Positions 1 to 64,000 of a stretch of DNA of 64,000 nucleotides are shown in pieces. The DNA comes from Candidatus Eiseniibacteriota bacterium. Its GTDB lineage: Bacteria > Eisenbacteria > RBG-16-71-46 > SZUA-252. Both the position numbers and the translations under genes were made by a program. Numbering within the stretch: position 1 is the stretch's first letter; each line of letters begins with the position of its first letter. The stretch is taken from contig DASUFL010000056.1 in assembly GCA_036274595.1 (NCBI GenBank), positions 28,030-92,029 on the forward strand, given 5' to 3'. The notes below the pieces were generated by a model. That model had not been told where the DNA came from, did no database searches, and worked only from the letters and a program-made list of their open reading frames with translations.

Positions 1-92
1 TCGCGCGCGGGAGCCGGGATCCGATCGCGCCGCGGTATCGCGCTACCGTCGATGAGTACTTCCAGTCGATTCTCGAGGGCAAAGCCCGATGA
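1..92 (+). CDS. 3' end of an unidentified upstream ORF (…VDEYFQSILEGKAR*), truncated by the window edge
   Basis: Open frame from the window edge to TGA at 90-92. The TGA overlaps an ATG at 89 (ATGA). No family recognised. Confidence 0.25.
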   Translation, partial: ARGSRDPIAPRYRATVDEYFQSILEGKAR

Positions 93-226
93 TTCGCGCG
101 AGCTTGCGGTGGGAGGTCGAGGGCCAGGGAGCGATCTCCGGCCGCGGCTCAGTCCGCGCTCCGCGCGGACCGAGAGGCGTCCTCCGATCGTCCCTGGTCC
201 TCGACCTCCTTCGGCGGCACGGCACA

Positions 227-1015
227 ATGATCGCCGCAATACTCGCGGTTGGCCTGGCTCTCGCGGTCGCGTCACACGCGGCGGCGAAGCCGAAGCCGGC
301 GGAGGACAAGACGTCGAAGTCGGCGGAGCCCAAGGGCGCGATTCCGAACGTGCCGGAGCTGCAGAAGCCGGGACAGCCGCAGCCTCAGGATCCGAGGGCG
401 ATCGACGTGTATCGCGCGATCCTCCGGTCGGGGGCGGCGCGCGGGGCGGCGGATACGCTCGGGGACGGGATGTACCACGCGGCGCTCCAGGCGTTCTACG
501 AGGGGCAGATCGAGGTGGCGCAGGTGACCGCGAACCAGTTCGCGCGGACCTATGTGCGGAACCTCAAGGTGAACGAGGCGCTCGAGCTCGTGCTCCTCGC
601 GAAGAACTGCCGCGATTTCGACTACCAGCCGCTCCGCGCGTACGGCCGCGTGCTTTCGCTCCGTGCGGCGGGGCATCCCGATTCCGCGGCGTCGGTGGCC
701 AAGGCGACGCTCCAGACGTGGCCCGGCTCCGCGGTGCGCTATCACCTCCGCTATCAGCTCGCGGATCTCGCGCGCGAGCGCGGCGACCACACGGAAGCGG
801 TGGCCCAGGCGCTCGCGGTGGCCGACTCCACATCGAAGAGCCGGCTCGCGCCGGCGGCGCTCAAGCTCGCGGGGGACGAGACCATCGCGATGGGGCAGGG
901 GCAGGAGAAGGCGCTCAAGATCTACCAGGAGCTGCTGGAGCGCTATCCCGACTCGCCGCTCGCGCCAGGTGTCCGGTCGCAGATCCTCGACATGAGAAAG
1001 AAGCTCCAGCTATGA
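227..1015 (+). CDS. Secreted/lipoprotein-like TPR-helical protein (hypothetical)
   Basis: ATG at 227 gives MIAAILAVGLALAVASHAAA|KPKP, a typical signal peptide. The rest is helical and repeat-like (…YHAALQAFYEGQIEVAQ…ALKIYQELLERYPDSPLA). The stop overlaps the next ATG by ATGA (1012-1015). The in-frame ATG at 89 would add 46 residues before the signal peptide, so it was not chosen. Confidence 0.55.
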   Translation: MIAAILAVGLALAVASHAAAKPKPAEDKTSKSAEPKGAIPNVPELQKPGQPQPQDPRAIDVYRAILRSGAARGAADTLGDGMYHAALQAFYEGQIEVAQVTANQFARTYVRNLKVNEALELVLLAKNCRDFDYQPLRAYGRVLSLRAAGHPDSAASVAKATLQTWPGSAVRYHLRYQLADLARERGDHTEAVAQALAVADSTSKSRLAPAALKLAGDETIAMGQGQEKALKIYQELLERYPDSPLAPGVRSQILDMRKKLQL

Positions 1016-2286
1016 AGCGATTCCTCGCGCGGGCGTCGATCCTGCCGCTCCTCGTCGCGTTCGCGATCCTCGGCCCCGCGCCGGCCTGGGCCCGCATCCT
1101 CGTGCCGATGGATCAGGGGCAGACCGATCACCTTCGCGCGTACGGCCTCACCTACTGGGCGCTGAGCCACGGCCTCCGCGGCGAATGGCTCCTCAACTAC
1201 CGGGGCGGATCGTTCCTCCTGCCGGACAACGCGCAGCTCCAGTCGGAGGCGGTCGTGCGCGGGGTGAGCATGGAGGTGATCGACGAGGCGGCCGTGGCGC
1301 GGATCATGGCCGAGATCGCGGACAACAACATGGAGGCGATCAAGCTCGAGACCACCCCCCGGGTCGCGGTCTACGTTCCGCCGAGCGCGCCGCCGTGGGA
1401 CGACGCGGTGCAGCTCGCCCTCGACTACGCGCAGATCCCGTACACCAAGCTCTGGGACGCCGAGGTGCTGGACGGGAAGCTCGCCGAGTACGACTGGCTC
1501 CATCTCCACCACGAAGACTTCACCGGGCAGTACGGGAAGTTCTTCGCCGCCTTTGCCGCGACCGACTGGTATCGCCGCCAGGTGGTCGAGAACGAGGCGA
1601 TGGCGAAGTCGCACGGCTTCGCCAAGGTCTCCGAGCTCAAGAAGGCGGTCGCGCGCACCATCAAGAGCTACGTGGCGAATGGCGGGTTCCTCTTCGCGAT
1701 GTGCTCGGCCACGGACACGTTCGACATCGCGCTCGCGTCGGAGGGGGTGGACATCGTCGGACCGGAGTACGACCACGACGGCTTCGACCCCAATGCCAAC
1801 GCCAAGCTCGATTTCTCGCAGTGCCTCGCCTTCCAGAATTTCGAGCTGGAGATGAATCCGCTGGTCTACGAGTTCTCGAACATCGACACGACGACGAAGG
1901 CTTCGACGCGCGGCCAGCGGAACGACTTCTTCACCCTCTTCGACTTCTCGGCCAAGCAGGATCCGGTGCCATCGATGCTGGTGCAGGACCACGTCGCGAA
2001 CGTCCCCGGCTTCATGGGGCAGACGACCGGATTCGAGAAGAGCATGCTGAAGCCCGGGGTCACGATCCTCGCGGAGACCCAGGGGGCCGACGACGTGAAG
2101 TACCTGCATGGCCACTACGGGAAGGGAACGTTCACGTTCTACGGCGGCCACGATCCCGAGGACTACCAGCACGCCGTCGGCGATCCTCCCACCGACCTCG
2201 CCCTCCACAAGCACTCGCCCGGCTACCGGCTCATCCTGAACAACGTCCTCTTCCCCGCCGCGGAGAAGAAGGAAAAGAAGACCTGA
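1012..2286 (+). CDS. Secreted class-I glutamine-amidotransferase-like (ThuA/DJ-1-like) protein
   Basis: ATG at 1012 gives MKRFLARASILPLLVAFAILGPAPAWA, a signal peptide. GGFLFAMCSATDTF is a nucleophile-elbow-like Cys motif typical of the GATase1-like fold. 424 aa. Confidence 0.55.
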   Translation: MKRFLARASILPLLVAFAILGPAPAWARILVPMDQGQTDHLRAYGLTYWALSHGLRGEWLLNYRGGSFLLPDNAQLQSEAVVRGVSMEVIDEAAVARIMAEIADNNMEAIKLETTPRVAVYVPPSAPPWDDAVQLALDYAQIPYTKLWDAEVLDGKLAEYDWLHLHHEDFTGQYGKFFAAFAATDWYRRQVVENEAMAKSHGFAKVSELKKAVARTIKSYVANGGFLFAMCSATDTFDIALASEGVDIVGPEYDHDGFDPNANAKLDFSQCLAFQNFELEMNPLVYEFSNIDTTTKASTRGQRNDFFTLFDFSAKQDPVPSMLVQDHVANVPGFMGQTTGFEKSMLKPGVTILAETQGADDVKYLHGHYGKGTFTFYGGHDPEDYQHAVGDPPTDLALHKHSPGYRLILNNVLFPAAEKKEKKT

Positions 2287-2290
2287 CCGG

Positions 2291-5200
2291 TTACCTGGCG
2301 ATTCTCAGAACGGGCAGGCGGCGCACGTAGGAGGCGTTTCCCACGCGCATCCGTACGAAGTAGATGCCGTGGGCCAGGTGGTCCAGGGGAAGCGAGGTGC
2401 GGTGGATCCCCGCCTCGCGCGACGTGAGGCCGAGGCCGGCCACCAAGCGGCCGGTGACGGCGTAGATCCCGAGGGAGACCTCGCCCGGCTGAGCGAGCGT
2501 GTACTCCAGAACGGCGCGCCCTCCTTCGACGCGAGGGCGCCCCAGGGATGTCCGGAAGGATGGGCCGGCGCTCCGCGGCTCCTCCATCGTCATCGCCATC
2601 TCCATGCCAGGGCCATGGTGGTCCGGGCAGCCCTCGAGCGAGTTGTAGGCCTGCCCGTCGTCCGACGCGCGATGCACGTAGGACTCGCGCGGAACCCCGA
2701 CGACCACCGACCCATCCGCGACTCCTCCGCCTCGCGTCACGGCGGTGAAGAAGACGCGGTAGACGCGGCCGTTGCCGCCGTCCACTCGCTCCCTGCGAAG
2801 ATAGAGCTGGCCTCCGACGACCGCGGCGTCCGTGCAGGGACGGTCCGCGCCGTCCCGCCGCAACGGCTCGTCCTGCGTCACGCGCGTCACGTGGATCGAA
2901 GCGGGAGCGCCGTCGGAGTCGATCACGCCCGCGATCTCCACCGGAGCCAGCGCGCGATCGGGAGGCCAGAGTCGCGATGGCTCGGCGCGCGCGGTCGCCA
3001 CTTGAGGCTTCGGGCCCTTGGGCGGAACCACGGTGAACTGCCGCATCATGTCGTTGTCTTCGTGCTCGAGCATGTGGCAGTGGAAGACGTAATCCCCCAG
3101 ATAACCGTCGGGGCCGAAGCGCATGATGACGCGCAGGAGCTCGTGCGGCTTCACCCGCGCCGTGTCCTTCCAGCCGGCCTCGTCGGGATCCGGCGGCCGC
3201 CTGTCCGGGCCCGGGATCACCTGGCCATCGACGACCTCGAAGCTCGAGCGGTCGAGGACCTGGAACTCGACCAGATGCACGTGGATGGGGTGCTCTTCCA
3301 GCGTCTCGTTCGCGAACTGCCAGATCTCGGTCGTGCCCAGAGCAGGGAACTCGGTGGCCTCGCCCCAGCCGAAGTCTCCAAAGAGGAACTTCTGCCGGAC
3401 CTGGTCGAAGCGGAGCTGGAACGTCCGGGTTCGGACGGCCTGGCTCTCGGGGGTGCGCTCCACGGTCTCGAGCGAGGAAGGGAGCGGCGCCGTCCAGCCC
3501 GCATTCCCCGAGACGACGAACTTCATGACCCTGGATGCGGCAGGATCGTTGCGATCCATCTGACCCGACTCGAGCCTGTCCTCGAGGAGCAGCTCCGAGC
3601 CCGGGGCGTCATCGCCGAAGTCGATCACGATGTCGGCCCGCTCCGCGGGTCCGAGCGTGAGCTCGCGGACCTCGACCGGCGCGGAGAGGAGGCCGCCGTC
3701 GCTCGCGATCACGTGGAACGGGCGCCGATCCGAAAGGGCGAGCGTGAAGATCCGGTGGTTGGAGCCGTTCACCACGCGAAACCGATACTTCCCTCGGTCC
3801 ACGCTTAGCTTCGGCCACACCATGCCGTTCACGAGGACCTTGTCGCCCAGGAACGGCTTCATCTCCCACATGGCCGGGTAACGAAGCGACCCGTCCGTAT
3901 GGAACGAGCGGTCCTGGACGAGGAGCGGGACCTCGTACCGACCGCGCGGGAGCGGGAGCGACTCTTCCCCGCGGCCGCGAATCAGGTAGAGACCGGCCAG
4001 CCCCATCATCACGTTGTAGCGCGTGATGCCGAGGGCGTGATCGTGGTACCAGAGCGTCGTCGGCAGCTGCGTGTTCGGATACCGGTATAGCCTCGAGCCG
4101 CCGGAGACGAACGTCGACTCCGGGAATCCGTCGGAGTCGGACGGGACGTGACCTCCGTGGAGATGCACCACGGTGCGCGGTGACGCTCCGTCCGCGTCGG
4201 GACCGCCCATGTGAGTGTCGATCTCGAAGTAATGCGTCGTCCGCGCAAGACCGGTCTCGATGTCCCGGAGATCGTTGATCCAGCGGACGTGAACCGGCTG
4301 ATTTTCGGAGGCCTCGATCGTGGGCCCCGGGAATCTCCCGTCGTAACCCCAGAGCGTGGTGGGTGGCAGATCCCGGTGGAGCTTCTGCCGAAACTCCTTC
4401 ATCGCGAGGTCGTACCAGGCGGCGCCTCCCGAGCGGCCGCGGAGCGGCCGCGCGACCGGCGGGATCGGGAGATCGTCCACGTAAGGCTCCAGGCAGACCT
4501 GTTCGTCGCAGGTGGAGTTGTCCCCGGCGTAGGACCCCGACGCGGCGTCGCATTCGTCGTGGGTCAGGAGGTCGCACGTGCCGTCCGGCTTGCAGCAGGC
4601 TCCCGCGGGATGGGTGAAGAAGACTGTCAACGTGGGGCGGAGTTTGGGATCGGGATGCTGGCGGCTCGCGTATCGCGCTCCCGTTCCTCCCCGCGTCTCG
4701 TCCCCCCGCAAGATCCAGCCGTGATTCGACGACGGATCCTCGGCCCAGCCGACGACGTCCCGCACGATCCCGCTGCCTTCCAGGATGACGACCTGCATCC
4801 ACCCCGGGAACGATCCGGAGTCGCTGAACACGCTCTCGAAATTTCCGCCATGCAAGGGTTCGCCCGCCTCCGTCGACCAGACGGTCCGCGCCCCGAAGAA
4901 TCGGTAATGCCAGGTCGAGGCCATCTCGGTCGGAGTCCGGCCCCATTGCTTGGGGCGGGCGGTGCATACGTCCAGGGCGCCCTCATCGCCCTCGCCCCAA
5001 TCCTGGTTCAGCCTGTGAACGTAGAGGCGATCGCCCGGGCCACCCGGCAGGAACCGGAACAGGTTGAGTCGCGCGGAGACGATCCGACTTCCCGCGGGAA
5101 TGGCCGAGAGGTCGAACTGGAGGAGCGATCGTCGGATGAGCGGCTGGCGCTCCGTGGAGATGGTGGGGCGCCCCACCTGGAGGCACTCTCCCGCCCCGTA

Positions 5201-5344
5201 GCTCAGGTTGGACTCCGAGTAGATCACGTTGTCCCGGACGGCCGGCAGCGTCATCTCGTCGGAACGCGATGGGCGGGGGTGGGCGATCACCATGAGGATC
5301 AGGATCGCGACGAATGGCCGTATCGGGGCGCGATGACGGGGCAC
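2291..5344 (-). CDS. Multicopper oxidase (three-cupredoxin, CotA/bilirubin-oxidase-like) with N-terminal beta-sandwich domain, Cys-rich linker and T9SS-type C-terminal sorting domain
   Basis: Copper-ligand motifs are HLHGGHV, WYHDHALGITRYNVMMGLAG, HPIHVHLVEFQV and HCHMLEHEDNDMM. The N-terminal region (…RRSLLQFDLSAIPAGSRIVSARLNLF…) looks like a DNRLRE-type beta-sandwich domain. A linker CCKPDGTCDLLTHDECDAASGSYAGDNSTCDEQVC follows. The C-terminus (…GEVSLGIYAVTGRLVAGL…HGIYFVRMRVGNASYVRRLPVL) resembles a Por secretion tail / FlgD-Ig-like CTD. The start is uncertain: GTG at 5344 immediately precedes the hydrophobic signal-like segment PIRPFVAILILMVIAHP; the in-frame ATGs at 5419 and 5596 give long non-signal N-termini. 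Confidence 0.75.
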   Translation of the reverse strand: MPRHRAPIRPFVAILILMVIAHPRPSRSDEMTLPAVRDNVIYSESNLSYGAGECLQVGRPTISTERQPLIRRSLLQFDLSAIPAGSRIVSARLNLFRFLPGGPGDRLYVHRLNQDWGEGDEGALDVCTARPKQWGRTPTEMASTWHYRFFGARTVWSTEAGEPLHGGNFESVFSDSGSFPGWMQVVILEGSGIVRDVVGWAEDPSSNHGWILRGDETRGGTGARYASRQHPDPKLRPTLTVFFTHPAGACCKPDGTCDLLTHDECDAASGSYAGDNSTCDEQVCLEPYVDDLPIPPVARPLRGRSGGAAWYDLAMKEFRQKLHRDLPPTTLWGYDGRFPGPTIEASENQPVHVRWINDLRDIETGLARTTHYFEIDTHMGGPDADGASPRTVVHLHGGHVPSDSDGFPESTFVSGGSRLYRYPNTQLPTTLWYHDHALGITRYNVMMGLAGLYLIRGRGEESLPLPRGRYEVPLLVQDRSFHTDGSLRYPAMWEMKPFLGDKVLVNGMVWPKLSVDRGKYRFRVVNGSNHRIFTLALSDRRPFHVIASDGGLLSAPVEVRELTLGPAERADIVIDFGDDAPGSELLLEDRLESGQMDRNDPAASRVMKFVVSGNAGWTAPLPSSLETVERTPESQAVRTRTFQLRFDQVRQKFLFGDFGWGEATEFPALGTTEIWQFANETLEEHPIHVHLVEFQVLDRSSFEVVDGQVIPGPDRRPPDPDEAGWKDTARVKPHELLRVIMRFGPDGYLGDYVFHCHMLEHEDNDMMRQFTVVPPKGPKPQVATARAEPSRLWPPDRALAPVEIAGVIDSDGAPASIHVTRVTQDEPLRRDGADRPCTDAAVVGGQLYLRRERVDGGNGRVYRVFFTAVTRGGGVADGSVVVGVPRESYVHRASDDGQAYNSLEGCPDHHGPGMEMAMTMEEPRSAGPSFRTSLGRPRVEGGRAVLEYTLAQPGEVSLGIYAVTGRLVAGLGLTSREAGIHRTSLPLDHLAHGIYFVRMRVGNASYVRRLPVLRIAR

Positions 5345-5521
5345 GTGCTCTCGCAAGGAGGATGGGCCGCTGCTCAGCCGGGGTCGAAGCAAGCCCCTAC
5401 GGGGGGCTGGTCCACACATTGAGGGTAGAGGGGCTCGCGCGGACCCGACAAGGTAGCCGAAGGTGGCATGCCCCCGTCGGCGCCGAGCGAATCGCCTCGC
5501 GGCCCGCGCGGCCTCCCGCAC

Positions 5522-5550
5522 TTGAGCCGTCCGCGTCGGCGCGGTACACT
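5522..5550 (+). promoter_or_regulatory. Sigma70-like promoter TTGAGC-17-TACACT, 8 nt upstream of the ATG (leaderless transcript predicted)
   Basis: TTGAGC lies at 5522-5527, a 17-nt spacer follows, and TACACT lies at 5545-5550. ATG is at 5559 and there is no SD. Confidence 0.35.
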
Positions 5551-5558
5551 GCCCGGCC

Positions 5559-6608
5559 ATGTCCGAGTACGACAAGAACAACCCCGAGCCCCTCAAGCCC
5601 CTCTACGATCCCGTGGGCGACCACGCGCCTGCCGCGCTCGTGACCGGGCCGACCGGCGCCATCGGCCGCGTCGTCTGCCGCGAGCTCGTGCAGAACGGCT
5701 ATCGCGTGCTCGGGCTGACCCGGAACTCGGACCAGTTGGCGCGTCTTCCGTACGCGGTCGTCCCCGTGCTCGGCGACATCCGGGATCCGGGGCGCTGGGA
5801 CTCGGCGATCACCCGCGCGGACGTCGTGATCCACGCGGCCATTCCGGCCGCTCCCAAGGGACCCAAGGACCGCGCGTACGCCGCGCGCGAAGCCGAGGAG
5901 CTGGCCTTGATCGCCACGGGCATCGCGACGGCTGTCCGGAAGAAGAAGAAGCGGCTCATCGCCACCTCGAGCGCGATCCTGTTCGAGCCGAACAGGGACG
6001 GCTGGGTGACGGAGTCGAGCGGCTACTCCGAAGGGAAGGGCTATGGCATCCGCCAGCGCCGGATCTATCGCGCGATCCAGGACCAGCGAAGGAAGGGGCT
6101 CAAGGCGATCGTGATGTGCCCCGCATTCGTCTACGGGCCGGGCGGATGGTTCGAGAAGTCGATGCTCGAGCCGATGGGCCGCGGCGAATCGCGGATGATC
6201 GGCGAGGGCAATCAGACGATGCATTATGTCGAAGGGGGCGATGTCGGCCGCGCCTACCGGCTCGCCATCGAGCACGGCGTGGACGGCGACGACTACCTGA
6301 TCGGCGACGACAAGCCGACCACGCACGGAGCCTTCACGCGGCTCGTGGCCCGCGAGATGGGCGCGCCGTCGCCGGTCTCCGTGCCCGAGGAAGATCTCAT
6401 CCCGATCCTGGGAGAATGGGGCCTCGAGGCGATGACCACGTGCCCCAAGATCGACTCCACGCGCGCGCGCGAGCGCCTGGGCTGGACCCCAGAGTACAAG
6501 ACGACCGAGGAAGGCGTGCCGGTCGTCGTGCGCGACTACAAGTGGCGCCGCGAGATGGCGCCGGACCTCGAGCCCTTCCGACCGGTCCAGCACCGAAGCT
6601 GGACGTGA
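5559..6608 (+). CDS. NAD(P)-dependent epimerase/dehydratase family oxidoreductase (SDR)
   Basis: Rossmann motif LVTGPTGAIGRVVCREL is followed by …VLGDIRD…; the protein is about 349 aa. ATG at 5559. Confidence 0.8.
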   Translation: MSEYDKNNPEPLKPLYDPVGDHAPAALVTGPTGAIGRVVCRELVQNGYRVLGLTRNSDQLARLPYAVVPVLGDIRDPGRWDSAITRADVVIHAAIPAAPKGPKDRAYAAREAEELALIATGIATAVRKKKKRLIATSSAILFEPNRDGWVTESSGYSEGKGYGIRQRRIYRAIQDQRRKGLKAIVMCPAFVYGPGGWFEKSMLEPMGRGESRMIGEGNQTMHYVEGGDVGRAYRLAIEHGVDGDDYLIGDDKPTTHGAFTRLVAREMGAPSPVSVPEEDLIPILGEWGLEAMTTCPKIDSTRARERLGWTPEYKTTEEGVPVVVRDYKWRREMAPDLEPFRPVQHRSWT

Positions 6609-6630
6609 CCCTCCTGGGGCGCGTCAGCGC

Positions 6631-7761
6631 TCACGGAATGAAGTAGAACGCCATTCCCAGGATCACGTAGACCGCCACCATCAGCGCCCCTTCCAGCCAG
6701 TTCGATTCGCCATCCTGCGCCACCAGATTCACCACCGCCGTCGCGAGGAGCACGGAGAGCACCTCGAACGGCGTGAAGCGCAGGTCCATGGGTCCGTGCT
6801 TCATGAAATGGGACGCGAACACGAGGACGGGGGCGACGAAGAGCGCGATCTGGATGCTCGAGCCCGTCGCGATCTGGAGCGCCAGGTCCATCTGGTTGCG
6901 CATGGCCACGAGGACGGCGGTCGAGTGCTCGGCCGCATTCCCGATCACCGCGACCACGATCACTCCGACGAAGATCTCCGTGAGTCCCAGTGCGTGCGAC
7001 GCCGCCTCGACCGCGCCGACCAGGATCTCGCTCATCCACGCGACCAGCGCGGTGGCGACGAGGAGGAGGACCACCGAGCGCCACGTGGGCACGGCCGGCC
7101 CGTGCGCCTGGTGCTCTCCTCCTTGGTAGAGGTGCCGGTGCGTGCGGAGGCTGAAGAGGAGATAGGCTCCGTACGCGATGAAGAGAACCACGGCGATCTC
7201 GAGCGAGAGCCCGGTCTCGAGAATGCCCTCGCGCTCGGGCGTCACGCGATTCGAGGCGACCGCGCCCATCGCGATCGGGTGGAAGATCGCGGGAACAAGG
7301 AGGCCGGTCGCGGCCAAGGCGAGGAGGGTCGAGTTCACGGCGGCGGCCGCTCGATCGAACGTCTGCGACGGTCGCTTCAACCCGCCCGCGAAGATGGCCA
7401 CGCCGAGCACGAGCAGGACGTTCCCGATGATCGACCCGGTGAGCGATGCCTTCACCACGTTGTAGAGTCCGCGCTCGAGCGCGGCGAAAGCGATGATCAG
7501 CTCGGCGGCGTTCCCGAAGGTGGCGTTCAAGAGGCCGCCGACGCCGGCGCCGAGCTTGGCCGCGAGCTCCTCGGTGGCGCGTCCCATGAGCCCGGCGAGC
7601 GGAACGATCGCGATCCCGGCGCACCCGAACACCGCGAGCGGTCCCCAGTGGAGGCGCTCCGCCAGGACGGCGATCGGGATGAACACGAGCAGGAGCTGGA
7701 GCGCGTTTTCGGGAGCGAACAGCCGCGTGCCCGCCCCCGTATGCCCGGCCGCCGGTCCCAT
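6631..7761 (-). CDS. Ca2+/H+ (cation/proton) antiporter, CaCA/ChaA-CAX family
   Basis: Two alpha-repeat motifs are present: [17 protein letters not shown] and [17 protein letters not shown]. The protein is multi-TM. ATG at 7761 (cat at 7759-7761) gives MGPAAGHTG…[13 protein letters not shown]. Confidence 0.8.
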
Positions 7762-7818
7762 GCGCGGGGCAGTATAACCGCGATGCCACGGGCGCGCCCC
7801 TTGGAGTAATCTCCCGCC

Positions 7819-10431
7819 ATGAGCGGAATCTCGGGGACCGTCGTCTCCTTCCTGATGGGCTTGAGCGCGCTGGCCATGCCGGTTGGAGTCGCGCTCGCCG
7901 CCGAGCGGGATTCCGTCACGGTGACCGCGGGGGCCCATTACGGGCGCTCCGGCTTCCACCGATTCTTCTTCGGCACCGACTACCGGAAGGTCTGGACCAC
8001 GCCGATTCGCGTTCCCTTACTCGACCTGAGCCGGGAGGCGGGAGGACTCCGCCCCGTGCGGCGCGTCGGGGGCCGGCAGACCCAGGCGCTCGCGCTCGCC
8101 GGCGCGGACGGCCGGAGCTACACCTTCCGCGGCGTGGCGAAGGACGTCACCGGGCTCATCGACGAAAGCCTTCGCGGCACGATCGTCGAGAGCATCCTCA
8201 AGGATCAGATGGCGGCGCAGCATCCCGCCGGCGAGCTGATCGCCGGAAGCCTGGCGAAAGCGGCGGGGATCCGGGCGCAGGAATGGGTGCTCGTCGCGCT
8301 CCCGGACGATCCCGCGCTCGGGGAATTCCGCGACGAGTTCAAGGGGGCGATCGGATTCTTCGGGGAATATCCCACCGCGCCGACGGGCGATCGCCCGGGC
8401 ACCTTCGGTCTCAAGGAGATCGTCGGGCACAAAGAGCTCTATCTCAAGCTCGAGACCGATCCCTCCGCGCACATCGACGCGGACGAGTTCCTGTACGCGC
8501 GGCTGTTCGACCTCGCGATCGGCGACTGGGACCGTCACCGGCGCCAGTGGCGCTGGGCGCGATTCGAAGGCGATCCGCTCTGGCATCCCATTCCCGAGGA
8601 TCGCGATCAGGCGTTCTCGCGGTACGAGGGATTCTTCATGGGCATCGGCCGCCGCACGCGCGAGCAGCGCTTCCAGAAGTACGACGATCAGTACAAGAGC
8701 GTGTCCGGCCTCACGTGGAACGGACGCGACCAGGACCGCCACCTCCTGAGCGGAGTCACGCGCGAGCAGGTGGACCAGGCCGCGCGCGCGCTCCAGGCCA
8801 AGCTCACGGACGAGGAGATCGAGCGCGCGGTCGCCACCATGCCCGAGCCGTGGCGCGCGATCGAAGGGTCGAGGCTCACGGCCGATCTTAAGGGCCGCCG
8901 GGGCCGGCTTCCGGAGGCGGCGAAGCGGTTCTACGAGCTCCTCTCGGACAAGGTGGACGTGACGCTCACGAGCGAGCCGGAGCGCGTGGACGCGGTGCGT
9001 CAGGCGAATGGCGACCTCGATCTCACCGTGCGCCCCGTGACGGCGGCGCCGCAGGCCGCGGACCCGCCCGGGGATCCGCCGTCGGGCGAGCCTTCGTTCC
9101 ATCGCGTCTTCCATCGCGGCGAGACGAGCGAGGTCCGGCTCTATTGCCTGGCCGGCGACGATCGAGTGACCGTCACCGGGCCGGACGGCGGGATCAAGCT
9201 CCGCGTCGTCGGCGGTCCCGGCGACGACGTCCTCGCCGCGCGCGGCTCGGGGCCGGCGAAGCTCTCCGACTCGGATGGGCGCAACCAGGTGGACGGCGCT
9301 TCGTATGACGACCACGTCTACGTCCCGCCCCCCGCGCCCGCGACAGCCCCCTGGGTGCCCGCACGCGACTGGGGCTCGAAGACCAACCGCACGCCGTTGC
9401 TCTCGTACGGTCCCGATCTCGGGTTCTTCGTGGGCCTGGCGCTCGACCATCGCGCCTACGCGTTCCGGAAGCACCCGTACGGCACGCGCCACGTGCTCAG
9501 CGCCGGTTGGGCCTTCGGGAGCTCGAGCGGCAAGGCGGAGTACGAGGGCGAGTTCCGCCGCGAGAACCGGCGCGACTTCTGGTCGTTCCGCGCGTACGCG
9601 TCGGGCATCGACGTGCTCCGCTTCTACGGGCTCGGCAACGGCACCGCGAACCTGGAAGGGGATCGGAGCCGCGTGCGCGCGATCCAGTTCCTCGCCTATC
9701 CCAGCTACAACGCCCTGTTCGGGAAGCACTCCACGTTCCAGATCGGCCCCGTCCTCAAGCAGAACAAGGTGCGCCAGGACAAGGCGGAGGACGACTCATC
9801 GTTCGTCTTCTTCACGCAGCCCTACGGCTACGGCAACTTCGCGACGCTCGGCGCGCACACCGAGGCGGTGTTCGACAGCCGCGACAATCCGGCGTTTCCG
9901 AGGAAGGGATTCGTGCTCGCCGCGCGCGGCACGGTCTACCCCAAGGCGCTCGACGCTGACGAGGCGTTCGGCGAGGTGAACGGCAACCTGAACACGTACG
10001 TCTCGACGGGCAGCCGCCTCACGGTCGCGCTCCGCGGCGGCGGAAAGAAGCTCTGGGGCCAGTATCCCTTCTACGAGTCGGCGAAGATCGGCGGCGGGTC
10101 GGTGGGCGAGGGCACCTTCGGCGAGCCCGACTACACGCTCCGTCCGTTCGCGGTCGCCCGCTTCCAGGGCGACGCCTCGCTCTGGGGCAATGCCGAGGTG
10201 CGGCTCCGGCTCTTCAGCACGACGATCCTCCTGCCGTCGCATATCGGCCTCCTCGCCTTTGCCGACGCCGGCCGGGTCTGGTACGGCGGAGAGGACTCGG
10301 ACGTGTGGCACGGCGGCGGCGGCGGTGGCGGCTGGCTCTCGTTCCTCGGCGATCGGGGCGCCCTATCCCTCGGCTACGCCACGTCGGGTGAGGACAACCG
10401 CCTGTACTTCAAGGGCGGCTTCACGTATTAG
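7819..10431 (+). CDS. Outer-membrane Omp85/D15-superfamily-like beta-barrel protein with large non-POTRA N-terminal region
   Basis: Signal peptide [27 protein letters not shown]. The C-terminal ~350 aa are rich in alternating aromatic beta-strand patterns (…[14 protein letters not shown]…[39 protein letters not shown]) and end in an aromatic residue. The N-terminal ~500 aa are unrecognised. Confidence 0.5.
10312..10332 (+). repeat. Short (GGC)n-like trinucleotide tract encoding a Gly7 run
   Basis: The tract cggcggcggcggcggtggcggc lies inside the Omp85-like CDS ([12 protein letters not shown]). Confidence 0.5.
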
Positions 10432-10435
10432 GCCG

Positions 10436-10888
10436 ATGCGGATCGGCGTCATCTCCGACACGCACGGCCTCCTCCGCCCCGAGGCGCTCGACGCGCTCCG
10501 CGGCTCCGAGCAGATCATCCATGCGGGGGACGTCGGTGACGCGGCGATCTTGGACGCACTCCGCGCCCTGGCGCCGCTCACCGCGGTGCGCGGGAACGTG
10601 GACGGAGACCTTGCCGCGCTCCTTCCCAAGACGGCGATCCTCCGCGCGGGAGAGCTCGCGATCTACGTCCACCACGGGAACGATCGGCGGAACCTGTGGC
10701 CGCCGCCCGGAACGGACATCGTGATCAGCGGGCACACGCACGAGCCGAGGGTGGACGAAGTGGACGGAGTGCTCCATTTGAACCCCGGGAGCGCCGGGCC
10801 CAGGCGGTTCCATCTGCCGGTGACGGTCGCGATCTTGACCGTGGAGGGCGGGCGGGCGAGCGCGCGGATCGTGCCGCTCTCCATCTAG
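10436..10888 (+). CDS. Metallophosphoesterase, YfcE/MJ0936 family
   Basis: MRIGVISDTHG…IIHAGDVGD…GNVDGD…YVHHGN…GHTHEP are canonical calcineurin-like phosphoesterase motifs. ATG is at 10436, 5 nt after the preceding stop. Confidence 0.8.
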   Translation: MRIGVISDTHGLLRPEALDALRGSEQIIHAGDVGDAAILDALRALAPLTAVRGNVDGDLAALLPKTAILRAGELAIYVHHGNDRRNLWPPPGTDIVISGHTHEPRVDEVDGVLHLNPGSAGPRRFHLPVTVAILTVEGGRASARIVPLSI

Positions 10889-10959
10889 CCCCGTAGACCT
10901 ACGCGGCGGGACGCGGTACGCTTCCCCGCCTCCCCACAACACCGACCCCGGAGACGCGC

Positions 10960-13236
10960 TTGGACCTGGAACCGGGTAAGAAGCTCTCGCACTACAAGAT
11001 CCTCGAGAAGCTCGGGGAAGGGGGCATGGGCGTCGTCTTCCGCGCCCATGACGACCGCCTCAAGCGAGACGTCGCCATCAAGGTGCTCCGCGGCGGCCGC
11101 TGGGGCGACCAGAGCCTGCGCGAGCGATTTCGCCTCGAAGCGTTCGCGCTCTCCCGCGTCAATCATCCGAACGTGGCCGTGATCTACGAATTCGGCGAGA
11201 GTCACCGCGTCCAGTTCATCGCCATGGAGTACATCCCCGGAATCACGCTCGGCCATCGGATGCGGTCGGGTCCCGTGGCGCAGGCGGAGGCGATCGATCT
11301 CGCCATCCAGATCGCGGACGGTCTGTCGGCCGCCCACGTGGCGGGTGTCGTCCATCGCGATCTCAAACCGGCCAACGTCCGGCTCCTGAACGAGACCTGG
11401 GCGAAGATCGTCGACTTTGGCCTTGCGAAGCGCCTCCCCCGTCCTTCGGATAGCGATCCTCGTTCGCTCACCGAATCCGACAAGATCGTAGGCACCGTGC
11501 CCTACATGGCTCCTGAGCAGATTCGCGGCCAGTGCGACGTGCGAACCGACGTCTACGCGCTCGGAGCGGTGCTCTACCAGATGGCCACGGGCCAGCGGCC
11601 GTTCCCTCAGGAGGACATGCCGCGGCTCATCTACGCCATCGCCTACGAGCCCCCTCCGCCGGTTCGATCCCTCAACCCGGGCGTGTCGCCGCCGCTCGAA
11701 CGGCTCATCCTTCGCGCGCTCGAGAAAGAGCCCGATCTGAGATACGCGACCGCGCAGGAGATCGCTGTCGCCCTCAAAGAGATCCGGGATCTGATCCGCT
11801 CCGGCGGCTCACCCCATGCGGCGCCGGCCCGGCCGCGCCCCATTCGCACGCTGGCGGTGCTGCCACTCGAGGAGATTTCGGGGAGCTCCGACGGGGACTA
11901 CTTCGCGGATGGGATCACCGAGGCGATCATCAGCGACTTGTCGAAGTTGAAGGGGCTGGGCGTCACCGGACGGACGTCCATCATGCGCTACAAGCGGACG
12001 ACGAAGCCGATCCCCGAGATCGCTCGCGAGCTGGGCGTCGACTCGGTGCTCGAGGGTACCGTGCAGCGCGTGGGAGACCGCGTGCGCACGGGCGTGCGTC
12101 TGGTTCGCGCGGCGCCGGAGGAGTCGATCTGGGCCGAGACGTACGACCGCCGTCTCATGGACCTCCTGACGCTCCAGAGCGACATTGCGCGCTCGGTCGC
12201 GCGCGAGATCGAGCTGCAGATGAAGCCGAGCGAGCCGGCGTTCGCGGTGCGCTCGCCCGCGGTGGATCCCGAGGCCCTCGTCCTCTACATGACGGGACGC
12301 CAGCAGTGGAACCGCCGCGACATCGACGGGCTCAGGGCGGCGATCCGGTGCTTCGAAGGAGTCGTCGCCAAGTCGCCCGACTTCGCGCTCGCGTTCGCGG
12401 GGCTCGCCGATTGCTACGCCATTCTTGGGAATTGGAGCGTTCTTCCCCCTCGCGACGTCTACCCGAAGGCCAAGAAGGCCGCGCTCCGAGCGCTCGCTCT
12501 CGATCCCAATCTGGGCGAGGCTCACGTCGCCCTCGCGTTCGCCGAATACCTCTACGACTGGAAGTGGGAGCAGGCGGAGCAGGGGTTCCGGCGCGCGATC
12601 GAGCTCAGCCCGAGCTATGCGCAGGGCCACCTGTGGTACGGCAACTTCCTGTCGGCCATGGGGCGACACGACGAGGCGATCGCGGAAGCCCGACGTGGAC
12701 AGGAGCTCGATCCCCTGAGCCCGATCATCTCCGCGATTGCGGCCTGGATCCACTACGAGGCGGGCCGCTACGAGGAGACGGTCGAGCGTTGCCGGCGCGA
12801 TCTCGAGATGAATCCGATCCCGCAGTACTACCTGTTCATGGGGCTCGCGCTCACACAGCTCGGCGAATACGATGAGGCGATCGCTTCATTCGAGCGCGGC
12901 GTTTCGCTCTCCGGTGGGATCACCGAGATGTATGCCGGGCTCGGTTTCGCGTACGGCGTCTCGAAGCGCACGGCGGAGGCCTATCGCGTGCTCGACGAGC
13001 TGGACCGGCTCTCCAAGAGCCGCTACGTGCCCCCCTACTCGCGCTCCATCGTGCACATCGGGCTCGGCGAGCGCGCGAAAGCGCTCGATCTCCTCGAGCA
13101 GGCGTGCGAGGAGCGCAACACATGGCTCATCCTTCTTGGAGTGGAGCCCCTCTTCAACTCCATCCGCGAGGAACCCCGCTTCCAGAGAATCCTGGATGTG
13201 ATCGGGCTCCCGAGCCAGCAGACCGCCGCCGTCTAG
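10960..13236 (+). CDS. Ser/Thr protein kinase with central TolB-N-like domain and C-terminal TPR repeats
   Basis: GEGGMGVVFRA, AIK, HRDLKPAN, DFG and APE are Hanks kinase motifs. The middle region LAVLPLEEISGSSDGDYFADGITEAIISDLSKLKGLGV…IWAETYDRRL matches the TolB-amino-terminal-like pattern. TPR-like helices occupy the C-terminal ~300 aa. The start is TTG at 10960. Confidence 0.85.
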   Translation: MDLEPGKKLSHYKILEKLGEGGMGVVFRAHDDRLKRDVAIKVLRGGRWGDQSLRERFRLEAFALSRVNHPNVAVIYEFGESHRVQFIAMEYIPGITLGHRMRSGPVAQAEAIDLAIQIADGLSAAHVAGVVHRDLKPANVRLLNETWAKIVDFGLAKRLPRPSDSDPRSLTESDKIVGTVPYMAPEQIRGQCDVRTDVYALGAVLYQMATGQRPFPQEDMPRLIYAIAYEPPPPVRSLNPGVSPPLERLILRALEKEPDLRYATAQEIAVALKEIRDLIRSGGSPHAAPARPRPIRTLAVLPLEEISGSSDGDYFADGITEAIISDLSKLKGLGVTGRTSIMRYKRTTKPIPEIARELGVDSVLEGTVQRVGDRVRTGVRLVRAAPEESIWAETYDRRLMDLLTLQSDIARSVAREIELQMKPSEPAFAVRSPAVDPEALVLYMTGRQQWNRRDIDGLRAAIRCFEGVVAKSPDFALAFAGLADCYAILGNWSVLPPRDVYPKAKKAALRALALDPNLGEAHVALAFAEYLYDWKWEQAEQGFRRAIELSPSYAQGHLWYGNFLSAMGRHDEAIAEARRGQELDPLSPIISAIAAWIHYEAGRYEETVERCRRDLEMNPIPQYYLFMGLALTQLGEYDEAIASFERGVSLSGGITEMYAGLGFAYGVSKRTAEAYRVLDELDRLSKSRYVPPYSRSIVHIGLGERAKALDLLEQACEERNTWLILLGVEPLFNSIREEPRFQRILDVIGLPSQQTAAV

Positions 13237-13706
13237 AGGCCGCCGGGGCCGATGATCCGGAGCGTCGCCTTGGTCGGGCTCGTGCGAATCACGTAGGTGC
13301 GGGTCATGAGCGACTGGATCGTGTCGAGGAGCTTCGGGTCGTTCGAGACGACCGAGACGCCGACCAGGACCGCGGAGCGCGGATCGCCGGGCGCGTGGGG
13401 CTGGCCGATCCAGTTGTCCCAGTCGAGCCGGTAGTCGCGCCGCACGAACGCGAACCCCACCGGCAGGCGGCTCACGAGCTCCAGGGGAGGAATTCCGGGG
13501 GACAGGTCCGCGGGCCACTTCGACGTATCCCCGTAGTTCATGTACGCCGCGGCACGGATGGCGTAGAGATCGCCCACCGCCTGCATGGCGTGCGTGCTCC
13601 GCATGATGCTGAAGTAACCCGTGATCGAGATGGCGCCCACGATCGAAACCACGAGGAGCGCGATCGACAGCTCGATCAGGGTGAACCCTGACTGCCCCTG
13701 CCTCAT
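13233..13706 (-). CDS. Prepilin-type N-terminal cleavage/methylation domain protein (type IV pilin or pseudopilin-like)
   Basis: ATG at 13706 gives MRQGQSGFTLIELSIALLVVSIVGAI, the class-III signal / N-methylation motif. 157 aa. Its 3' end overlaps the kinase stop by 4 nt (convergent). Confidence 0.7.
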   Translation of the reverse strand: MRQGQSGFTLIELSIALLVVSIVGAISITGYFSIMRSTHAMQAVGDLYAIRAAAYMNYGDTSKWPADLSPGIPPLELVSRLPVGFAFVRRDYRLDWDNWIGQPHAPGDPRSAVLVGVSVVSNDPKLLDTIQSLMTRTYVIRTSPTKATLRIIGPGGL

Positions 13707-13836
13707 CCCTGGAAACCCCTGTGGTGCTCTCTGGCGCGCGGCGCGGACACCCCTCGGCGCTCGACCTATCGGCAGATGGGGCGCGTTGTTTACCGCGAAC
13801 GGGTCCCGCGGTCCTCGACCGGAACCGGGGGTCTCT

Positions 13837-14595
13837 CTAACGACCGTCGATCCGTCCCAGAAGGCGGAGCAGCCCGTCGAGGATCGTGACCGGGTGCGGC
13901 GGGTGCCCGGGCACGAAGAGATCCACGGGCACGACCGACGCCGCGCCGTCGAGCACCTCCGGATGTCCCGCAAAGGGCCCGCCCGAGATCGCAGCCGCGC
14001 CCACCGCGATCACGATCTTGGGCGGCGGGATCGCATCGTAGGTCTTCTCGAGCGCGAGCCGCATGTTCCGCGTGACGGGGCCGGTGATGAGGAGCCCGTC
14101 GGCGTGGCGCGGCGACGCGACGAACTGGATGCCGAAGCGGCCGAGATCGAACACGACATTGCCGAGCGCGGCCGCTTCCAGCTCGCACCCCGCCGATCCG
14201 CCAGCGCTCACTTGGCGCAGCCTGAGCGAGCGGCCGAACAACCGCCGGGCTTCGCGGTCCAGCGCCTGGGCCAGGCGGTAGGGCTCCTCCCCGACGACGA
14301 GGTCCTCGCGTTCCCGCGCGGCCATGCGGTAGTCGGATCCGAAGCGGATCGCGCCGGTCGGGCAGGCGGCGACGCACTCCGCGCAGAACAGGCATCGGCC
14401 GAGATCGAGAGTGAGCGCGGGCTCGAGGCGGATCGCGTCGGTGGGGCACCGCTCCGCGCACGCGCGGCATCCCTCCTCGCAGCGGGACGGGTCGAGCACG
14501 GGCCGCCCGCGGAACGTCCCTGGCAGCGAGACGTCCGCCGGGAACGGAATCGTGCGGCGCCCCTGGCGGAGACGCTCGAGAAACGCTTTCAGCAT
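13837..14595 (-). CDS. Fused 2x[4Fe-4S] ferredoxin (HycF/NuoI-like) and NuoB/HycG-like small subunit with degenerate N2-cluster site
   Basis: The N-terminus carries CEEGCRACAERCP and CLFCAECVAACP, two intact CxxCxxCxxxCP motifs. The C-terminus aligns to NuoB (FDLGRFGIQFVASPRHADGLLITG…YDAIPPPKIVIAVGAAAISGG…VPVDLFVPGHPPHP). The canonical cysteines of CCxxE, GxCxxGG and GCPP are replaced (only one Cys remains, in GCELE). ATG at 14595. Confidence 0.8.
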   Translation of the reverse strand: MLKAFLERLRQGRRTIPFPADVSLPGTFRGRPVLDPSRCEEGCRACAERCPTDAIRLEPALTLDLGRCLFCAECVAACPTGAIRFGSDYRMAAREREDLVVGEEPYRLAQALDREARRLFGRSLRLRQVSAGGSAGCELEAAALGNVVFDLGRFGIQFVASPRHADGLLITGPVTRNMRLALEKTYDAIPPPKIVIAVGAAAISGGPFAGHPEVLDGAASVVPVDLFVPGHPPHPVTILDGLLRLLGRIDGR

Positions 14596-14623
14596 GCGCG
14601 GATCCTGACCGGCGCGGGATCGT

Positions 14624-16111
14624 TCACAGGTCGTGTCCGCTGTAGGAGAGGTTGAAGCTCTTGTTGCAGAGCGGGAAATCGGAGATCGGCTGGTCCCGCA
14701 TCGCCATCGCGAGCCCGGTCCAGTTGTGGAACGAGGGATCGACGATCTTGTATCGACGGAAGCGGCCTTCGCCGTCGGTGACCGCCGTGTGGCAGATCTC
14801 GCCGCGCCAGCCCTCCACGAGCGACACGGCGATGCACTCGGGCGCGAGCCTGGGCAGGGCGCCGTCCCGCCGCGCCGCTCCTTCCGGAAGCGACGAGAGG
14901 ACCCGCGCGATGAACTCGGCCGAGTGCGCAACCTCGAGCGAACGCACACCTGCCCGCGCGAACGCGTCTCCCGTGTCCCGTGTCGCGACCGGGATCGCGG
15001 CCTCCCGGTAGAGACCCTCGGGATGGTCGCGGCGAACGTCCCGATCGAGACCGGACGCGCGCGCGGCGGGCCCCACCATTCCGAGCGATTCGGCGATGTC
15101 GCGCTTGAGGACCCCGGTCTCCTCGAGCCGGCCGCGGACGGTCGCGTTGGCCCGGATCAGCTCGAAGGAGCGCGCCAGCTCCGCGGTCAGGGCCAGGACC
15201 GCGCCGGCGATGGCTCCCGTATCGGCCGGCGACAGATCGGCACCGACTCCGCCGGGACGCACCCACCCGACTCCCATCCGGCTCCCGCAGGCGAGCAGCG
15301 TGAGGTTGAGCAGATCGCCCCGGATCCGGCCGCAGTAGGAGGCGGCGGGAAGGTAGCCGATGTCCCCCGCGAGCGCACCGAAGTCACCGGCGTGGTTCGC
15401 CATGCGCTCCAGCTCGAGCGCCGCCGCCCGCAGCGCGCGTCCCCGTGCCGGAACCTCGATCCCGGCGAGCGCCTCGACCACGATGGAGTAGGCGAGCGCG
15501 TGCCCCACCGACGTGTCGCCCGCGATCGCGTCCACGAGGTGCGGGGTTCGCTTCCCCGGTCCGCCTTCGAGGGCCCGCTCGATCCCGCGGTGCTGGTAAC
15601 CGAGCGAGATCTCGAGGTGGAGCACGCGCTCCCCGTGGCACTGGAACCGGAAGTGTCCCGGCTCGATCACCCCCGCGTGCACGGGGCCGACCGCCACCTC
15701 GTGCACCTCGTCTCCCGCCACACGGAAGTACTCCATGACTCCCGGTCCCGGCCCGTTGGGGTCGTTGAAGCGGACCGGCTTGAGCCACGGATGCCCCTCA
15801 GGCAGCACCCCCCACTCCTCCGCGATCTCGCGCTCGAAGAGATGGGCCTGCGGGAACCGGGGCGTCAACGCGGGGAAGGCGCTCTCGGCCCGCGTCGACG
15901 TGAGCATGAGCTCCTCCCCTCCGGAGTGCGCCACCACGGCGATGAGGCGGAGTCCCGCGTCCCGCTCCGGCAGGCCGAAGAGCGAGACGAGCCGTGCGCC
16001 CGGAGCCGTCGTGACGGCATCGGCAAACCGGTCCGGCGTGACCCGGGGGATCGTCGCGAGCGGAGCGGTCCCGCCGTTGGCCATCGGGACGCAGGCCTGG
16101 ATGGGTGTCAT
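14624..16111 (-). CDS. NuoC-NuoD / HycE-like large subunit of a group-4-hydrogenase-related complex, lacking the NiFe cysteine ligands
   Basis: GPVHAGVIEPGHFRF…LGYQHRGIE is typical of group-4 hydrogenase and NuoD. The region equivalent to the N-terminal RxCGxC motif reads AIAGDTSVGHALAYSIVVEAL, with no Cys. The C-terminal DPCxxCxxH equivalent reads SDFPLCNKSFNLSYSGHDL. ATG at 16111 overlaps the upstream stop (ATGA). Confidence 0.8.
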   Translation of the reverse strand: MTPIQACVPMANGGTAPLATIPRVTPDRFADAVTTAPGARLVSLFGLPERDAGLRLIAVVAHSGGEELMLTSTRAESAFPALTPRFPQAHLFEREIAEEWGVLPEGHPWLKPVRFNDPNGPGPGVMEYFRVAGDEVHEVAVGPVHAGVIEPGHFRFQCHGERVLHLEISLGYQHRGIERALEGGPGKRTPHLVDAIAGDTSVGHALAYSIVVEALAGIEVPARGRALRAAALELERMANHAGDFGALAGDIGYLPAASYCGRIRGDLLNLTLLACGSRMGVGWVRPGGVGADLSPADTGAIAGAVLALTAELARSFELIRANATVRGRLEETGVLKRDIAESLGMVGPAARASGLDRDVRRDHPEGLYREAAIPVATRDTGDAFARAGVRSLEVAHSAEFIARVLSSLPEGAARRDGALPRLAPECIAVSLVEGWRGEICHTAVTDGEGRFRRYKIVDPSFHNWTGLAMAMRDQPISDFPLCNKSFNLSYSGHDL

Positions 16112-17580
16112 GGCGCGAGCATGCCGGCCGCCGAACGGAGCGCGTGCGCGAGGCCCGAGGGAATGTATAGGCCGATCGCGAGCACCGCCGCGGCGAGGAC
16201 CAGCGGAGGCAGGACGGCGAGGCGGCTCTCGCCATGTGCGGATCCCGCGGGCAGGGGCGGCGCCTCTCCTTGCGCCATCCGCGACATCGTGGACGCCATA
16301 CCGATGAAGATCACGGCGAGGAGGACGAGGTAGAGCACGCCGATCACGATCCGTCCCTGCTCCATCGCCCCGCGCAGGATGAGGATCTCGCTCACGAACG
16401 TTCCGAACGGCGGCGAGCCCGTGATCGCGAAGAGCCCCGCGATCCAGAGCGCGCCGGTCGCGGGGACGCGCGCCAGGACGCCGCGGACCTCTCTCGCGGC
16501 CTTGGTGCGGTAGGCGGCCAGGATGTTGCCGGCGAGGAGGAAGAGCATCGCCTTCGTGAGGGAGTGGCCCAGGACATGGAGCATCGCTCCGAACGTGGCG
16601 ACCCCTCCGAGTCCCACGCCCAGGGCCAGGATGCCCATGTGCTCCACGCTCGAGTAGGCGAGAAGGCGCTTGTAGTCCGCCTGGGCGATCACGAACGCGG
16701 CGGCGATCGCCATCGAGAGGAGCCCGAAGACGACCAGCATCCCGCGCGCGTAGGTGTCGAGGCCCGCCGCGCTCATGACCTGGAGCGCCCGCAGGATGCC
16801 GAGGAACGCGCAGTTGAGGAGCGCGCCCGAGAGGAGGGCCGAGACGACCGAGGGCGCCTCGCTGTGGGCGTCGGGAAGCCACGTGTGAAGCGGAGCGAGT
16901 CCCATCTTGGTGCCGTAGCCGACGAGCAGGAAGATGAACGCGCCCTTGAGCCAGGGCGTGTGCAGCAGAGCCGCGTGCGCCCGGAGCCCTTGCACGCTCA
17001 AGGGAATGCTCCCTCCGCCGTGGACCGTCGCGGACACGGCGAGGAAGAAGTTCCCCAGGAGCGCGAGGCCGATCCCCACCGAGCAGATGAGGAGATACTT
17101 CCAGGTCGCCTCGAGGGAGCGGTGGTGGCGGTGGAAGTAGATGAGCGGCGCGCTCGCGAGGGTCGTCGCCTCGATGGCCACCCAGAGGAGCCCCAGGTTG
17201 TCGCTCACGATCACGAGCGTCATCGTCGAGAGAAAGAAGAGGAGGCAGCCGACGAAGACCGCTTCGGGAGCATTCGTGAACCGGAAGCCTTCCACGAAGT
17301 CCTCGCGGGCTCCGGGCGACTCGCGGCGGAGGTAACCGACCGCGTAGACCGCGGAGACCAGGAAGAGGGCGCTCGTGACGCCGAGGAAGAGCTGCCCGAG
17401 CGAATCCAGGCGGAGCACGCCGCCCCACCCGGTGCCCGGCGGCCGGACCCACGTCGCGACCGTCAGTGCGGCGTGGGCGGCCGCCACGGCGATCATGAGC
17501 GCGCGGCGCCACGCCGCGGGCCGGAGAAAGAAGCTGAGGAGCCCGCCCAGAGCCGGGAGGAGCACGAGCGCGGAGAGCAT
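16108..17580 (-). CDS. NuoN/NuoM/HyfF-like proton-pumping antiporter subunit
   Basis: The protein is multi-TM. …GILALGVGL…HSLTKAMLFLLAGNI… are Mrp/NuoMN family signatures. ATG at 17580. Confidence 0.8.
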   Translation of the reverse strand: MLSALVLLPALGGLLSFFLRPAAWRRALMIAVAAAHAALTVATWVRPPGTGWGGVLRLDSLGQLFLGVTSALFLVSAVYAVGYLRRESPGAREDFVEGFRFTNAPEAVFVGCLLFFLSTMTLVIVSDNLGLLWVAIEATTLASAPLIYFHRHHRSLEATWKYLLICSVGIGLALLGNFFLAVSATVHGGGSIPLSVQGLRAHAALLHTPWLKGAFIFLLVGYGTKMGLAPLHTWLPDAHSEAPSVVSALLSGALLNCAFLGILRALQVMSAAGLDTYARGMLVVFGLLSMAIAAAFVIAQADYKRLLAYSSVEHMGILALGVGLGGVATFGAMLHVLGHSLTKAMLFLLAGNILAAYRTKAAREVRGVLARVPATGALWIAGLFAITGSPPFGTFVSEILILRGAMEQGRIVIGVLYLVLLAVIFIGMASTMSRMAQGEAPPLPAGSAHGESRLAVLPPLVLAAAVLAIGLYIPSGLAHALRSAAGMLAP

Positions 17581-17582
17581 CG

Positions 17583-18227
17583 CTATTCCTTGAGCGTCGC
17601 GAGCCGGGTCGTGTCGATCGAGTCGAACTCGCGGCTGATGTGGAAGACCGTGATCCCCATGACGAACACGGCGACGAACACGTCGAGGAGGATGCCCAGC
17701 TCGACGAGGGCGGGCGCCTCGTACGCGATGCCCACGCCGAACGCATAGATCCCGTTCTCGAAGACGAGATAGCCGAGCGCCTGGCTCAGAGCCTTCTTCC
17801 GGCTCACCACGAGGAAGAGGCCGACGAAGAGGATCGAGAGCGAGGTCGGGACGAGCAGATCCGACGCCGCCGTGCCCGGCAGCGGCAGCCGGCCCGCCAC
17901 CCACAGCGCGATCAGGAACGAGCCCACGCCGGCGAGCACCGACGGCACGTACCCGACGAAGGGCTCGACCTCGCGGCGGACCTTGGCGCCTCGGAGCGCC
18001 CGGAGGAGGAGCCAGGGAAAGACGACGCCCTTGAGCGCGATCCCCGCCAGGCCGATCGCGATGAAGCGGAGCGTCAGGTGACCCGAGTTCGCGAGGAGGG
18101 CGACGATCCCGAGCAGCACCCCCTGGGTCGCCACGGTGCGGATGCTCGCGTTCAGCCGGCTCACACCGAGCAGGCGGAGGTTCGTGAACACGAGCAGGAC
18201 CATCAGCGTGTCGAGGAGGACGCGCAC
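17583..18227 (-). CDS. HyfE/NuoK-like small membrane subunit
   Basis: About 215 aa with 6-7 TM helices (LLGIVALLANSGHLTLRFIAIGLAGIALKGVVFP…). The start is uncertain: GTG at 18227 lies 2 nt after the upstream stop, or ATG at 18203. Confidence 0.6.
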   Translation of the reverse strand: MRVLLDTLMVLLVFTNLRLLGVSRLNASIRTVATQGVLLGIVALLANSGHLTLRFIAIGLAGIALKGVVFPWLLLRALRGAKVRREVEPFVGYVPSVLAGVGSFLIALWVAGRLPLPGTAASDLLVPTSLSILFVGLFLVVSRKKALSQALGYLVFENGIYAFGVGIAYEAPALVELGILLDVFVAVFVMGITVFHISREFDSIDTTRLATLKE

Positions 18228-18229
18228 GG

Positions 18230-19141
18230 CTATCTCAGGATGAGGGCGATCGCGACGATCGCGAACGCCCCCGCTCCGATCAGGAACTGCGGCACCCGCG
18301 CCATGCGGAGCCGCGCGATGGTGGATTCGATCACGCCGATCGCGACCGCGAGCCCGGCCATCGCGGCGAGGAATGAGGCCGCGTCCAGCCACGCCGAGCC
18401 GGTCCGGATCGGAAGCATGACCCCGACCGACAAGGCCCCCATCACCCAGAGCTTGAGCGCGGCGCCCCACTGGATCCACGCGAGGTCGGGGCCGCCGTGA
18501 TCGAGCACCATCACTTCGTGGATCATCGTCAGCTCGAGGTGCGTGGCGGGGTCGTCCACGGGAATCCGCGAGTTCTCGGCGAGGAGCACACCGAGGAGCG
18601 CGACGCCCACGAGGAGGAGCACGGGCGCGCCCCGCTGCCAGTCCGCCTCGGTCAGCCCGCCCACGATGCCGGTGAGCGACGCGCTCCCCGAGACGCGCGC
18701 CGCGGCCGCGAGGCAGAGGAGGAGCACGGGCTCCGCCAGCGCCGAGAAGGTCGCTTCGCGGCTCGCCCCCATGCCCTCGAAGCTCGAGCCCGTATCGAGC
18801 GCGGCCGCCATCGTGAGGAAGCGGGCGGACGCGAGCAGCGCCGCGAGGAGGACGAAGTCCCCCGGAAACGCGATCAGCGAGGGGAAGCCGGCCTGGGGGA
18901 GGAGGCTGAGCGCGGCGATCGGCGCGCCGATCGCGACCGCGGGCCCCAGCGCGAACACGCCGGTCGTGGTGCGGCTCAGGACCGCCCCCTTGCGGAGGAG
19001 CTTCGCGAGGTCGAAGTAGACCTGGAGCATCGGCTGCCCGTTGCGCCCCGCGAAGACCGCCTTGGTTCTGTGGATCACGCCGAGGAAGAGCGGCGCCGCC
19101 AGCAACGCGACGACGGGGCCCACGAGTCCTGGCGTGTTCAT
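18230..19141 (-). CDS. NuoH/HycD-like membrane subunit (formate hydrogenlyase subunit 4 family)
   Basis: 303 aa, multi-TM, with NuoH-like architecture. ATG at 19141. Confidence 0.75.
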   Translation of the reverse strand: MNTPGLVGPVVALLAAPLFLGVIHRTKAVFAGRNGQPMLQVYFDLAKLLRKGAVLSRTTTGVFALGPAVAIGAPIAALSLLPQAGFPSLIAFPGDFVLLAALLASARFLTMAAALDTGSSFEGMGASREATFSALAEPVLLLCLAAAARVSGSASLTGIVGGLTEADWQRGAPVLLLVGVALLGVLLAENSRIPVDDPATHLELTMIHEVMVLDHGGPDLAWIQWGAALKLWVMGALSVGVMLPIRTGSAWLDAASFLAAMAGLAVAIGVIESTIARLRMARVPQFLIGAGAFAIVAIALILR

Positions 19142-19163
19142 GCGCCCACCCCCGCGGAGCGGC

Positions 19164-21158
19164 TCATGGATTCACCAGGAACTGATAGACGAGGACGGCC
19201 AGGAGCGTGAGCGCGATGTAGAGCACGTAGATCTGAACGCGTCCTTCCTGGATGCGCCGGAAGTGCCCGAGGCGCCGGCCCATCTCGTTCGCGATCGGCG
19301 TGACGACCCGCTCGCGGAAGGTGTCGGTCGTGGCGGTCGCGTGCGACGCCTGCGCGGGAAAGAGCCCCGTCGGCTTCAGGGACGAGATGCGCGTCCCCAG
19401 GACGGGGGCGAAGATCTCGAGAACAGGCTGCGCGAACGAGGAGCCGGTGTACTGCATGCGTGAAGTCGGGGCGGCGTAGCCGCAGCCCCACGTCGGAACG
19501 CGCGCGGGCCGCCGCCGCGCGAGAAGGGCCGCCCGGGTGGCGAGAGCCAAGAGCGTGAGAACGAGGAAAGCCGCGGCCACCGCGGCGATCCTCGCGAGGA
19601 TGGCGGCCGCGGTGTCCAGCTCGGCGGTGACGGCCGCCTTGGAGAGCGCTGATGCTGCATCGAGCTCCCCGATGGGCGCGGCCGTGGCGACGTAGGGCAC
19701 GGCCGGCGCGAGCGCGCGCAAGACCCAGGGCCCGCCGAGGCCGATCGCGAGGCAGAGCGCAGCCAGGATGGCCATCGGCGCGCGAAGGAGCGCGCCCGAC
19801 TCGTGGGCCTCGCGCGCGGCGGCGGTTCGTGCTTCCCCCAGGAACGCGATGCCGAACGCCCTCACGAAACAGACCGCGGCGAACCCGCCGATCAGGGCCA
19901 GCCCGGCAATGAGCACGAATCCGGACAGCGCGACCTGGCTCGACGAAACCGCCGCCGCGCGGAAGGGGCCCAGGAGGATCAGGAACTCTCCCAGGAACCC
20001 GTTGAGCGGCGGGAGCCCCGCGATCGCCATGGCGCCCGTCAGGAAGACCCCTCCGGTCCAGGGCATGCGACGGAGGAGTCCCCCGAGACCCTCGATCTCC
20101 CCCGTGCCCGTCCCATGGATCAAGGAGCCCGCGGCGAGGAAGAGGAGCCCCTTGAAGAGGGCGTGATTCAAAACGTGGAGGAGCGCTCCCGCGAACCCGA
20201 GCGCCGCGAGGAACGGCACATGGTGGGACACGCCGATCAGACCCACGCCCATGCCGCACGCGATGATGCCGATGTTCTCGATGCTGGAATATGCGAGCAG
20301 CCGCTTCAGCTCGCTCTGCGCGAGCGCGTAGAGCACCCCCAGGATCCCGGAGATCAGGCCGATGCCGAGGAGGAGCCAACCCCACCAGGGAGGCGGCGGT
20401 CCGAGGAGCGGAAGCGTGCGCAGGAGCCCGTAGATTCCCATCTTGATCATCACGCCCGACATCACCGCGGAGACATGCGCCGGCGCGGCGGGGTGCGCCT
20501 CCGGAAGCCACATGTGGAGCGGCATGAGCCCCGCCTTGGTGCCGAAGCCCACGAGGGCGAGCAGGAAGAGCGCGCCAGGCGCGAGGAGCGGCGGGGCGGC
20601 GCCCTGCTCGATCGGGCCGAAGTCGAGCGAGCTGGACGTCCCGGAGAGCGCGAGGAAGAAGACCATGAGGAAGGCGGTGCCGATGTGCATCGCGATGAGG
20701 TAGGTCCGCCCGGCGTGCCGCACCTCGCGCCGGCCGTGGTGCAGCGTCACGAGGAAATAGGACGCGAGGGTCATGCCCTCCCACGCGACCAGGAACAGGA
20801 TCCCGTTTCGCGCGACGACGACGAGCGCCATGCTGGCGATGAGAAGGTTGAACCAGAGCCACGCGGCGGTGCGGGCTCCGGCGTCGTGCCGGAGATAGCC
20901 TGCGCCGTAGATCGCGGCCAGAGCGGAGAGGCCAAAGACCAGCAGGAGGAAGAAGGCGGACAGCGGGTCGACCCCGACGCTGAAGGACGCGAGCGGGATG
21001 CTCCAGGGGAGCGTGAGCGACTCCGGCGTGGACCGGAGGAGCACTCGGAACGCCGGGATCAGGCCGAGCGCGCACCCTAAGACCGCGCCGGCGGAGCCAA
21101 CCCAGGCGGCGCGCCGTCCCCGGGAGAGCCATGACGACACGCCCGAGAGGACGAGCAC
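19164..21158 (-). CDS. NuoL/HyfB-like large antiporter-type membrane subunit
   Basis: 664 aa. …WLPEAHPAAPAHVSAVMSGVMIKMGIYGLLR… and …LLAYSSIENIGII… are complex I L/M/N-family motifs. GTG start at 21158. Confidence 0.8.
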   Translation of the reverse strand: MLVLSGVSSWLSRGRRAAWVGSAGAVLGCALGLIPAFRVLLRSTPESLTLPWSIPLASFSVGVDPLSAFFLLLVFGLSALAAIYGAGYLRHDAGARTAAWLWFNLLIASMALVVVARNGILFLVAWEGMTLASYFLVTLHHGRREVRHAGRTYLIAMHIGTAFLMVFFLALSGTSSSLDFGPIEQGAAPPLLAPGALFLLALVGFGTKAGLMPLHMWLPEAHPAAPAHVSAVMSGVMIKMGIYGLLRTLPLLGPPPPWWGWLLLGIGLISGILGVLYALAQSELKRLLAYSSIENIGIIACGMGVGLIGVSHHVPFLAALGFAGALLHVLNHALFKGLLFLAAGSLIHGTGTGEIEGLGGLLRRMPWTGGVFLTGAMAIAGLPPLNGFLGEFLILLGPFRAAAVSSSQVALSGFVLIAGLALIGGFAAVCFVRAFGIAFLGEARTAAAREAHESGALLRAPMAILAALCLAIGLGGPWVLRALAPAVPYVATAAPIGELDAASALSKAAVTAELDTAAAILARIAAVAAAFLVLTLLALATRAALLARRRPARVPTWGCGYAAPTSRMQYTGSSFAQPVLEIFAPVLGTRISSLKPTGLFPAQASHATATTDTFRERVVTPIANEMGRRLGHFRRIQEGRVQIYVLYIALTLLAVLVYQFLVNP

Positions 21159-21234
21159 TCCTACCGAGAGCAGAACGTAGGAAATCGGGCGAGCCCCTTG
21201 CCTAGTTCGTGATGTTCACGGATCGCCCGCTCAA

Positions 21235-21277
21235 CGAGACAAACGGGCCGGCCGCACGTTAGCAGCCGGCGGGCCCC
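21235..21277 (-). terminator. Imperfect GC-rich hairpin plus T-rich tail downstream of the CBM9/DUF5916-like gene
   Basis: On the minus strand, GGGCCCGCCGGC…GGCCGGCCC is followed by GTTTGTCTCG. Confidence 0.3.
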
Positions 21278-21293
21278 GATTCAAGCCCGGGCG

Positions 21294-23897
21294 TCAGATC
21301 GCGATCCAGTAGGTGACCTTGGCGAGGACCCGGTTCTCGGGCTCGTTGTGGAAGGCCTGGCCCCCGCCGATGTCGGGGCTGAAGTGGGTGCTGCCCATGT
21401 TGTACCGGTCTTCGTAGGTCGAGCGGCTCTGGGTCCAGACGAGGTAGAACGTGCTCCCCGGCCGGTACTCCCAGCGGTAGACCAGGTTCAGGTTGACCGC
21501 CGCGTAGCTGAAGTCCCAGTCGTTGACCGTGTAGCCGGGCTGCCCGGACTGCACGATCACGGGATCGGCGAACGGCAGGAAGTCGTAGCTGTCGGGGTGG
21601 ATCAGCTCGCGAACCCGCGTGTAGTCGCCCGTCGTGATGAAGGGCTGCGCGTAGATCTCCAGCGACTGGTTCCGGCTGAAGAGGACGTTGGACCGGAGCG
21701 TGATGTCGAACGTCTCCTGGTGGATGTCGCCGAAGATGTAGCTGGTCCCGCCGATCCCGCGCGCGTTCGGATAGTCGGCCGAATTCAGGTTCGCGAGCCA
21801 CTGGGTGTCGTCGATACGGCGGTCGAAGTTCAGCGAGATCGAGTGGTTGATCGAGCTCGACTGGTTCCACTTCACCGTGCCGGTGTAGTGGTTCCCGATG
21901 TTCTTGGCCGTGTCGACGAAGTAGTTGCCCTCGAGGGTCAGGACGAAGTTCTTCCTCGAGTCGCTCGAGATGCCCATCCAGCCGCCGTACGTGTGGGGCT
22001 CCCGGATCAGCGGGCCGCCTCTGGTTTCGTACCGGTGCGTTCCCTCCCCGTTGTACGAGAGCCCCATCCAGAACTCCCGGTAGTTGCGGAACTGGAGCCA
22101 CGTGCTCGTCTCGACGTGCGAGTACTGTGGGTGCGCGGCGCCGTACGACCACGCCGGCAGCCCCGTGTTGACGTCGTATCCGGTCCGCGCCGCGTAGATC
22201 CAGCTCCGATTCGCGTTCAGGTTGAACTCGCCCCGATTCCAGGTCTTGCTCTTCCCCTCGGGGTTGTACGGCTTGTAGAGGTAGACGCTCGTATTGATCT
22301 CGTCGGGGGACTCGAGGAAGCCCATGTCGTTGATCTGGAGCTTGTCCGACTCCCACCGTCCGCTGATCCCGCCCTGGAGCTTCCCACCGCGCTTGCGAAT
22401 GTCGAGCGCGCCTCCTGTGCCGTACGCCGGGGCGCCGGTGATCGTGGGATCGGACGTCGACGTCTCCGGGTCGATGATCGAGCCCACCATGGACCCTTGC
22501 ATGTTGAACTGGCGGTTCTTCGAGTTGAGATCGAAGTCGAACCCGCTCGTGTAGGCCTCGCGCGATCCCGCGTCGCCGTAGAGGTCGCGGCTCCCGGTGC
22601 GGAGCACCGCAGTCTGCATCAGGTTGAACCGGTTCCGTCCGCCCGTGAACTCCTTGCCGAAGCGCCCCACGAAGTAGCGCGTGAGCTGGCCGCCGTTCTT
22701 GAACAGGTTGTGCGCCTGCCCCTCCTGCGTGATGTCCGTGGAGGCGGCGAGGGCGGCGACCGAGACGCCGCCGAAGCTCTTGCCCGTCAGCTTGGCCGCG
22801 TAGCGGATGCGCGTGTTCTCGTCCCCCGTCCCGATGCGTCGCGAATAGAAGAGATTGAAGTCGGGATGCTGGAAGAAGCGGCTCCCCTCGATGAAGAAGG
22901 GCCGCTTCTCGTCGTAGAACGTCTCGAACGGCGAGAGATTGAGGACGGCCGGATCGGCTTCGACCTGGCCGAAATCGGGCTGCACGGTCGCGTTGAGCGA
23001 GAGGTCGGGGGTGATGCCGTACCGAACGTCCGCCCCCACGTTGCGGAACCCGTGCACGTCATCTCCCGACCCCTGGATGCTCGGATCCGTGGCGCTCTGG
23101 ACGAAGTAGGGAAGGAGCTCGATCTGGCGCGGCGAATGGACGCTCGCCAGCCCGGTCAGATTGCCCCACCGGCTCACCGTGCCGTGCTCCTTCCGATCCC
23201 AGATCACCCACCCGGTGTTCTCGCCCCGCCCCTGCATGTACCGATAGACCTGGAGCCCCCACGTCATCACGGGCTCGGTGCGATACTTGATCGCGGAGAA
23301 GGGAATGCGGATCTCGGCGTACCAGCCCCGCTCGTCGCGCGAGGTCTCCGCCTGCCAGACCGCGTCCCAGTCCACGTCGGTATCGCCGTCGTTGAAGATG
23401 TAGGCGTCCTGCTGGACGCCGGTCGCGCTGACCTTGAAGTTGTAGCCCGTCGTGTGGTCGTGATACGGGTCGATGAACACGCTCACGATGTCGCAGCCCG
23501 CGTCGCGATCGCGGCGTGAGAGCTTGGCGACGATCTTCGACGGATCCTTCTCGAGGCACGCGATCCCGAAGTAGACCGCGTCCTCGTCGTAGACCACCTT
23601 GAACACCGTCTGCTCCGACGGCTCGGCGCCGCGATCCGGGTCCCACTGGCGAAATCCGCGCGCCGCGGGGACGTCCTTCCAGGCTAACTCGTCGAGCTTG
23701 CCGTCGAGGTTCACGTTGCCGCTGCCGTTCAGGCGGTGCGCCGAGACCGTCGGGGCCGCGGCCCGACGCCCGTCCGAGCTGTCCGTGTCCGCCCCGCCCG
23801 GGATCGCGGGGTCGAAACCCTCGAAACCCTGAGCGGCGGGGGCGAAGAGGAGCGCCGCCGCGAGGCCGAGGAGGCCGGAAACTCGTTTGTGCCGCAT
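21294..23897 (-). CDS. Secreted/outer-membrane protein with N-terminal CBM9-like domain and DUF5916-like C-terminal region
   Basis: Signal peptide MRHKRVSGLLGLAAALLFAPAAQG. …KLDELAWKDVPAARGF…VYFGIACLE…FIDPYHDHTTGYNF is a CBM family-9-like pattern. The long C-terminal region is strand-rich and ends …VTYWIAI. SD AAGGAG lies 10 nt upstream of the ATG at 23897. Confidence 0.6.
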   Translation of the reverse strand: MRHKRVSGLLGLAAALLFAPAAQGFEGFDPAIPGGADTDSSDGRRAAAPTVSAHRLNGSGNVNLDGKLDELAWKDVPAARGFRQWDPDRGAEPSEQTVFKVVYDEDAVYFGIACLEKDPSKIVAKLSRRDRDAGCDIVSVFIDPYHDHTTGYNFKVSATGVQQDAYIFNDGDTDVDWDAVWQAETSRDERGWYAEIRIPFSAIKYRTEPVMTWGLQVYRYMQGRGENTGWVIWDRKEHGTVSRWGNLTGLASVHSPRQIELLPYFVQSATDPSIQGSGDDVHGFRNVGADVRYGITPDLSLNATVQPDFGQVEADPAVLNLSPFETFYDEKRPFFIEGSRFFQHPDFNLFYSRRIGTGDENTRIRYAAKLTGKSFGGVSVAALAASTDITQEGQAHNLFKNGGQLTRYFVGRFGKEFTGGRNRFNLMQTAVLRTGSRDLYGDAGSREAYTSGFDFDLNSKNRQFNMQGSMVGSIIDPETSTSDPTITGAPAYGTGGALDIRKRGGKLQGGISGRWESDKLQINDMGFLESPDEINTSVYLYKPYNPEGKSKTWNRGEFNLNANRSWIYAARTGYDVNTGLPAWSYGAAHPQYSHVETSTWLQFRNYREFWMGLSYNGEGTHRYETRGGPLIREPHTYGGWMGISSDSRKNFVLTLEGNYFVDTAKNIGNHYTGTVKWNQSSSINHSISLNFDRRIDDTQWLANLNSADYPNARGIGGTSYIFGDIHQETFDITLRSNVLFSRNQSLEIYAQPFITTGDYTRVRELIHPDSYDFLPFADPVIVQSGQPGYTVNDWDFSYAAVNLNLVYRWEYRPGSTFYLVWTQSRSTYEDRYNMGSTHFSPDIGGGQAFHNEPENRVLAKVTYWIAI

Positions 23898-24020
23898 AGG
23901 GATCGACTCCTTGGCGAAACGGGCTCGAAAGCGGGAACGCGCCGGAGGGAACGCTCACCTCGAGTACGTGGACCGGAATGTATTCGTTTCGACAGAGGGG
24001 AGGGGGAAAGCGTTGAAAGA

Positions 24021-25211
24021 CTAGCCCGAGGTTCCGTCCTCGGCCAGCGATTCCATGAGGAGCTGGTGGAAGTGGTGGACCCCCTGCTCCCGCTTGGGGG
24101 AATAGCGGCCCCGGTCGTAGAGCCTGGACCGAACGCCCTTCTGGACGCTCTCCACCACGGATTCGTCCTCGCGCTCCACGCGATCGAGCGCGGCCCCCGC
24201 GCCGCGGTCGAGCTTGGACGGATCCCACACGAAGGGGAGGAAGTGGACCTTGGTGCGGTCGACCGCGAGCGGGCGGACCACGTTGATCGAGATCCCCCAC
24301 GGATAGAAGTTGAACATCGTGTTCGGGAAGAGCCACCAGTAGTAGGCGCCGATCCGCTGACCATCGTCGGGATGACCCGCGGGGAGCTCGAACGCGTCCT
24401 CGCCGTCCGCGGCCACGCCGACCTGAAGGTTGGAGAGCGGGAAGACCTCGGTGCGGTAGCTCCCGTAGTCGAGCGCCCCCGCGAGTCCCGCGTGGACGAA
24501 GGGAATGTGGAAGCCTTCGAGGTAGTTGTCACAATAGAGCGCCCAGTTCGCGCGGACCACGTACTCGCGCGCGCGCGTGGCGTCGAACGACGATTCGCGA
24601 ATGGGAAGGAAGCCGCACCGCTCGCGCATCGGCTGGATGAGCTTGTCGAGCGTTGTGGCCGGGTCGAGGGAGGCGAAGATGAATCGCTCCCATTCCGCGT
24701 ACGGAACCTTGGGAAGGTTGTCCGCGGCGGATGGAAATCCCTCGGCGCCGTCGAACTCCGGCATCGACTGGAATGTCCCGTCGAGCGTGAACCGGCGCCC
24801 GTGGTACCGGCACCGAAGGACCTGGGCGACCGCGTCGCCTTCCGCGACCAGGTTGCCCCGGTGCGTGCAGACGTTGGAGAGGCAGTGGAGCTGGTCCTTG
24901 GAATCCCGGGTCAGGAGGAGCGGCTCGTCGAGGAACCCCTCGAGGAGCGTGACCGGATGGACCGCCCCCGGCACGCGCACCCGCTCGAGGTCGGCCACGA
25001 ACTGCCAGGAGCGCGCGAAGACACGCTCCCGGATCCGGTCGAACACGGCCGGGTCCGCGTAGAAGCGGGAGGGCAGGGTGTGGGCCCTGCGGATGTCGGA
25101 TTCTGCTTGGGTGGACGCGGGGTTCAGGGCTCTCTCCTCAGAGCGTTTCGGCGCGCTCCAGCCGGAAAACGAGTGCCATACTATAGATAAGTTTGCGGCC
25201 ACCCGCAGCAC
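24021..25211 (-). CDS. Rieske [2Fe-2S] non-heme-iron oxygenase (ring-hydroxylating dioxygenase alpha-subunit-like)
   Basis: The Rieske motif is CTHRG…(17)…CRYHG. The mononuclear-iron motif is DNYLEGFHIPFVHAG. The start is uncertain: GTG at 25211 has no SD, while the strong SD GAGGAGAGAG at 25131-25140 precedes an in-frame CTG at 25127. Confidence 0.75.
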   Translation of the reverse strand: MLRVAANLSIVWHSFSGWSAPKRSEERALNPASTQAESDIRRAHTLPSRFYADPAVFDRIRERVFARSWQFVADLERVRVPGAVHPVTLLEGFLDEPLLLTRDSKDQLHCLSNVCTHRGNLVAEGDAVAQVLRCRYHGRRFTLDGTFQSMPEFDGAEGFPSAADNLPKVPYAEWERFIFASLDPATTLDKLIQPMRERCGFLPIRESSFDATRAREYVVRANWALYCDNYLEGFHIPFVHAGLAGALDYGSYRTEVFPLSNLQVGVAADGEDAFELPAGHPDDGQRIGAYYWWLFPNTMFNFYPWGISINVVRPLAVDRTKVHFLPFVWDPSKLDRGAGAALDRVEREDESVVESVQKGVRSRLYDRGRYSPKREQGVHHFHQLLMESLAEDGTSG

Positions 25212-25300
25212 CCGCGATTGTCGCTCCGTGCACCTCCCTAAGTACCTTCCGCTGGTCCACTTTCGTCCCCGGTCATGGTCGCACGCCCTTCTGCCGATAC

Positions 25301-25310
25301 CTTGTATACT
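25301..25310 (+). promoter_or_regulatory. Candidate -10 element (TTGTATACT) upstream of fadE
   Basis: TATACT at 25305-25310 lies in a locally AT-richer divergent intergenic region, 53 nt before the fadE ATG. No good -35. Confidence 0.3.
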
Positions 25311-25362
25311 CGATAGCAGTTAGCGCCGTTTTCCAGGGACCGGAACAAGGGGTGATTCGAGC

Positions 25363-27639
25363 ATGGTTCTCCTCTATGTCCTGATCGCCATCGCGATCGT
25401 CTTCGCCGTGCCGCCCATCCGCCGCGCTCTCGTCACTCGCTGGGTCATGCCCATCCTGGCCGGGGCTCTCCCGAAGATGGGCGAAACAGAGCGCATCGCG
25501 CTCGAGGCGGGGACGGTCTGGTGGGACGCCGAGCTCTTCTCGGGCCGACCGCGCTGGAAGAAGCTCCTCGAGTTCAAGCCGAAGCCGCTCAGTCCCAAGG
25601 AGCGGGCGTTCCTCGACGGGCCGGTCGAGGAGCTGTGCCGCATGGTCCACGACTGGGACGTCCTCCAGAAGGGGGACCTCTCACCCGAGACCTGGGCCCA
25701 CCTCAAGAAGCATCGCTTCTTCGGCATGATCATCCCCGAGTCGTATGGCGGCCTCGGCTTCTCCGCGCTCGCGCACTCGGCGGTGATCACGAAGATCTCC
25801 AGCCGCAGCGTGACCGCCGCGGTCACGGCGATGGTGCCGAACTCGCTCGGGCCGGCCGAGCTCCTCCTCCATTACGGGACGGAAGCGCAGAAGAACCACT
25901 ATCTGCCACGCCTCGCGACGGCGGAGGAGATCCCGTGCTTCGCGCTCACCGAGCCGGGCGCGGGGAGCGACGCGACGGCGCAGCGGAGCGAGGGGGTCGT
26001 CTGCAAGGGGACGTTCGAGGGGCGCGAAGTCCTCGGCATGCGTCTCAACTGGAACAAGCGCTACATCACGCTGGCTCCGGCGGCCACGGTGCTCGGCCTC
26101 GCCTTCCGCCTTCGCGATCCCGACAAGCTGCTCGGCGGCAAGGAAGATCTCGGGATCACGTGCGCGCTCCTGCCGGCCCGTCTTCCGGGCGTGATGATCG
26201 GTGAGCGGCACGATCCGCTCGGCGTGCCGTTCCTGAACGGCCCCACGTTCGGCACCGACGTCTTCGCCCCGCTCGACTTCATCATCGGCGGCCCCGCGAA
26301 TGCGGGGAAGGGCTGGCGGATGCTCATGGACTGCCTCGCGGCGGGGCGAGGCATCTCGCTGCCGTCCCTCTCGGTGGGTGCCTCGGAGCTCGCGGCGCGC
26401 ACGACCAGCGCGTACGCGAACGTGCGCGAGCAGTTTGGCCTTCCGATCGGGCGCTTCGAGGGGATCGAGGAGCCGCTCGCGCGCATCGCGGGCTTGACGT
26501 ACATGCTGGACGCCGCGCGCAAGCTCACCGCCGGCGCCATCGACGCGGGCGAGAAGCCGGCCGTGATCTCCGCGATCGTGAAGCGCTACGCCACCGAGGG
26601 CATGCGCGCGGTCGTGAACGACGCGATGGACATCCAGGCGGGCGCGGCGATCAGCCGCGGGCCGCGCAACATCCTCTCGTCAGCGTATGCGTCGGTGCCG
26701 GTCGGGATCACGGTCGAGGGGGCGAACATCCTCACGCGGTCGCTCATCGTGTACGGCCAGGGTGCGATCCGCTGCCATCCGTACGTGCAGTCGGAGATGC
26801 GCGCCGTGGCGGAGAAGGATCTCGTCGCGTTCGATCGCGCGTTCTTCGGACACGTGGGGCACACGATCGGGACGGGATTCCGAGCCTTCGGGATGGCGAT
26901 CTTCGGCGGCGGCACGGGCGGCTCCGGTGTGAGCGGCCCCGCGGGGCCGATGTTCGGAAAGCTCTCGCGCTACGCCGCGGCCTTCGCGCTGGTCTCGGAC
27001 GCGGCCATGGTCACGCTGGGCGGCACGTTGAAGCGGCGCGAGCGGCTGAGCGGCCGGCTGGCCGATGCGCTCGCGTGGATGTACATCGCATCGGCGATGC
27101 TGAAGCGCTTCGTCGACGACGGCCAGCCAAAGCGCGACCTGCCGTACGCGCGCTGGGCGGCCGCGCATGCGTTCCATCAGATCGAGGTCGCGCTCACGGG
27201 CGTGCTCGAAAATCTCCCGAGCCGACCCGCCGCGTGGCTCCTCCGCCTTGTCGCGTTCCCGCTCGGAGCGCACGTGCGTCCCGTGCCCGATCGCGAAGTC
27301 GCGGCCGTCGCGCACAGCGTGCTGAGCGATGCCGAAGCGCGCGAGCACCTCACCGCCGACATCTTCGTTCCGCCGCCGGGCGAGCCGGGGCTGGGGGCGC
27401 TCGAGGCCGCCTACCGCCTGGCGATGGCCGCCGCGCCCGCCGAGAAGAAGCTCAAGGATGCGATCCGCGCGCGGAAGCTCAAGCCGCTCGACGGCTGCGC
27501 GCTCTTCGACGCCGGAGTCGAGGCGGGGCTGATCTCGGACGCCGAGCGCCGGCAGCTCTGCGAGGCGCTCAAGGCCCGCGAGGACGTGGTCCAGGTGGAC
27601 GCCTTCGGGGCGAAGGAGTACGCCGAGCAGAGGCGGTAA
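25363..27639 (+). CDS. fadE: Acyl-CoA dehydrogenase FadE (long, membrane-anchored type)
   Basis: Collinear similarity to E. coli FadE runs along the whole length. Shared segments include TWWDAELFSGRPRWKKL, FLDGPVEELCRM, NSLGPAELLLHYGTEAQKNHYLPRLA, IPCFALTEPGAGSDA, LGMRLNWNKRYITLAP, GEKPAVISAIVK, TVEGANILTRSLIVYGQGAIRCHPYV and LGGTLKRRERLSGRL. Confidence 0.9.
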   Translation: MVLLYVLIAIAIVFAVPPIRRALVTRWVMPILAGALPKMGETERIALEAGTVWWDAELFSGRPRWKKLLEFKPKPLSPKERAFLDGPVEELCRMVHDWDVLQKGDLSPETWAHLKKHRFFGMIIPESYGGLGFSALAHSAVITKISSRSVTAAVTAMVPNSLGPAELLLHYGTEAQKNHYLPRLATAEEIPCFALTEPGAGSDATAQRSEGVVCKGTFEGREVLGMRLNWNKRYITLAPAATVLGLAFRLRDPDKLLGGKEDLGITCALLPARLPGVMIGERHDPLGVPFLNGPTFGTDVFAPLDFIIGGPANAGKGWRMLMDCLAAGRGISLPSLSVGASELAARTTSAYANVREQFGLPIGRFEGIEEPLARIAGLTYMLDAARKLTAGAIDAGEKPAVISAIVKRYATEGMRAVVNDAMDIQAGAAISRGPRNILSSAYASVPVGITVEGANILTRSLIVYGQGAIRCHPYVQSEMRAVAEKDLVAFDRAFFGHVGHTIGTGFRAFGMAIFGGGTGGSGVSGPAGPMFGKLSRYAAAFALVSDAAMVTLGGTLKRRERLSGRLADALAWMYIASAMLKRFVDDGQPKRDLPYARWAAAHAFHQIEVALTGVLENLPSRPAAWLLRLVAFPLGAHVRPVPDREVAAVAHSVLSDAEAREHLTADIFVPPPGEPGLGALEAAYRLAMAAAPAEKKLKDAIRARKLKPLDGCALFDAGVEAGLISDAERRQLCEALKAREDVVQVDAFGAKEYAEQRR

Positions 27640-27681
27640 GCGCCCACGGCGCTGACACGGACACCGGCCGGGGCCCGACGT

Positions 27682-30303
27682 CTACCGAAGCAGCTGCTCC
27701 CGCGCCATCGCCAGTCCCAGCACCGCCCCCTCGTTTCCCACCGCCTTCGCCCGCGCCGCGGCGTCCGCCAAGATCCCAGCCGCCTTCCCTCGATCCGACG
27801 TGATCGACGCCGCGAGATCCGCCGCCACGTCCGGCGACCAGGCCATCTCGCCTTCCGACGTCGCGCCCGCCAGGAGATCGAACGGCGCCTTGTGCTCCAG
27901 CCAGCCGTTGTCGTCCGTGTTCACCGGACCGCCGTCGGCCTCTCGCGCCACGCGCTCCAACCGTCCTCGGTAGTAGCGCATGAGGTCGGGCAGCGACGAC
28001 ACGCCGACGCGCGCGAGATTCCCGGCCACCTTCTCGTCCTGGAACCACGCTCCAAGCCGATCCAGGTCGAGTCCGATCTCGCGGTCGGGCGAGGCGAGGA
28101 TCACGAGATCGGCGGATCCATCCACGAAGAAGAGCTGCCCCTTGGGAAAGCGCGTCGCGAGCGTGCGGAAGATCGTGCGGAGCGTGGCCGGGGACGTCTG
28201 ATAGCACTGCACCCACTGGCAGAAGATGCCGCCCGGCTTCAGCTTCGACGCCGCGGTTTCGTAGAAGTCGCGCGTGAAGAGGTCGGCCATGCCGGCGATC
28301 CAGAGGTTCGACGGCTCGGAGATGATGACGTCGTACTTGTTGCGTGTGGACCTGAGATACGTGCCCGCGTCCTCGATCAGCAGTCGATGCCTCGGATCCG
28401 CGAGCGGCTTTCCCGCGTCCGCGTCGAAGTAGGGCGCGGCTTCCGCCACGGCGCCTTCCAGCTCGATCGTGATCACATCGCGTACGGGGTGCGTGAGCAC
28501 GGCGCCGGTCGTGACGCCGCTTCCGTAGCCCACGATGCAGACCGACTGCGCCTGATTCGCGAGCAGCACCGGGAGCTGCCCGACCAACACCTGCTGCGCC
28601 ATGTCCTCGCCGACCCCGGTCGTCGCGTCGGTCTTTCCGTTGATGAGGAGCGCGCGGCGCTTTCCGGTCTCGATCACCGTCACGGCCGCGACGCGTCCCT
28701 CCTTGTAGAAGAGGAGTCGCTCCAGCTCCTTCGATGCGCCCACCCGGTCGATCATCCGGTGCGTCACGCCCTCCTCGCCGAACAGCCAGTACGATCGTAG
28801 GAGCCGCACCAGGCCGAGACTCATCCGCTCCGCGTTCCAGGACGGCATCCCGACCCACGCGTACGCACCCGCCGCGATCACGACCAGCAACGCGGCCGCG
28901 CGGCGGGGCAGCGCGCGCCCTTCGCCCGTGAGCAGGGCCAGGACGCCGAGCGCGGCGTTGAGAGCCGCCGCCGCGAGGATCGAATGGAGCGTGCCGAGCC
29001 ACGGGATGAGGATGAAGGCGGTGAGGATCGATCCCGCGATCGAGCCGATGGTGTTGAAGGCGTAGACCGCGCCCACCGAGGCGCCCGCTTCGCTCCGCGC
29101 CGTGCGGCGTATCGCGACGGCCGTCGGGAAGAGCGCTCCGAGGAGAAAGCAGGCGGGGAAGATGATCCACGCCGTGATGCCCGCCTCCCCCCAGAGGAGC
29201 GAAGACGTGCTTCCGTTCGCGCGCACCATGACCGTCGTCTGCCAGTGGGGGAGATGCTCGAATTGGTGCGCCGCGATCCCGACCGCGGCGGCGAGCAGCG
29301 CCTGCAAGAGTCCGAAGAGCGTGACCGGCGCGCGCCACAGCTTCAAGACACGCGACGCGGTCGCGGCGCCGAGCGCGATGCCCGCGAGATAGATCGCGAG
29401 GATGGCCGAGAACGCGTAGATCATGCCGCCGAAGGGCACGGCGAGGATGCGCGTCCAGGAGACCTCGTAGAGGATCGCGGTGAACCCGGAGAGCGCAAAC
29501 AGGGGAAGAATCCAGCGGTGCCACGGGCGGGCCGCCGCGCCGTCGTCCTGGACCACCGCGGCCGCCTCCGCCCCATCCATCGTGACGGCAGGCGGAGCCG
29601 CCGGACGCCCGAGGAGGATCGTCGCGAACACGATGAGATCGATCGCGGCGGCGACCGCGGCCGTCTTCCAGAGACCGAGCGCCGGGATCGCGAGGAATCC
29701 GGCCGCAACGACACCGAGCACGGCGCCCGCGGTATTCACCGCGTAGAGGCGCGCCACCGCGGCTCCGGATCCCTCGCGATCCCGGCGCGAGAAGTCGGAT
29801 ACGAGGAGCGGCAGGGTCGCTCCCATCGCGGTGGTCGGGACGAGGAGCGCGGCGAAGAGGACCAGGAATCGCAGAAGCAGGAAGACGGCGCCGTGGCCGA
29901 GGAAGAGGCCGTTCAGCCACGCGAACAGCGGCTTCGCGAGCGCGAATCCCAGCGGACTCATCAGGCCGAGCACCGCCACCACGAGCTCGAGCCGCGCGTA
30001 CAGCAGCAGAGGCTCCCGCGTTCGCGCGGCCCATCGTCCGCCGATCGCCGCTCCGATGCCGAGCCCTCCCAGGAACGCCGCGACCACGGTCGAGACTCCG
30101 TAGATCGAGTTCCCGAGCAGGAGGGAAAGGTACTTGGACCAGACGATCTCGAGGATCAGTCCGGCCGCTCCGGAGGCGAAGAAACAGCCGTAGAGGAGCA
30201 GCCGTCGCGATCCCGGGCGCGCTGCCAAGTCCCGATGCTGTCTAGCGCTATGCGCTGTCGTCGTTCGCCGCGAGGGGGTTCGGTTTCTCTTGGATTGGGT
30301 CAT
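27682..30303 (-). CDS. Fused multi-TM (MFS-like) / spermidine-synthase-like domain protein
   Basis: The N-terminal ~500 aa have about 12 TM helices (LLLYGCFFASGAAGLILEIVWSKYL…). The C-terminus (…VCIVGYGSGVTTG…VITIELEGAV…DVIISEPSNLW…) is a SpeE-like methyltransferase fold. ATG at 30303 (start uncertain). Confidence 0.75.
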   Translation of the reverse strand: MTQSKRNRTPSRRTTTAHSARQHRDLAARPGSRRLLLYGCFFASGAAGLILEIVWSKYLSLLLGNSIYGVSTVVAAFLGGLGIGAAIGGRWAARTREPLLLYARLELVVAVLGLMSPLGFALAKPLFAWLNGLFLGHGAVFLLLRFLVLFAALLVPTTAMGATLPLLVSDFSRRDREGSGAAVARLYAVNTAGAVLGVVAAGFLAIPALGLWKTAAVAAAIDLIVFATILLGRPAAPPAVTMDGAEAAAVVQDDGAAARPWHRWILPLFALSGFTAILYEVSWTRILAVPFGGMIYAFSAILAIYLAGIALGAATASRVLKLWRAPVTLFGLLQALLAAAVGIAAHQFEHLPHWQTTVMVRANGSTSSLLWGEAGITAWIIFPACFLLGALFPTAVAIRRTARSEAGASVGAVYAFNTIGSIAGSILTAFILIPWLGTLHSILAAAALNAALGVLALLTGEGRALPRRAAALLVVIAAGAYAWVGMPSWNAERMSLGLVRLLRSYWLFGEEGVTHRMIDRVGASKELERLLFYKEGRVAAVTVIETGKRRALLINGKTDATTGVGEDMAQQVLVGQLPVLLANQAQSVCIVGYGSGVTTGAVLTHPVRDVITIELEGAVAEAAPYFDADAGKPLADPRHRLLIEDAGTYLRSTRNKYDVIISEPSNLWIAGMADLFTRDFYETAASKLKPGGIFCQWVQCYQTSPATLRTIFRTLATRFPKGQLFFVDGSADLVILASPDREIGLDLDRLGAWFQDEKVAGNLARVGVSSLPDLMRYYRGRLERVAREADGGPVNTDDNGWLEHKAPFDLLAGATSEGEMAWSPDVAADLAASITSDRGKAAGILADAAARAKAVGNEGAVLGLAMAREQLLR

Positions 30304-30318
30304 GGAATGTGGTATAGT
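30290..30318 (+). promoter_or_regulatory. Sigma70-like promoter TTGGAT-17-TATAGT for the downstream T9SS-cargo gene
   Basis: TTGGAT lies at 30290-30295, a 17-nt spacer follows, and TATAGT lies at 30313-30318. The element overlaps the start codon of the divergent minus-strand gene. The GTG start of the plus-strand gene is about 75 nt downstream. Confidence 0.45.
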
Positions 30319-30392
30319 ACCTCTTTCCACGCGCGGGTCCTGAGCCCACGCACCGAATCGTAGAAAGCATTCCCCAGTTTTCTCGAGACACA

Positions 30393-33275
30393 GTGCGGAG
30401 ACCCGCTCCCTTAGCCAGACACCAAGCTCTCGTGTCCGCAGGCTTTCCTCTCCGTCTCGCGGCCACGGGCTTTCTGACCCTCCTCTGGATCGCTTTCGAG
30501 GCGGCTCGCGCATTCTCTGCGCCGTCAGCCACGAATCCCATCGATCAGTGGCCGCGCCGCGTCTACCGCACCGAGGTTCCCGCTCCGCTCAAGAGCGAGC
30601 CGTCCTCCCCGATGGTGTACCGGCGTCTCCTCCTCACTCCGCCGCCGCTGGAAGAGGTGTACGTCTTCAACGACAGCCTGGACGGGCATCCGCTCGACGA
30701 CGAGGGGGGCTGGAGCCACTACGACAACTCCGCCGGACCGACCGCCTGGCACATCGACACCTTCATGGCGTGCAACAACCACGCGTGGTGGTGCGGGGTG
30801 ATCGATTCGAGCTGGACGAACGACACGAACCGCGCGGGCTACGACAACAGCTGGACCCAATATCTCCAGCACGACGCACCGACGGCGAGCGTGCCCGCCG
30901 GCTCCGTCATCGAGCTGACCGCGAAGTACAAGATGAACGTCGAGCAGGGCTATGACTACGGCGAGGTGGAATACAACGACCTGGACGACCTGTGGCTCCC
31001 GCTCCTGCACCTGACGGGCAAGATCCCGGCCAGCGGCGTGGGCTGTGATTCGTTCACCGTGGAGCTGCCGGAGTCGAGCTGGGTGAAGTGGCAGAACCAT
31101 CCGACCGGCGCCAAGCCCATGCCCTTCCGCTTCGTCTTCCACTCCGACATCGAGTACTCGTCCGCCGACGGCCTCTACAACGGGGACGGCTGGATCATCG
31201 ACGAGGTCCGGGTCACGAAGGACGGCAACCAGATCCTGTTCTACGACAACATGGAGAACGGGATGGGGACCTGGACCCGGACGACCCTCCCCGCGGTGGG
31301 GGACTACTATGCGCTGGAGAACAACGTCGTCACCGAAGACCAATGCACCGACAACCGGACGAACATCTGGGTGGACTGGGACCAGGTCACCCGAAGTCTC
31401 GTGCCCCGGATCGACAACCGCCTGCTGACGCCACCCGTAGACATCGACCGATCGGGCGAAGTGCTGATCGCGTTCGACGTGTACCGAAATCTCCCGCTCA
31501 ATGCGTGCTTCTACTATTCCGCGAACTATCGGACACGGATGATCGGGGGCAACTGGAGCGCATGGATGGATCCGACGAATCTTCTCTACTACGGCTCCAG
31601 CAAGGACTGGATCCGTCAGAAGATCGAGCTTCCGTTGGCGGCGGGCAAGGACTCGGTCCAGTGCATGTTCATCGTGAAGGACTACGGGCAGATCTACTGC
31701 GGCGGATCGACCGGGTATTCGAACCTGTACCCGCTCTTCGACAATGTCGCCATTGGCGTGCGCGCGACCACGCCTCCCATCTTCATCCCGCGCGATCTGG
31801 ATCTCTTCCAGGACACGTTCAAGACCACGGCGTTCTTCGGCAACGACAACTTCAACACCCCGCTCGGCGACAGCGCGGTCGTGCAGGTGAGCACGTCGCG
31901 CGGCTACAAGAGCGGGTTCATGTTCTACCGGTTCGGAACGTCCGGATCGTGGCTCTCCACGCCCCTCCTCATGAGCAGCACGGCGGAGCCCACGTACCGG
32001 TATGCCGACCCACCGCCGGGGAACTATCCCGCCGGCACCGTGCTCCAGTACTACTTCGCGGTCACGGACAGCGTGGATTCCACCGCGTACCTTCCGGCGA
32101 AGGCGCCGCAGACGGCGACGTACCTCTCCGCCTCGATCCTGCCGGTGAAGTCCGCCGTCAATCCGGTCCTGGGGTGTACGGACAGCCTCGCGACCGTCCT
32201 CTTCGTGAACAACAACTCGGGGCGGGAAGCCGAGGCGACCATCGCGAAGGTGCTCACGGCTCAGGGATACAAGTACGACACGTGGGACGTGAACGGACCC
32301 ACCTCGGGGGCGGGGAACACGCCGGGAGGCACGGCCCCAGGCGATCCCTTCAATATCTGGCCCGGGGCCACGGTCAACGACCTCCTCCGCTATTCGGCCA
32401 TCATCTGGCACGCGGGAAGTCTGAGCCAGTTCACGATTTCGCAGACGGATCAGCAGCTGCTCCAGTCCTGGGTCCAGCAGCCCGGGAAGAATCGTAATCT
32501 CTTCCTGGCCGGTGACAACGTGGCGCAGGAGCTGATCACGCTCGGCGCGGAGTACAATGCCTTCCTCAGCTTCACGATGGGCACACGGCTCCTTCGCGGC
32601 CTATGGGAGAACACCCCGCAGGACACGCTCCACCCGGTCTTGACCGGCTTGGCGGGCTCACCGTCCGCGGGACGAATCATGCACTTGAACCTGGGCTGCC
32701 CGCAGATCGATGACCCGGATCTCATGGCCGTCGCCACGACGGCACCGAGCCGTGGGAAGACCGGGCTCTGGCTCAAGTATCCGAACACGTTCGCGGCGGG
32801 AACGCGCTTCGCCACGAAGTACGTGTCCTTCGGGTCGGACAGCTCGCGGAACCTCTACTTTGCCTTCAACTACAACAACATCGAAGAATCGGGCGAGCGC
32901 CTGCGTTCCATCAAGGACATCATGCTCACCTACTTCCAGATCCCGGCCTGCTACTTCGCGACCGCGGTCGAGGAGGACCAATCTCCCGCGCCGACCGGAG
33001 TCGACGTTCTCTATCAGAACGCTCCGAATCCGTTCAATCCTGAGACCGTCATCCGCTATTCCGTGGGGCAATCCGGGCCCGTCACGCTGCGAATCTTCAA
33101 CGTGCAGGGCGCGCTCGTCCGGACGCTCGTCAACAAGCAGCACGCGGCGGGGAGCTATCGCGTGAGGTGGGACGGCACGAACGACTACGGCGAGCATCTC
33201 GGGAGCGGCGTCTACTTCTACAGGCTCGAGACGAGGACCGGAGCGGACTCCAAGAAGCTCATCATGCTGAAGTAG
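30393..33275 (+). CDS. Large secreted protein of unknown function with T9SS-type C-terminal sorting domain
   Basis: GTG start with a signal-like N-terminus (FLTLLWIAFEAARAFSA). The last ~90 aa (VLYQNAPNPFNPETVIRYSVGQSGPVTLRIFNVQGALVRTLVNK…GSGVYFYRLETRT) match the Por_Secre_tail / FlgD-Ig pattern. The interior is Cys- and aromatic-rich and unassigned. Confidence 0.7.
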   Translation: MRRPAPLARHQALVSAGFPLRLAATGFLTLLWIAFEAARAFSAPSATNPIDQWPRRVYRTEVPAPLKSEPSSPMVYRRLLLTPPPLEEVYVFNDSLDGHPLDDEGGWSHYDNSAGPTAWHIDTFMACNNHAWWCGVIDSSWTNDTNRAGYDNSWTQYLQHDAPTASVPAGSVIELTAKYKMNVEQGYDYGEVEYNDLDDLWLPLLHLTGKIPASGVGCDSFTVELPESSWVKWQNHPTGAKPMPFRFVFHSDIEYSSADGLYNGDGWIIDEVRVTKDGNQILFYDNMENGMGTWTRTTLPAVGDYYALENNVVTEDQCTDNRTNIWVDWDQVTRSLVPRIDNRLLTPPVDIDRSGEVLIAFDVYRNLPLNACFYYSANYRTRMIGGNWSAWMDPTNLLYYGSSKDWIRQKIELPLAAGKDSVQCMFIVKDYGQIYCGGSTGYSNLYPLFDNVAIGVRATTPPIFIPRDLDLFQDTFKTTAFFGNDNFNTPLGDSAVVQVSTSRGYKSGFMFYRFGTSGSWLSTPLLMSSTAEPTYRYADPPPGNYPAGTVLQYYFAVTDSVDSTAYLPAKAPQTATYLSASILPVKSAVNPVLGCTDSLATVLFVNNNSGREAEATIAKVLTAQGYKYDTWDVNGPTSGAGNTPGGTAPGDPFNIWPGATVNDLLRYSAIIWHAGSLSQFTISQTDQQLLQSWVQQPGKNRNLFLAGDNVAQELITLGAEYNAFLSFTMGTRLLRGLWENTPQDTLHPVLTGLAGSPSAGRIMHLNLGCPQIDDPDLMAVATTAPSRGKTGLWLKYPNTFAAGTRFATKYVSFGSDSSRNLYFAFNYNNIEESGERLRSIKDIMLTYFQIPACYFATAVEEDQSPAPTGVDVLYQNAPNPFNPETVIRYSVGQSGPVTLRIFNVQGALVRTLVNKQHAAGSYRVRWDGTNDYGEHLGSGVYFYRLETRTGADSKKLIMLK

Positions 33276-33280
33276 GGCCC

Positions 33281-33303
33281 CGCGCGCCCTGCGCGCTGTT
33301 TCG
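33281..33303 (+). terminator. Short GC hairpin (GCGCGC-CCT-GCGCGC) plus TGTTTCG tail after the T9SS-cargo gene
   Basis: It begins 6 nt after the TAG at 33273-33275. Confidence 0.4.
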
Positions 33304-33520
33304 AAACACTCCCTCCGCCGACCCCCGAAAGAACAAATCACAATCCCGGAAGGACCGGAAACTACATCCCCGGGACCCCGGTCCGGCCTCTCTGGGCTAC
33401 CTTTTAACTCGTTTCATCCCAACGCCTAACACCCCCAAATCGACCTCCATCGGCTCCATGGCACGTCCCTTGATGTAGTCCCTGGTGAATCCCGGAACCA
33501 TCCGGAGGAAGGAGATCTCG

Positions 33521-34093
33521 ATGAACGGACAACTACGCATACGCAGCGGGCGCTTCGCGACCCTGCTTCTGGGACCGGCCCTCACGGCCGCGCTCCTCGC
33601 GGCACCGATGGGCCGCGCTCTGGCCGGCGAGATCATTCCGTCCGTCGGGCTCACACGCTCCGTCGACGGCGATGAAGCGAAGTCACTGGTCGGGCTCGCC
33701 CTTCGCGGCTCGCTCATTCCGGGCGTGGTGAAGACGGAAGTCGGCGTCCAGTACCGCCAGGAGTCGCTCTACAACGGCGATCTCAAGCTTCGGCAGTGGC
33801 CGGTGACGGCTTCTCTCTGGCTTGCTCCGGTCCCGGCTCTCTATGCGGGCGCCGGCGTCGGCTGGTACCAGACCACGTTCGATTACGCAGACGACACGGG
33901 CATCAACAACACCACGCGTCAGGACTTTGGAGTGCACGTTGGTGGAGGTGTGCGCGTTCCCATCGTGCCAAACGCGAATCTCGACCTGAACGGCCGCTAC
34001 GTCTTCATGCAGGACCAGGAGTCGCATCTGATCCCCGAGAAATTCAATCCCGACTTCTGGAGCATGACCGCCGGCGTGGCGATCGGCTTCTGA
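33521..34093 (+). CDS. Small outer-membrane beta-barrel protein (OmpW/OmpA-like porin-family fold)
   Basis: SD GGAGGAAGGAG lies 6 nt upstream of the ATG at 33521. Signal peptide MNGQLRIRSGRFATLLLGPALTAALLAAPMGRALA. Alternating aromatic/hydrophilic strands follow. The C-terminal …GVAIGF ends in Phe. Confidence 0.65.
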   Translation: MNGQLRIRSGRFATLLLGPALTAALLAAPMGRALAGEIIPSVGLTRSVDGDEAKSLVGLALRGSLIPGVVKTEVGVQYRQESLYNGDLKLRQWPVTASLWLAPVPALYAGAGVGWYQTTFDYADDTGINNTTRQDFGVHVGGGVRVPIVPNANLDLNGRYVFMQDQESHLIPEKFNPDFWSMTAGVAIGF

Positions 34094-34106
34094 TGAGGGG
34101 GGACCC

Positions 34107-34628
34107 ATGAATCCCATGAATCCGAATTCGAAGAAGTTTCTCGCGATGGCGACGGCGCTCATGATGGGAGCGATCCTCATGGCGCTCGCGATCCCGCACC
34201 CCGCGAACGCGTTCCATCTCGTCGGCGTCGGCCCGCGGGTCGGCTTCACGGATCCCGACGGCGTGGACAACACGGTGAACGTGGGCGGCGGCCTCGACTT
34301 CGAGCAGGGCGGAAGCCGCATTCATCTCGTCCCGAGCTTGCTCTACTGGAACAACGAAGGCTTGAGTGACATCAATCCGAACTTCGACGCCATGTACCAC
34401 TTCAGTCCCGCCGGTCGCGTGAGCCCCTACGTAGGCGCCGGCCTCGGGATCCATGCCTATTCACAGGACGGTCCGGGTGATCCCGGAACGGATGTGGGAG
34501 CGAATCTCTTCGGTGGGCTTCTCTTCCCGTCCCGCGGCACCAGCTTCTTCGTGGAAGGCCGCGCCGTCATCGCCGACCGTGACCAGATTGGCGTGCTCGG
34601 CGGAGTGAACTTCAACCTCGGTCGGTAA
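34107..34628 (+). CDS. Small outer-membrane beta-barrel protein, paralog of the preceding gene
   Basis: Signal peptide MNPMNPNSKKFLAMATALMMGAILMALAIPHPANA. Shared strand motifs are YVGAGLGIHAY vs YAGAGVGWYQT. Ends …NFNLGR. Confidence 0.6.
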   Translation: MNPMNPNSKKFLAMATALMMGAILMALAIPHPANAFHLVGVGPRVGFTDPDGVDNTVNVGGGLDFEQGGSRIHLVPSLLYWNNEGLSDINPNFDAMYHFSPAGRVSPYVGAGLGIHAYSQDGPGDPGTDVGANLFGGLLFPSRGTSFFVEGRAVIADRDQIGVLGGVNFNLGR

Positions 34629-34674
34629 GCCTCGCGAGCGCACGTTTCCCCGCGCACGCCGCTCCGGCCAGTAT

Positions 34675-34711
34675 GGGCCCGCCCCAATCGGGGCGGGCCC
34701 CCTCGCTTTTC
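34675..34711 (+). terminator. Rho-independent terminator (GGGCCCGCCCC-AATC-GGGGCGGGCCC + CTTTTC)
   Basis: A perfect 11-bp GC stem with a 4-nt loop is followed by a T-tract, 47 nt after the OMP paralog stop. Confidence 0.7.
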
Positions 34712-34857
34712 GGACCGGCGACCCCTAGAATTCAGGGACGTCAGGGTCGACCTCGAAGCGAACTCCTCCCCGCCTGGAGACGCCCGTCAGCGATTCCCCG
34801 GTCCCGCCGGGACCGCCTCGCGATTCCGGTTCGAGGACTGACTCCACACCCACCGAG

Positions 34858-37128
34858 ATGCTCCGCACGAACGCCGAGCCGCATCCCGCGCGCCCGCCGT
34901 CCTCCCCGTCCGCGCGCTGGGGCGAGTTCTCGCTGCTCGAGCGCCTCGGATCTGGCACGTTCGGGGAAGTGTGGAGGGCCTGGGATCCGGCGCTGCGGCG
35001 CGAGATCGCCGTGAAATTCCTCCGCGAGCGAGCCGATGCGACGGGCGCGGTCCACCAGGCGGCTCTCCTCGACGAGGCGCGCGCCCTCGCGCGGATACGG
35101 CACCCCGGAGTGGCGGCGGTGTACGGCGTGGCGGAGTTCGACGGAAGAGCCGGGCTGTGGATGGAGTACCTGCGAGGGCCCAGTCTCGCCTCCGTGCTCG
35201 AGGAGAGAGGGGCGATGCCGTGGCGCGACGTGATTCGCGTAGGCTGCGAGCTCTGCTCCGCGCTCGAGGCCCTCCAGCACGCAGGTCTGGTCCACCGGGA
35301 CATCAAGCCCGCCAACGTCGTGATGGAGTCCGACGGGCGGGCGGTGCTCGCCGACTTCGGACTGGGCATGCGCCGCCGGCTCCTCGAGCCGAACGAGATG
35401 AAGCAGGGCTGGGGAACGCCGCTCTTCATGGCGCCGAGCCTGCTTCGTGGCGGTGCCCCCACGTTCCGGACGGATCTCTATGCCGTGGGTGTGACGCTAC
35501 TGTGGGCCCTCACCGGCCGCGCCCCGTTCGAGTCGCGCACCCTTCCGGATCTCCAGATCGAATCGGCCCGGGGACCGACCATCGTGCTTCCCAACTTGAA
35601 CCGGGACGCGCCGATGGCCCTCGTCGACCTGATCGGGAAGAGCCTCGAGGAGTCCGACCCCGCGCGGCTCACGGCGTCGAAGATGCGCGCCGGCCTCGAG
35701 TCGCTTCAGAGCCCCAAGCAGGCCCTGGATCTCGCCGTCCGGCCCTCGATCGCCGTGCTGCCGTTCCTGAACCGGAGCGCGGACGAATCGACCGACTACT
35801 TCTCGGACGGACTCGCCGACGAGCTGGTGATGGTTCTCTCCAAGATCCAGGGGCTCCGCGTCATCGCTCGGACCGCCTCGTTCCAGTTCAAGGGCAAGAC
35901 CGAGGATCTCGCGGTGATCGGCGCCAAGCTGAACGTCGCGACCCTGCTCGAGGGAAGCGTCGTCAAGCAGGGCAGCCGGCTCCGCGTGTCGGTTCGCCTG
36001 GTCAAGATCCCGGAGGGCGACTCGCTCTGGTCCGAGAGCTACGACCGGACGTGGGACGACGTCTTCGCGGTACAGGACGACATCGCGCAGCGCGTTGTCA
36101 CGGAGCTGCGCGCCCGGCTCGTGGGCGCCGCCCTGGATCCGGACCGTGCCAAGGCGGAGATTGCCGAGGCGGTCCGCGGCCGCGGCGAGGATCCCGAAGT
36201 CCACCGCCTCCTGATGCGGGCGAGATACCACCTCGATCGCGTGACGTCCGACGACACGGCCCAGGCGCTCGAGTTCGTGGCACAGGCGATGGAGCGCGAT
36301 GCAGCCCATCCAGCGTTGTGGTGCGAGCTGTGCCGTGCGCGCAGCCTGCAGATGAACTTCGGATGGATCCCCATTGCCGAGGGGACCGTCTTGGCGCGCG
36401 AGGCCATCGACCGGGCGCTCGAGCTGGATCCGGAGCTGTCCGAAGCGCACGGGCTCCTGGGCTGGCTGCTCATGCACTACGACCGGAACTGGGCGGCGGC
36501 CGAGGCCTCCTTTCTGAGGGCGCTCGATCTGGATCCGGAGTCGGCCGGCAATCTGCGGAGAGCCGGGACTCTGGCCATGTGCCTCGATCGCCCGCATCAA
36601 GCGATCGATTACTACGACCGGTCCCTGATCGGGGATCCATTGAGCACCGCGGCGTACAACAATCTCGGCTTTTCCCACTACATCGCCGGGCATTACGAGG
36701 AGGCCGTGCGAGCCATTCAGAAGTCCATCGAGCTCGCGCCCCAGCGGGTGGGAGCGAGGGCGCTCCTGGCATTCACGCTCCGGGCGATGGGGCGTGGTGA
36801 GGAGGCGATGGCAGCGGCAAACGAGGAGACCATGGAGGTCTACCGAATTTGGAGCCTCGCCATCATCCACCACCACGAGGGCCGGCACGACGAGTCGAGC
36901 CGGATGCTCGCGCTGCTCGAGGGGAAGTACGCCGACGACGCCGCCTACCAGATCGCGGAAGTCCACGCCGCCCGGGGCGCGGTGGATCCCGCATTCGAGT
37001 GGCTCGAGCGCGCGTACCGGCAGCACGACGGCGGGCTCGCCGGCATGAAAGCGAGCGTCAATTTCCGCCCGATCCACTCCGATCCGAGATGGACCACGTT
37101 CCTGCTCAAGGTGGGGTTCGACGCCTAG
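34858..37128 (+). CDS. Ser/Thr protein kinase with central TolB-N-like domain and C-terminal TPR repeats (paralog of 10960..13236)
   Basis: GSGTFGEVWRA, HRDIKPAN, DFG and the TolB-N-like block PSIAVLPFLNRSADESTDYFSDGLADELVMVLSKIQGLRVIART…LWSESYDRTWDD. TPR-like C-terminus. Confidence 0.85.
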   Translation: MLRTNAEPHPARPPSSPSARWGEFSLLERLGSGTFGEVWRAWDPALRREIAVKFLRERADATGAVHQAALLDEARALARIRHPGVAAVYGVAEFDGRAGLWMEYLRGPSLASVLEERGAMPWRDVIRVGCELCSALEALQHAGLVHRDIKPANVVMESDGRAVLADFGLGMRRRLLEPNEMKQGWGTPLFMAPSLLRGGAPTFRTDLYAVGVTLLWALTGRAPFESRTLPDLQIESARGPTIVLPNLNRDAPMALVDLIGKSLEESDPARLTASKMRAGLESLQSPKQALDLAVRPSIAVLPFLNRSADESTDYFSDGLADELVMVLSKIQGLRVIARTASFQFKGKTEDLAVIGAKLNVATLLEGSVVKQGSRLRVSVRLVKIPEGDSLWSESYDRTWDDVFAVQDDIAQRVVTELRARLVGAALDPDRAKAEIAEAVRGRGEDPEVHRLLMRARYHLDRVTSDDTAQALEFVAQAMERDAAHPALWCELCRARSLQMNFGWIPIAEGTVLAREAIDRALELDPELSEAHGLLGWLLMHYDRNWAAAEASFLRALDLDPESAGNLRRAGTLAMCLDRPHQAIDYYDRSLIGDPLSTAAYNNLGFSHYIAGHYEEAVRAIQKSIELAPQRVGARALLAFTLRAMGRGEEAMAAANEETMEVYRIWSLAIIHHHEGRHDESSRMLALLEGKYADDAAYQIAEVHAARGAVDPAFEWLERAYRQHDGGLAGMKASVNFRPIHSDPRWTTFLLKVGFDA

Positions 37129-37155
37129 GCGCGGCTCGAATCAGGTTCTGCGCGG

Positions 37156-38544
37156 CTAGCTGTGGATCGCGCGGCCGTCGACGGCCAGCGCGGCTTCCTT
37201 GAGAGCCTCCGCCAGGGTGGGATGGGCGTGGCAGGTGCGGGCCACGTCTTCGGAGGTCGCGCCGAACTCCATCGCGGCGACGGCCTCGGCGATCATGTCG
37301 CCGGCCCGGGGGCCGATGATGTGGATGCCGAGGATGCGGTCGGTCGAGGCGTCGGCGAGCACCTTCACCCGGCCGTCGATCTGGCCGAGCGCATGGGCGC
37401 GAGCGTTCGCGCGAAAGAAGAAGACCCCCTTGCGGTACGCTGCGCCGTCCGCCTTCAGCTCGTCCTCGGAGCGGCCGACCGTCGCAATCTCGGGCTGCGT
37501 GTAGACCACGCCGGGAATCGCGTCGTAGTTCACGTGTCCGTAGCCGGTGACGATTCCCTCGACGCAGGCGACTCCTTCCTCTTCGGCCTTGTGCGCGAGC
37601 ATGGCGCCGCCGATCACGTCGCCGATGGCGTAGACGCCTTCGGCCGCCTGGTAGTGGGCGTCGACCGGGACCCGCCCGCGCTCGTCGACTTGAATGCCGA
37701 CCGACGCGAGGCCGAGCCCCTCCGTGTTGGGCGCGCGGCCCACGGCGACGAGGACGCGGTCAGCCTGGATCGGCTCCTGACCCTCGCACTCGACGACGCA
37801 GTCCTTCCCCTTCACCCTCGCCGCCGTGACCTTCTGCTGGAGGCGGATCTCCATGCCCTGACGTGCGAGGAGCTTCTGTCCCTCGCGCGCGATCTCCGAA
37901 TCCATGCCGGGAAGGATGCGGTCGAGGTACTCGACCACCGTGACCTTGGCCCCGAGGCGGAGCCAGACGGAGCCGAGCTCGAGTCCGATGTAGCCGGCGC
38001 CGATCACCACGAGATGCTTGGGCACCGACGCGTACGCGAGCGCTTCCGTGCTCGAGCCGATCCTCTCGCCGCTCCACTCGACGCCTGGCAAAGAAGCCGG
38101 CTTGCTCCCCGTCGCGATGAGGATGTTCCTGGCCGCGAGCGTCGTCGTCTGGGGCCCGCTCTTCACGCGCACGCGCCCCGGTCCGTCGATCGTGCCCACG
38201 CCCTTGTAGCGGGTGACCTTGTTCTTCTTGAAGAGGAAGTCGACGCCCTGCGTGCGGCCGCGGACGACCTCGTCCTTGCGCTTGAGCATGGTCGGGAGGT
38301 CCAGCTCGACCTGGCCCACCTTCACGCCATGCGGTGCGAGCGCGTCCTTGGCTTCGTGGTAGCGCTCGCTCGACTCGAGCAGGGCCTTGCTCGGGATGCA
38401 GCCGATCCGGAGGCAGGTCCCGCCAAGAGCTTCCTCGAGCTCGACGCAGCCGACGTTGAGCCCGAGCTGCGCGGCGCGGATGGCGGCGACGTAGCCTCCC
38501 GGCCCGGCGCCGATCACGACCAGGTCGTGGGATGCGTCGGCCAT
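37156..38544 (-). CDS. lpdA: Dihydrolipoyl dehydrogenase (E3)
   Basis: DLVVIGAGPGGYVAAIRAAQLG…GGTCLRIGCIPSKALL is the redox-active disulfide. The second FAD/NAD motif is HLVVIGAGYIGLELG. A C-terminal …HAHPTLAEA… is present. Confidence 0.9.
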   Translation of the reverse strand: MADASHDLVVIGAGPGGYVAAIRAAQLGLNVGCVELEEALGGTCLRIGCIPSKALLESSERYHEAKDALAPHGVKVGQVELDLPTMLKRKDEVVRGRTQGVDFLFKKNKVTRYKGVGTIDGPGRVRVKSGPQTTTLAARNILIATGSKPASLPGVEWSGERIGSSTEALAYASVPKHLVVIGAGYIGLELGSVWLRLGAKVTVVEYLDRILPGMDSEIAREGQKLLARQGMEIRLQQKVTAARVKGKDCVVECEGQEPIQADRVLVAVGRAPNTEGLGLASVGIQVDERGRVPVDAHYQAAEGVYAIGDVIGGAMLAHKAEEEGVACVEGIVTGYGHVNYDAIPGVVYTQPEIATVGRSEDELKADGAAYRKGVFFFRANARAHALGQIDGRVKVLADASTDRILGIHIIGPRAGDMIAEAVAAMEFGATSEDVARTCHAHPTLAEALKEAALAVDGRAIHS

Positions 38545-38545
38545 G

Positions 38546-39853
38546 TCAGATCCCGAGCAGCATGCGGGTGGGCCGCTCGACCAGCTCCTTGATGTGCTTC
38601 AGGAAGGCGACCGACTCGCGGCCGTCGACGATGCGATGGTCGTACGTGAGCGCCACGTACATCATGGAGCGGATCACGATCTGATCGTCCACGACGACCG
38701 GGCGCTTCTGGATGGCGTGGAGCCCGAGGATGCCGCTCTGCGGCGGGTTGATGATCGGGGTCGAGAGGAGCGAGCCGTACACGCCGCCGTTCGACACGGT
38801 GAACGTGCCCCCCTTGAGCTCGTCCAGGTGGAGCTTGTTGTCGCGCGCGCGCGCGCCGAAGTCTGCGATCTGAAGCTCGATCTCGGCGAAGCTCAGCCGC
38901 TCCGCGCCCCGGAGCACGGGCACGACGAGCCCTTTTCCGCCGCCGACGGCGATCCCGATGTCGTAGTAGTTCCGGTAGAGGACTTCCTTGTCGCGGATCT
39001 CGGCATTCACTTGTGGATACTTCATGAGGGCGTCGATGGATGCCTTCACGAAGAAGGACATGAACCCCAGCTTGACGCCGAAGCGCTCCTGGAACGCCTC
39101 GCGCAGCTCCTCGCGCACGGCGATCACCTGGGTCATGTCGACCTCGTTGAACGTCGTGAGGAGCGCCGAGGTGTTCTGCGCCTCCTTGAGGCGCTGCGCG
39201 ATCCGGAGCCGCATCGGGCTCATCGGGACCGCTTCCTCGATCCGTTCGCCCGTGTCGGGCGGCGGTGTCCATGCGGGGACCGGAGCGGTGGGCTTGGACG
39301 GCGCCGCGGGCGCGGACGGCGCGGGTTTCCGCGTCATCTGCTCGAGAACGTCTTCCTTGAGGATCCGCCCGCCAGGCCCGGTGCCCTGGACGTCGCTCGC
39401 CTCACGTCCTTGCTGCGCGAGCTCGCGGCGTGCGGACGGCATGACGCGCGGCTCGCCGCGCATCGGGGGTGCGGCCGAGGAGCGTGCGGGGGCCGGGGCA
39501 GGCTTGGCGGCTTGGGGCGCGGCAGGCGCGGCAGGCGCGGGCTTCGGAGGCTCGCTCTTCGCGGGAGCGGGCGCCGGCGCCCGGGTCGACGTCGCGGAGG
39601 CCTTTCCGTCTCCCGTCCCCTCGCCGATCGTCGCGATGAGATCGCCGACCTTCGCCGACTCGCCCTTCTTCTTCAGCACCTGCGAGAGCGTGCCCGACAC
39701 GGGCGCGGGAAGCTCCAGCGTCGCCTTGTCGGACTCGATCTCGACGAGCGCCTCATCGCGCTCGACCAAGTCCCCTTCGTTCTTCAGCCAGGTGCCTATC
39801 TGCACCTCGGTAATCGATTCGCCCACCTCGGGAACGCGCAGCTCGACCGCCAT
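38546..39853 (-). CDS. sucB: Dihydrolipoyllysine-residue succinyltransferase (E2 of 2-oxoglutarate dehydrogenase)
   Basis: The lipoyl domain is …EIESDKATLELPAPVSG…. An Ala/Pro-rich linker follows. The catalytic domain is …LTYDHRIVDGRESVAFL…. ATG at 39853. Confidence 0.9.
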   Translation of the reverse strand: MAVELRVPEVGESITEVQIGTWLKNEGDLVERDEALVEIESDKATLELPAPVSGTLSQVLKKKGESAKVGDLIATIGEGTGDGKASATSTRAPAPAPAKSEPPKPAPAAPAAPQAAKPAPAPARSSAAPPMRGEPRVMPSARRELAQQGREASDVQGTGPGGRILKEDVLEQMTRKPAPSAPAAPSKPTAPVPAWTPPPDTGERIEEAVPMSPMRLRIAQRLKEAQNTSALLTTFNEVDMTQVIAVREELREAFQERFGVKLGFMSFFVKASIDALMKYPQVNAEIRDKEVLYRNYYDIGIAVGGGKGLVVPVLRGAERLSFAEIELQIADFGARARDNKLHLDELKGGTFTVSNGGVYGSLLSTPIINPPQSGILGLHAIQKRPVVVDDQIVIRSMMYVALTYDHRIVDGRESVAFLKHIKELVERPTRMLLGI

Positions 39854-39909
39854 CCGTGTCTCCTCGGAACCGTAGGGCTCTGCATCGGCCGGGCTCGGCC
39901 GGGCACCGA

Positions 39910-42783
39910 TTATGCCATGTCGAAGGCGGCGGTGAGGAGCCGCTCCTGCTCCAGGCGGTGGCTGCTCAGGGCGCCGCTCGCGGGAGTCGCGGCCTCGGGA
40001 CGCGTGACGCCGCTCAGGGGATGCCGTCCGAACAAGGATGTGCCGAATCGCGCCAGGATGTAGCTCCAGGCGCCCATGTTCTCGGCCTCCTCCTGGACCC
40101 AGACCACCGGCGTTCCGTCCCGCGCGCCCTGGACCACGGGCTCGAGCGCGCCCGCCGCGAGCGGGTAGAGCTGCTCCACGCGCGCGATGGCGATGTCCTT
40201 TCGCTTCAGCGATTCCCGCTTCGCCACGAGCTCGTAGTAGATCTTGCCGGAGCAGAGGAGGATCCGTTTCGCGTCCGCCGGCTTCACGATGAGATCGGGA
40301 ATCACGCGCTGGAACCTGCCGCGCGTGAGATCGGCGATCGGCGAGACGCAGGCGGGATGGCGGAGGAGGCTCTTCGGCGTCATCACGACGAGCGGCTTTC
40401 GCCAAGGGCGCACGACCTGGCGCCGAAGCACGTGGAAGTACTGCGCCGGCGTCGAGGGATAGACGACCTGGATGTTGTCCTTGGCCGCGAGCTGGAGGAA
40501 GCGCTCCAGCCGTGCGCTCGAATGCTCCGACCCCTGTCCCTCGAGTCCGTGCGGCAGGAGGAGCACGAGCGCCGAGAGCCGGCGCCACTTCTCTTCGCCC
40601 GACACCAGGAATTGGTCGATGATCACCTGCGCCGCGTTCACGAAGTCGCCGAACTGCGCCTCCCAGAGCGTGAGACCGGCCGGGCATTCGAGGCTGTAGC
40701 CGTACTCGAAGCCGACCACCCCGACTTCGCTGAGCGGGCTGTTGATGATGTCGACGGGCGCCTGATCCTTCGACAGGTGCTGCAGCGCGACGTGGAGCCT
40801 TCCGTTCTCCGCGTCGAAGAGCCCCGCGTGCCGCTGGCTGAACGTGCCGCGGAGGCTGTCCTGTCCGGACAGGCGGACGCGCGCGCCTTCGAGCGCGAGG
40901 CTCCCGAAGGCGACCGACTCCGCCGAGGCCCAGTCGAGCGGCTTCTCGCCGCGCGCCATCTGGCGTTTCAGCTCGAGGCCGCGCCGGGCCTTGGGATGGG
41001 GATGGAATCCCTCCGGCACGGAGGCCTGGGCCTCGAGGATCCTGGACGCGCGCTCGAGGGTGATGCCGGTGTCCGGCTCGGGGACGTCCGCGTCCGGGCC
41101 GCCCTTGTAGTCGGTCCACGCCTCCGTGAGCGATTCGACTGTCAGGTGCCCGTCGCCGTTCCTGGCGTGCGTCAGCTCCTCCTCGAGGAAGGCGCGCTTG
41201 GCCCGCGCGAATCCGTCGGCCTCGTCGCGCGTCACCCGGCCAAGGCGGATCAGCTCGTCCCGGTAGCGCTCGTGCACCGGCGCGCGGGCCGCGATCGTGC
41301 GGTAGAGCTGGGGCTGCGTGAAGGCGGGTTCGTCCCCCTCGTTGTGCCCGTGCCGGCGATACCCGTAGAGATCGATGACCACGTCGCGATGGAACTGCTG
41401 GCGGAACTCCATCGCGAGGCGCGTCACGTACAGGACCGCCTCGAGATCCTCGCCGTTCACGTGGAAGATCGGCACCTGGAGCATGCGCGCGACGTCGGTC
41501 GCGTACGGCGTCGACCGGCCTTCCTCGGGAAGCGTGGTGAATCCGATCTGGTTGTTCACGATGACGTGGAGCGTGCCGCCGGTCTTGTAGCCGGCGAGCT
41601 GGCTCATGTTGAGCACCTCCTGCACCACGCCCTCGCCCGCGAACGCGGCGTCGCCGTGGATCAGGAGCACCATGCCCATGTCGCCCGAACGATCGCCGAC
41701 CCTGTCCTGCTTGGCGCGCATCCGGCCGACCGCGACGGGATCGACGTACTCGAGGTGGCTCGGGTTGTAGCAGAGCGAGAGGTGCATCGCCCCCCCGCTC
41801 TCCGTCTCGAGATCGACGCTGTAGCCGAGGTGGTACTTCACGTCCCCCTTCCCCACGTACATCTCCGGATCGGCGTCCTCGAACTCGCGGAAGATGCGGC
41901 GAGGAGCCTTCCCCATGACGTTGGCGAGCACATTGAGCCGCCCGCGATGCGCCATGCCCATCACGATCTCGCACTGCCCCTGGCGCGATGCCGTCTCGAT
42001 CACGAGATCGAGGAGCGGGATCAGGGACTCGGAGCCCTCGAGCGAGAAGCTCTTCGAGCCGATGTACTTCTTCTGGATGAAGTCCTCGAAGACCTGCGCC
42101 TCGGTGAGGCGGCGCAGGACCTTCACCTGCTCCTCGCGAGAGAGGACGGCGTGATTCTGCGAGCGCTCCATCCGGTGCTGGAGCCACTCGCGGATGGACG
42201 TGTCCTCGATGTGGAGGTAATGCGCGCCCACCGACCCGCAGTAGGTCCGCTTCAGGCGCTCCAAGATCTGGCGCATCGGGACGGGCGCGCCGTCCGAGAT
42301 GGGATCGGCGATCGTCCGGTCGAGGTCCGCCTCGGTGAAGCCGAAGTAGGCGGGCTCGAGGTCGCTCGGCATGGGTCGCGGAGCGCCCAGCGGATCGACC
42401 TTGGCGATCAGGTGCCCGCGCGCGCGGAAGCTCCGGAAGAGCGCCTCCGCGCTCCTCGCGAACTCGGCGGTCGAGTCCACGGCTTCGGCCGTCGCGGGGG
42501 CGCCGTTCGACGGGGTGCGCGCGACGAAGGTCCCGATCATCCCGGCCCGATCTACGTTCGACGGCACGCGCGCCCTGGTCGCGCGTCCGAAGAGCCGCTG
42601 GGGCGGGAACGAGGGGTTGAGCTGGGGCCGGGAGGCGAAGCCGTTCGCTTCCGGCGCCAGCGTCTGGAAGTATTCCCGCCACGCCTCCGGAACCGACTCC
42701 CGATCGCGGAGGAATTCGGCGTAGAGGGCCTCCACGAAGGGGAGGCTCAGCGTATTGGGGCCTTGTGGGTCGAAATCGGACAT
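39910..42783 (-). CDS. sucA: 2-oxoglutarate dehydrogenase E1 component
   Basis: 957 aa. N-terminal …FVEALYAEFLRD…, the TPP-binding region (…HRGRLNVLANVMGK…GDAAFAGEGVV…) and the C-terminal transketolase-like domain are present. ATG at 42783. Confidence 0.9.
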   Translation of the reverse strand: MSDFDPQGPNTLSLPFVEALYAEFLRDRESVPEAWREYFQTLAPEANGFASRPQLNPSFPPQRLFGRATRARVPSNVDRAGMIGTFVARTPSNGAPATAEAVDSTAEFARSAEALFRSFRARGHLIAKVDPLGAPRPMPSDLEPAYFGFTEADLDRTIADPISDGAPVPMRQILERLKRTYCGSVGAHYLHIEDTSIREWLQHRMERSQNHAVLSREEQVKVLRRLTEAQVFEDFIQKKYIGSKSFSLEGSESLIPLLDLVIETASRQGQCEIVMGMAHRGRLNVLANVMGKAPRRIFREFEDADPEMYVGKGDVKYHLGYSVDLETESGGAMHLSLCYNPSHLEYVDPVAVGRMRAKQDRVGDRSGDMGMVLLIHGDAAFAGEGVVQEVLNMSQLAGYKTGGTLHVIVNNQIGFTTLPEEGRSTPYATDVARMLQVPIFHVNGEDLEAVLYVTRLAMEFRQQFHRDVVIDLYGYRRHGHNEGDEPAFTQPQLYRTIAARAPVHERYRDELIRLGRVTRDEADGFARAKRAFLEEELTHARNGDGHLTVESLTEAWTDYKGGPDADVPEPDTGITLERASRILEAQASVPEGFHPHPKARRGLELKRQMARGEKPLDWASAESVAFGSLALEGARVRLSGQDSLRGTFSQRHAGLFDAENGRLHVALQHLSKDQAPVDIINSPLSEVGVVGFEYGYSLECPAGLTLWEAQFGDFVNAAQVIIDQFLVSGEEKWRRLSALVLLLPHGLEGQGSEHSSARLERFLQLAAKDNIQVVYPSTPAQYFHVLRRQVVRPWRKPLVVMTPKSLLRHPACVSPIADLTRGRFQRVIPDLIVKPADAKRILLCSGKIYYELVAKRESLKRKDIAIARVEQLYPLAAGALEPVVQGARDGTPVVWVQEEAENMGAWSYILARFGTSLFGRHPLSGVTRPEAATPASGALSSHRLEQERLLTAAFDMA

Positions 42784-43012
42784 AATCCTCGTCTCGGTCG
42801 GGTCCTGGATGTTTGGATGGCGCCCGCCCCGCGGAGCTTCGGCAGTCACCACGCCCGCGGGAGAGGGGGCGCGAAAAGGATCGCCCTCCTCGCCCGGCCG
42901 AATATGATGCCAGAGCGGGACGGTCGGTTCATCAACTTAGTCGATGGCAATAGCTTCCAGCCGATTCCGGAGGGCCCGATGGGGTCCGTTCAGGGTCGAG
43001 GTCGAGGGCCGA

Positions 43013-44377
43013 ATGATCTCCAGTATCAATCCGGCGACGGGTGAGACCCTAGCGACTTACGAAGCGATGTCGCCGGCCGAGACGGTGCGGGTGGTCGAGC
43101 GGGCCAACCAAGCCTTTCGGACGTGGCGGCGGCTCGGCTTCATCGAGCGGGCCAGGCCGATGAAGCGAGCGGGCGACCTCCTCGACGAGCGGAAGGACGC
43201 GCTCGCCCTCCTCATGGCGCGCGAGATGGGAAAGCCCATCGCCCAGGGAATCTCCGAGGCCGAGAAGTGCGCCTGGGTCTGCCGCCATTACGCGGAGCAC
43301 GCGCAGACGTTCCTCGTTCCCGAGGAGATCCCGAGCGACGCGGCGAAGAGCTACGCGGCCTTTCAGCCGCTCGGCGTCGTGCTCGGCGTGATGCCGTGGA
43401 ATTTTCCCTTCTGGCAGGTCTTCCGCTTCGCCGCGCCGACGCTCATGGCGGGAAACGCGTGCGTGCTCAAGCACGCATCCAACGTGACCGGGTGCGCGCT
43501 CGCGATCGGGGACGTCATGCGCGACGCGGGATTCCCGGAGGGGCTGTTCGGCGTGCTCCTCGTGCCGGGAGACCAGGTCGCGCGCGTGATCGAGATGCCG
43601 CTCGTGCGCGCGGTGTCGCTCACGGGGAGCGCGGCGGCCGGGCGCTCGGTCGCGCGCGAGGCGGGGCGCGTGCTCAAGAAGTGCGTGCTCGAGCTGGGCG
43701 GGAGCGATCCCTACGTCGTGCTCGAGGACGCGGAGCTGGGCCCGGCCGTCGAGACCTGCGTGGCCTCGCGGCTCATCAACGCCGGCCAGAGCTGCATCGC
43801 GGCGAAGCGATTCATCGTGGTGCGTTCGCTCGAGCGCGCGTTCACCGAGCGCATGGTCGACCTCATGCGCGAGAAGACGCAGGGCCAGCCCACCGAGCCG
43901 GGCATCGACCTGGGGCCCCTCGCGCGCCGCGATCTCAGGGACCAGCTCCATGCGCAGGTCACGGAGAGTGTGCGGCGCGGTGCGGTGCGGGCGCTCGGAG
44001 GCACCGTGCCGCCCGGCGCCGGAGCGTTCTACCCGCCGACGGTCCTCACCTCGGTGCGCCCCGGCATGCCCGCGTACGAGGAGGAAACGTTCGGCCCCGT
44101 GGCCGCGGTGATCACGGCCGACGACGAAGCGGACGCCATCCGGATCGCGAACGACAGCCCGTTCGGGCTCGGCGCGGCCGTCTTCACCAAGGACCGCGCG
44201 CGCGGCGAGCGCATCGCGGCCGAGGAGCTCGACGCGGGCGCGTGCTTCGTGAACGCGTTCGTGCGGTCCGATCCGCGGCTCCCGTTCGGCGGGGTCAAGG
44301 ACTCCGGCTACGGACGCGAGCTCTCCTCGTTCGGCATCCGGGAATTCGTGAACATCAAGACGGTCTACGTGGCGTAG
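43013..44377 (+). CDS. NAD(P)-dependent aldehyde dehydrogenase, succinate-semialdehyde-dehydrogenase-like
   Basis: The ALDH fold includes …FQPLGVVLGVMPWNFPFWQV…. The catalytic Cys is in LELGGSDPY…GQSCIAAKRF, together with …EETFGPVAAV…. ATG at 43013, SD-like GAGG upstream. Confidence 0.8.
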   Translation: MISSINPATGETLATYEAMSPAETVRVVERANQAFRTWRRLGFIERARPMKRAGDLLDERKDALALLMAREMGKPIAQGISEAEKCAWVCRHYAEHAQTFLVPEEIPSDAAKSYAAFQPLGVVLGVMPWNFPFWQVFRFAAPTLMAGNACVLKHASNVTGCALAIGDVMRDAGFPEGLFGVLLVPGDQVARVIEMPLVRAVSLTGSAAAGRSVAREAGRVLKKCVLELGGSDPYVVLEDAELGPAVETCVASRLINAGQSCIAAKRFIVVRSLERAFTERMVDLMREKTQGQPTEPGIDLGPLARRDLRDQLHAQVTESVRRGAVRALGGTVPPGAGAFYPPTVLTSVRPGMPAYEEETFGPVAAVITADDEADAIRIANDSPFGLGAAVFTKDRARGERIAAEELDAGACFVNAFVRSDPRLPFGGVKDSGYGRELSSFGIREFVNIKTVYVA

Positions 44378-44417
44378 GCCCGGTCCGCGCCGCGGCTCGT
44401 TTCGAGCGACGCGCCCG

Positions 44418-46241
44418 CTATGAAGCCTCGTCCTTGGTCCAGGGTCCGAACGGAAACGCGATCCGGACCTGCATGATCCGCTCCCTCCGGTGCTCGGCCT
44501 CGAGGTGGTACACCCGTGCCCGGAGCAGGTCCTCGAGGGAGACCATGCCCACGAGCCTCCGGCCCGGGCCCCGTTCCACCACCGGAAACCGGGTGAGTCC
44601 CGTCGTGGCCATGCGGTGCACGGTGACGCGGAGCGGCTCGTCCGGATAGGCGACGACCGGATCGGCGCGCAGGATTCCCTCGAGCTCCACGGCCGCATCC
44701 GTCCGTGGGCCATCCGCGAGCACGGTCAGCTCGTACCGGGTGACGACGCCGTCGAGTCGCCCGTTCGCGTCCACGACGGGGAAGAGCCTCTGCGGGGCCG
44801 AGCCGGGGACGACGTGGAGCGACCGGTCGAGCTCCGGGAACGACAGTCGAGGGGGGAGCGCCGCGACGTCCGCGCGCATGACCTCGCGCACGAACAGGAT
44901 CTCGAGCGGATCGGTGGCGTATTCGCGGCTCAGGTGAAAGCCGCGCCTCGAGATCTTCTCCGTCAGGATCGAGCGCTTGAGCAGGAGCACCGTGAACCCG
45001 TGCGCGATCGAGACCGCGACCAGGAGCGGCAGGAGCATGTTCACGTCGTGGGTCAGCTCCAGGGAGAAGACGATGCCGGTGAGCGGGGCGCGCATCGTCC
45101 CCCCCAGGATCGCGCCCATGCTCACGAGCGGCCAGAATCCGGCGCCCCGGTCGGGCAGCACCCAGGCTTCGATCCCTCCCAGCGCGCCGCCGAGCATGAG
45201 GAGCGGCGCGAGGACGCCCCCGGACGTTCCCGAGCCGAGCGACACCGCCCAGATCAGCGCCTTCACGCCGAGGATCGCGAGCAGGACGGGCCCCGCGACC
45301 GAGCCCTGGAGCAGATCGCCGATCGTGTCGTAGCCGACCCCGAGCGCGCGCGGGAAGAAGAGGCCGCCGATCCCGACGACCAGTCCGCCGATCGCGGGCC
45401 ACCACATCCAGTGGATGGGGAGCCGGGCGAAGGCGTCCTCGGACGCGTAGACGGCGCGGGTCAGGAGGCCCGAGAGGACGCCGGCGAGGAGTCCCGCGAC
45501 GACGCAGCCCGCGAGCGCGTCGGGGCCGATGAAGGCGGGATGGGGCGCGACCGGGAAGAGAGGTCCCAGGCCCAGGATGTAGCGCCGCGCCGCCGCCGCG
45601 GTCGCGCTCGCGAGCGCGACGGGCACGAGGCTCCGCGGCTTCCACTCGAAGAGGAGGAGCTCCACGGCGAGAAGCGTCGCCGCGACCGGGGCCGCGAAGG
45701 TGGCGGCCATGCCCGCCGCGGCTCCGGCGACGAGGAGCGTCTTCCGCTCCGCGCTCGTCAGATGGAAGAACTGCGCGACCAGCGATCCGACCGCGCCCCC
45801 CGTCATGATGATCGGCCCCTCGGCGCCGAAGGGACCACCCGATCCGATGGAGATGGCGGAGGAGAGCGGCTTGAGCAGCGCGACCTTGGGCTCGACCTTG
45901 CTCCCGTGGAGGAGGATCGCCTCGATCGCTTCGGGAATTCCATGCCCCCGGATCCGCTCCGATCCATACCGCGCCATGAATCCGATGACGAGCGCGCCGA
46001 TCACGGGCACCGCCACGACCGCGAGGCCGAGCGCGTGGTCCGCGGGAGACGCGTGCGCGATCGAGATCCGGTGGAAGAAGAAGAGGTTGGTGAAGAAGTC
46101 GATGAGCGCCAGCAGGCCCTTCGCCACGAAGGAGGCGGCGAGGCCGATCGCGACGGCGATGAGACCGACGGGCAGAAGCCGGGGCGTGGCGGTGAAGTCC
46201 CCCAGCTCTTCCAGGGTGTCGGCGGCCGCCTTGGCGCTCAA
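44418..46241 (-). CDS. ClC-family chloride channel / H+-Cl- exchanger with C-terminal CBS pair
   Basis: ClC selectivity motifs are GHGIPE (GSGIP-like), GAEGP (GREGP-like) and …GSGTSGGVLAP…. Two CBS-like domains occupy the C-terminus. The start is TTG at 46241, overlapping the MarR stop (TTGA). Confidence 0.85.
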   Translation of the reverse strand: MSAKAAADTLEELGDFTATPRLLPVGLIAVAIGLAASFVAKGLLALIDFFTNLFFFHRISIAHASPADHALGLAVVAVPVIGALVIGFMARYGSERIRGHGIPEAIEAILLHGSKVEPKVALLKPLSSAISIGSGGPFGAEGPIIMTGGAVGSLVAQFFHLTSAERKTLLVAGAAAGMAATFAAPVAATLLAVELLLFEWKPRSLVPVALASATAAAARRYILGLGPLFPVAPHPAFIGPDALAGCVVAGLLAGVLSGLLTRAVYASEDAFARLPIHWMWWPAIGGLVVGIGGLFFPRALGVGYDTIGDLLQGSVAGPVLLAILGVKALIWAVSLGSGTSGGVLAPLLMLGGALGGIEAWVLPDRGAGFWPLVSMGAILGGTMRAPLTGIVFSLELTHDVNMLLPLLVAVSIAHGFTVLLLKRSILTEKISRRGFHLSREYATDPLEILFVREVMRADVAALPPRLSFPELDRSLHVVPGSAPQRLFPVVDANGRLDGVVTRYELTVLADGPRTDAAVELEGILRADPVVAYPDEPLRVTVHRMATTGLTRFPVVERGPGRRLVGMVSLEDLLRARVYHLEAEHRRERIMQVRIAFPFGPWTKDEAS

Positions 46242-46780
46242 CGGCGGGCCTTTCGGCCGACGGTCGGGCGAGCCTTGTCGGCCCCACGCCGCCCCGCGGG
46301 CTCCTCGAAGAACATCGCGGGGGGCTCGGCCGGCACCGCAAGCGTTCCCGCCACGTCATCGAGCGCCGACGCGAGCAGGCGGCGCCGGGAGGCGCCGAGC
46401 GCCTCGATCGCGGCGATCAGCCGGTCCTGCGCGGCCCCGGGGGCGCGGCGGAGGAGGCTCCGGCCGCGGGCGGTGAGGGAGAGCTCGAGCGCGCGGGCGT
46501 CGGCCAGGGACCGGAGCCGCTGGACCAGGCCACGCCGAACGAGGCGGGTCACCACGACGGACACGCTGCTCTGATGCGTGTGCGTCCGCCGCGCGAGCTC
46601 GTTGAGCGAGATGGCGGGGGATTCGCCCAGCTTCTGGAGGACGAAGAGCTGAGCCCCGCTCAAGCCCATGGAGCGCTCGGCGGAGCGCGAGGATTCCCGC
46701 AGGGCCTGGACCAGCGCACGAAGGCCGTCGAGCGCGCGCCGCGTATCCGGGGTGGGCTCGGTCGATATATTGGGTCCCAT
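46238..46780 (-). CDS. MarR-family transcriptional regulator
   Basis: The winged HTH is …LSGAQLFVLQKLGESPAISLNELARRTHTHQSSVSVVVTRLVRRGLV…. 180 aa. ATG at 46780. Confidence 0.7.
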   Translation of the reverse strand: MGPNISTEPTPDTRRALDGLRALVQALRESSRSAERSMGLSGAQLFVLQKLGESPAISLNELARRTHTHQSSVSVVVTRLVRRGLVQRLRSLADARALELSLTARGRSLLRRAPGAAQDRLIAAIEALGASRRRLLASALDDVAGTLAVPAEPPAMFFEEPAGRRGADKARPTVGRKARR

Positions 46781-46794
46781 ACATGTCTATGATG

Positions 46795-46814
46795 CCCCCG
46801 CGGCGCCGCGGGGG
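46795..46814. promoter_or_regulatory. Perfect 20-bp GC palindrome CCCCCGCGGCGCCGCGGGGG between divergent marR-like and ABC-F genes
   Basis: The sequence is self-complementary over all 20 nt. It lies 15 nt upstream of the MarR ATG and is preceded by the ACATGT palindrome. Confidence 0.4.
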
Positions 46815-46840
46815 CAAGGAAAACCGCGCGGCGGGCCGGG

Positions 46841-48853
46841 GTGGAAGGACGGGCGCGAACCGCTTATGATTTCACGCTCGATACGGCACGCGACATTCGC
46901 TCGATCCCCACGGGACAACCCTTGATCCGACTGAACGGCATCGGCTACTCCATCGGCACGCGGACCCTGTTCTCCGACGTGGACTGGGTCGTGGGGCCGG
47001 GCGACCGAGTGGCGCTCGTGGGTCCGAACGGAGCGGGCAAGACGACGCTCCTCAAGATCATCCTCGGCGAGGTCACGCCCGAGAAGGGCACGCGCGTCGT
47101 CTCGAAAGGGACGCGCTTCGGCTACTTGCCGCAGGAGGCCGCCGAGAAGTTCGAGGGGACGGTGCTGGATCGCGCGCTCGACGCGCACCGGCATCTGATC
47201 GAGATGCGCGAGGAGCTGGACGCGCTCTACCAGGAGATCCCGACCCTCGAGCCCGGCCCGGAGATGGAGCGTCTCCTCGATCGCGCCGGCGAGCTGCAGC
47301 ATCACCTGGAGCAGCACAGCGAGCACGCGCTCGAGCCCGAGGCGCGCCGGGTTCTCGGCGGGCTCGGCTTCTCGCGCGCCGACCAGGACCGGCCGCTGTC
47401 GGAATTCTCGGGCGGGTGGCGCATGCGCGCCGCGCTCGCCGCGCTCCTCCTCACCGATCCGACGCTCCTCTTCCTCGACGAGCCGACGAATCACCTCGAT
47501 CTTCCCGCGCTCGAATGGCTCGAGGATTATCTCGAGGACTTCCACGGCGGGCTCGTGGTCGTGTCGCACGACCGCGTCTTCCTCGACCGCGTGACGACCG
47601 AGATCTGCGAGCTGGACCACGAGGAGCTCACGGAATATCCGATGTCGTTCACCGGCTATCTCGAGGAGCGCGAGCTGAGAAGGGAGCGCATCGAGGCGCA
47701 GAACGTCCAGCTCGACAAGAAGATCGCGCAGCTCGAGCGCTTCGCCGAGCGATTCGGCGCCAAGAACACGAAGGCGGCGCAGGCCCACAGCAAGCGGAAG
47801 CAGGCCGAGCGCCTCAAGGCGCGGCGCGTCGTGTTGCCGCGGAAGCCGAGGGGCATCCGCTTCACGTTCCCGCCGCCGCCTCACGTCGGCCGCTCGCTCA
47901 TCCGGCTCGAGGACGCATCCTTTGGCTACGACAGGCGCGACGTCTTCTCGGGAGCTTCGTTCGAGATCGAGCGGGGCGAGAAGGTGGCGATCGTGGGAGC
48001 CAACGGGGCCGGAAAGACCACGCTCCTTCGCGTGATCGCGGGGCAGCTCGAGCCGCGCCAGGGCGAGCGCGAGATCCATCAGGCCGCGCGGCCGGCGTTC
48101 TTCGCGCAGCACGCGGCCGAGATCCTGGACGGGACGCTCACGGTGCTCGAGGCGGTGGAGGAGGTGGCGACCGACGACGCGCGTCCGAGGCTGCGATCGC
48201 TCCTCGGGAGCTTCCTCTTCGTGGGCGATGACGTGTTCAAGCATTGCCGTATCCTGTCGGGCGGCGAGCGGCAGCGGGTCGCGATCGCGCGGCTCCTCCT
48301 CCAGCCGACGAACCTGCTCCTCCTCGACGAGCCGACGCATCACTTGGACCTCGCGGGGAAGGAGGTGCTCGAAGAGGCGCTGTCGCAGTATCCGGGCGCC
48401 GTGGTCGTCGTGACGCACGATCGCTCGCTCATGGCCCGGCTCGCGACGCGGATTCTCGCGGTCAGGGACGGACGGGTGGAGCTCTATCCGGGCGGCTATG
48501 ACGACTACGAGGCGGCCCGGCTCGCGGAGTCGGAGGGCCGCGCTCCCCAGCCCTCGCCGGATGGGCACGCCACGTCGGGGAAGCCGGCCAAGCAGAAGGC
48601 CGAGCACGAGCGGAAGGACGACAAGCGCCGCGCCGCCGAATCGAAGCGGCGGACCCAGGAGATCGAGAAGCTGGAGCGGGAGATCGAGGGAAAGGAATCC
48701 GAGCTCAAGACGCTCGAAGCCCAGCTGGCCGACCCCCAGGTGTACGCTCTGCCCCCGCGCTCGCGCGAGCTGCTCGCGCGATACGAGCATCTCAAGGCGG
48801 ATGTGGAAGCGTCCTGGGCCAGGCTCGAGACGCTGAGCGAAGCGAAGTCCTGA
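46841..48853 (+). CDS. ABC-F family ATPase (Uup/EttA-like, two ABC domains, no TM)
   Basis: Two Walker A sites are GPNGAGKTTLLK and GANGAGKTTLLR. Two signatures are FSGGWRMR and LSGGERQRV, with Walker B LLFLDEPTNHLD and LLLLDEPTHHLD. A coiled-coil C-terminal tail is present. The start is uncertain: GTG at 46841 or TTG at 46922 (MIRLNGIGYS…). Confidence 0.85.
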   Translation: MEGRARTAYDFTLDTARDIRSIPTGQPLIRLNGIGYSIGTRTLFSDVDWVVGPGDRVALVGPNGAGKTTLLKIILGEVTPEKGTRVVSKGTRFGYLPQEAAEKFEGTVLDRALDAHRHLIEMREELDALYQEIPTLEPGPEMERLLDRAGELQHHLEQHSEHALEPEARRVLGGLGFSRADQDRPLSEFSGGWRMRAALAALLLTDPTLLFLDEPTNHLDLPALEWLEDYLEDFHGGLVVVSHDRVFLDRVTTEICELDHEELTEYPMSFTGYLEERELRRERIEAQNVQLDKKIAQLERFAERFGAKNTKAAQAHSKRKQAERLKARRVVLPRKPRGIRFTFPPPPHVGRSLIRLEDASFGYDRRDVFSGASFEIERGEKVAIVGANGAGKTTLLRVIAGQLEPRQGEREIHQAARPAFFAQHAAEILDGTLTVLEAVEEVATDDARPRLRSLLGSFLFVGDDVFKHCRILSGGERQRVAIARLLLQPTNLLLLDEPTHHLDLAGKEVLEEALSQYPGAVVVVTHDRSLMARLATRILAVRDGRVELYPGGYDDYEAARLAESEGRAPQPSPDGHATSGKPAKQKAEHERKDDKRRAAESKRRTQEIEKLEREIEGKESELKTLEAQLADPQVYALPPRSRELLARYEHLKADVEASWARLETLSEAKS

Positions 48854-48864
48854 AAGGGGCGAGG

Positions 48865-50520
48865 TTGGCGGAATCCAAGAAGAAGGCCATGGCGGCGCCC
48901 AAGCTCGGCACGCCCACCGGGATGACGACCACGGCCCGGAGCCGCTGGCACACGCTGCCGCCCGAGCTCTTGAACCAGGCGTGCAAGCGGGTGCGCATCA
49001 TGATCGCCTCGGTCGGGTGCCTCTGGCTCATCGCCTTCATCATGGACATTGTGATCGCGCGCGTCCTCAAGCACCATCACATGGGCGACATGATCATGAT
49101 GGACCGGTTCCCCGCGAACGTGATCGGATGGACCGGCCTCCTGTCCGCGATCGTCGTGCTGTTCGTGATCCGGCGCTTCAAGTGGGCGCCCCGCACGCTC
49201 ATCAACATCGGGGTCGTGTACCAGATCTTCACGGCCGCCCTCGTCGCGCTCCTGACCAACCTGAATCCGCACTTCGGCGAGGGACGGATCTCCTGGCTCT
49301 GCATGATCATCCTGATCCAGCCCGCGGTCGTTCCCACGCCGCCGATCAAGACGCTCGTCGCATCCCTGATCATCGCGACCATGGATCCGATCGCGGTGTG
49401 GATCGCCCACCTTCGGGGCGCGCCCATTCCCGCTGACGCGTTCATCCTCACGTGGGCGTTCCTCCCCAACTACATCTGCGTGGGTCTCGCGATGCTCCCG
49501 TCCGCGGTCATCATGGGGCTGAGCCGGCAGGTGAACGAGGCGCGGGAGCTGGGGAGCTATCTCCTGGGCGATCTGATCGGAAAGGGAGGCATGGGGGAGG
49601 TCTACCACGCCCGGCATCGCATGCTGGCGCGTCCCGCGGCCATCAAGCTGATCCGCCCCGAGTCGCTCGGCGCGGCCGACATGAAAGCCGCGCAGGCCAT
49701 GATCCAGCGCTTCCGCCGCGAGGCGCAGGCCGCGGCCTCGCTCAAGTCGCCGCACACGATCGTGCTCTACGACTTCGGCGTGACGGACGATGGGGTGTTC
49801 TACTACGTCATGGAGCTCCTCGATGGGTTCGACCTGGAGACCCTGGTGAAGCGGTTCGGGCCGGTCTCGCCGGAGCGCGCCATCCATCTCCTGAGTCACA
49901 CCTGTCAGTCGCTCGCGGAGGCGCACGCGCGCGGGCTCGTCCACCGCGACGTGAAGCCCTCGAACATCTTCACGTGCCGCCTGGGACTCCAGGTGGACTA
50001 CGCGAAGGTGCTCGACTTCGGACTCGTGAAGGTGGCGCGTGACGCCGAGATGGGCGCGGGCACGGTGCTCATGACCAATCCCGACGTCACGACGGGAACA
50101 CCCGCGTTCATGGCTCCGGAGATGGCGCTGGGCGACGCGGTCGACCACCGGGCCGACATCTACGCGCTCGGCTGCGTCGGCTACTGGCTCCTCACGGGCC
50201 GGCTCGTGTTCGAGGCCGATACTCCGGTCAAGATGATGCTCCAGCACATCCAGTCCACGCCCAAGCGGCCCTCGGAGCTGAGCGAGATCGCCATCCCGGC
50301 CGAGCTGGAGCGGGCGCTCCTCCGCTGTCTCGCCAAGAAGCCCGAGGATCGCCCGCAGACGGCGGACGAGCTCTACCGTCTCCTCGACTCCGTGCCGATC
50401 GCGGAGCGCTGGACGAAGGAGAGAGCCTCCTCCTGGTGGGACGTCCACAGTCCCGCGTCCGCGCCCATCACGAAGCTCCACGAGGAAACGCCGATCGCCA
50501 CGATGCACGTGGTGAAGTAG
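48865..50520 (+). CDS. Membrane-anchored Ser/Thr protein kinase (N-terminal multi-TM domain, C-terminal kinase)
   Basis: The N-terminal ~230 aa have about 6 TM helices. The kinase domain is GKGGMGEVYHARH…AIK…HRDVKPSNIF…DFG…APE. Confidence 0.8.
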   Translation: MAESKKKAMAAPKLGTPTGMTTTARSRWHTLPPELLNQACKRVRIMIASVGCLWLIAFIMDIVIARVLKHHHMGDMIMMDRFPANVIGWTGLLSAIVVLFVIRRFKWAPRTLINIGVVYQIFTAALVALLTNLNPHFGEGRISWLCMIILIQPAVVPTPPIKTLVASLIIATMDPIAVWIAHLRGAPIPADAFILTWAFLPNYICVGLAMLPSAVIMGLSRQVNEARELGSYLLGDLIGKGGMGEVYHARHRMLARPAAIKLIRPESLGAADMKAAQAMIQRFRREAQAAASLKSPHTIVLYDFGVTDDGVFYYVMELLDGFDLETLVKRFGPVSPERAIHLLSHTCQSLAEAHARGLVHRDVKPSNIFTCRLGLQVDYAKVLDFGLVKVARDAEMGAGTVLMTNPDVTTGTPAFMAPEMALGDAVDHRADIYALGCVGYWLLTGRLVFEADTPVKMMLQHIQSTPKRPSELSEIAIPAELERALLRCLAKKPEDRPQTADELYRLLDSVPIAERWTKERASSWWDVHSPASAPITKLHEETPIATMHVVK

Positions 50521-50532
50521 GGCGGCCCGCTC

Positions 50533-52266
50533 CTACCGGAGTAGCTCGTAGGCGGCGTCGTCTCCGAAGCGCGCGCGTGGAAGGAGCCGCTTCTGGAGGG
50601 CGAGCGATCTCTCGAGGTCCTCCCGTCGCTCGGGCGGGACATCTCCGAAATGGACGATCAGCAGCTTTCCGCCCATTCGACCCAGCGCATCGAGTGCCGG
50701 ATCGTTCGGGAAGTCCTGCATCGCGAGACGAAACGATCGGTACCTCGGCGAGATGAACCCACTCGATCCGTCGAGTCGCGGCTGGCCGTGCACCAGAACG
50801 AGCAATTGACGGTACGAATCGACCGCGGTCTCGTCGCTGTCCTGGCGCGGCACGGGTAGCTCCAAGAAGGGAGTCCCCGCAGGCTGGGTCGCGAGCCACG
50901 CGTACATCGCGGGGATCCTGTCCAGCTTCGGAATCGAAGCCGTCGGGATCGGGCGGATCCAGGAATCCAGGAACAGGAAGACGATCGCGAGCGCCACGAG
51001 CCATGCGGCGAGTCTCGCGTTTCGCTTTCGGATCCAGCTCCAGCTGTGCCCCGCGACCACGGCCAGGCCGAGAGCGACCAGAACGGACAGTCGGGCCGGG
51101 GCCCGCATGCTGGCGAACCCCGGAAGCGTCGAGTAGAGGAGAGCGTAGGGGAGAGGAATCCACAGGAGGCGTCCCGCGACGTGGAGAACGGGTCCCAAGG
51201 ACAGGACGAGGCCGATGGCGGACAAGAACAGCATGGCCCCGGGATCGCCCAAGAGGTTCAGCCTCGCGCGTAGCGAGGCCCAGGCCGATGCCTGCCGGTG
51301 GCCTACCGCCCGATCCGGCGGACGCTTCAAGCCTGCGACGAGCCAGATCGCCGTGAGTAGAACGACGGCCGTGCCGGGCCAATAGGACTGTTCTCCAGAG
51401 GGCGTCCCGAGTCTCGCCGCCGCCGGAGAGCTTGGGTTCCATCGCACATAGTCCGTGAGGTCGGCCGAGTACAGAGCGGTCTCGCCGAGCGACCGTCTGA
51501 ACTCGGGCAGCGCGTGCCGCTGCTCGATGTAGGGCCACGTGACCGGCACGATGGCCGCCAGGGCGGCCAGGAGCAATCCCACCCAGAGGAGGCGGTGCTC
51601 CCGTGGCGGTGTCTGCCCCCGCACGAGGGCCAGGTAGGAACCGACGACGACGACGGCAATCGCGAGATAGTAGGCGTAATACCACCCGAAGTAGACCTGG
51701 GCCGTGAGCGTGCCCACGACGCCGACCGCATCGCGGACCTTCCTTCGGCGCAGATAGCGGACCAGGAACAGGAGTCCAAGCGGGAGGAACTGGGTCTGGA
51801 GCTGATTGAGGAGATCGATTTGCGCGAGTCGGTAGGAGCTGAACGCGAACCAGGCCCCGCTCAGAACCGCCCCAGCTCGAGGGATTCCGAGAAGTCGGGC
51901 CAGCCGGTAGGTGGCCCACGCCGACAGGACGAACGAGGCCAGCAGCAGTCCGTTGTACGCCGCGGGCAATGAATTCCACCCTCGGAGAAGCGGCCAAGCC
52001 AGGATCGTTTCACCCGTCATGTGGTCCATGTACGTCAGCGTTCGGGGTTCCGGGAAGAAGATCGGCGGATGGAACAGTCGCGACGGATTCGTCGCGAGCG
52101 CCATCCGGTCCCACCCGATGAGAAACGTCTGCAGGAAGGGATCGAATTGGGTCTTGGACAGGGGAATGGACGACGAATAGCGGGCGACCACCGGCCATAG
52201 CCAGACGATGGTGATCAGGGCGTACGCGGGCAGCACGAACCAGGAGCGGTACCGGTCCCGGCTCAT
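50533..52266 (-). CDS. Polytopic membrane protein, possible GT-C-fold glycosyltransferase-like
   Basis: 577 aa with 10 or more TM helices. ATG at 52266 overlaps the upstream stop (ATGA). No family assigned with certainty. Confidence 0.55.
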   Translation of the reverse strand: MSRDRYRSWFVLPAYALITIVWLWPVVARYSSSIPLSKTQFDPFLQTFLIGWDRMALATNPSRLFHPPIFFPEPRTLTYMDHMTGETILAWPLLRGWNSLPAAYNGLLLASFVLSAWATYRLARLLGIPRAGAVLSGAWFAFSSYRLAQIDLLNQLQTQFLPLGLLFLVRYLRRRKVRDAVGVVGTLTAQVYFGWYYAYYLAIAVVVVGSYLALVRGQTPPREHRLLWVGLLLAALAAIVPVTWPYIEQRHALPEFRRSLGETALYSADLTDYVRWNPSSPAAARLGTPSGEQSYWPGTAVVLLTAIWLVAGLKRPPDRAVGHRQASAWASLRARLNLLGDPGAMLFLSAIGLVLSLGPVLHVAGRLLWIPLPYALLYSTLPGFASMRAPARLSVLVALGLAVVAGHSWSWIRKRNARLAAWLVALAIVFLFLDSWIRPIPTASIPKLDRIPAMYAWLATQPAGTPFLELPVPRQDSDETAVDSYRQLLVLVHGQPRLDGSSGFISPRYRSFRLAMQDFPNDPALDALGRMGGKLLIVHFGDVPPERREDLERSLALQKRLLPRARFGDDAAYELLR

Positions 52267-54188
52267 GGATCGGTCCGTTGCTTCACCCGCCACGTCTCGA
52301 GCTTCGCGAGCACCTCGGCGCTCTCCCTGTCTCCCGGCTTCACCTCCTGGAGCCGGCGCGCCATCTCCTTCGCCTGCGCGAAGTACTCGCTCCCGTAGAA
52401 CATCGCCATCCAGTAGCGGAGCGCCTCGGGATCGCGCGGTGAGATGCCAAACACGCGGTACGCCTGCCCATCGAGCGCGGGGGAGCGCGACGGCTGCGCG
52501 ATCACGCGGGCGATGGCGTCGATCGCGATGCCGTGAGGCAGAGGCGGCGCCGATCGGAGAATCCGCTCTGCTCCCGTCGAGTCCCCGCGCGCGTAGAGCA
52601 CCATGGCGGCGAGCCTCAGGTCGTGGGAGCGGACGAGGAGATGGGGCTCGGTGTTCGCGAGACGAAGGAGGATGCGGACCGCGCGATCGGGGTCGCCCGT
52701 GGCCGCGACGCCGCGCGCGTAGGTCCCGATCACGACCCGGATCTCGGGCATCCGGGGGGGTGCGCCGCTCGACCGGACCGAGGGGATGTCGGGATCGATC
52801 TGAATCAGGTCCCGATCCTCCGTGATGCGGAGCAGGATCTCGTGCGGCGCGCCCGCCATGCGCCGCTCCGGATCGAGCACCTGGATCGTCGGGTCGTTGT
52901 ACCAGATCCGCGCCGCCTGTCCGTCGACCAGGGTTCCGTGAATTCCCGCCATGCCGCTGGCCGCCACCGAGACGAGGACCTGGGTGCCATGGGGCAGCGT
53001 CGGGTAGAGCTCCCGAAATTTCCGCTCCAGGCCGCGCGTCGCGCGCTCGCCGTCGATGAAGCTCCGCTCGGTGAGGAGGGCGCCGCTCGGATCGTGCACG
53101 CCGCGGCTCCAGAGCCCGAGCGCCAGGTAGACGGCGAGCGCGAACGCGGACACCGCGGCCTCGGTCCGCGCGAGAACGATGCCCAGCGCGATCGAGGTGC
53201 CCAGAGCGGGAATGCAGACGAAGTACGCGGCCCACCGGCGGACCACGAGCGACGGAAGCAGGAGCGCCGGAATCGTGAGGAGCGCCCCGAGCAGGACCGC
53301 GCGTCGCGGGGTGAGCGCGCCTGTGGGGCCGTGTCCCGCCCGGCGCGTCAGGACGAGGGCCAGGACGCCCAGGACCCAGGCGGCGGCCGAATAGGCGATC
53401 CGGTCCGCGGGCCATGGCGTCCCGAGCCCCGTCGCCGGAGCGTTGAAGAGGGCGCGCCAGTAGCCCCTCCACTCGAGAAACACCATCGTCTGGTTCTGGA
53501 ATCCGACGTAGCTCTTCGGCTCCTCGTTCAACTGGCCGGTCACGAGAAGGCGGATGCCGGGATGGAGCGCGGCCCATGCAACCGCGACCGCGCCGAACGC
53601 GAGGAGCGGAACGAGCACGCGCGCCGGCTTCCGGCCGAGAAGGAGATCCCAGAGCACGAGCACGGGCAAAGCCGCGCCGATCGCTTCCTTGGAGAGGAGC
53701 GCCATCAGCATCGCGATCACGGCCCATGCGGTGTGTCCCCGGTCGTGGAGGTCGAGCGCCACGAGGAAGAAGAGGATCGCCGCGAGGTCCTGTGCGCCGC
53801 TCGCCCAGCCCACGAGGCTGGCGGCGGGCGCGATGCCGGCGAAGAGGAGCCCGGCGAGGAGCCCAGCGCGCGTGCCCGCATGCCGCGCGATGACGATCGC
53901 GAGGAGCCAGGCCGACAAAGCGAGCATCGCCAGGTTCGCGAGATGCGACGCGATCGCTCCCGCGTCACCGGCAAAGGCGAGCGGGAGGAAGTAGAGCCCC
54001 TGGGTGAGCGGCCGGTAGAACGCGGCGCCCTGTACGTACTCGAGGCACGCGGCAAGGCCGCGCTGCGCCCGCGTGAGGAAGTAGTAGTCGTCCCAGAAGT
54101 AGCCGAGCCGGAGCATCGGGAGCGCGAGCGCGATCGCCGCGAGTGGCGGCGCGAGGAGAGTCAAGCGCCGCGCGGCGCCGCCGCTCAT
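52263..54188 (-). CDS. Polytopic membrane protein with C-terminal TPR-like domain, GT-C (PMT/ArnT-like) glycosyltransferase candidate
   Basis: The first extracytoplasmic loop carries LRLGYFWDDYYFLT, a DD/DE-type motif characteristic of GT-C enzymes. About 10 TM helices, then a helical repeat tail (…ALRYWMAMFYGSEYFAQAKEMARRL…). ATG at 54188 overlaps the upstream stop (ATGA). Confidence 0.55.
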   Translation of the reverse strand: MSGGAARRLTLLAPPLAAIALALPMLRLGYFWDDYYFLTRAQRGLAACLEYVQGAAFYRPLTQGLYFLPLAFAGDAGAIASHLANLAMLALSAWLLAIVIARHAGTRAGLLAGLLFAGIAPAASLVGWASGAQDLAAILFFLVALDLHDRGHTAWAVIAMLMALLSKEAIGAALPVLVLWDLLLGRKPARVLVPLLAFGAVAVAWAALHPGIRLLVTGQLNEEPKSYVGFQNQTMVFLEWRGYWRALFNAPATGLGTPWPADRIAYSAAAWVLGVLALVLTRRAGHGPTGALTPRRAVLLGALLTIPALLLPSLVVRRWAAYFVCIPALGTSIALGIVLARTEAAVSAFALAVYLALGLWSRGVHDPSGALLTERSFIDGERATRGLERKFRELYPTLPHGTQVLVSVAASGMAGIHGTLVDGQAARIWYNDPTIQVLDPERRMAGAPHEILLRITEDRDLIQIDPDIPSVRSSGAPPRMPEIRVVIGTYARGVAATGDPDRAVRILLRLANTEPHLLVRSHDLRLAAMVLYARGDSTGAERILRSAPPLPHGIAIDAIARVIAQPSRSPALDGQAYRVFGISPRDPEALRYWMAMFYGSEYFAQAKEMARRLQEVKPGDRESAEVLAKLETWRVKQRTDP

Positions 54189-56425
54189 TCCCGCTTTTCC
54201 TCTCGCCGGATCTCGTCGAGCCGGATCACGATCGACGCGCTCGAGTCGAGAAGGTCGTTCAAGACCTGGTCGGGTGCGCGCGCTGGACCTGCCCGGCGGG
54301 GACGGTTGTCCTCGAGGTAGGGCCAGAGTGCCTTTCGAATGTCCGGCGGAAGGGTCGTCTCCAGGTATTCGAGCGCCGTGCCGCGGAGGAGCGGATCGGT
54401 CGCGTGGAGCCCTTTGAACGCGATCTTGAGCGGCTGCCTCGGCAGCGCGAGCGCGAGGAGCGTGAACACGTGTTCGAGGCTCCGGTTCGCTCTGTCCTTG
54501 AGCACCTCGTCCATGACCGGAGACCACGAGTCGTCGTCCATCCGGTCGAGCACCTTCCGGCTCTCCCAGACACCGGATCCCGCCAGCACCTCGCGCAGCA
54601 CGGCCGCGAAGGCCTCGTCCGGCGGGACCGTGAGCGTGGCCTTGAGCTCCGCCAGGTGGGCGAGTCCGCGCCCGCACCGATAGCGCACCTCGAATCGCGG
54701 ATCGCGGAGCCCTCCCAGGAGCGCCTGCACGGCGCGCGGATCTTGAAACGTCGCGAGAACGAGCGGGATGCGCCGGCGGATCGTGAACTCGACCTCGGGA
54801 TCGAGGAGCGAGTCCTCGAGCGCGCCGATGGCATCGGGGGTCGCGCGGCGCAGCGCCGAGAGCGCGTCGGACGCCACCTCGTCCCAGGCGAGCAGCGGGA
54901 TGACGTGTGTCGCGAGCGTCCCGTCGATCCGCACCGCGGCCAGCGCGCGGCGCACGCGCGGCACGTCGCGCGAATGGAGATCGCGGATGCGAGCCAGCTC
55001 GACCGCGGCCTCGCCGTCCGCCTCGACGCGGAGGGACGCCGTCGAGCCCGGCGCCACTGCGTCCGACCTGGGCACTTGGAGGATCTGGCTCAGGGCGAGA
55101 GGGCCCAGCGTCTGGAGCACCGTGGAGCGGGTGGTCGCATCCTGCACGTCTTGGATGTCGAGCTGAACGGCTCGCGACACGAGACCCCGCGCGAGCGCGC
55201 TCACGTAGCCCCGGTGGAGCCCCCACGCGAGGAAGAATCCGGCCGTGGAGATCGCCGAGGCCATGAAGAGGAGCACCGTGCCCTGCCGTCCCTCGAGGCC
55301 GACGAGGAGGACCGCCTGCGCGAGCCCGGCGGCGATGATGTCCCCCGCGCGCGCGGTCCCGACGTCGGCGAGCGACTTGATGGCCCGCTTCTCCCGCTGC
55401 GGGACAGGGGTGAAGAGCACCTCGTAGCCCGCGCGGAAGAGCGAGTTCGAGAGCACCGACTCGACCGCGCGGGCCGCGATGGTCGGGCCGAGCCCCGGGA
55501 TCGCGGCCGCCGTCGCCGAGGCGATCGCCACGCCTCCGGGAAGCGCCGCCGCGGATCGCGCCGGGCCGAGGCGCTCGAGCACCCAGCGGCTGAGCGACGT
55601 CTGCACCAGCACCGTCACGAGCGAGGTGGCCGTGTAGAAGTAGGCGAAGAACCGGAGCAGACTCCCCTGTTCGCTCATGGCCAAGGACGCCCGGCCCTTG
55701 AGCACGAGATCGATCAGCCCCTCGCTGATCGTGGCGAGGAGGACGAGGTTGATGAGCCCGCGGATGTAGGGCGTCCTCGCCACCACCGCGTGCGGATTCA
55801 AGTGCTCCTCGCGGGGCGTCGGGGTCTCCGGCCCGCGCACGCCCGTGATGGGGTGCGATGTCGACGCGACGCGCGCGATGGCGGCGGCGCAGACGAAGTG
55901 GAACGCCGCGAGGATCGGGATCATGGTGGTGAGCGGGAGCGCGCCCGCGATCTGCGACGCCACGAATCCGCCCAGGAGCCCGCCCACGGTCGCCGCGGCG
56001 GTGATGCGGCCTAGCTGGCGCTTGGCGGAGCGCGGATCGAACCGCTCGTTCATGAACTGCCAGAAGCCGGATACGAGGAGGGCGCCTAGGCAGCCGTAGT
56101 GCGCGTAGAGAAGGATCGACGCGGGCCCTGGGGCGACGAACGACACGCCCCACTCGACGAGCATCAAGAGACCGCTCACGAGAAACGCGGTCGGGATCAG
56201 GCGCTCCGGCCCCCACGCGCTGAGCGCCCGCGTCGACCCGTACGCCAGTGCGAGCGACGCGGCCGACGTCACCGCCACCATCGCGGGAAGGTACCGAACC
56301 GGATACATGGACAGGAAGAACGCGTCCCGGGTCGCCTTGGCGCCGACCTGGTAGGCGATCATGGCCACGGCCGCGACGCTCGCGGCGAGGAGGAACGAAC
56401 GGGTATCGCGCGGGGCGGAGGTCAA
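54185..56425 (-). CDS. Transporter-like 12-TM domain (MFS/TLC-like) fused to C-terminal HEAT-repeat domain
   Basis: N-terminal …RDAFFLSMYP… plus about 12 TM helices. The C-terminal ~300 aa have PBS-lyase-type HEAT repeats (…LLGGLRDPRFEVRYRCGRGLAHL…LHATDPLLRGTALEYLE…). The start is uncertain: TTG at 56425 or ATG at 56362. Confidence 0.6.
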   Translation of the reverse strand: MTSAPRDTRSFLLAASVAAVAMIAYQVGAKATRDAFFLSMYPVRYLPAMVAVTSAASLALAYGSTRALSAWGPERLIPTAFLVSGLLMLVEWGVSFVAPGPASILLYAHYGCLGALLVSGFWQFMNERFDPRSAKRQLGRITAAATVGGLLGGFVASQIAGALPLTTMIPILAAFHFVCAAAIARVASTSHPITGVRGPETPTPREEHLNPHAVVARTPYIRGLINLVLLATISEGLIDLVLKGRASLAMSEQGSLLRFFAYFYTATSLVTVLVQTSLSRWVLERLGPARSAAALPGGVAIASATAAAIPGLGPTIAARAVESVLSNSLFRAGYEVLFTPVPQREKRAIKSLADVGTARAGDIIAAGLAQAVLLVGLEGRQGTVLLFMASAISTAGFFLAWGLHRGYVSALARGLVSRAVQLDIQDVQDATTRSTVLQTLGPLALSQILQVPRSDAVAPGSTASLRVEADGEAAVELARIRDLHSRDVPRVRRALAAVRIDGTLATHVIPLLAWDEVASDALSALRRATPDAIGALEDSLLDPEVEFTIRRRIPLVLATFQDPRAVQALLGGLRDPRFEVRYRCGRGLAHLAELKATLTVPPDEAFAAVLREVLAGSGVWESRKVLDRMDDDSWSPVMDEVLKDRANRSLEHVFTLLALALPRQPLKIAFKGLHATDPLLRGTALEYLETTLPPDIRKALWPYLEDNRPRRAGPARAPDQVLNDLLDSSASIVIRLDEIRREEKRE

Positions 56426-56430
56426 GGCGT

Positions 56431-56458
56431 GAGAATAACCCGGCGAAGCAGCGCCGGG
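56431..56458 (-). terminator. Hairpin CCCGGCG-CTGCTT-CGCCGGG followed by TTATTCTC between the anti-sigma gene and the transporter-HEAT gene
   Basis: A 7-bp stem with a 6-nt loop and a U-rich tail on the minus strand, 20 nt downstream of the anti-sigma stop. Confidence 0.5.
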
Positions 56459-56477
56459 CGGAACGACCTTGGTGAGG

Positions 56478-56906
56478 CTACGGCCCGCGCCGGCCGGTGA
56501 GCGCGAGGATCAGGGCGCGCTCGGCCGCGCGCCAGGTGCGCCACAACAGGGCGACGATGAGGAGGGCGCTCATCACGATCAGCGTGAGGAGAGGGGCGGG
56601 GTCGAGATCTCGGGCGAGAGTCGCGGCCCCATTCCACACCCACGCGTTCACGAGAGCCGCGCCGCCGAAAAGCCGTTCCGGCCACCACGACTTGAGCAGC
56701 GCGAGGACGATGGCGGCGGTGAGCCCGACCGCGGCGACCGGATCGCTCGCCGCGAGCAGCCAGGTCGGGACGGGGCGCGCCTCCTCCACGGGGGTCGCGG
56801 CGACGCGGGCCATCACCCGGTCCGCGAAGTGGGTCGGCGCCGAGATCGGCTCCGGCTTCACGCGGAGCACCTCCTCCGCCCAGCGCTCGAGATCCCTATC
56901 GTCCAC
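56478..56906 (-). CDS. Putative anti-sigma factor (single-pass membrane)
   Basis: The gene overlaps the 3' end of the ECF sigma gene by 11 nt. The 142-aa product has TM helices (LTAAIVLALL…LLTLIVMSALLIVALLW). The call rests on context. Confidence 0.5.
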   Translation of the reverse strand: MDDRDLERWAEEVLRVKPEPISAPTHFADRVMARVAATPVEEARPVPTWLLAASDPVAAVGLTAAIVLALLKSWWPERLFGGAALVNAWVWNGAATLARDLDPAPLLTLIVMSALLIVALLWRTWRAAERALILALTGRRGP

Positions 56907-57495
56907 GGACAGCTCCCATCCGCTGGTCCCGCTCGTACGCCTCGCGAAGCGCCGCGCGGCCGCGGCTCATGTGGGTCTTCACCGTGTTCTCCGGCATGTC
57001 GAGCATCTGCGCGATCTCCGCGACCGGCCGGTCTTCATAGTAGAACAGCGTGAGCGCCGCGCGCTGCGCCGGCGGAAGCGTGGCCAGGAGCCGGTCCATC
57101 CGCCGCGCCAGGCTCGCGTCGGAGGTCGTGGCGGAAGGCTCCTCCTCGGGGTCCTCGACGGCGACCTCGCGCGCCCGGCGCGCTTTCAAGGTCGCCGCCC
57201 GGTCCAGCGCCAGCCGCACCAGAATGCGGTAGAGCCAGGTCATGAACGAGGCCTCGCCCCGGTACTCGCCGATGCCGCGCCACGCCCGGACGAACGCGTC
57301 CTGTGCGATCTCCTCGGCGTCGGACCGGGAGCGGACCATCCGGTATGCGAGCGCATAGGCGCGATCCTTGTAGCGCTCGACGAGCGCCCGGTAGGACCGC
57401 GCGTCGCCCGCTCGGCATCGCGCGATCCAGTCCGCTTCTTCGGGGGAGGTCTCCACCCCCGCCTTGGACGGGGCGGTCCCCGGCTCCGGTTTCAT
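56896..57495 (-). CDS. ECF-subfamily RNA polymerase sigma-70 factor
   Basis: Region 2 is YRALVERYKDRAYALAYRMVRSRSDAEEIAQDAFVRAWRG. Region 4 is LPPAQRAALTLFYYEDRPVAEIAQMLDMPENTVKTHMSRGRAALRE. ATG at 57495. Confidence 0.8.
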   Translation of the reverse strand: MKPEPGTAPSKAGVETSPEEADWIARCRAGDARSYRALVERYKDRAYALAYRMVRSRSDAEEIAQDAFVRAWRGIGEYRGEASFMTWLYRILVRLALDRAATLKARRAREVAVEDPEEEPSATTSDASLARRMDRLLATLPPAQRAALTLFYYEDRPVAEIAQMLDMPENTVKTHMSRGRAALREAYERDQRMGAVRGR

Positions 57496-57592
57496 GAAAC
57501 CCGCCAGGGGGGTCGCGCCCTCCAAGTCATCGAGCGCCGGAAGGGCGGCCCGCGGCCGCCCCGGCGGATCCTTCAACCCAAGGAGCGAAGCC

Positions 57593-58027
57593 ATGCGCGA
57601 CGTGTACCCTCTGATGTCCCTGATCATCCCGATCATCGCGGTGGCGGGCGGCATCACCCTGGCCATCGTACGAATCTTCACCCAGGCGCGCCTCGAGGAA
57701 CTCGCCCGCAAGGAGCGTATCGCGGCCATCGAGCGGGGTGTCGATCCGGAGAAGCTGCAACCCGTCCCCGCCTCGGACCATTACGGCTTGGGAAGCAGCC
57801 GGATCCGCCGCGCACACGGACTTCTCATCGGGGGACTCATCCTGCTGGCCATCGGCCTCGGTATGAGCGTGGTCTTCGCGTTCGTCGACCCGGAGAAGTC
57901 GAACTGGATCGCCGGCGTCGTGCCTGGGTTCGTGGGCATCGCACTTCTCATCTCGAGCCGCGTCGTGTGGCCGAAGGAAGGAGAGCGCGCCGGTGCGGCC
58001 GGCCGGCCGGGCGAAACCCGTTACTGA
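57593..58027 (+). CDS. Small integral membrane protein (hypothetical), divergent from the ECF sigma gene
   Basis: SD AGGAG lies 7 nt upstream of the ATG at 57593. Two hydrophobic helices (MSLIIPIIAVAGGITLAIV; GLLIGGLILLAIGLGMSVVFAF) flank a charged helix. Confidence 0.5.
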   Translation: MRDVYPLMSLIIPIIAVAGGITLAIVRIFTQARLEELARKERIAAIERGVDPEKLQPVPASDHYGLGSSRIRRAHGLLIGGLILLAIGLGMSVVFAFVDPEKSNWIAGVVPGFVGIALLISSRVVWPKEGERAGAAGRPGETRY

Positions 58028-58875
58028 ACCTCGGCGAGCCGCCGCCTCAAGTCGGCGCTGAGCGTGCCCTCGAAGACTTCCTCCACCGGGCCGGTCATGA
58101 TGATCGAGAGGTCTTGCGCGACCTCGACCTCCAGCTGGCCCCCCTCCATCACCACCGTCACGGCATTTCCGACCAAGCCGCGGTCGAAGCAGGCCGCGGC
58201 CACGGCGCACGCGCTCGTGCCCGACGCGAGCGTGTGCCCCGCGCCCCGCTCCCATACGAGCGCGCGCACGCGGCGGCGGGACTCGATCTCGGCGAGCTGG
58301 ACGTTGATGCGCGCGGGGAACTGCGCGTGGTTCTCGACCTGTGGCCCGAGCTCGAAGAGCTGCTTCCGCGTGTGGGGCTCCCCAAAGATCACGCAGTGGG
58401 GATTACCGACCGAGACGACGGTGACGTCGAGCTTCCGGCTCCGCACCGGCAGCGCCGTGACGGCGCGGTCGATCGAGGCCCGGCCCATCTCGAGCCGCAC
58501 CGCTTCCACGCGTCCCTCGGCCCGATAGACCTCGGTGCGCACCGGGCCCACGACGGTCTCGATGGAGAACACGGACTCGTCGGTGTAGCCGTGATCGCTC
58601 AGGAACTTCGCCACGATGCGGAGCCCGTTGCCGCTTCGCTCCGCGAGCGAGCCGTCGGGATTCCAGATGCGCACGGCGAAGCGGTCGTCGGCCGCCGTCA
58701 CCTCGAGGATGCCGTCGGAGCCGAGGCCCAGGTGGCGATGGCAGAGGAGGCGCACGCGCTCGGGTGTGAGGGTGATTCCGAGCCGCGCGGCGTCCATGAC
58801 GACGTAATCGTTGCCAAGGCCGTGCGACTTCACGAAATCGAGATCGAGCAAGTCATCCTCCCTGGCCGGAACCAT
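58021..58875 (-). CDS. dapF: Diaminopimelate epimerase
   Basis: The motifs are HGLGNDYVV, …SGNG… and …GNPHCVIF…, with two active-site Cys regions. The likely true start is TTG at 58851 (SD GGAGGA upstream, giving MLDLDFVKSHGLGNDY); the ATG at 58875 would overlap the upstream gene by 23 nt. Confidence 0.85.
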   Translation of the reverse strand: MVPAREDDLLDLDFVKSHGLGNDYVVMDAARLGITLTPERVRLLCHRHLGLGSDGILEVTAADDRFAVRIWNPDGSLAERSGNGLRIVAKFLSDHGYTDESVFSIETVVGPVRTEVYRAEGRVEAVRLEMGRASIDRAVTALPVRSRKLDVTVVSVGNPHCVIFGEPHTRKQLFELGPQVENHAQFPARINVQLAEIESRRRVRALVWERGAGHTLASGTSACAVAAACFDRGLVGNAVTVVMEGGQLEVEVAQDLSIIMTGPVEEVFEGTLSADLRRRLAEVQ

Positions 58876-59503
58876 TCTCGTCGAGCCCCGTGATGCCGAG
58901 CGCCTCTTCCACCACCGCGGAGCCCGCCCAGGGAGCGCAGAGCGTGATCGCCTCGCGGACGCCGGCGCGCTTGCCGCCGACGTTCACCGCGCCGATCGCG
59001 TGCGACCGGAGCTGCCGCCACGCTCCGGTGACGGTGAGGATCGCCACCACCGCGTACTCGCGCTCGACCGCGCCGAGGGCCGGACGAGAGAGCGTCTTGC
59101 CGTATCCCTCGAGCACCATCCACGACGCGAGGTCGGGCGAGAGCCCGCGCATCGTGGCGACCAGCTTCTCGTAGTTCGATCCGTAGACCCGCCGGCAGAG
59201 CTCCGTGCCTGCGCGCTCCCATTCCGCTGGATCGACCGGTGCCGCGGCCTTGGGAATGCCGCCCGCGCGCTCGAGCACGTCGCGCGCCGCGAAGAGCGCC
59301 TCGATCGCGCGCGGAAAGCCGACGAAGAGATAGGACTGGAGGATGGCTTCGTAGAGCGCGGCCGCCGGGACGCCTGACTCGAGCGCCAGCGCGGCCTCGC
59401 GGGCCACCGATTCGGAATCGGCCGCCGCGATCGCGGCCGACAGCGTGACGAGCCTGGCGACTCCTGAGTCGAGCGCTTGATCGGAGCCACGCGCGTCGCG
59501 CAT
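58853..59503 (-). CDS. Carboxymuconolactone-decarboxylase / AhpD-like family protein
   Basis: The all-helical 216-aa product (…AALYEAILQSYLFVGFPRAIEAL…) fits the CMD/AhpD-like fold. ATG at 59503. Confidence 0.6.
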   Translation of the reverse strand: MRDARGSDQALDSGVARLVTLSAAIAAADSESVAREAALALESGVPAAALYEAILQSYLFVGFPRAIEALFAARDVLERAGGIPKAAAPVDPAEWERAGTELCRRVYGSNYEKLVATMRGLSPDLASWMVLEGYGKTLSRPALGAVEREYAVVAILTVTGAWRQLRSHAIGAVNVGGKRAGVREAITLCAPWAGSAVVEEALGITGLDENGSGQGG

Positions 59504-59514
59504 CCTCGCAATCT

Positions 59515-60717
59515 ATGGGCCTGGGCGGGGCGTGTCAATCGATCGGGACCGCGCTCGCCGTCATCGCCGGCGCGACGTGGCTCGTCCTCGCCTGTCGCTT
59601 CGCGCTCGGTGGCCGCCGGCTCGCCAGCCTGGGGCGCGTCGAGCCTCTGCCGGACGCCCAGCTCCCCTCGCTCACGGTGATCGTCGCTGCCAAGGACGAG
59701 GAGCGGCGCGTGGAGCAGGCGGCGCGCTCGCTCCTCGCGCAGGACTATCCCGGGCTCAGGGTGTCGGTCGTCGACGACCGCTCGACCGACGCCACGCCCC
59801 AGATCCTCGGCCGTCTCGCGGTGGAGGATCCGCGCCTCACGGTGACGCGGATCGACGAGCTCCCGGGCGGATGGACGGGGAAGTCGCACGCGCTCGCCGC
59901 GGCCGCCGCGCGGGCCACGACGGAGTGGCTCCTCTTCACCGACGGCGACGTGGATCTCGCGCCCCACGCCTGCCGCCGTGCGGTCTCGCTCGCGGCGCGC
60001 GATGGAAGGGATCACCTCGCCGTCGGCCCGGATCTCGAAGTCGAGACCCTCGGCGAGGCGATCTTCATCGCGTACTTCGTGATCATGTTCCACGTGAGCC
60101 AGGAGCCCTGGAAGGCGCAGGACCCGCGGTCCCGGGGATCGATCGGGATCGGCGCCTTCAACCTCGTCCGCAGGGACGTCTACGAGCGCGCGGGCGGGCA
60201 TGCGGCCATCCGCTTCGAGCTGATCGACGATCTCGCGCTGGGACGGCTCCTCAAGCGAAGCGGCGCGCGCCAGGCGTTCGCGCTCCCGGCGGGGCTCGTC
60301 GGCGTGCGTTGGCACATCGGCGTGCGCGGCCTCGTCCGGGGAGTCGAGAAGAACGCGTTTGCCGCCGTCGGCTATCGTACCGTTCCCGCGATCCTCGCCG
60401 TCGTCGCGCAGCTCACGATCGCGGTCCTGCCGGTGTTCGGCCTCTTTCTCCCCGGGTGGATCCCCAAGGTCGGCGCGATCGCCGCATGGGCGGGCGCGGC
60501 TCTCGCCTACTTCGTCGCGTCACGGAGCGTCCGAGTGCGGCCGTGGCAGGTCGTGTTCATGCCGGTGGGCGGGATCCTCTTTTCCTACGCGTTCCTTCGG
60601 TCGACGCTCCTGACGCTCGCCCGAGGCGGGGTCGTCTGGCGGGGGACATTCTACTCGCTGCGTGACCTCAGGCAGCGTCAGGACAGGCAGGTCTCACCCG
60701 CAAGGACAGGCGACTGA
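59515..60717 (+). CDS. Family-2 glycosyltransferase with C-terminal TM segments
   Basis: PSLTVIVAAKDEE…VSVVDDRSTD…TDGDVDL fits the GT-A DxD pattern. TM helices at both ends. ATG at 59515, only 11 nt from the divergent AhpD-like start. Confidence 0.8.
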   Translation: MGLGGACQSIGTALAVIAGATWLVLACRFALGGRRLASLGRVEPLPDAQLPSLTVIVAAKDEERRVEQAARSLLAQDYPGLRVSVVDDRSTDATPQILGRLAVEDPRLTVTRIDELPGGWTGKSHALAAAAARATTEWLLFTDGDVDLAPHACRRAVSLAARDGRDHLAVGPDLEVETLGEAIFIAYFVIMFHVSQEPWKAQDPRSRGSIGIGAFNLVRRDVYERAGGHAAIRFELIDDLALGRLLKRSGARQAFALPAGLVGVRWHIGVRGLVRGVEKNAFAAVGYRTVPAILAVVAQLTIAVLPVFGLFLPGWIPKVGAIAAWAGAALAYFVASRSVRVRPWQVVFMPVGGILFSYAFLRSTLLTLARGGVVWRGTFYSLRDLRQRQDRQVSPARTGD

Positions 60718-60726
60718 ACCCTTGGA

Positions 60727-60763
60727 CAATAAAAGACCCCCGGGAGCGTGGGGCTCCCGGGGG
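60727..60763. terminator. Strong hairpin CCCCCGGGAGC-GTGGG-GCTCCCGGGGG with flanking A-tract (bidirectional; on the minus strand it is followed by TCTTTTATTG)
   Basis: A perfect 11-bp stem. It lies 20 nt after the GT2 stop on the plus strand and about 100 nt downstream of the small minus-strand peptide ORF. Confidence 0.6.
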
Positions 60764-60832
60764 GTGTCGTCGCGTATCACGTGGGGGGTCAGGGCATTTC
60801 GATACGCGACGCAAGTGCGTCATCAGCGCCTG

Positions 60833-60857
60833 CCGGGCTTCCTGGCCCGGTTTCGCT
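60833..60857 (+). terminator. Hairpin CCGGGC-TTCCTG-GCCCGG followed by TTTCGCTGCTT
   Basis: A 6-bp stem plus a T-rich tail on the plus strand. It is a possible plus-strand terminator downstream of the GT2 gene. Confidence 0.35.
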
Positions 60858-60862
60858 GCTTG

Positions 60863-60931
60863 CTACGCGATCAGCATCGGCAGCAGCGCGATGAAGAGGC
60901 TCGCCGCCACCAAACCCAGCTTTTTCATCAT
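60863..60931 (-). CDS. Candidate 22-aa hydrophobic peptide MMKKLGLVAASLFIALLPMLIA
   Basis: ATGATG follows an SD-like GAGG 11 nt upstream. The ORF sits in a lower-GC non-coding island with its own downstream hairpin terminator. The call is speculative. Confidence 0.3.
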   Translation of the reverse strand: MMKKLGLVAASLFIALLPMLIA

Positions 60932-61154
60932 CTCAAGAAACCTCAGGCTACCGTTGTCTAACGGCCGCCCCCCTGTCGCGTGAATCTCCGCATACCGTGT
61001 GCCATGGATGTCACCCCTGTCAGATTTACCTTCAACGCGATGCAACAGTTCGGTTAATGGCATCGGTAATTATTGAACCACAAGGGATTGTCGGCGGATT
61101 CGCGATCGCGAAGGTACAGGATCGTACGATCGAGTACGTTGCGGAGCGTCGAAC

Positions 61155-62306
61155 CTATTTCGTTTCGACACCTCGAGCGAAGAGCTCCGACAGCTCGTCG
61201 ACAACGGATCGATACGCTTCGACACCCGGAGCGCGGACACGCGCGCCGGCTGGAAGCGGTACGGTCCACTCAGCCAGCGGGGTGCCGAGCGCGTGCGTGA
61301 ACAATCCAGACGGCGTGACCCACGGCGCCGACGGCCAGATCTCGGCCCCCTCGGATCGGGCCTTCGCCGTGTGGATCAGAGCCTGCACCGACGGGTGATA
61401 GAGATTGAGCCGATCCCATCGGAAGCCCTCGGCCCGCTCCACCTTCGAGTCGGGCGCCAAGGCGCGAGCGCGCTCCAGGAGGGCGGCCGGATCCATGTCC
61501 TCGGCCCCCTCGATCGTGACCCAGGCCCTGGGGCGATCCGGGTGGGCCACCGGCGGCTTGGCGACGCGCCCGATCGGCGCGAACAGAGCGTTCCGGAGCC
61601 GATCCTCGCCGTCGCCAAGGAGCGGCTCGGCCACCGTTTCCTCCAGGAAGTCGAGCGCGTCCGGCTGCCCCGCGAGCTTTCGGAGGAGCTCGAAGTCGAG
61701 CGGTCTCGGCCCGTACGCGGCGTCGGCCAGCTCCGCCACGAGGCTGTCGCGAAGCCTGTAGGGATTCGACTCGCCGCCCCAGAGACCGAGCACGACCAGC
61801 CCTCGCGCGCCGAGGAAGACGCGTCGCCGCCGCAACGTTTGGGATCCGACGCGGGGCCAGAACGCCGCCTTGGCCTGGAGCGAGGGACGGTGGTCGCCGA
61901 GCACCGCCTCGAGCACGAGCGACCCATGGCCCGCCCCCGGCGGCACCACCAGGGCGGGCAGTCCCGGCAGCGCGCCAGATCCGATCGCCGCCGCGAGCGC
62001 GCCGACCGAGGCCGCGAGCGCGAGCCGTTCCCCCCCTTCCGCCGCCGCGGGTGCCACGGGGTGGGCTTCCGCGCTCCAGGAACCGAAGACTGTGAGACTG
62101 GGCGCGGCGGCGGCGGGTGGAAGGAGCAGGAAGGTCGGGACAGGTGACGTGGTTTCAATCAGTTCGAGCCCGAGAGCCGTGGCCGACCGACCGAGCGCTC
62201 GGCGTGCGGCGCCGACGGTGTGCTGCGGCAATGTCTCGCGGCCGAGCTCGATAAGCTCTTGGAAGTACGTCAGATGATCGTCGATTTGTCCCCGGCTGAG
62301 GGGCAT
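61155..62306 (-). CDS. Hypothetical protein (383 aa), family not recognised
   Basis: ATG at 62306 is preceded by SD GGGAGG 4 nt upstream. The upstream extension of the ORF to 62447 lacks an SD. Confidence 0.5.
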   Translation of the reverse strand: MPLSRGQIDDHLTYFQELIELGRETLPQHTVGAARRALGRSATALGLELIETTSPVPTFLLLPPAAAAPSLTVFGSWSAEAHPVAPAAAEGGERLALAASVGALAAAIGSGALPGLPALVVPPGAGHGSLVLEAVLGDHRPSLQAKAAFWPRVGSQTLRRRRVFLGARGLVVLGLWGGESNPYRLRDSLVAELADAAYGPRPLDFELLRKLAGQPDALDFLEETVAEPLLGDGEDRLRNALFAPIGRVAKPPVAHPDRPRAWVTIEGAEDMDPAALLERARALAPDSKVERAEGFRWDRLNLYHPSVQALIHTAKARSEGAEIWPSAPWVTPSGLFTHALGTPLAEWTVPLPAGARVRAPGVEAYRSVVDELSELFARGVETK

Positions 62307-62395
62307 GACGCCTCCCAATCGCTTCCGGTCAAGAACGAGCCGCACCCAAAGGGCAGGATAGCGCATCCATTCCCTTGAAATGACGTGATTTGTGC

Positions 62396-62424
62396 TTGAC
62401 ACCCCCTTGGGCCCGGTGGACGAT
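62396..62424 (+). promoter_or_regulatory. Candidate promoter TTGACA-17-GACGAT upstream of the zinc-ribbon gene
   Basis: A consensus -35 TTGACA lies at 62396-62401. The -10 is weak. Confidence 0.3.
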
Positions 62425-62491
62425 CGGCCCATGGGGGCGAGGTGCACCCACCGCGCCTCGCCGGGGATTTCGTGTGGAGGGGGAGAACCGT

Positions 62492-62683
62492 ATGGAAGCC
62501 AAGTTTCCTGAATGCCGAAAGTGTTCTGCGGGAGTCTTGATACCGCTTTCGGACTACGGCAGGGACGGCGCCCCGATCACCTACAAAGCCTGGGTTTGCA
62601 CCAACCCCACCTGCGGCTACAACGTCCGCATCGACAACGGTGAGATCAGTCTGGGCCGCGCCATCGGTCCGTCGAGCAAGTAG
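62492..62683 (+). CDS. Small zinc-ribbon protein (63 aa)
   Basis: SD GGAGGGGGAG lies 5 nt before the ATG at 62492. CRKC…(21)…CTNPTC gives a CxxC / CxxxxC pair. Confidence 0.5.
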   Translation: MEAKFPECRKCSAGVLIPLSDYGRDGAPITYKAWVCTNPTCGYNVRIDNGEISLGRAIGPSSK

Positions 62684-62757
62684 CTTCGCTCGCAGCCTCT
62701 GACGCGACCCGCCCCGCGTATGCTTCCGCGGGCGGACCTTGGCCCATCGGAACGATC

Positions 62758-63477
62758 GTGATCCGAGCCATCATCTTCGACCTCGACAACACGCTGACCG
62801 ACTTCATGAAGATGAAGCGGGCCGCGATCGACGCCGCCGTCGACGGGATGCGCGACGCCGGCCTCGCGCTCCCGCGCGACGAGGTCGCCTCGCGCATCTA
62901 TCAGGTCTACGACCGCGAGGGGATCGAGTACCAGCAGGTCTTCGACATCTTCCTGAAGGAGGCCCTGGGCCAGGTCGACTACAAGATCCTGAGCTCGGGC
63001 ATCGTGGCCTACCGGCGGGCCCGCGACTCCTATCTCGTCCTCTATCCCCACGTGAACCTGACCCTGCTCGAGCTCCTGAAGCGGGGGCTCAAGCTCGCCG
63101 TGGTCTCCGACGCTCCCAGGCTCCAGGCCTGGATGCGGCTCGCCCACCTCCAGCTCCATCACCTCTTCGACCACGTGGTCGCCTTCGAGGACACGGGCGA
63201 GAGGAAGCCGAGCCCGAAGCCCTTCCAGCGCGCGATCGAGATGCTGGGGATCGCCCCGCAGGAGGCCATCATGGTCGGCGACTGGCCGGAGCGGGACGTG
63301 GTCGGGGCCGCCCAGGTCGGTCTTCGCACGGCCTTTGCGCGCTACGGGGACACATTCGGCACGGCGAACTCCGGCGCCGATTTCGAGCTGAACGACGTCT
63401 ACGAGCTCGTCTCGATCGTCGATGAGCTGAACGGAACGCTCCTGTCGGCCGTCGACGGGCTGAACGGCAAGGACTGA
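62758..63477 (+). CDS. HAD-superfamily hydrolase (phosphatase/phosphoglycolate-phosphatase-like)
   Basis: Motif I is IIFDLDNTLTD. Motif II is …VVSDAP…. Motifs III and IV are K…MVGDWPERDV. GTG start at 62758. Confidence 0.8.
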   Translation: MIRAIIFDLDNTLTDFMKMKRAAIDAAVDGMRDAGLALPRDEVASRIYQVYDREGIEYQQVFDIFLKEALGQVDYKILSSGIVAYRRARDSYLVLYPHVNLTLLELLKRGLKLAVVSDAPRLQAWMRLAHLQLHHLFDHVVAFEDTGERKPSPKPFQRAIEMLGIAPQEAIMVGDWPERDVVGAAQVGLRTAFARYGDTFGTANSGADFELNDVYELVSIVDELNGTLLSAVDGLNGKD

Positions 63478-63484
63478 CCCCCGC

Positions 63485-63844
63485 GTGGCCTCGGTCGGCG
63501 TCGACATCGTCGAGGTGAGGCGCATCGCGGAAGCCATCCTCCGCTGGGGGGACAAGTTCGTGGAGCGCATCTACACCCCCGGCGAGATCGACTACTGCTT
63601 GAGGCGCGCCCGCCAGGCCGAGTCCTTCGCCGTCCGATTCGCCGCCAAGGAAGCGTTCGCCAAGGCGCTCAAGGTGGGGAAGGCCTCCATCTGGCGCGAG
63701 GTCGAGGTGGTCCGGAGTGAAGGACCCCGTCCCGCGTTCCAGCTCCATGGCACTGCCCGCTCGCTCGTGGGACACCGCAAGGTCGACCTCTCCCTCTCCC
63801 ACGCGCAGGCCTACGCGGTCGCGGTCGTGCTCGTCGAGGACTAG
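63485..63844 (+). CDS. acpS: Holo-[acyl-carrier-protein] synthase (4'-phosphopantetheinyl transferase)
   Basis: VGVDIVEVRRI…RFAAKEAFAKAL… at 119 aa fits the AcpS pattern. GTG start at 63485. Confidence 0.85.
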   Translation: MASVGVDIVEVRRIAEAILRWGDKFVERIYTPGEIDYCLRRARQAESFAVRFAAKEAFAKALKVGKASIWREVEVVRSEGPRPAFQLHGTARSLVGHRKVDLSLSHAQAYAVAVVLVED

Positions 63845-63845
63845 C

Positions 63846-64000
63846 GTGCACCTGCCTCCGGCCAGGTCGCGGGTCGTCACGGCCGACGAGATGATCGCGA
63901 TCGACCGCGCCGCGATCGCGCGCGGAGTTCCCTCGCTCACGCTCATGGAGCGGGCCGGGAAGGAGGCCTCGCGGCGCATCGTCGCCTGGTGGCGCTCCGC
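63846..64000 (+). CDS. nnr: NAD(P)H-hydrate epimerase/dehydratase N-terminal (YjeF-N) domain, 5' partial, truncated by the window edge
   Basis: VTADEMIAIDRAAIARGVPSLTLMERAGKEA matches the YjeF-N start. GTG lies 1 nt after the acpS stop. Confidence 0.6.
   Translation, partial: MHLPPARSRVVTADEMIAIDRAAIARGVPSLTLMERAGKEASRRIVAWWRS

Follow-up and report, generated by a model that had tools for sequence, protein, structure and literature searches.

The window analysed here (the whole stretch of 64,000 nucleotides) was shown to contain a self-contained six-gene operon on its minus strand, from position 13837 to 21158, which is predicted from its sequence to encode an Ehr complex, that is, an energy-converting complex related to Ech hydrogenase. 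Sequence alignments place the operon in a single exclusive Ehr sub-clade, in which the ligands of the proximal iron-sulfur cluster and the cysteine at position 491 of the large subunit were lost together. Within the sub-clade, the same alignments show no variation in the polar pocket of the large subunit or in the two predicted ferredoxin-type clusters that the NuoI-like domain carries. The Ehr family as such has had its name since 2005/2013 (Coppi 2005; Marreiros et al. 2013); what is less ordinary is that one clade has lost the proximal cluster. On balance, the complex is probably best explained as an ion-translocating Ehr whose electron wire has been cut.

The six-gene operon and its Ehr relatives

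All six genes lie on the minus strand; none of their reading frames is broken, and they are tightly spaced, as is usual in an operon. Gene A (19164..21158, 664 aa) encodes an EhrA-like, HyfB/HycC/NuoL-type antiporter-like subunit with the Pfam domains Proton_antipo_M and Proton_antipo_N. Gene B (18230..19141, 303 aa) encodes an EhrB-like, HycD/NuoH-type membrane subunit (Pfam NADHdh), and gene C (17583..18227, 214 aa) an EhrC-like, HyfE-type membrane subunit whose C-terminal half is NuoK-like. They are followed by gene D (16108..17580, 490 aa) for an EhrD-like, HyfF/NuoM/N-type antiporter-like subunit (Pfam Proton_antipo_M) and gene E (14624..16111, 495 aa) for an EhrL-like large subunit of the NuoC-NuoD/HycE type without Ni-Fe ligands (Pfam Complex1_30kDa and Complex1_49kDa). 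Gene F (13837..14595, 252 aa) encodes an EhrS-like fusion of a NuoI/HycF-type and a NuoB/HycG-type domain (Pfam Fer4 families and Oxidored_q6). From A to F, the spacing is 22, 2, and 2 nt, an ATGA overlap (D/E), and 28 nt. An earlier note on this DNA had described six tightly packed minus-strand genes with gaps of 2 to 28 nt and one ATGA overlap, and both the gene map and JGI's own gene calls for the source contig, where the six gene lengths are identical, agree with it. A terminator-like hairpin (21247..21270, minus strand; a consensus match only, with a 9-bp stem of which 8 pairs are GC) lies behind the upstream DUF5916 gene and parts it from the operon, leaving a leader of about 88 nt before gene A. 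A GTG codon 18 nt downstream is a possible alternative start of gene A.

The composition is identical to that of published Ehr, which consists of a NuoC-NuoD fusion, a NuoI-NuoB fusion, HyfB, HyfF, NuoH, and HyfE (PMC6349859 Supplementary Note 4); the Geobacter Ehr comprises EhrA-D, L, and S (PMC7894505). The match rests on the subunit composition as described and on the missing Ni-Fe cysteines, and the Ehr-type assignment already proposed from the sequence is thereby upheld. Other Ehr loci are known from Nitrospirales, Margulisbacteria/Melainabacteria, Sulfobacillus, M. tuberculosis (Rv0082-87), and G. sulfurreducens (GSU0739-45). Relatives at 52-58 % identity were found in a Lentisphaerae MAG and in a groundwater MAG labelled 'Cyanobacteria', and the published Ehr tree includes Lentisphaerae and Melainabacteria. 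HydDB leaves Ehr out of the hydrogenases, and no function is assigned to Ehr in the papers of 2025-26.

Is the operon linked to a partner module? The gene order A-B-C-D-L-IB is kept in Eisenbacteria, Binatia, a Bacteroidota MAG, Lentisphaerae, Myxococcales/delta-proteobacterial MAGs, and a 'Cyanobacteria' MAG, and in other genomes the six genes occur as a cassette on their own, in surroundings that are unrelated to one another. The flanking genes vary between the window and the homologous loci L013, L014, and L016, without a linked partner module, and no acceptor-handling gene linked to the operon was found in the flanks of the window or in the homologous loci. Within the 64 kb window, no nuo, hyp, fdh, or endopeptidase gene and no paralogue of the six operon genes was found.

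Membrane arm, large subunit, and small subunit

The best PDB match of gene A is HycC (7z0s_C, 1e-74), and its score of 620.8 bits against the NCBIfam hydrogenase 4 subunit B is under the cut-off of 667. Gene B is closest to subunit 4 of formate hydrogenlyase (FHL), HycD (7z0s_D, 9e-27), and then to MbhM and MbsM. Gene C matches the NCBIfam hydrogenase 4 membrane subunit HyfE (1.9e-27) and gene D the hydrogenase 4 subunit F (4.9e-109), both under cut-off, while residues 129-213 of gene C match Pfam Oxidored_q2. These domain and PDB matches, together with those of gene E, agree with the Hyf/Hyc-type architecture of HyfB-, HycD-, HyfE-, HyfF-like, and NuoCD/HycE-like subunits that had been recognised before. 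As far as alignment tells, the canonical ionisable residues of the membrane arm are present: gene A has the TM5 Glu (WEG), the TM7 Lys (GTKAG), the TM8 Lys, and the TM12 Glu (GFLGEF), and in gene D, aligned to E. coli NuoM, the equivalents of K234 and E407 are kept and that of K265 is Asn.

The ligand positions of the peripheral arm were read from HMMER alignments to solved structures (HycE, MbhL, and Aquifex NuoD for the large subunit; HycG, MbhJ, and PSST for the small one). Gene E has its best PDB match in HycE (7z0s_E, 2.9e-42). Its AlphaFold2 model (pLDDT 86, pTM 0.90), which is not reliable in the loops of the pocket (residues 143-153 and 491-495), has 7z0s_E as the best Foldseek match (TM 0.81). 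The former L1 motif (RxCGxCxxxH) is now A195-IAGDTSVG-H204 (15500..15529, minus strand); R-V-C-G-I-C of HycE aligns with A195-I-A197-G-D-T200, and A197 and T200 stand in place of the two cysteines, whose absence had been noticed before. The replacement AGDT(S/T)(V/I)GH is itself conserved in the large-subunit alignment, with Gly and Asp in 121/121 sequences and Ala in 110/121 (Cys in 10/121). The former L2 motif (DPCxxCxxH/R) is now N487-LSYSGHD-L495 (14627..14653, minus strand); D-P-C-Y-S-C of HycE aligns with N487-L-S489-Y-S-G492, and the two cysteines are replaced by S489 and G492. The reported loss of the C-terminal DPCxxCxxH thus holds for the cysteines, but the equivalent segment is NLSYSG and not DFPLCNKSF, which lies 9 residues upstream. 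The register was confirmed with a true [NiFe] paralogue in locus L007, whose FELCYSCTDR aligns without gaps to the N487-L495 segment. Since the four cysteine positions are aligned to A197, T200, S489, and G492, all four Ni-Fe cysteines are gone, and the complex is not a hydrogenase because none of them is present.

A working [NiFe]-hydrogenase whose cysteines are missing through sequencing or frameshift errors, or lie in another register, is an explanation of negligible probability. The fold and the 'EPGHFR' loop are indeed hydrogenase-like. However, the 121 large subunits come from independent assemblies and have Cys in at most 10 sequences at the first L1 position and in none at the other three ligand columns, and the gapless L007 paralogue fixes the register; the loss is therefore neither an artefact nor a shifted register. 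Moreover, the gene E protein ends 3 residues past the L2 equivalent without a C-terminal extension, the window has no hyp or protease gene, and HydDB does not count Ehr as a hydrogenase. The hydrogenase-type loop GPVHAGVIEPGHFRF (residues 142-156; 15644..15688, minus strand), aligned to HycE and NuoD, is invariant at 13 of its 15 positions in the 121 sequences. It keeps the glutamate of 'EPGHFR', while the complex I His of HPxxHG is absent (aligned to I149). Aligned to Aquifex NuoD (7q5y_B), the large subunit has G198 in place of the quinone-site Tyr (RxDY) and I149 in place of the His of the beta1-beta2 loop. The roles of this Tyr and His are those described for the T. thermophilus structure.

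In gene F, residues 120-252 form the NuoB/HycG-type domain. The earlier note had recognised this part of the small subunit and had overlooked the NuoI/HycF-type 2x[4Fe-4S] domain in residues 1-105, which has all eight cysteines. The PDB matches cover both parts: HycG (7z0s_G, residues 120-250), HycF (7z0s_F, residues 9-100), and 6cfw_N (residues 6-99). The NCBIfam scores for the NuoB family (109 bits vs 116), HycF/HyfH, and NuoI are all under cut-off. The first ferredoxin motif, C39-EEG-C43-RA-C46-AER-C50-P (14443..14481, minus strand), has the spacing C-x3-C-x2-C-x3-CP, and the second, C68-LF-C71-AE-C74-VAA-C78-P (14359..14394, minus strand), is canonical; the four cysteines of each motif are invariant in 121/121 sequences. 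Since all eight are invariant, the complex is not 'cofactor-less', as it had been called. Their invariance in the cluster-less clade is as compatible with continued electron transfer as with a structural role, if not more so.

In the NuoB-type domain, three of the four cysteines of the proximal (N2-type) cluster are replaced (S134 / C137 / A201 / H231 for C/C/C/C), just as the earlier note had reported. The former CxxC is now S134-A-G-C137 (14185..14196, minus strand), in which only C137 is kept; the third ligand (GAC) has become G-A-A201-A (13990..14001, minus strand) and the fourth (PGCPP) P-G-H231-P-P (13897..13911, minus strand). S134, C137, and H231 could in principle ligate another metal centre.

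A further candidate was a canonical complex I, a NADH:quinone oxidoreductase to which the operon would contribute while the nuoA, E, F, G, and J genes lie elsewhere in the genome. The Pfam families of the operon are those of complex I, and the NuoD and NuoB models are the best NCBIfam matches of genes E and F. Nevertheless, the scores of the NuoB, D, H, I, L, M, and N models are all under the curated cut-offs, and among solved structures A, B, E, and F are closest to the FHL subunits HycC, HycD, HycE, and HycG/F, not to Nuo. N2 cannot be ligated, the quinone-site residues are G198 and I149, and the same cassette stands alone in unrelated contexts, with no other nuo-like gene in the 64 kb window to complete a standard complex I nearby, in line with the first reading. 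Complex I is rejected because the window has no genes for an N-module, NuoA, or NuoJ and the large subunit lacks the quinone-site Tyr and His; membership in a scattered complex I is scarcely credible. The earlier verdict against both a hydrogenase and a canonical complex I is thus sustained by the missing Ni-Fe cysteines, N2 ligands, and quinone-site residues.

The cluster-less sub-clade and its possible mechanism

All four proximal-cluster cysteines are kept in 68 of the 121 aligned small subunits, and 50 have the pattern S-C-(A/S)-H, so that sequencing error does not account for the replaced ligands. Within the latter, His is at the fourth ligand position in 50/50 and C137 is kept in 49/50, and all 50 form one exclusive neighbour-joining clade. 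In paired loci, a small subunit with SCAH is always accompanied by a large subunit with NLSYSG, and one with CCCC by NLSYCG; position 491, at the former Ni site, is S491 here and Cys in all relatives retaining the proximal cluster. These alignments show, as a new observation, that the loss of the proximal cluster marks one exclusive Ehr clade and is perfectly coupled to the loss of Cys491. No mention of the loss was found in the Ehr literature examined; Coppi 2005 and Marreiros et al. 2013 lie outside it and may already describe the loss. The clades with and without the proximal cluster differ by only 4 columns in L and 6 in IB, and in other, more distant Ehr-like lineages the proximal-cluster cysteines are replaced too.

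Is the operon a decaying relic, a former hydrogenase or Ehr operon that has lost its ligands and drifts without function? Ligands are gone for two of the four ancestral metal centres, and the Geobacter Ehr has been treated as non-functional (PMC13194489). However, the Geobacter subunits have been found as proteins that respond to growth conditions (PMC7894505), and the present operon has six intact frames with operon-like spacing. Within the cluster-less clade, dN/dS is 0.07-0.38 for all six genes, with genes E and F (0.09-0.29) like the membrane genes. The replacement motifs are near-invariant across the 121 sequences from many phyla, and the B-domain has a pairwise identity of 0.84 in either clade, while the values for the I-domain are 0.71 vs 0.63. 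By these sequence measures, both subunits of the cluster-less clade are as conserved as their cluster-bearing relatives and constraint is not relaxed. A relic is very improbable.

Because the Ni-Fe site and the iron-sulfur cluster feeding it are both lost, the complex cannot work like any studied relative. Electron-tunnelling limits and the geometry of homologous solved complexes (complex I / MBH) suggest that, without the proximal cluster, more than about 20 Å would separate the last cluster from the large-subunit pocket. At such a distance, electrons would not reach the pocket, and the complex would therefore not be a redox-driven pump of the Ech, MBH, or complex I type.

On the other hand, the complex might still be a redox-driven ion pump, in which reduced ferredoxin or another low-potential donor feeds the two NuoI-type clusters and drives the Hyf-like membrane arm, with an acceptor near these clusters or via a non-cysteinyl metal centre at S134/C137/H231. 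The eight ferredoxin cysteines are invariant in all 121 sequences, the 50 cluster-less ones included, and the I-domain is not relaxed; His at the fourth ligand position and C137 are likewise kept in the clade. Furthermore, the stand-alone relatives Ech and MBH take electrons straight from ferredoxin through the homologous subunit. Against this, Ala at the third position is unable to ligate a metal, and no characterised family member is known to supply its pocket with electrons when the proximal cluster is missing. The loss of Cys491 in strict step with the cluster looks as if the whole terminal redox site was removed rather than replaced, and no acceptor-handling gene is linked to the operon. 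I regard continued redox pumping as unlikely, although it deserves to be taken seriously.

For the Ehr with a cut wire, I tentatively propose a redox-independent mechanism as a capped, Mrp-like cation/proton translocator, which is possible rather than probable. The conserved Lys/Glu chain of the membrane arm would still move H+ or Na+, and the peripheral arm would have turned into a non-catalytic cap. The pocket (E150, D199, H204, C482, N483, K484, Y490, and D494) may gate translocation or sense protonation, and the two remaining clusters may be a structural or redox-sensing input. It is rather doubtful, though conceivable, that the complex I superfamily has in the cluster-less clade a natural 'wire-cut' member and that Ehr generally translocates ions independently of redox reactions, or is merely gated by them, as a 'capped Mrp'. 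Since the clades are distinguished by about 10 positions and distant lineages have the same cysteines replaced, the core job of Ehr would not need electron delivery to the large subunit. If this is true, the clade keeps its peripheral arm in full and its former active-site pocket conserved, yet the pocket is beyond the reach of electrons.

Comparison with known systems

Published Ehr complexes have the same subunit set, both fusions included, and their large subunit likewise lacks both CxxC Ni-Fe motifs. The operon's sub-clade additionally lacks Cys491 and three proximal-cluster cysteines, whereas 68 of the 121 aligned small subunits have all four of the latter. For each operon subunit, the closest solved or curated relative comes from the group 4a systems of E. 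coli, FHL (Hyc; 7Z0S) and hydrogenase-4 (Hyf), with which the large subunit has the 'EPGHFR' loop in common. In contrast to them, the operon has neither Ni-Fe ligands nor a proximal cluster, its HycF- and HycG-like parts are fused, the 64 kb window has no HycB, FdhF, HyfD, or maturation genes, and the C-terminal cleavage extension is missing. All its NCBIfam scores are under the equivalog cut-offs.

MBH and MBS of Pyrococcus are built of 13-14 subunits, and none of their three [4Fe-4S] clusters has been lost, the proximal one included, whereas the operon has six subunits and two predicted clusters. MBH (6CFW) and MBS/Mbx (6U8Y) combine an Mrp-type membrane arm with a ferredoxin-fed NuoB/C/D/I-like peripheral arm, and their homologous chains match; Mbx/MBS is another relative that gave up H2 chemistry. 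Complex I (Nuo/Nqo) follows the same module logic, and the operon has homologues of NuoB, C, D, H, I, K, L, and M/N. It differs in having no N-module, NuoA, NuoJ, or N2 ligands, and in having Gly and Ile at the quinone-site Tyr and His.

The Mrp antiporter (7QRU, 6Z16) may be a functional analogy for a complex without a usable electron wire. Its MrpA and MrpD match the antiporter-like subunits of the operon, whose homology to Mrp is limited to the MrpA/D-like and NuoK-like subunits; the NuoCD-like and NuoIB-like subunits are additional. However, Mrp consists of seven membrane subunits (mrpA-G) with no peripheral arm, whereas the operon keeps a full, highly conserved one.

Operon layout and gene neighbourhood

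The operon occupies positions 13837-21158 of the minus strand, and the starts of its genes were set by start-codon inspection. Genes A (21158..19164, 664 aa), B (19141..18230, 303 aa), C (18227..17583, 214 aa), and D (17580..16108, 490 aa) encode the membrane subunits, gene E (16111..14624, 495 aa) encodes the large subunit, and gene F (14595..13837, 252 aa) encodes the small subunit. The spacing from A to F is 22, 2, and 2 nt, an ATGA overlap, and 28 nt, the same tight packing that the earlier note had read. Since the G+C content of the window is high (about 68-72%), a great many of the frames in its ORF lists are spurious. The JGI gene calls for the 86.5 kb source contig give six proteins of the same lengths as A-F, and the small subunit on that contig is 100% identical to F. 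Across positions 13000-22000, a simple sigma-70 scan found no promoters, and terminator-like matches were no more frequent than the shuffled expectation. Thus, the operon boundaries are defined by gene spacing alone. A terminator-like hairpin (21270..21247, minus strand) lies behind the upstream DUF5916 gene.

The neighbours of the operon encode a DUF5916/CBM9 outer-membrane-type protein, a Rieske oxygenase, an acyl-CoA dehydrogenase, a Ser/Thr kinase, and a pilin-like protein. At 118 nt downstream of the operon, with no terminator-like site in between, is the gene for the small pilin-like protein (13233-13718, minus strand), whose N-terminus carries a prepilin methylation motif. Its co-transcription with the operon is possible; the arrangement is not conserved in other loci. 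No hyp genes, formate dehydrogenase, paralogues of A-F, or further nuo-like genes were found in the 64 kb window, and this includes the nuo genes that had been considered as possibly completing a standard complex I. Neither the window nor the comparison loci L013, L014, and L016-18 contained a partner module (formate dehydrogenase, NuoEF, ferredoxin, or Hyp) linked to the operon. The flanks of L013 and L014, two operons of the cluster-less type described below, are unrelated to those of the window and to each other. Those of L016-18 (one further operon of the same family, whose ligand pattern is unchecked) are likewise unrelated to any of these. In the loci examined, the cassette is self-contained and has no genetically linked partner module. 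In L016 (nt 2705-3400), L017, and L018, the gene directly upstream of the operon and on its strand encodes an HTH_17 and PTS_EIIA_2 protein. This protein, which has no counterpart in the window, is possibly a dedicated Ehr regulator.

Elsewhere in the window, three plus-strand genes encode eukaryote-like Ser/Thr protein kinases (10960-13236, 34729-37128, and 48502-50520), two of them with C-terminal TPR arrays. On the minus strand, an unusually large multicopper oxidase of about 1100 aa (2291-5602) has three cupredoxin domains, all within residues 476-860, and the sole recognisable domain of a 968-aa protein (27682-30588) is spermidine-synthase-like (residues 667-815). The minus-strand genes for dihydrolipoamide dehydrogenase (37156-38598) and 2-oxoglutarate dehydrogenase E1 (39910-42936) are separated by about 1.3 kb (38598-39910). 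The expected E2 gene was not seen there as a clean frame in the single minus-strand frame translated, which has 14 stop codons.

Subunit domains and cofactor ligands

According to Pfam and NCBIfam, A and D are Proton_antipo_M proteins with hydrogenase-4 subunits B and F as their respective top models, B is an NADHdh protein, and C is a HyfE protein. E has Complex1_30kDa and Complex1_49kDa in the NuoC-NuoD/HycE arrangement. Since F matches ferredoxin families at residues 30-100 and Oxidored_q6 at residues 136-244, it is a NuoI/HycF-type two-cluster domain fused to a NuoB/HycG-type domain; the latter had been recognised earlier, while the two-cluster half had been overlooked. Every score of A-F against the curated NCBIfam models was under the cut-off, and thus the operon encodes no equivalog of a named Nuo or Hyf protein. 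The nearest solved relatives are the chains of E. coli formate hydrogenlyase (A vs HycC, 1e-74; B vs HycD, 9e-27; E vs HycE, 3e-42; F vs HycG, 2e-27; F vs HycF, 2e-15), followed by Pyrococcus MBH and then complex I; the PDB set searched contained no Ehr structure. The AlphaFold2 model of E (pLDDT 86, pTM 0.90) is closest to HycE (TM 0.81). The model is of good quality as a whole, but the pLDDT is <50 at residues 143-153 and 491-495, which makes it unreliable for the pocket geometry.

In the alignment, A keeps the TM5 Glu, TM7 Lys, TM8 Lys, and TM12 Glu, and D keeps the equivalents of NuoM K234 and E407 with an Asn at the K265 position. These alignments show that the ionisable residues canonical for antiporter-like subunits are retained in the membrane arm.

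It was found by HMMER alignment that the L1 motif of HycE (R-V-C-G-I-C-G-F-A-H) falls on A195-I-A197-G-D-T200-S-V-G-H204 of E, and the L2 motif (D-P-C-Y-S-C) on N487-L-S489-Y-S491-G492. Thus, all four Ni-Fe cysteines are replaced (A197, T200, S489, and G492), and the loss claimed in the earlier note holds. The DFPLCNKSF segment that it took for the C-terminal DPCxxCxxH equivalent sits 9 residues upstream of the true L2, which leaves the conclusion unchanged. A shifted register had also been considered; the same L2 register is independently fixed by a genuine [NiFe] paralogue, a chance find beside the Ehr cluster of a Myxococcales MAG (locus L007), which reads ERICGVCSVSH … DFPLINKSFELCYSCTDR. 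The complex I quinone-site Tyr (RxDY) aligns with G198 of E and the His (HPxxHG) with I149; I take the roles of these two residues from the T. thermophilus structure. The IEPGHFR loop of hydrogenase type is retained in E. Among the best 120 large subunits, AGDT(S/T)(V/I)GH and SDFPLCNKSFNLSY(C/S)GHDL are near-invariant.

The paralogue in L007 belongs to a second group-4-like gene pair directly upstream of the Ehr cluster (PMCK01000562.1, nt 673-3196). Its large subunit carries the canonical Ni-Fe motifs ERICGVCSVSH and ELCYSCTDR, and thus a true hydrogenase and an Ehr adjoin in this locus. The I-B fused small subunit of the pair has kept the four proximal-cluster cysteines and lost the first ferredoxin motif.

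In the alignment of F, S134-A-G-C137 occupies the hydrogenase-type C-x-x-C position, GAA201 the GAC position, and PGH231PP the PGCPP position. One of the four proximal-cluster ligands, C137, is left, so the reported loss of three N2-cluster cysteines stands. F retains both ferredoxin motifs in full (C39-x3-C43-x2-C46-x3-C50-P and C68-x2-C71-x2-C74-x3-C78-P), and their eight cysteines are invariant in all 121 small subunits aligned, namely F and its 120 best matches. The label "cofactor-less" given to the complex earlier was therefore wrong. The motifs show that two putative ferredoxin-type clusters are the sole cofactor sites remaining in the complex.

A cluster-less clade and its possible function

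At least 8000 homologues each of E and F were found. In the 121 small subunits aligned, the proximal-cluster pattern is C-C-C-C in 68 and S..H in 50 (S-C-A-H in 44, S-C-S-H in 5, and S-G-S-H in 1), with other patterns in 3. By neighbour joining, the 50 S..H sequences group in one exclusive clade without a single C-C-C-C member, which fits one loss event after which the replacement residues would have been conserved. Where both subunits lie on one contig, the state of the small subunit predicts that of the large subunit perfectly: cluster-bearing loci have …SYCGHDL and usually also …AYC, while cluster-less loci, the window included, have …SYSGHDL and …AYS/A. Over the whole alignment, the two clades are separated by four columns in the large subunit (279, 315, 324, and 491) and six in the small subunit (134, 135, 143, 146, 201, and 231). 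The mean pairwise identity of the B-domain is 0.84 in both clades, and that of the ferredoxin domain is, if anything, higher in the cluster-less clade (0.71 vs 0.63). With so few separating columns and equal conservation, the loss looks surgical; the proximal cluster and the neighbouring thiol of the old Ni site vanish together and the rest stays.

Could the missing cysteines be artefacts or signs of decay? The conservation of the replacement motifs across homologues rules out a sequencing error or frameshift. Pseudogene decay is ruled out by the same conservation together with the dN/dS of E and F within the close clade (0.09-0.29, upper-bound-like estimates since dS is probably saturated). 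The membrane genes gave similar values; that of gene A against L001 was disregarded as a paralogous match, L001 having no gene A.

In a library-wide search, more distant I-B fusions without the proximal cysteines were found to have acidic replacements (e.g., GGDGSTE / GSDAISGG / PGNPVHP). They indicate that independent losses occurred elsewhere and that the loss recurs in the wider family. Seven such fusions (P0261, P0269, P0320, P0345, P0363, P0372, and P0390), 38-49% identical to F, have Asp, Thr, Asn, and others at the proximal positions, and most of them have one complete ferredoxin motif only. In the representative search, CCCA, CCCL, and similar non-CCCC patterns were not counted as losses, as many of these sequences are fragments or frameshifted proteins from metagenomes.

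In complex I and MBH, the neighbouring cluster lies about 10 Å edge-to-edge from the proximal cluster, which lies about 10-12 Å from the substrate site, and physiological electron tunnelling fails past about 14 Å. Electrons from the ferredoxin domain would thus be unable to reach the large-subunit pocket once the proximal cluster is gone, and redox-driven pumping of the known type would be impossible for the complex. The main rival, somewhat less likely than the reading preferred below, is that the two clusters still hand electrons to an acceptor or to an unconventional centre near S134/C137/H231. The reading that I tentatively prefer is an H+/cation translocator. Its membrane arm would translocate H+ or another cation under the peripheral arm as a conserved cap, the polar pocket of the large subunit might gate or sense protonation, and the two ferredoxin-type clusters would be structural or an input for redox sensing. 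That so few positions separate the clades argues that cluster-bearing and cluster-less Ehr probably do essentially the same job, which would imply that this job is independent of the proximal cluster.

Relation to known Ehr complexes

Taken alone, the locus is one further Ehr operon from an uncultured bacterium. The cluster-less clade is coherent and strongly conserved, with the proximal cluster and the adjoining cysteine removed and hardly any other change. It thus amounts to a clean test by nature of whether Ehr function requires electron transfer into the large subunit, and it points to informative substitutions (C to S/A/H in the small subunit and C491S in the large subunit). No description of this variant was found in the accessible literature outside the founding papers (Coppi 2005; Marreiros et al. 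2013), where it may already have been described. On ligands and function, the statements found in that literature are limited to the missing Ni-Fe ligands and the lack of an assigned function.

Ehr complexes are encoded by group-4-like clusters in which the Ni-Fe cysteines are missing from the large subunit; HydDB was trained to exclude them from hydrogenases, and evolutionary schemes place them between hydrogenases and complex I. They are spread over many phyla; Geobacter and M. tuberculosis have them, as do about half of Nitrospirales genomes. I found the six-gene order also in MAGs of Eisenbacteria (77% identity, probably the nearest of the named lineages), Binatia, a Bacteroidota bin, Lentisphaerae, Myxococcales/delta-proteobacteria, and a 'Cyanobacteria' bin, a thin taxonomic sample from a single-protein genome scan of 12 loci. 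The Geobacter complex consists of EhrA (NuoL-like), EhrB, EhrC (HyfE-like), EhrD, EhrL, and EhrS (PMC7894505). In delta-proteobacterial and Polyangiaceae MAGs (L006, nt 3070-6989; L010, nt 3018-6877), the other Ehr genes are preceded by two HyfB-like genes in tandem. These two resemble ehrA-1 and ehrA-2 of Geobacter, whereas the window has a single such gene. The Ehr of Supplementary Note 4 of PMC6349859, with a NuoC-NuoD fusion, a NuoI-NuoB fusion, HyfB, HyfF, NuoH, and HyfE, has exactly the composition of the operon in the window. Given this identity and the recurrent gene order, the Ehr-type classification of the earlier note was right and the finding as a class was already known; the operon belongs to the known Ehr family, in its proximal-cluster-less variant.

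Follow-up and report, generated by a model that had tools for sequence, protein, structure and literature searches.

The window analysed here, a 64,000-nucleotide stretch of Candidatus Eiseniibacteriota contig DASUFL010000056.1, carries a six-gene operon of the Ehr type. Its last gene encodes a small subunit in which a NuoI-like ferredoxin domain with all its cluster cysteines is joined to a NuoB-like domain that has lost most of the N2 cluster ligands. The fusion is the ancestral, widespread architecture of the Ehr-type family, and the loss of N2 came later, in one clade. Judged from the sequences, it is probable that the N2 site is vacant and that electrons get no further than the ferredoxin clusters; the complex would have been retained, probably for ion translocation that is independent of redox chemistry at the pocket.

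A genuine fusion at the end of a six-gene operon

The operon encodes four membrane subunits in the order HyfB-C-E-F, followed by a NuoC::NuoD-like large subunit and, last, the NuoI::NuoB fusion:

19164..21158, minus strand: HyfB/NuoL-like membrane subunit of the antiporter type, 664 aa, with which the operon begins (NCBIfam hydrogenase 4 subunit B, 2.9e-186)
18230..19141, minus strand: HyfC/NuoH-like membrane subunit, 303 aa (Pfam NADHdh)
17583..18227, minus strand: HyfE-like membrane subunit, 214 aa (NCBIfam PRK11492 at 3e-27)
16108..17580, minus strand: HyfF-like membrane subunit of the antiporter type, 490 aa, with a 4-nt overlap between its stop and the start of the large-subunit gene
14624..16111, minus strand: large subunit (NuoC::NuoD-like, EhrL-type), 495 aa (Pfam Complex1_49kDa and Complex1_30kDa)
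13837..14595, minus strand: fused small-subunit gene (EhrS-type, NuoI::NuoB), 252 aa plus stop (ORF, translation, Pfam and NCBIfam domains)
14206..14295, minus strand: linker between the two domains of the fused protein, aa 101-130, partly helical

The fused ORF lies on the minus strand and is genuine at the coordinates proposed in a sequence-only reading of this DNA that preceded our analysis, its product counting 252 aa rather than the 253 given there. It begins with an ATG at 14595 and ends with a stop codon at 13839..13837, with no in-frame stop between them. Pfam detected two Fer4 domains (~aa 32-84) and Oxidored_q6 (aa 136-244, E=4e-23), and NCBIfam assigned aa 1-101 to the HycF/HyfH type and aa 133-249 to NuoB. 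The AlphaFold2 model of the fused subunit reached a pLDDT of 88 and a pTM of 0.88. The linker, which is the most variable segment of the protein, contains a helix at 114-120 in this model, with 10-residue block means of pLDDT between 85 and 93.

A missed frameshift or stop separating the two domains had been named as the observation that would undo the fusion. There is none: 759/759 nt of the gene match in two independent assemblies built from different sequencing runs, indicating that the fusion is not a frameshift artefact. Moreover, an 86.5-kb JGI contig shares the synteny with one amino-acid difference, and the gene is a single fused ORF in all 120 of the closest protein clusters and at all 80 related genome loci. 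Given this identical DNA in independent assemblies and a fused ORF universal among relatives, an artefact of frameshift or assembly was ruled out.

The same six genes are found in N2-less and N2-intact loci, while the flanking genes are unrelated between loci. All six are intact in the window and at 5 of 6 other N2-less loci; locus L087 ends at a contig end. At the N2-less locus L085, hyfB is present as two ORFs. Overall, the membrane arm retains 66 of 67 conserved charged columns, the sole change being D to E, and the HyfC/NuoH-like subunit retains 24/24.

Assignment to the Ehr family

Nitrospira, Geobacter, Planctomycetota, Verrucomicrobiota, Myxococcota and a large number of uncultured phyla commonly have Ehr complexes, which are frequently invoked as a bridge from the membrane hydrogenases to complex I. 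The name is said to date from 2005 and reportedly denotes the Ech-related, or energy-converting-hydrogenase-related, complexes of Coppi 2005 and Marreiros et al. 2013. Examples are Geobacter sulfurreducens GSU0739-0745, Desulfotomaculum ruminis Desru_3260-3265, and the complexes of Nitrospira and Margulisbacteria. The NuoL/HyfB-, NuoH-, HyfE- and HyfF-like subunits, the NuoC::NuoD large subunit without NiFe cysteines and the small subunit of the window all have their match there. The window thus shows a NiFe-less large subunit, adjoining antiporter-, NuoH- and HyfE-like genes, and a NuoB-type small subunit with a NuoI fusion; the four-Cys N2-type site that is typical of the family is missing from its protein.

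The fusion itself is not new: it is ordinary for the Ehr family and already in print, the NuoB gene of several Ehr complexes also encoding a NuoI homologue (PMC6349859 Supplementary Note 4). What differs from these complexes is a small subunit with three of the four N2-type cysteines replaced, together with a co-modified large subunit. No mention of an N2-less Ehr small subunit was found in the literature searched, the founding descriptions of Coppi 2005 and Marreiros 2013 lying outside that scope. The N2-less clade of 54 sequences described below appears to be the new part; the kind of system is not new.

An intact ferredoxin half and a NuoB half without N2 ligands

The N-terminal half comprises:

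14296..14595, minus strand: HycF/NuoI-type 2x[4Fe-4S] ferredoxin domain, aa 1-100 (aligns to HycF 7z0s_F residues 9-107, Nqo9 and MbhN)
14443..14481, minus strand: first cluster motif, C39-x3-C43-x2-C46-x3-C50-P51, one residue more than in HycF
14359..14394, minus strand: second cluster motif, C68-x2-C71-x2-C74-x3-C78-P79, canonical

All 8 ferredoxin cysteines are present in the window protein and invariant in 204 relatives, so the electron-transfer module is intact, as had been proposed. Two complete CxxCxxCxxxCP motifs had also been described. This is correct for the eight cysteines and for the second motif, CLFCAECVAACP, which is canonical, but the first, CEEGCRACAERCP, reads Cx3Cx2Cx3CP. 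Its one-residue insertion is invariant across 120/120 closest relatives. The domain is thus of the NuoI/HycF type, with two four-Cys motifs, the first being Cx3C family-wide, and two clusters predicted from the sequence, one at C39/C43/C46/C78 and the other at C50/C68/C71/C74.

The C-terminal half comprises:

13840..14205, minus strand: NuoB/HycG/MbhJ-type domain without N2 ligands, aa 131-252 (Oxidored_q6, Foldseek)
14185..14196, minus strand: former N2 CxxC, now S134-A-G-C137 (alignment to HycG and MbhJ; relatives have C-N-G-C)
13993..13995, minus strand: A201 in place of the third N2 Cys (GAC to GAA in the protein alignment)
13903..13905, minus strand: H231 in place of the fourth N2 Cys (PGCPP to PGHPP in the alignment), codon CAC

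With Foldseek, this half matched MbhJ (6cfw_J) at a TM of 0.85 (target-normalised) and an rmsd of 1.8 A, and PSST/NuoB chains were also matched; against complex I-type folds the target-normalised TM was 0.75-0.85. That the NuoB-type cluster ligands are gone was borne out at the level of residues, three of the four cysteines being replaced. In alignments to solved structures, HycG VDCGGCNGCEIE pairs with VSAGGSAGCELE of the window protein, GACGNSGG with GAAAISGG, and PGCPP with PGHPP. This leaves one N2 cysteine out of four (S134, C137, A201, H231), and a canonical four-Cys site cannot be formed at the N2 position.

A single loss of N2 in one clade of a family that kept the fusion

A search for the same fusion in related genomes, suggested along with the sequence-only reading, was positive at 80/80 related loci, and the operon with a fused small subunit occurs in at least 508 species genomes from many phyla; the family counts roughly 8000 members. 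From the search against 50% representatives, we used the 56 matches that span both domains, leaving out fragments and probably chimeric ORFs. The N2 site is CCCC in 68 of the 120 closest clusters, in 76 of 80 GTDB loci and in 145 of 204 relatives overall; in most relatives the fused subunit should bind three successive [4Fe-4S] clusters that correspond to N6a, N6b and N2. A tie between fusion and cluster loss, which had been implied, is not supported in a family where the fusion is this widespread and most members have the four N2 cysteines.

When the N2 columns were masked, a neighbour-joining tree placed the 54 S-C-A/S-H sequences together in one clean clade, and their sister sequences are CCCC. 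N2-intact sisters include the loci L003, L006 and L061, the last from the cultured Desulforhabdus sp. TSK. The N2 site was lost once, in the common ancestor of the window's lineage. The pattern S-C-A-H is found in 47 distinct sequences, position 201 alternating between A and S within the clade, which occurs in forest-soil samples and is placed taxonomically by one GTDB match, a Candidatus Eisenbacteria MAG at 76% identity. A second lineage shows a stepwise loss of N2 (P0067 with SCCC, P0077 with SCDW, L069 with DSDN), and a deeper one (P0149/L091) has D-T-D-N at the N2 site and just 4 ferredoxin cysteines in the same six-gene operon.

Within the N2-less clade both domains are under purifying selection: dN/dS is 0.07-0.29 in the NuoB half and 0.11-0.32 in the ferredoxin half, figures that are approximate since dS (0.6-1.8) is close to saturation. 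Constraint on the protein is strongest in its NuoB domain. Of the 10 conserved columns of the fusion protein with a clade-specific replacement, 9 lie in this domain, 8 of them within the three N2-binding segments; R27S is the only conserved ferredoxin column changed. Across the complex, conserved columns were replaced more often in the peripheral arm than in the membrane arm (18/279 vs 8/336, Fisher p=0.015), where all replacements in the clade are conservative.

Changes in the large subunit

All four NiFe cysteines are gone from the window's large subunit: CGIC of HycE (7z0s_E) is AGDT, PCYSC is LSYSG, and both Group 4 motifs, L1 (RxCGxCxxxH) and L2 (DPCxxCxxR/H), are missing. The same lack is seen in 74-83 of 86 family members. 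With these four cysteines absent, a true [NiFe]-hydrogenase of the Hyf/Hyc kind was ruled out. Where Aquifex NuoCD2 (7q5y_B) has DRMDY, the window has DAIAG, the equivalent of the quinone-site Tyr being Gly198. We take this NuoD position to be Nqo4 Tyr87 of the DRxDY motif. Membership of the canonical quinone reductases was ruled out on account of this Gly, and to call the lost cluster quinone-proximal, as had been done, does not suit a large subunit with Gly at the quinone-binding Tyr and no NiFe cysteines.

Compared with N2-intact relatives, the large subunit of the clade carries the changes T195A, F279M, R281L/V, W320R and C491S, the window having A195, M279, V281, R320 and S491. We take positions 195 and 279-281 to lie at or next to Arg141 and His226 of the 49-kDa subunit of Yarrowia complex I, beside N2. 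This mapping combines our own alignments to structures with the residues reported by Grgic 2004 and Zwicker 2006. The surface of the large subunit that in complex I is turned towards N2 has been remodelled together with the loss of N2, a covariation seen in 7 N2-less operons that represent one clade and one event, so that the co-changes might be lineage substitutions that hitch-hiked, with no functional coupling behind them. The large-subunit changes of the main clade are not seen in the independently N2-less L069.

Comparison with known systems

The Hyq "endo-hydrogenase" of Azorhizobium caulinodans and other microaerophilic diazotrophs is encoded by hyqRBCEFGI, and deletion of hyq abolishes H2-recycling activity (PMC2650096, PMC3357923). 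Its B-C-E-F-G-I order is identical to that of the window, HyqG is likewise a NuoC::D fusion without both CxxC NiFe motifs, and the hosts are aerobic or microaerobic. However, HyqI is an unfused NuoB homologue that has no ferredoxin domain and keeps the four N2 cysteines (Cys55, 58, 112, 152), whereas the small subunit of the window is fused and N2-less. Moreover, the Hyq operon includes the regulator gene hyqR, whereas the gene before hyfB in the window is CBM9/DUF5916 and not a regulator.

The E. coli formate hydrogenlyase (FHL) and hydrogenase-4 (HycF+HycG, HyfH+HyfI; PDB 7z0s) matched best among solved structures, for the large subunit as for each half of the fusion, and the membrane subunits of the window score top against the hydrogenase-4 B, F and E models. 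In the E. coli enzyme, as had been stated for Hyc, the ferredoxin and NuoB-like proteins come from separate genes, HycF and HycG being separate chains (7z0s_F, 7z0s_G); HycG has the CxxC...C...C site and HycE the NiFe cysteines. FHL/hydrogenase-4 also has hyp maturation genes and, as partners, FdhF/HycB or HyfA; none of these were found among the Pfam-scanned ORFs of the window, and neither was an endopeptidase, which with the Hyp genes is a mark of Group 4 [NiFe]-hydrogenases.

The Q-module of complex I (NuoB/Nqo6/PSST with N2; NuoI/Nqo9/TYKY with N6a/N6b) resembles the fused subunit in its folds and in the order of clusters along the wire. The complex of the window differs from it in having no N-module and no N2, in the Gly at the NuoD Tyr and in the fusion of NuoI to NuoB. 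Mrp-type cation/proton antiporters share with it antiporter-like subunits with conserved charged residues and do not require a complete electron wire, but they have no peripheral module homologous to NuoB, NuoD, NuoI or NuoH. By analogy, the likeness being one of proposed function, Mrp-type action would be the most likely for the N2-less form.

Proposed function and alternative explanations

If the N2 site is empty in the window's lineage, as its residues suggest, the second ferredoxin cluster would be the end of the electron wire. Homology with complex I would place this cluster more than 20 A from the pocket between large and small subunits, presumably too far for physiological electron tunnelling. 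With the wire ending before the pocket, the NuoB domain would survive as a structural or coupling piece that may anchor the large subunit onto the NuoH-like subunit. The two ferredoxin clusters may be kept for folding and possibly also as a redox sensor or side-path donor, and the complex itself for ion translocation that would no longer depend on redox chemistry at the pocket. Of the two roles suggested in the sequence-only reading, rewired electron entry or a purely structural part, the evidence favours the structural one for NuoB, and nothing was found to support the rewiring.

A further-reaching, more tentative reading takes in the main clade and at least two other lineages of the family. 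These may all have cut the electron wire, while the ion-translocating membrane arm and the peripheral scaffold stay fully conserved, and work redox-free at the pocket, either as an antiporter of the Mrp kind or as a conformational device that the pmf drives, with the remaining [4Fe-4S] pair as a redox sensor or gate.

Alternatively, the complex could still be an oxidoreductase whose chemistry has moved: electrons would leave the two ferredoxin clusters at the surface for a soluble partner or substrate, and this reaction would drive or gate the membrane arm via the fused linker instead of the pocket. The invariance of the 8 ferredoxin cysteines under purifying selection agrees with this, as does the fusion, which links the ferredoxin domain covalently to the N-terminus of NuoB, the part that contacts the membrane arm in homologues. 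We nevertheless consider it unlikely. No electron-input partner (FDH, CODH, NuoEF, hyp) was found within the window or beside the operon at the 7 N2-less loci, and no conserved partner gene flanks the operon at any of them. With R27S as the sole conserved ferredoxin change, nothing points to a new interaction surface, and among enzymes of the complex I type, coupling that starts at the NuoI position has no known precedent.

His and Ser serve as minority ligands of FeS clusters, and the distal cluster in the small subunits of [NiFe]-hydrogenases has one His. The N2 site could thus hold a non-canonical centre ([4Fe-4S], [2Fe-2S] or a mononuclear metal) bound by Cys137, His231 and Ser134 plus water or another residue, and pass electrons to the pocket at an altered potential. 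These three residues, all possible metal ligands, are nearly invariant in the clade, unlike position 201 with its A or S; among the 52 non-CCCC sequences of the closest 120 clusters, including five variants from outside the clade, S134 is kept in 51, C137 in 51 and H231 in 49. The strong constraint on the NuoB domain would also fit such a centre. We judge it rather improbable, since a single Cys is left and no clade-specific gain of Cys was found in the fusion protein or the large subunit; across all six subunits, compensating gains of Cys, His, Asp or Glu specific to the clade amount to H231 and scattered acidic changes. Moreover, a conserved Arg beside the cluster-facing loop of the large subunit has become Leu/Val and a conserved pocket Cys is lost, which looks like dismantling and not retuning, and other lineages carry D/T/D/N or D/S/D/N at this place, which is no FeS site.

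That the operon is a decaying relic, which lost its NiFe site, is now eroding N2 and is heading for pseudogenes, would account for the repeated loss of FeS ligands across the family and for the split hyfB of L085, but is very improbable with dN/dS well below 1 in both domains, six intact genes in the window and at 5/6 other N2-less loci, replacement residues that are themselves conserved over 54 diverged sequences, and membrane-arm charged residues that are kept. Finally, the chance that a missed frameshift fused two genes, or that sequencing errors removed the cysteines, is negligible: we found no sign supporting it, and it would have to explain the 759/759 identity in two assemblies, a fused ORF in at least 508 genomes and S-C-A-H in 47 distinct sequences.

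Implications for the Ehr family

The N2-less lineage, with the rest of its complex under selection, amounts to a mutagenesis experiment made by nature, suggesting that the Ehr function survives at least in part without electron delivery to the pocket. The large-subunit positions that co-vary with the loss of the cluster are now identified, and matched pairs of N2-intact and N2-less operons, at ~70% identity, are at hand for biochemical comparison. If the redox-free mode of action tentatively proposed for the main clade and the other N2-less lineages is true, the Ehr function in general would need no electron delivery to the NuoD-like pocket.

The fused gene and its operon

The fused NuoI::NuoB-like small subunit is encoded by the last of six tightly packed minus-strand genes:

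21158..19164, minus: HyfB/NuoL-like gene (664 aa)
19141..18230, minus: HyfC/NuoH-like gene (303 aa)
18227..17583, minus: HyfE-like gene (214 aa)
17580..16108, minus: HyfF-like gene (490 aa)
16111..14624, minus: NuoC::NuoD-like large subunit gene (495 aa)
14595..13837, minus: fused small subunit gene (252 aa)

In alignments, the large subunit retains none of the four NiFe cysteines (HycE 'CGIC' becomes 'AGDT' and 'PCYSC' becomes 'LSYSG') and has Gly at the place of the quinone-binding Tyr of NuoD ('DRMDY' versus 'DAIAG'). The composition of the operon is that of the published definition of Ehr complexes (energy-converting-hydrogenase-related membrane complexes), and a large subunit without NiFe cysteines is a hallmark of Ehr.

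The fused gene reads from an ATG at 14595 to a stop codon at 13839..13837 with no internal stops. Exactly this protein is encoded in two independent assemblies from different sequencing runs, with DNA identical to that of the window (759/759), and an 86.5-kb JGI metagenome contig carries the same gene order around a version (P0001) whose sole difference is D versus V at aa 221 (13933-13935, minus), in a NuoB-domain loop. Moreover, both domains lie in one ORF in 120/120 of the closest protein clusters and 80/80 related genome loci. The frameshift that might have separated the domains, a concern of the sequence-only reading, can thus be set aside, and a sequencing or assembly artefact is excluded by the identity of the independent assemblies together with the fused ORF in all relatives examined.

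Among the window ORFs scanned with Pfam, none encodes hyp, formate dehydrogenase, CO dehydrogenase or NuoEF proteins. The window's other genes look aerobic, encoding a multicopper oxidase, a Rieske ring-hydroxylating oxygenase, an acyl-CoA dehydrogenase, the E1 component of 2-oxoglutarate dehydrogenase and a dihydrolipoamide dehydrogenase-type pyridine-nucleotide-disulfide oxidoreductase. The multicopper-oxidase-domain protein (2291-5602, minus) is unusually large, at about 1100 aa. Both this protein and the Rieske oxygenase (24021-25319) suggest that the host lives aerobically.

The operon is followed immediately, on its own strand (about 13233-13706, minus), by a gene whose 157-aa product carries a prepilin-type N-terminal methylation motif (FTLIELSIALLVV) and is conserved only in the closest relatives (loci L087 and L089 and the JGI contig), not in more distant N2-less loci. 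Upstream, between a CBM9/DUF5916 gene and hyfB, a terminator-like, GC-rich hairpin with a T-rich tail (21247-21270, minus) is placed consistently with an operon start after it, the four terminator-like matches being no excess over chance expectation; no sigma-70-like promoter was detected. Three Ser/Thr protein kinase genes are present in the window (10960-13236, 34729-37128 and 48502-50520, all plus), two of them encoding C-terminal TPR arrays, and in L087 a paralogous pair of such kinases flanks the operon.

Domains and cluster ligands

Pfam matched Fer4 twice, at about aa 32-84, and Oxidored_q6 (the NuoB 20-kDa family) at aa 136-244 (E=4e-23). With NCBIfam, aa 1-101 matched formate hydrogenlyase subunit 6, hydrogenase-4 subunit H and NuoI models and aa 133-249 matched NuoB models; every score fell below its curated cut-off, which marks the protein as a diverged relative and not an orthologue. 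Among solved structures, the N-terminal half aligned with HycF (7z0s_F residues 9-107), Nqo9 and MbhN, and the C-terminal half with HycG (7z0s_G residues 34-164), MbhJ and all complex I PSST/NuoB chains. An AlphaFold2 model built with 80 homologues was confident (mean pLDDT 88, pTM 0.88), and its C-terminal half superposed on MbhJ (TM 0.85 normalised to the target, rmsd 1.8 Å) as well as on NuoB/PSST chains.

Three segments of HycG, 'VDCGGCNGCEIE', 'GACGNSGG' and 'PGCPP', align with 'VSAGGSAGCELE', 'GAAAISGG' and 'PGHPP' of the fused protein, which places the ligand positions of the proximal (N2-type) cluster at S134, C137, A201 and H231. The mutation of these ligands, noticed from the sequence alone, is therefore borne out at residue level against solved structures. 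As to the two complete CxxCxxCxxxCP motifs of the same reading, all eight ferredoxin cysteines are there; the first motif, CEEGCRACAERCP (14443-14481, minus; aa 39-51), departs from it slightly, being Cx3Cx2Cx3CP with one residue more than in HycF and NuoI. This insertion is kept in 120/120 closest relatives, N2-intact and N2-less alike.

Spread of the fusion

In GTDB, scanned with one genome per species, relatives of the fused protein were found in at least 508 species genomes. The best 80 of these include Planctomycetota, Verrucomicrobiota, Myxococcota, Binatia, Acidobacteriota, Gemmatimonadales, Elusimicrobia, spirochaetes, Desulforhabdus sp. TSK and a Methylococcaceae genome, among others, and all 80 loci carry the fusion with its eight ferredoxin cysteines. 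The search for the same architecture in related genomes, proposed earlier, thus succeeded. Among the GTDB matches listed, the closest is a Candidatus Eisenbacteria MAG (76% identity). These sequences present the fusion as ancestral and widespread.

Neither the protein family nor its operon nor the fusion is new, and the NuoI/NuoB fusion in Ehr complexes has been noted in print (PMC6349859 Supplementary Note 4). The Hyq system of Azorhizobium (hyqRBCEFGI) resembles the window operon in its gene order and in a large subunit without NiFe cysteines, whereas HyqI is unfused and keeps the four N2 cysteines. In the literature consulted, we found no description of a conserved monophyletic N2-less form with coordinated large-subunit changes, nor of recurring FeS loss within the Ehr-type family.

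Distribution and origin of N2 loss

The N2 state was scored in two samples.

Residues at the four N2 ligand positions
Sample; CCCC; S-C-A-H; S-C-S-H; other
120 closest clusters at 90% identity; 68; 43; 5; 4
80 GTDB loci (best of at least 508); 76; 1 (Eisenbacteria MAG); 0; 3 (L069 D-S-D-N, L074 without a recognised pattern, L083 CCCS)

N2 is missing in all 44 top-ranked relatives among the 120 clusters. In a neighbour-joining tree of 204 distinct sequences, computed with eight columns masked (the four of N2 and four that co-vary), all 54 sequences reading S-C-A/S-H (or S-G-S-H) fall into a single clean clade with CCCC sisters, which indicates, on this sequence sample, that N2 was lost once, in the ancestor of the clade.

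A second, independent lineage appears to lose the ligands stepwise (SCCC to SCDW to DSDN), as the proteins P0067 (SCCC) and P0077 (SCDW) and locus L069 (DSDN) have local sequence features in common. L069:10001-10759 belongs to an Isosphaeraceae MAG, whose large subunit retains the R, W and C residues altered in the window's clade. More distant fused proteins, taken as 50%-identity representatives, combine D/T/D/N-like N2 patterns with the absence of four of the eight ferredoxin cysteines. For example, P0149 (L091:9001-9783; 44% identity) has D-T-D-N and 4/8 ferredoxin cysteines, which would be enough for one cluster; its gene lies in the same six-gene operon (L091:2483-9783), followed by two chromate-transporter-family genes. 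Similar N2-site patterns in other representatives are DIDD, TDES and DVDS.

Selection and coordinated changes in the N2-less clade

No operon gene has been lost in the seven N2-less loci examined (the window, L001, L005, L085, L086, L087 and L088), L087 being cut at the contig end with only its last genes present. In L085 (3569-5430, on a 925-kb contig) two ORFs of 174 and 462 aa are called for the hyfB-like gene, the result of a frameshift or else of an assembly error. Genes beside the operon show no relation from one locus to the next, and no conserved partner gene stands beside the operon in the seven loci. The fused protein is under purifying selection: comparing pairs within the clade by the Nei-Gojobori method gave dN/dS of 0.07-0.29 in the NuoB domain and 0.11-0.32 in the ferredoxin domain, with the linker at 0.07-1.2; dS was about 0.6-1.8, close to saturation.

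Considering columns at least 90% conserved in N2-intact relatives, ten are replaced in the fusion protein; nine lie in the NuoB domain, eight of them in the three N2-binding segments. Eight are replaced in the large subunit (495-aa numbering): T195A, A272L, F279M, R281L/V, A315S, W320R, S324T and C491S. In the alignments, position 195 falls on the Arg of RxCGxC / DRxDY, and positions 279-281 flank that of the His in the GxRxH loop. The counterparts of this Arg and His in Yarrowia complex I are Arg141 and His226 of the 49-kDa subunit, which reportedly adjoin cluster N2. Position 491 sits between two former C-terminal NiFe-cysteine positions and is Cys in 70/77 N2-intact relatives; the window has S491 (14639-14641, minus) where relatives read 'SYCG'. 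C158, C260, C275, C440 and C482 are also conserved in N2-intact members, so that the Ehr 'active site' region is cysteine-rich and conserved despite the missing NiFe ligands, which may be a clue to the chemistry of the family.

The membrane arm is intact. Its four subunits keep 66/67 conserved charged columns, the single change being D to E, and replaced conserved columns are fewer than in the peripheral subunits (8/336 versus 18/279, Fisher p=0.015) and conservative throughout.

A possible redox-independent complex

Homology to HycF/HycG, MbhN/MbhJ and Nqo9/Nqo6 predicts, for N2-intact relatives, a three-cluster wire that starts at the surface and ends at the pocket between the large subunit and the small one. 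Judging from its ligand residues, the window's clade cannot bind the last cluster in the canonical way, and its N2 site is probably empty. In Thermus complex I, N6b lies about 10.5 Å from N2 and N2 about 12 Å from the quinone; physiological electron tunnelling is limited to roughly 14 Å. By homology and these distances, the terminal cluster left would lie more than 20 Å from the pocket, past the tunnelling limit. Given this gap and the lack of canonical N2 binding, we infer that electron transfer would be interrupted and pocket redox chemistry abolished.

The strong conservation of Ser134, Cys137 and His231 keeps a non-canonical metal centre at this site a candidate. Such a centre is less likely, however, since compensating ligands are absent (no Cys gain was found in the small or large subunit of the clade, and H231 alone is new as a potential ligand), the large subunit has lost its conserved Arg281 and Cys491, and other lineages carry D/N replacements at the same sites. 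The redox reaction could possibly have been relocated to the ferredoxin domain, but neither a partner gene nor a new surface speaks for this. The dN/dS values and the intact operons contradict a gene decaying into a pseudogene.

Under the preferred reading of an empty N2 site, the NuoB domain would persist as the structural link through which the large subunit is coupled to the NuoH-like one, the clusters of the ferredoxin domain may be kept because the fold needs them or for electron sensing or diversion, and the complex would serve redox-independent ion translocation through its unchanged membrane arm.

These findings come from organisms not in culture and from a family still to be characterised, and the proposed mechanism is an inference. 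The sequences provide evidence that FeS loss recurs within the Ehr-type fused family. The interest of the N2-less form to workers on the evolution of complex I and on what Ehr complexes do lies in the hint that these complexes can go on functioning when no electrons reach the pocket.

Follow-up and report, generated by a model that had tools for sequence, protein, structure and literature searches.

An ECF sigma factor pair beside an NTT-HEAT fusion and two GT-C-fold proteins in a soil Eisenbacteria genome

Genes at the locus

GC3 frame analysis and the translations place five genes on the minus strand at 50533-57495 of the window (the whole 64-kb stretch of soil Eisenbacteria DNA that was analysed), the last three joined by ATGA overlaps at both junctions, as the first-pass annotation had described. 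In the direction of reading these are an ECF sigma gene (56896-57495 as first read), an anti-sigma-like membrane ORF (56478-56906, GTG start, 142 aa), an NTT(TLC)-HEAT fusion (g1; 54185-56425, TTG start, 746 aa) and two genes for GT-C-fold proteins (g2, 52263-54188, 641 aa; g3, 50533-52266, 577 aa). Two plus-strand genes flank the array. A polytopic Ser/Thr kinase gene (48865..50520; Pkinase, E 5e-39) converges on g3, leaving 12 bp between the two stop codons, and a gene for a small DUF6249 membrane protein (57593..58027; PF19762, E 1.8e-9), whose ATG at 57593 is preceded by the ribosome-binding site AAGGAG, diverges from the sigma gene. The individual parts are of known kinds; their arrangement is lineage-specific.

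The ECF type of the sigma gene is borne out by Pfam matches to Sigma70_r2 (E 1e-17) and r4_2 (E 1e-18) and by a TIGR02937 (sigma70-ECF) score of 105.7 bits, where the cut-off is 42.9. The next ORF shares 11 nt with the end of the sigma gene and encodes two or three hydrophobic segments; a Pfam search with its product gave no match. An ortholog of 185 aa at the related locus L087 shares DLERW, FA(D/N)RVMA, ASDPV(A/T)AVGLT and W(R)xWRAAERALIL with it and also carries HAAGCARC, which is absent from the window protein, and BLASTP of the window protein against that of L019 gives an E value of 0.001. Judged by these likenesses, the product is a homolog, in shortened form, of an anti-sigma factor with a zinc motif (H-x3-C-x2-C), corresponding in both position and sequence to the zinc-motif proteins of its relatives, and the overlapping membrane anti-sigma gene had been recognised correctly.

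The transporter-HEAT fusion read into g1 also stands. Residues 1-400 show about 11 hydrophobic peaks and HEAT_2 follows; the protein divides into an NTT(TLC)-like transporter (approximately residues 1-430) and cytoplasmic HEAT repeats (approximately 470-746). The g1 family profile matches chloroplast NTT1 (9j3j; E 2e-11), another ADP,ATP carrier (9j3n; E 2e-9) and alphaRep HEAT proteins (E 1.5e-21), and PF03219, PF07690 and PF13646 are found on many g1 homologs; the window protein itself scores under the TLC cut-off (17.2 versus 21 bits). These profile matches make g1 a member of the nucleotide-transporter (NTT) family fused to HEAT repeats. At least 584 GTDB species carry it. A 2017 paper describes NTT-HEAT fusions as widespread among free-living bacteria and of uncharacterised function (Major, Embley and Williams; PMC5381601). 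With an N-terminal NTT/TLC-like domain and C-terminal HEAT repeats (PF13646), g1 shares their architecture and is a candidate member of that paper's monophyletic clade.

The sigma promoter and the gap before g1

An ECF-type promoter of the sigma operon is found at 57466..57494 on the minus strand, with TGAAAC at 57494-57489, an 18-nt spacer and CGTCC at 57470-57466. The 64-kb window contains one strict match to TGAAAC-N18-CGTC, against a chance expectation of 0.03, and the motif recurs with identical 29-nt geometry 5' of the orthologous sigma gene at L001-L004, L014 and L019. Across these seven loci, the window included, sigma identity goes down to 47-53%, the spacer sequence varies and the distance from CGTC to the start codon is always 10 nt. 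The ATG at 57495, from which the gene was first read, lies within the conserved -35 element; at L014 and L019 this position holds no start codon, and the gene opens 10 nt after CGTC. Because the promoter overlaps ATG 57495, the start is probably GTG 57456 (56896..57456, 186 aa): the gene is retained and its original start is not. With a promoter so near the start codon, the mRNA would probably be leaderless or nearly so.

Comparison with SigW/SigM-type ECF systems shows both likenesses and differences. The sigma2 plus sigma4 architecture, the autoregulatory promoter (-35 TGAAAC, -10 CGTC) and the membrane anti-sigma gene overlapping downstream (as with ZAS anti-sigma factors) are all alike; the Bacillus SigW consensus is TGAAAC-N16-CGTA. 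The window differs in its 18-nt spacer, in the start codon close behind CGTC with its probably leaderless transcript and in the palindrome that two divergent promoters form with their -35 elements, whereas the anti-sigma differs from ZAS partners in having lost H-x3-C-x2-C, a motif that its relatives keep. The ECF sigma and the shortened membrane anti-sigma would form an autoregulated unit acting through TGAAAC-N18-CGTC.

The second arm of the palindrome belongs to a promoter-like mirror-image site (57495..57524, plus strand; -35 TGAAAC, -10 CCTCCA), a putative element facing the divergent DUF6249 gene, which lies beside sigma at L001-L004, L014, L019, L087 and L169. The two -35 elements make a perfect palindrome (CCGGTTTCA/TGAAACCGG). 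At L014 and L019 the -35 halves are 20 nt apart, with CCGTCCAAGG on both arms, and the divergent arm of L004 carries CCGTCTA; in the window clade a C replaces the key G of CGTC in the mirror site.

The anti-sigma-like gene and g1 are separated by 52 nt. The hairpin that had been annotated here as a terminator or attenuator, GCCCGGCG-CUGCUU-CGCCGGGU (56438..56459, minus strand), is present, with an MFE of -18.4 kcal/mol (z = -1.5; 18 of 200 shuffles fold equally well). It is not called by a terminator scan, its stem has uncompensated changes in L002 and L003, and as a terminator it is weak and unconvincing. A conserved motif, GGGTTATTCTCACGCC (56426..56440, minus strand), abuts the TTG start of g1 and contains TATTCT, a TAnnnT -10-like hexamer, 6 nt 5' of the start codon; the window, L001-L003, L086, L087 and L004 all retain CCGGGTTAnnCTnACnnC(T/G)TGA, the remaining spacer not being alignable. 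No Shine-Dalgarno sequence precedes g1. A motif scan of the 64-kb window found no ECF promoter before g1, g2 or g3, and the search proposed for positions 57495 and 56425 was thus successful for sigma, where the promoter overlaps the proposed start, and negative for g1. The conserved TAnnnT element suggests that g1 also has a promoter of its own. Hairpin and -10-like element both stand between the anti-sigma-like gene and g1, a placement that speaks against read-through.

The order sigma/anti-sigma/g1 is kept at L001-L004, L014, L019, L087 and L169, with g1 identities of 49-94%. Since g1 always follows the pair in this one Eisenbacteria lineage, gene order points to probable read-through of sigma-promoter transcripts into g1, to which transcription from its own promoter might be added. 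At L014 and L019 a hydrolase gene lies between the anti-sigma gene and g1 and overlaps each of them, which indicates an operon structure there. A possible, though unlikely, alternative is that the ECF pair and g1-g3 make up two units, the sigma operon stopping at the hairpin, g1-g3 being transcribed leaderless from the housekeeping-type TATTCT and their adjacency having no regulatory meaning. The hairpin is indeed there, but it is statistically unremarkable and has no proper U-tract; CCGGGTTAnnCTnAC stands directly before the g1 start in seven loci without a Shine-Dalgarno sequence, but no -35 element is recognisable and TTG, a poor start codon for leaderless mRNA, would be unusual. The lack of an ECF motif upstream of g1 fits separate units, whereas the persistence of the gene order to 49% g1 identity and the chaining of the L014 and L019 genes through overlapping stop and start codons do not.

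Conserved neighbours of g1

The published NTT-HEAT fusions were linked to a cyclic-nucleotide-binding domain (PMC5381601). The genes linked to g1 differ: across at least four phyla they encode a six-TM Ser/Thr kinase, a second, plain TLC transporter, a protein resembling Omp85 and an unknown one some 550 aa long, and in Eisenbacteria the ECF pair is linked to it as well. Among the 44 loci of at least 15 kb, the kinase ortholog and TLC2 each neighbour g1 in 28, X552 in 21, the Omp85-like gene in 18, sigma in four, g2 in one and g3 in none. In the kinase, six TM helices at the N-terminus precede an intact Hanks domain, with the VAIK-type lysine, HRD, DFG and APE conserved. Of 58 informative GTDB loci, 39 have a full-length ortholog (at least 40% identity) no more than 10 kb from g1, the two genes directly adjoining in 15, and 19 have none at that distance; a reciprocal scan also found kinase paralogs away from g1. 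Deep conservation as a partner of g1 belongs to the kinase (48865-50520), and not to the glycosyltransferases. Because the HEAT and kinase domains are both cytoplasmic, the two could interact there.

The trio g1-g2-g3 is found together only in close relatives (the window, L086 and L169). It is a recent lineage-specific assembly and not a conserved system. In this sub-lineage, g2 and g3 occupy the interval that elsewhere holds the TLC, Omp85-like and unknown genes, and would have become translationally coupled to g1. We consider it reasonably likely that the locus is composite, and reject one dedicated system as the main reading; the NTT-HEAT/kinase neighbourhood is a better lead than the trio.

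The dedicated system proposed in the first-pass annotation, in which the ECF pair would control all three genes, g1 moving a substrate or product and g2 and g3 modifying the same glycan or lipid, is improbable. It would account for five genes on the same strand with only those 52 nt before g1, an ECF promoter upstream, a GT-C fold common to g2 and g3, and ATGA overlaps (g1/g2, g2/g3) that are kept in L086 and L087. However, g2 is absent beside g1 in 79 of 80 GTDB loci and g3 in all 80, and g3 is dispensable even in the close relatives L002 and L087, which have g1-g2. Co-occurrence of the trio with an ECF pair does not extend to distant homologs: those of g2 (55% identity or less, sometimes tandem paralogs) and of g3 (about 50%) lie in unrelated neighbourhoods without g1 or an ECF gene. 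The role of g1 as a glycan or lipid exporter fares no better, as it is of a nucleotide-transporter family, whereas GT-C enzymes use lipid-linked and not nucleotide-linked donors; we know of no NTT-family member that exports a glycan or lipid.

Two GT-C-fold proteins

The composite reading leaves g2 and g3 as predicted enzymes, both with a GT-C fold and a conserved acidic first-loop motif. In g2, about 11 TM helices are followed by a beta-rich domain and, at the C-terminus, by a TPR domain; YFWDDYYFL comes directly after TM1 and D33 and D34 are invariant in 30 homologs, confirming the first-loop DD motif and TPR tail. A GT-C protein unrelated to g2, g3 has about 10-11 TM helices, in agreement with the 10 or more first counted, a C-terminal alpha/beta domain and a first-loop acid, D42, that is invariant in 49 homologs. 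GT-C clan matches among their relatives are weak and neither window protein passes a curated GT-C family threshold; all three trio proteins fall below curated family thresholds, and the original statement that none confidently matches a characterised enzyme holds. That g2 and/or g3 are non-catalytic scaffold or substrate-binding subunits in the manner of PIG-U, which with GAB1 is among the GT-C-fold matches and is, like GAB1, not a known transferase, is very improbable, since the failure to pass curated GT thresholds is set against the invariant first-loop acids and a retained g2 KE motif matching the phosphate-/metal-binding motif of TMTCs.

Each protein would most likely move a sugar from a polyprenyl-phosphate-sugar to a periplasmic acceptor; that of g2 is probably a protein, which the TPR domain would recognise in the manner of TMTC- or PMT-type O-mannosyltransferases. 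The g2 motifs DD, (F/S)YRP and KE(T) match TMTC motifs M1, M2 (partly) and M4 as listed in PMC7801869, where full-length prokaryotic homologs are also noted. Like TMTC1-4 and PMT_2-type proteins, g2 has a GT-C membrane domain and then C-terminal TPRs, with DD and then YRP in the first loop and KE(T) in one further on, but the beta-rich domain between membrane part and TPRs sets it apart, as do the absence of the H-K of SHKSYRP, of the DW motif, of an exact ERxxY and of a PF08409 match; PMT_2 gave no match to window g2 at E 0.1 or better. Although g3 has only 8-16% identity to any solved enzyme and carries no WWDxG-type or other family-specific motif, it shares the GT-C membrane fold and the conserved Asp after TM1 with ArnT, PglB/STT3 and AftD-type enzymes. 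In the DUF2079/PTPS_related comparison, weak DUF2079 scores appear in nine of 49 g3 relatives and not in window g3. The C-terminal periplasmic alpha/beta domain of g3 resembles the C-terminal domain of AglB.

The locus and its predicted ECF sigma promoter

Third-position GC (GC3) profiles separated five real minus-strand genes from many spurious open reading frames in the window, which has a G+C content of ∼69%. Together with the translations, they place an ECF sigma gene at 56896 to ∼57456 (57495 as first given), a small membrane ORF of anti-sigma type at 56478–56906 and three genes, g1, g2 and g3, at 54185–56425, 52263–54188 and 50533–52266, respectively. The sigma gene and the ORF that follows it share 11 nt, and there are ATGA overlaps at both the g1/g2 and g2/g3 junctions. 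The first-pass annotation had therefore described the minus-strand genes and their ATGA joins accurately. The plus-strand neighbours are an ABC-F ATPase gene and the gene for a 551-aa Ser/Thr kinase (48865–50520), which is convergent with g3; a gene for a DUF6249 membrane protein is divergent from the sigma gene, with DapF, a CMD-family gene and GT2 farther out. We rejected a reading of the flanks as a polysaccharide locus: the genes there have housekeeping roles (DapF, CMD, GT2, ABC-F, MarR, CLC, aldehyde dehydrogenase and 2-oxoglutarate dehydrogenase). The proteins of the window are identical or near-identical to proteins of Candidatus Eisenbacteria metagenome-assembled genomes. The stop codons of g3 and the kinase gene (50520–50533) are 12 bp apart, with no terminator-like structure detected between them, and ∼14 kb off (34858–37128, plus strand) there is a separate Ser/Thr kinase gene whose product ends in a TPR domain.

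Compared with homologous loci from other genomes and contigs (L001–L169), the locus reads as a probably autoregulated ECF unit, a gene for a transporter of the NTT–HEAT type with conserved partners that include the kinase, and two genes for proteins of GT-C fold that occupy this position in this lineage only. All the parts are of known kinds. The best lead is the NTT–HEAT/kinase neighbourhood, which is largely outside what was originally claimed.

The sigma factor has σ2 and σ4 domains only (Sigma70_r2, E = 1.3e-17; Sigma70_r4_2, E = 1e-18), domain searches gave no match for region 1 or region 3, and at 105.7 bits the protein passes the ECF superfamily model TIGR02937 (cut-off 42.9); its original assignment as an ECF sigma factor is thus borne out. 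Alignment of the regions upstream of orthologous sigma genes revealed a conserved motif, TGAAACCGG-N-CCCGTCCAAGG, and in the window the predicted ECF promoter TGAAAC-N18-CGTCC (57466–57494) is the sole strict match in the 64 kb, against an expectation of 0.03. The motif is kept in six orthologous loci (L001–L004, L014 and L019) with identical 29-nt geometry and a variable spacer sequence. With this predicted AAC-containing −35 element and CGT-containing −10 element upstream of its own gene, the sigma factor fits the autoregulatory pattern of ECF (group 4). The ATG at 57495, earlier proposed as the start of the sigma gene, falls within the −35 element, L014 and L019 have no start codon at the equivalent position, and an ATG or GTG is found exactly 10 nt past CGTC in all lineages compared. 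The start is therefore probably GTG 57456. A start codon 10 nt past CGTC would also make the sigma transcript leaderless or nearly so. The precisely defined promoter thus corrects the sigma start and predicts a local regulon of the sigma operon plus the DUF6249 gene.

The −35 element of the sigma promoter forms one arm of a perfect palindrome, CCGGTTTCA|TGAAACCGG, and the opposite arm begins a mirror-image promoter-like site oriented toward DUF6249; the two divergent sites together span 57466–57524. In L014 and L019 the halves of the palindrome are 20 nt apart and CCGTCCAAGG is found on both arms. In the clade of the window the divergent −10 is CCTCCA, i.e. CCTC instead of CGTC. Between the divergent site and the DUF6249 ribosome-binding site, presumably in the 5′ UTR of the DUF6249 gene, there is a long inverted repeat rich in G+C, CGCCGG-GGGCGGCC-GCG-GGCCGCCC-TT-CCGGCG (57535–57566).

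The product of the small membrane ORF (142 aa) is a putative cognate anti-sigma factor, judging from the 11-nt overlap with the sigma gene and from clear homology to a 185-aa protein in the same position in L087 (L087 6318–6875). It has no match in Pfam. The H-x3-C-x2-C zinc anti-sigma (ZAS) motif is carried by the orthologues in L087 (as HAAGCARC), L004, L014 and L019 but is absent from the 142-aa protein: the homologue of the window clade has an internal deletion of ∼40 aa and the zinc motif is gone. The motif is retained in the orthologues of loci at a g1 identity of 74% and below.

The spacer upstream of g1

The 52-nt spacer upstream of g1 holds an 8-bp hairpin (56438–56459) that had been read as a terminator or attenuator. 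Its fold stability is unremarkable for the base composition (z = −1.5), its stem has uncompensated changes in close relatives and its tail is UUAUUCUC, with no U-tract to follow the stem as in an intrinsic terminator. The hairpin was not called in a scan of 50000–58200 for σ70 promoters and terminators, which reported a single terminator-like site, unrelated to it, and no promoter. The results argue against a terminator. The best-conserved feature of the gap is CCGGGTTAnnCTnAC (56426–56440; also in L086, L087 and L004). It stops 6 nt short of the g1 start codon, TTG or GTG, and there is no Shine–Dalgarno sequence. It could be a −10 element of TAnnnT type for a leaderless g1 transcript; TTG is unusual as a leaderless start codon. 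The TTG start itself stands, since the NCBI annotation likewise gives a product of 746 aa and TM1 requires residues before the internal Met; the alternative of a start at the internal ATG is not borne out.

A check for an ECF-type promoter upstream of both 57495 and 56425 had been proposed. The predicted sigma promoter is at 57466–57494, but neither a strict nor a relaxed search found an ECF motif upstream of g1, g2 or g3, which leaves read-through as the one route by which an ECF factor could control them. Read-through from the sigma promoter into the g1 operon is plausible, and in this lineage likely, because the order sigma/anti-sigma/g1 is kept in loci with only 49–58% g1 identity and because an extra hydrolase gene in L014 and L019 is tied to both of its neighbours by overlapping codons. 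This gene (L014 8790–9944; L019 ∼8790–9944), between the anti-sigma gene and g1 and overlapping both, encodes an α/β-hydrolase (Hydrolase_4) with an N-terminal TM helix.

Two GT-C-fold proteins and the history of the trio

When the g2 and g3 profiles were searched against the sequences of solved structures, nothing but TPR proteins or noise came up for the membrane domains, so that a fold comparison was needed. The g2 protein has a GT-C membrane fold, with a β-rich domain and a C-terminal TPR domain as extra parts beyond the membrane domain. Asp33 and Asp34, an acidic motif directly past TM1 in the first extracytoplasmic loop, are invariant in an alignment of 30 sequences, and F-Y-R-P later in the first loop, Lys167-Glu168 and His209 are invariant or nearly so. 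The earlier reading of g2 as a GT-C protein, made from its DD motif, agrees with the fold and with the invariant Asp pair. TMTC O-mannosyltransferases have the motifs M1 DD, M2 SHKSYRP, M4 KE(T/Q)xxT, M5 DW in EL4 and M7 ERxxY before TM10 (PMC7801869, Table 4). The M1 DD is present in g2, whereas Phe57-Tyr58-Arg59-Pro60 matches the YRP part of M2 only. At M4, Lys167-Glu168 is invariant and is followed by Thr in most relatives but by Ala in the window, and the second Thr is absent. Inspection of the alignment showed no conserved DW for M5, and the nearest stretch to ERxxY is RRWAAY (Trp319 and Tyr322 invariant), which has other spacing. An exhaustive profile search gave 252 clusters at 50% identity with E of 1e-30 or better, and g2 thus belongs to a modest but real family.

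The g3 protein also has a GT-C membrane fold with an acidic first-loop residue (Asp42, invariant), and its C-terminal α/β domain resembles the C-terminal domain of AglB. Judging from the number of helices and from where the positive charges fall, both proteins may be N-in, C-out, which would leave their C-terminal domains in the periplasm; for g2, with a count of 11 TM helices, this would place the TPR domain in the periplasm. The possibility that g2 and g3 are paralogues was dropped, as hhalign found no relation between their membrane domains.

Family models gave a divided answer. PMT_2 is weakly matched by 11 of 30 g2 relatives at E ≤ 0.1 (best 1.3e-5) and DUF2079 by nine of 49 g3 relatives (best 2e-5), and some g3 relatives have a precomputed PF19830 annotation; but the g2 of the window reaches the cut-off of no Pfam family in the GT-C clan, having TPR matches only, and its g3 has no match to DUF2079 or DUF6311 at the Pfam threshold. 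The TLC threshold is also not passed by g1. The initial view holds: no assignment to a characterized enzyme can be made for any of the three proteins. We found nothing relevant in the literature on Eisenbacteria glycosyltransferases. As first framed, the finding enlarges what is annotated in an uncultured phylum by a further ECF operon and a pair of divergent families of GT-C fold, which is helpful but no surprise.

The three genes had been proposed to form a dedicated ECF-controlled system that modifies or exports an envelope glycan or lipid. A scan in which each GTDB species was represented by one genome yielded at least 584 relatives of g1, and among the best 80 loci, which were examined, g2 adjoins g1 in L002 only and g3 in none. 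Protein look-ups added the full trio in L086 and L169, joined by the same 4-nt overlaps as in the window, and g1–g2 only in L087. Even in close relatives g3 is patchy: it is absent from L002 (89% g1 identity; 12232–15819) and L087 (74%; 9231–12888), to be compared with 50533–52266 of the window, and present in L086 (73%) and L169 (∼80%). Homologues of g2 at 42–55% identity (L081–L083 and L088) and of g3 at ∼50% (L084 and L085) are in unrelated housekeeping surroundings. A dedicated ECF-controlled three-gene system, with the trio in close relatives only, is unsupported by the comparative evidence. Among the loci compared, two GT-C-fold genes occupy this position only in this lineage, and the gene order and ATGA coupling show what appears to be a recent insertion and not an ancient functional unit. 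L081 (2087–6366) carries tandem g2 paralogues (51 and 32% identity to g2) in surroundings that bear no relation to g1 or to the ECF pair.

The NTT–HEAT protein and its neighbourhood

The description of g1 as a fusion of a transporter with HEAT repeats is upheld by profile searches. A profile of 45 homologues matches the solved chloroplast transporter NTT1 (PDB entry 9j3j, E = 2.2e-11), another ADP,ATP carrier (9j3n, E = 2e-9) and HEAT-type αRep proteins (E = 1.5e-21). There are eleven hydrophobic peaks in residues 1–400, close to the 12 TM helices expected, and the C-terminal part scores 28.3 bits against the HEAT_2 threshold of 27.7. The g1 of the window does not reach the curated NTT/TLC thresholds (PF03219, 17.2 bits, cut-off 21; TIGR00769, 16.1 bits, cut-off 387); PF03219 is carried by many relatives at 48–60% identity, and many homologues carry PF03219, PF07690 and PF13646. 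A survey of 2017 reported this NTT–HEAT architecture to be monophyletic and common among free-living bacteria, and functionally uncharacterized (PMC5381601). What g1 has in common with that clade (Major et al., 2017) is, by architecture only, an NTT domain with C-terminal HEAT repeats. The literature found on NTT–HEAT proteins consisted of the 2017 survey and two papers citing it, with no later functional work.

The N-terminal part of the convergent kinase comprises six TM helices, and its catalytic motifs are intact. Of 58 informative loci, 39 encode a full-length orthologue no more than 10 kb from g1, and in 15 the two genes are immediate neighbours. In the loci of at least 15 kb (n = 44), a plain TLC transporter of ∼490 aa is present in 28, a protein of ∼550 aa (X552) with no match in Pfam, NCBIfam or PDB sequences in 21, and an Omp85-like protein in 18. 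The neighbourhood, which sometimes also includes a metallophosphoesterase, spans at least four phyla (L004–L080 and L089–L123). In other Eisenbacteria (L004, L019, L024 and L034) genes of the second TLC, X552 and Omp85-like types fill the interval from g1 to the kinase, which in the sub-lineage of the window is held by g2 with or without g3. A reciprocal metagenome scan starting from the kinase found g1, the second TLC transporter, X552 and Omp85-like neighbours in many contigs, and also kinase copies without them. Searches of the literature found nothing that links HEAT, translocase and kinase, and no description of the NTT–HEAT neighbourhood.

It is conceivable, although we consider it rather unlikely, that the NTT–HEAT protein, the six-TM Hanks kinase, the plain TLC transporter, the Omp85-like protein and the ∼550-aa protein form one conserved multi-phylum module (Eisenbacteria, Gemmatimonadota, Acidobacteriota, Myxococcota and others), absent from the searched literature, that became ECF-linked in one Eisenbacteria lineage and was partly replaced by the two GT-C genes in the sub-lineage of the window. 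A plausible role for such a module would be phosphorylation-controlled nucleotide uptake or sensing across the envelope. If it is real, the NTT–HEAT family, uncharacterized since 2017, would for the first time have a functional setting; the reproducible neighbourhood itself supplies concrete partners for a widespread family without known function.

Gemmatimonadota loci (L020, L026, L035 and others) have at least two six-TM kinase paralogues near g1, which in L035 are an adjacent convergent pair. A second set of g1 genes at ∼55% identity (L009, L010, L011, L013 and L022; four labelled Eisenbacteria, L011 labelled Binatia) has no sigma gene upstream and has a different, generic Ser/Thr kinase gene divergent ∼100–200 bp upstream of g1, which suggests either two g1 lineages or repeated linkage to kinases.
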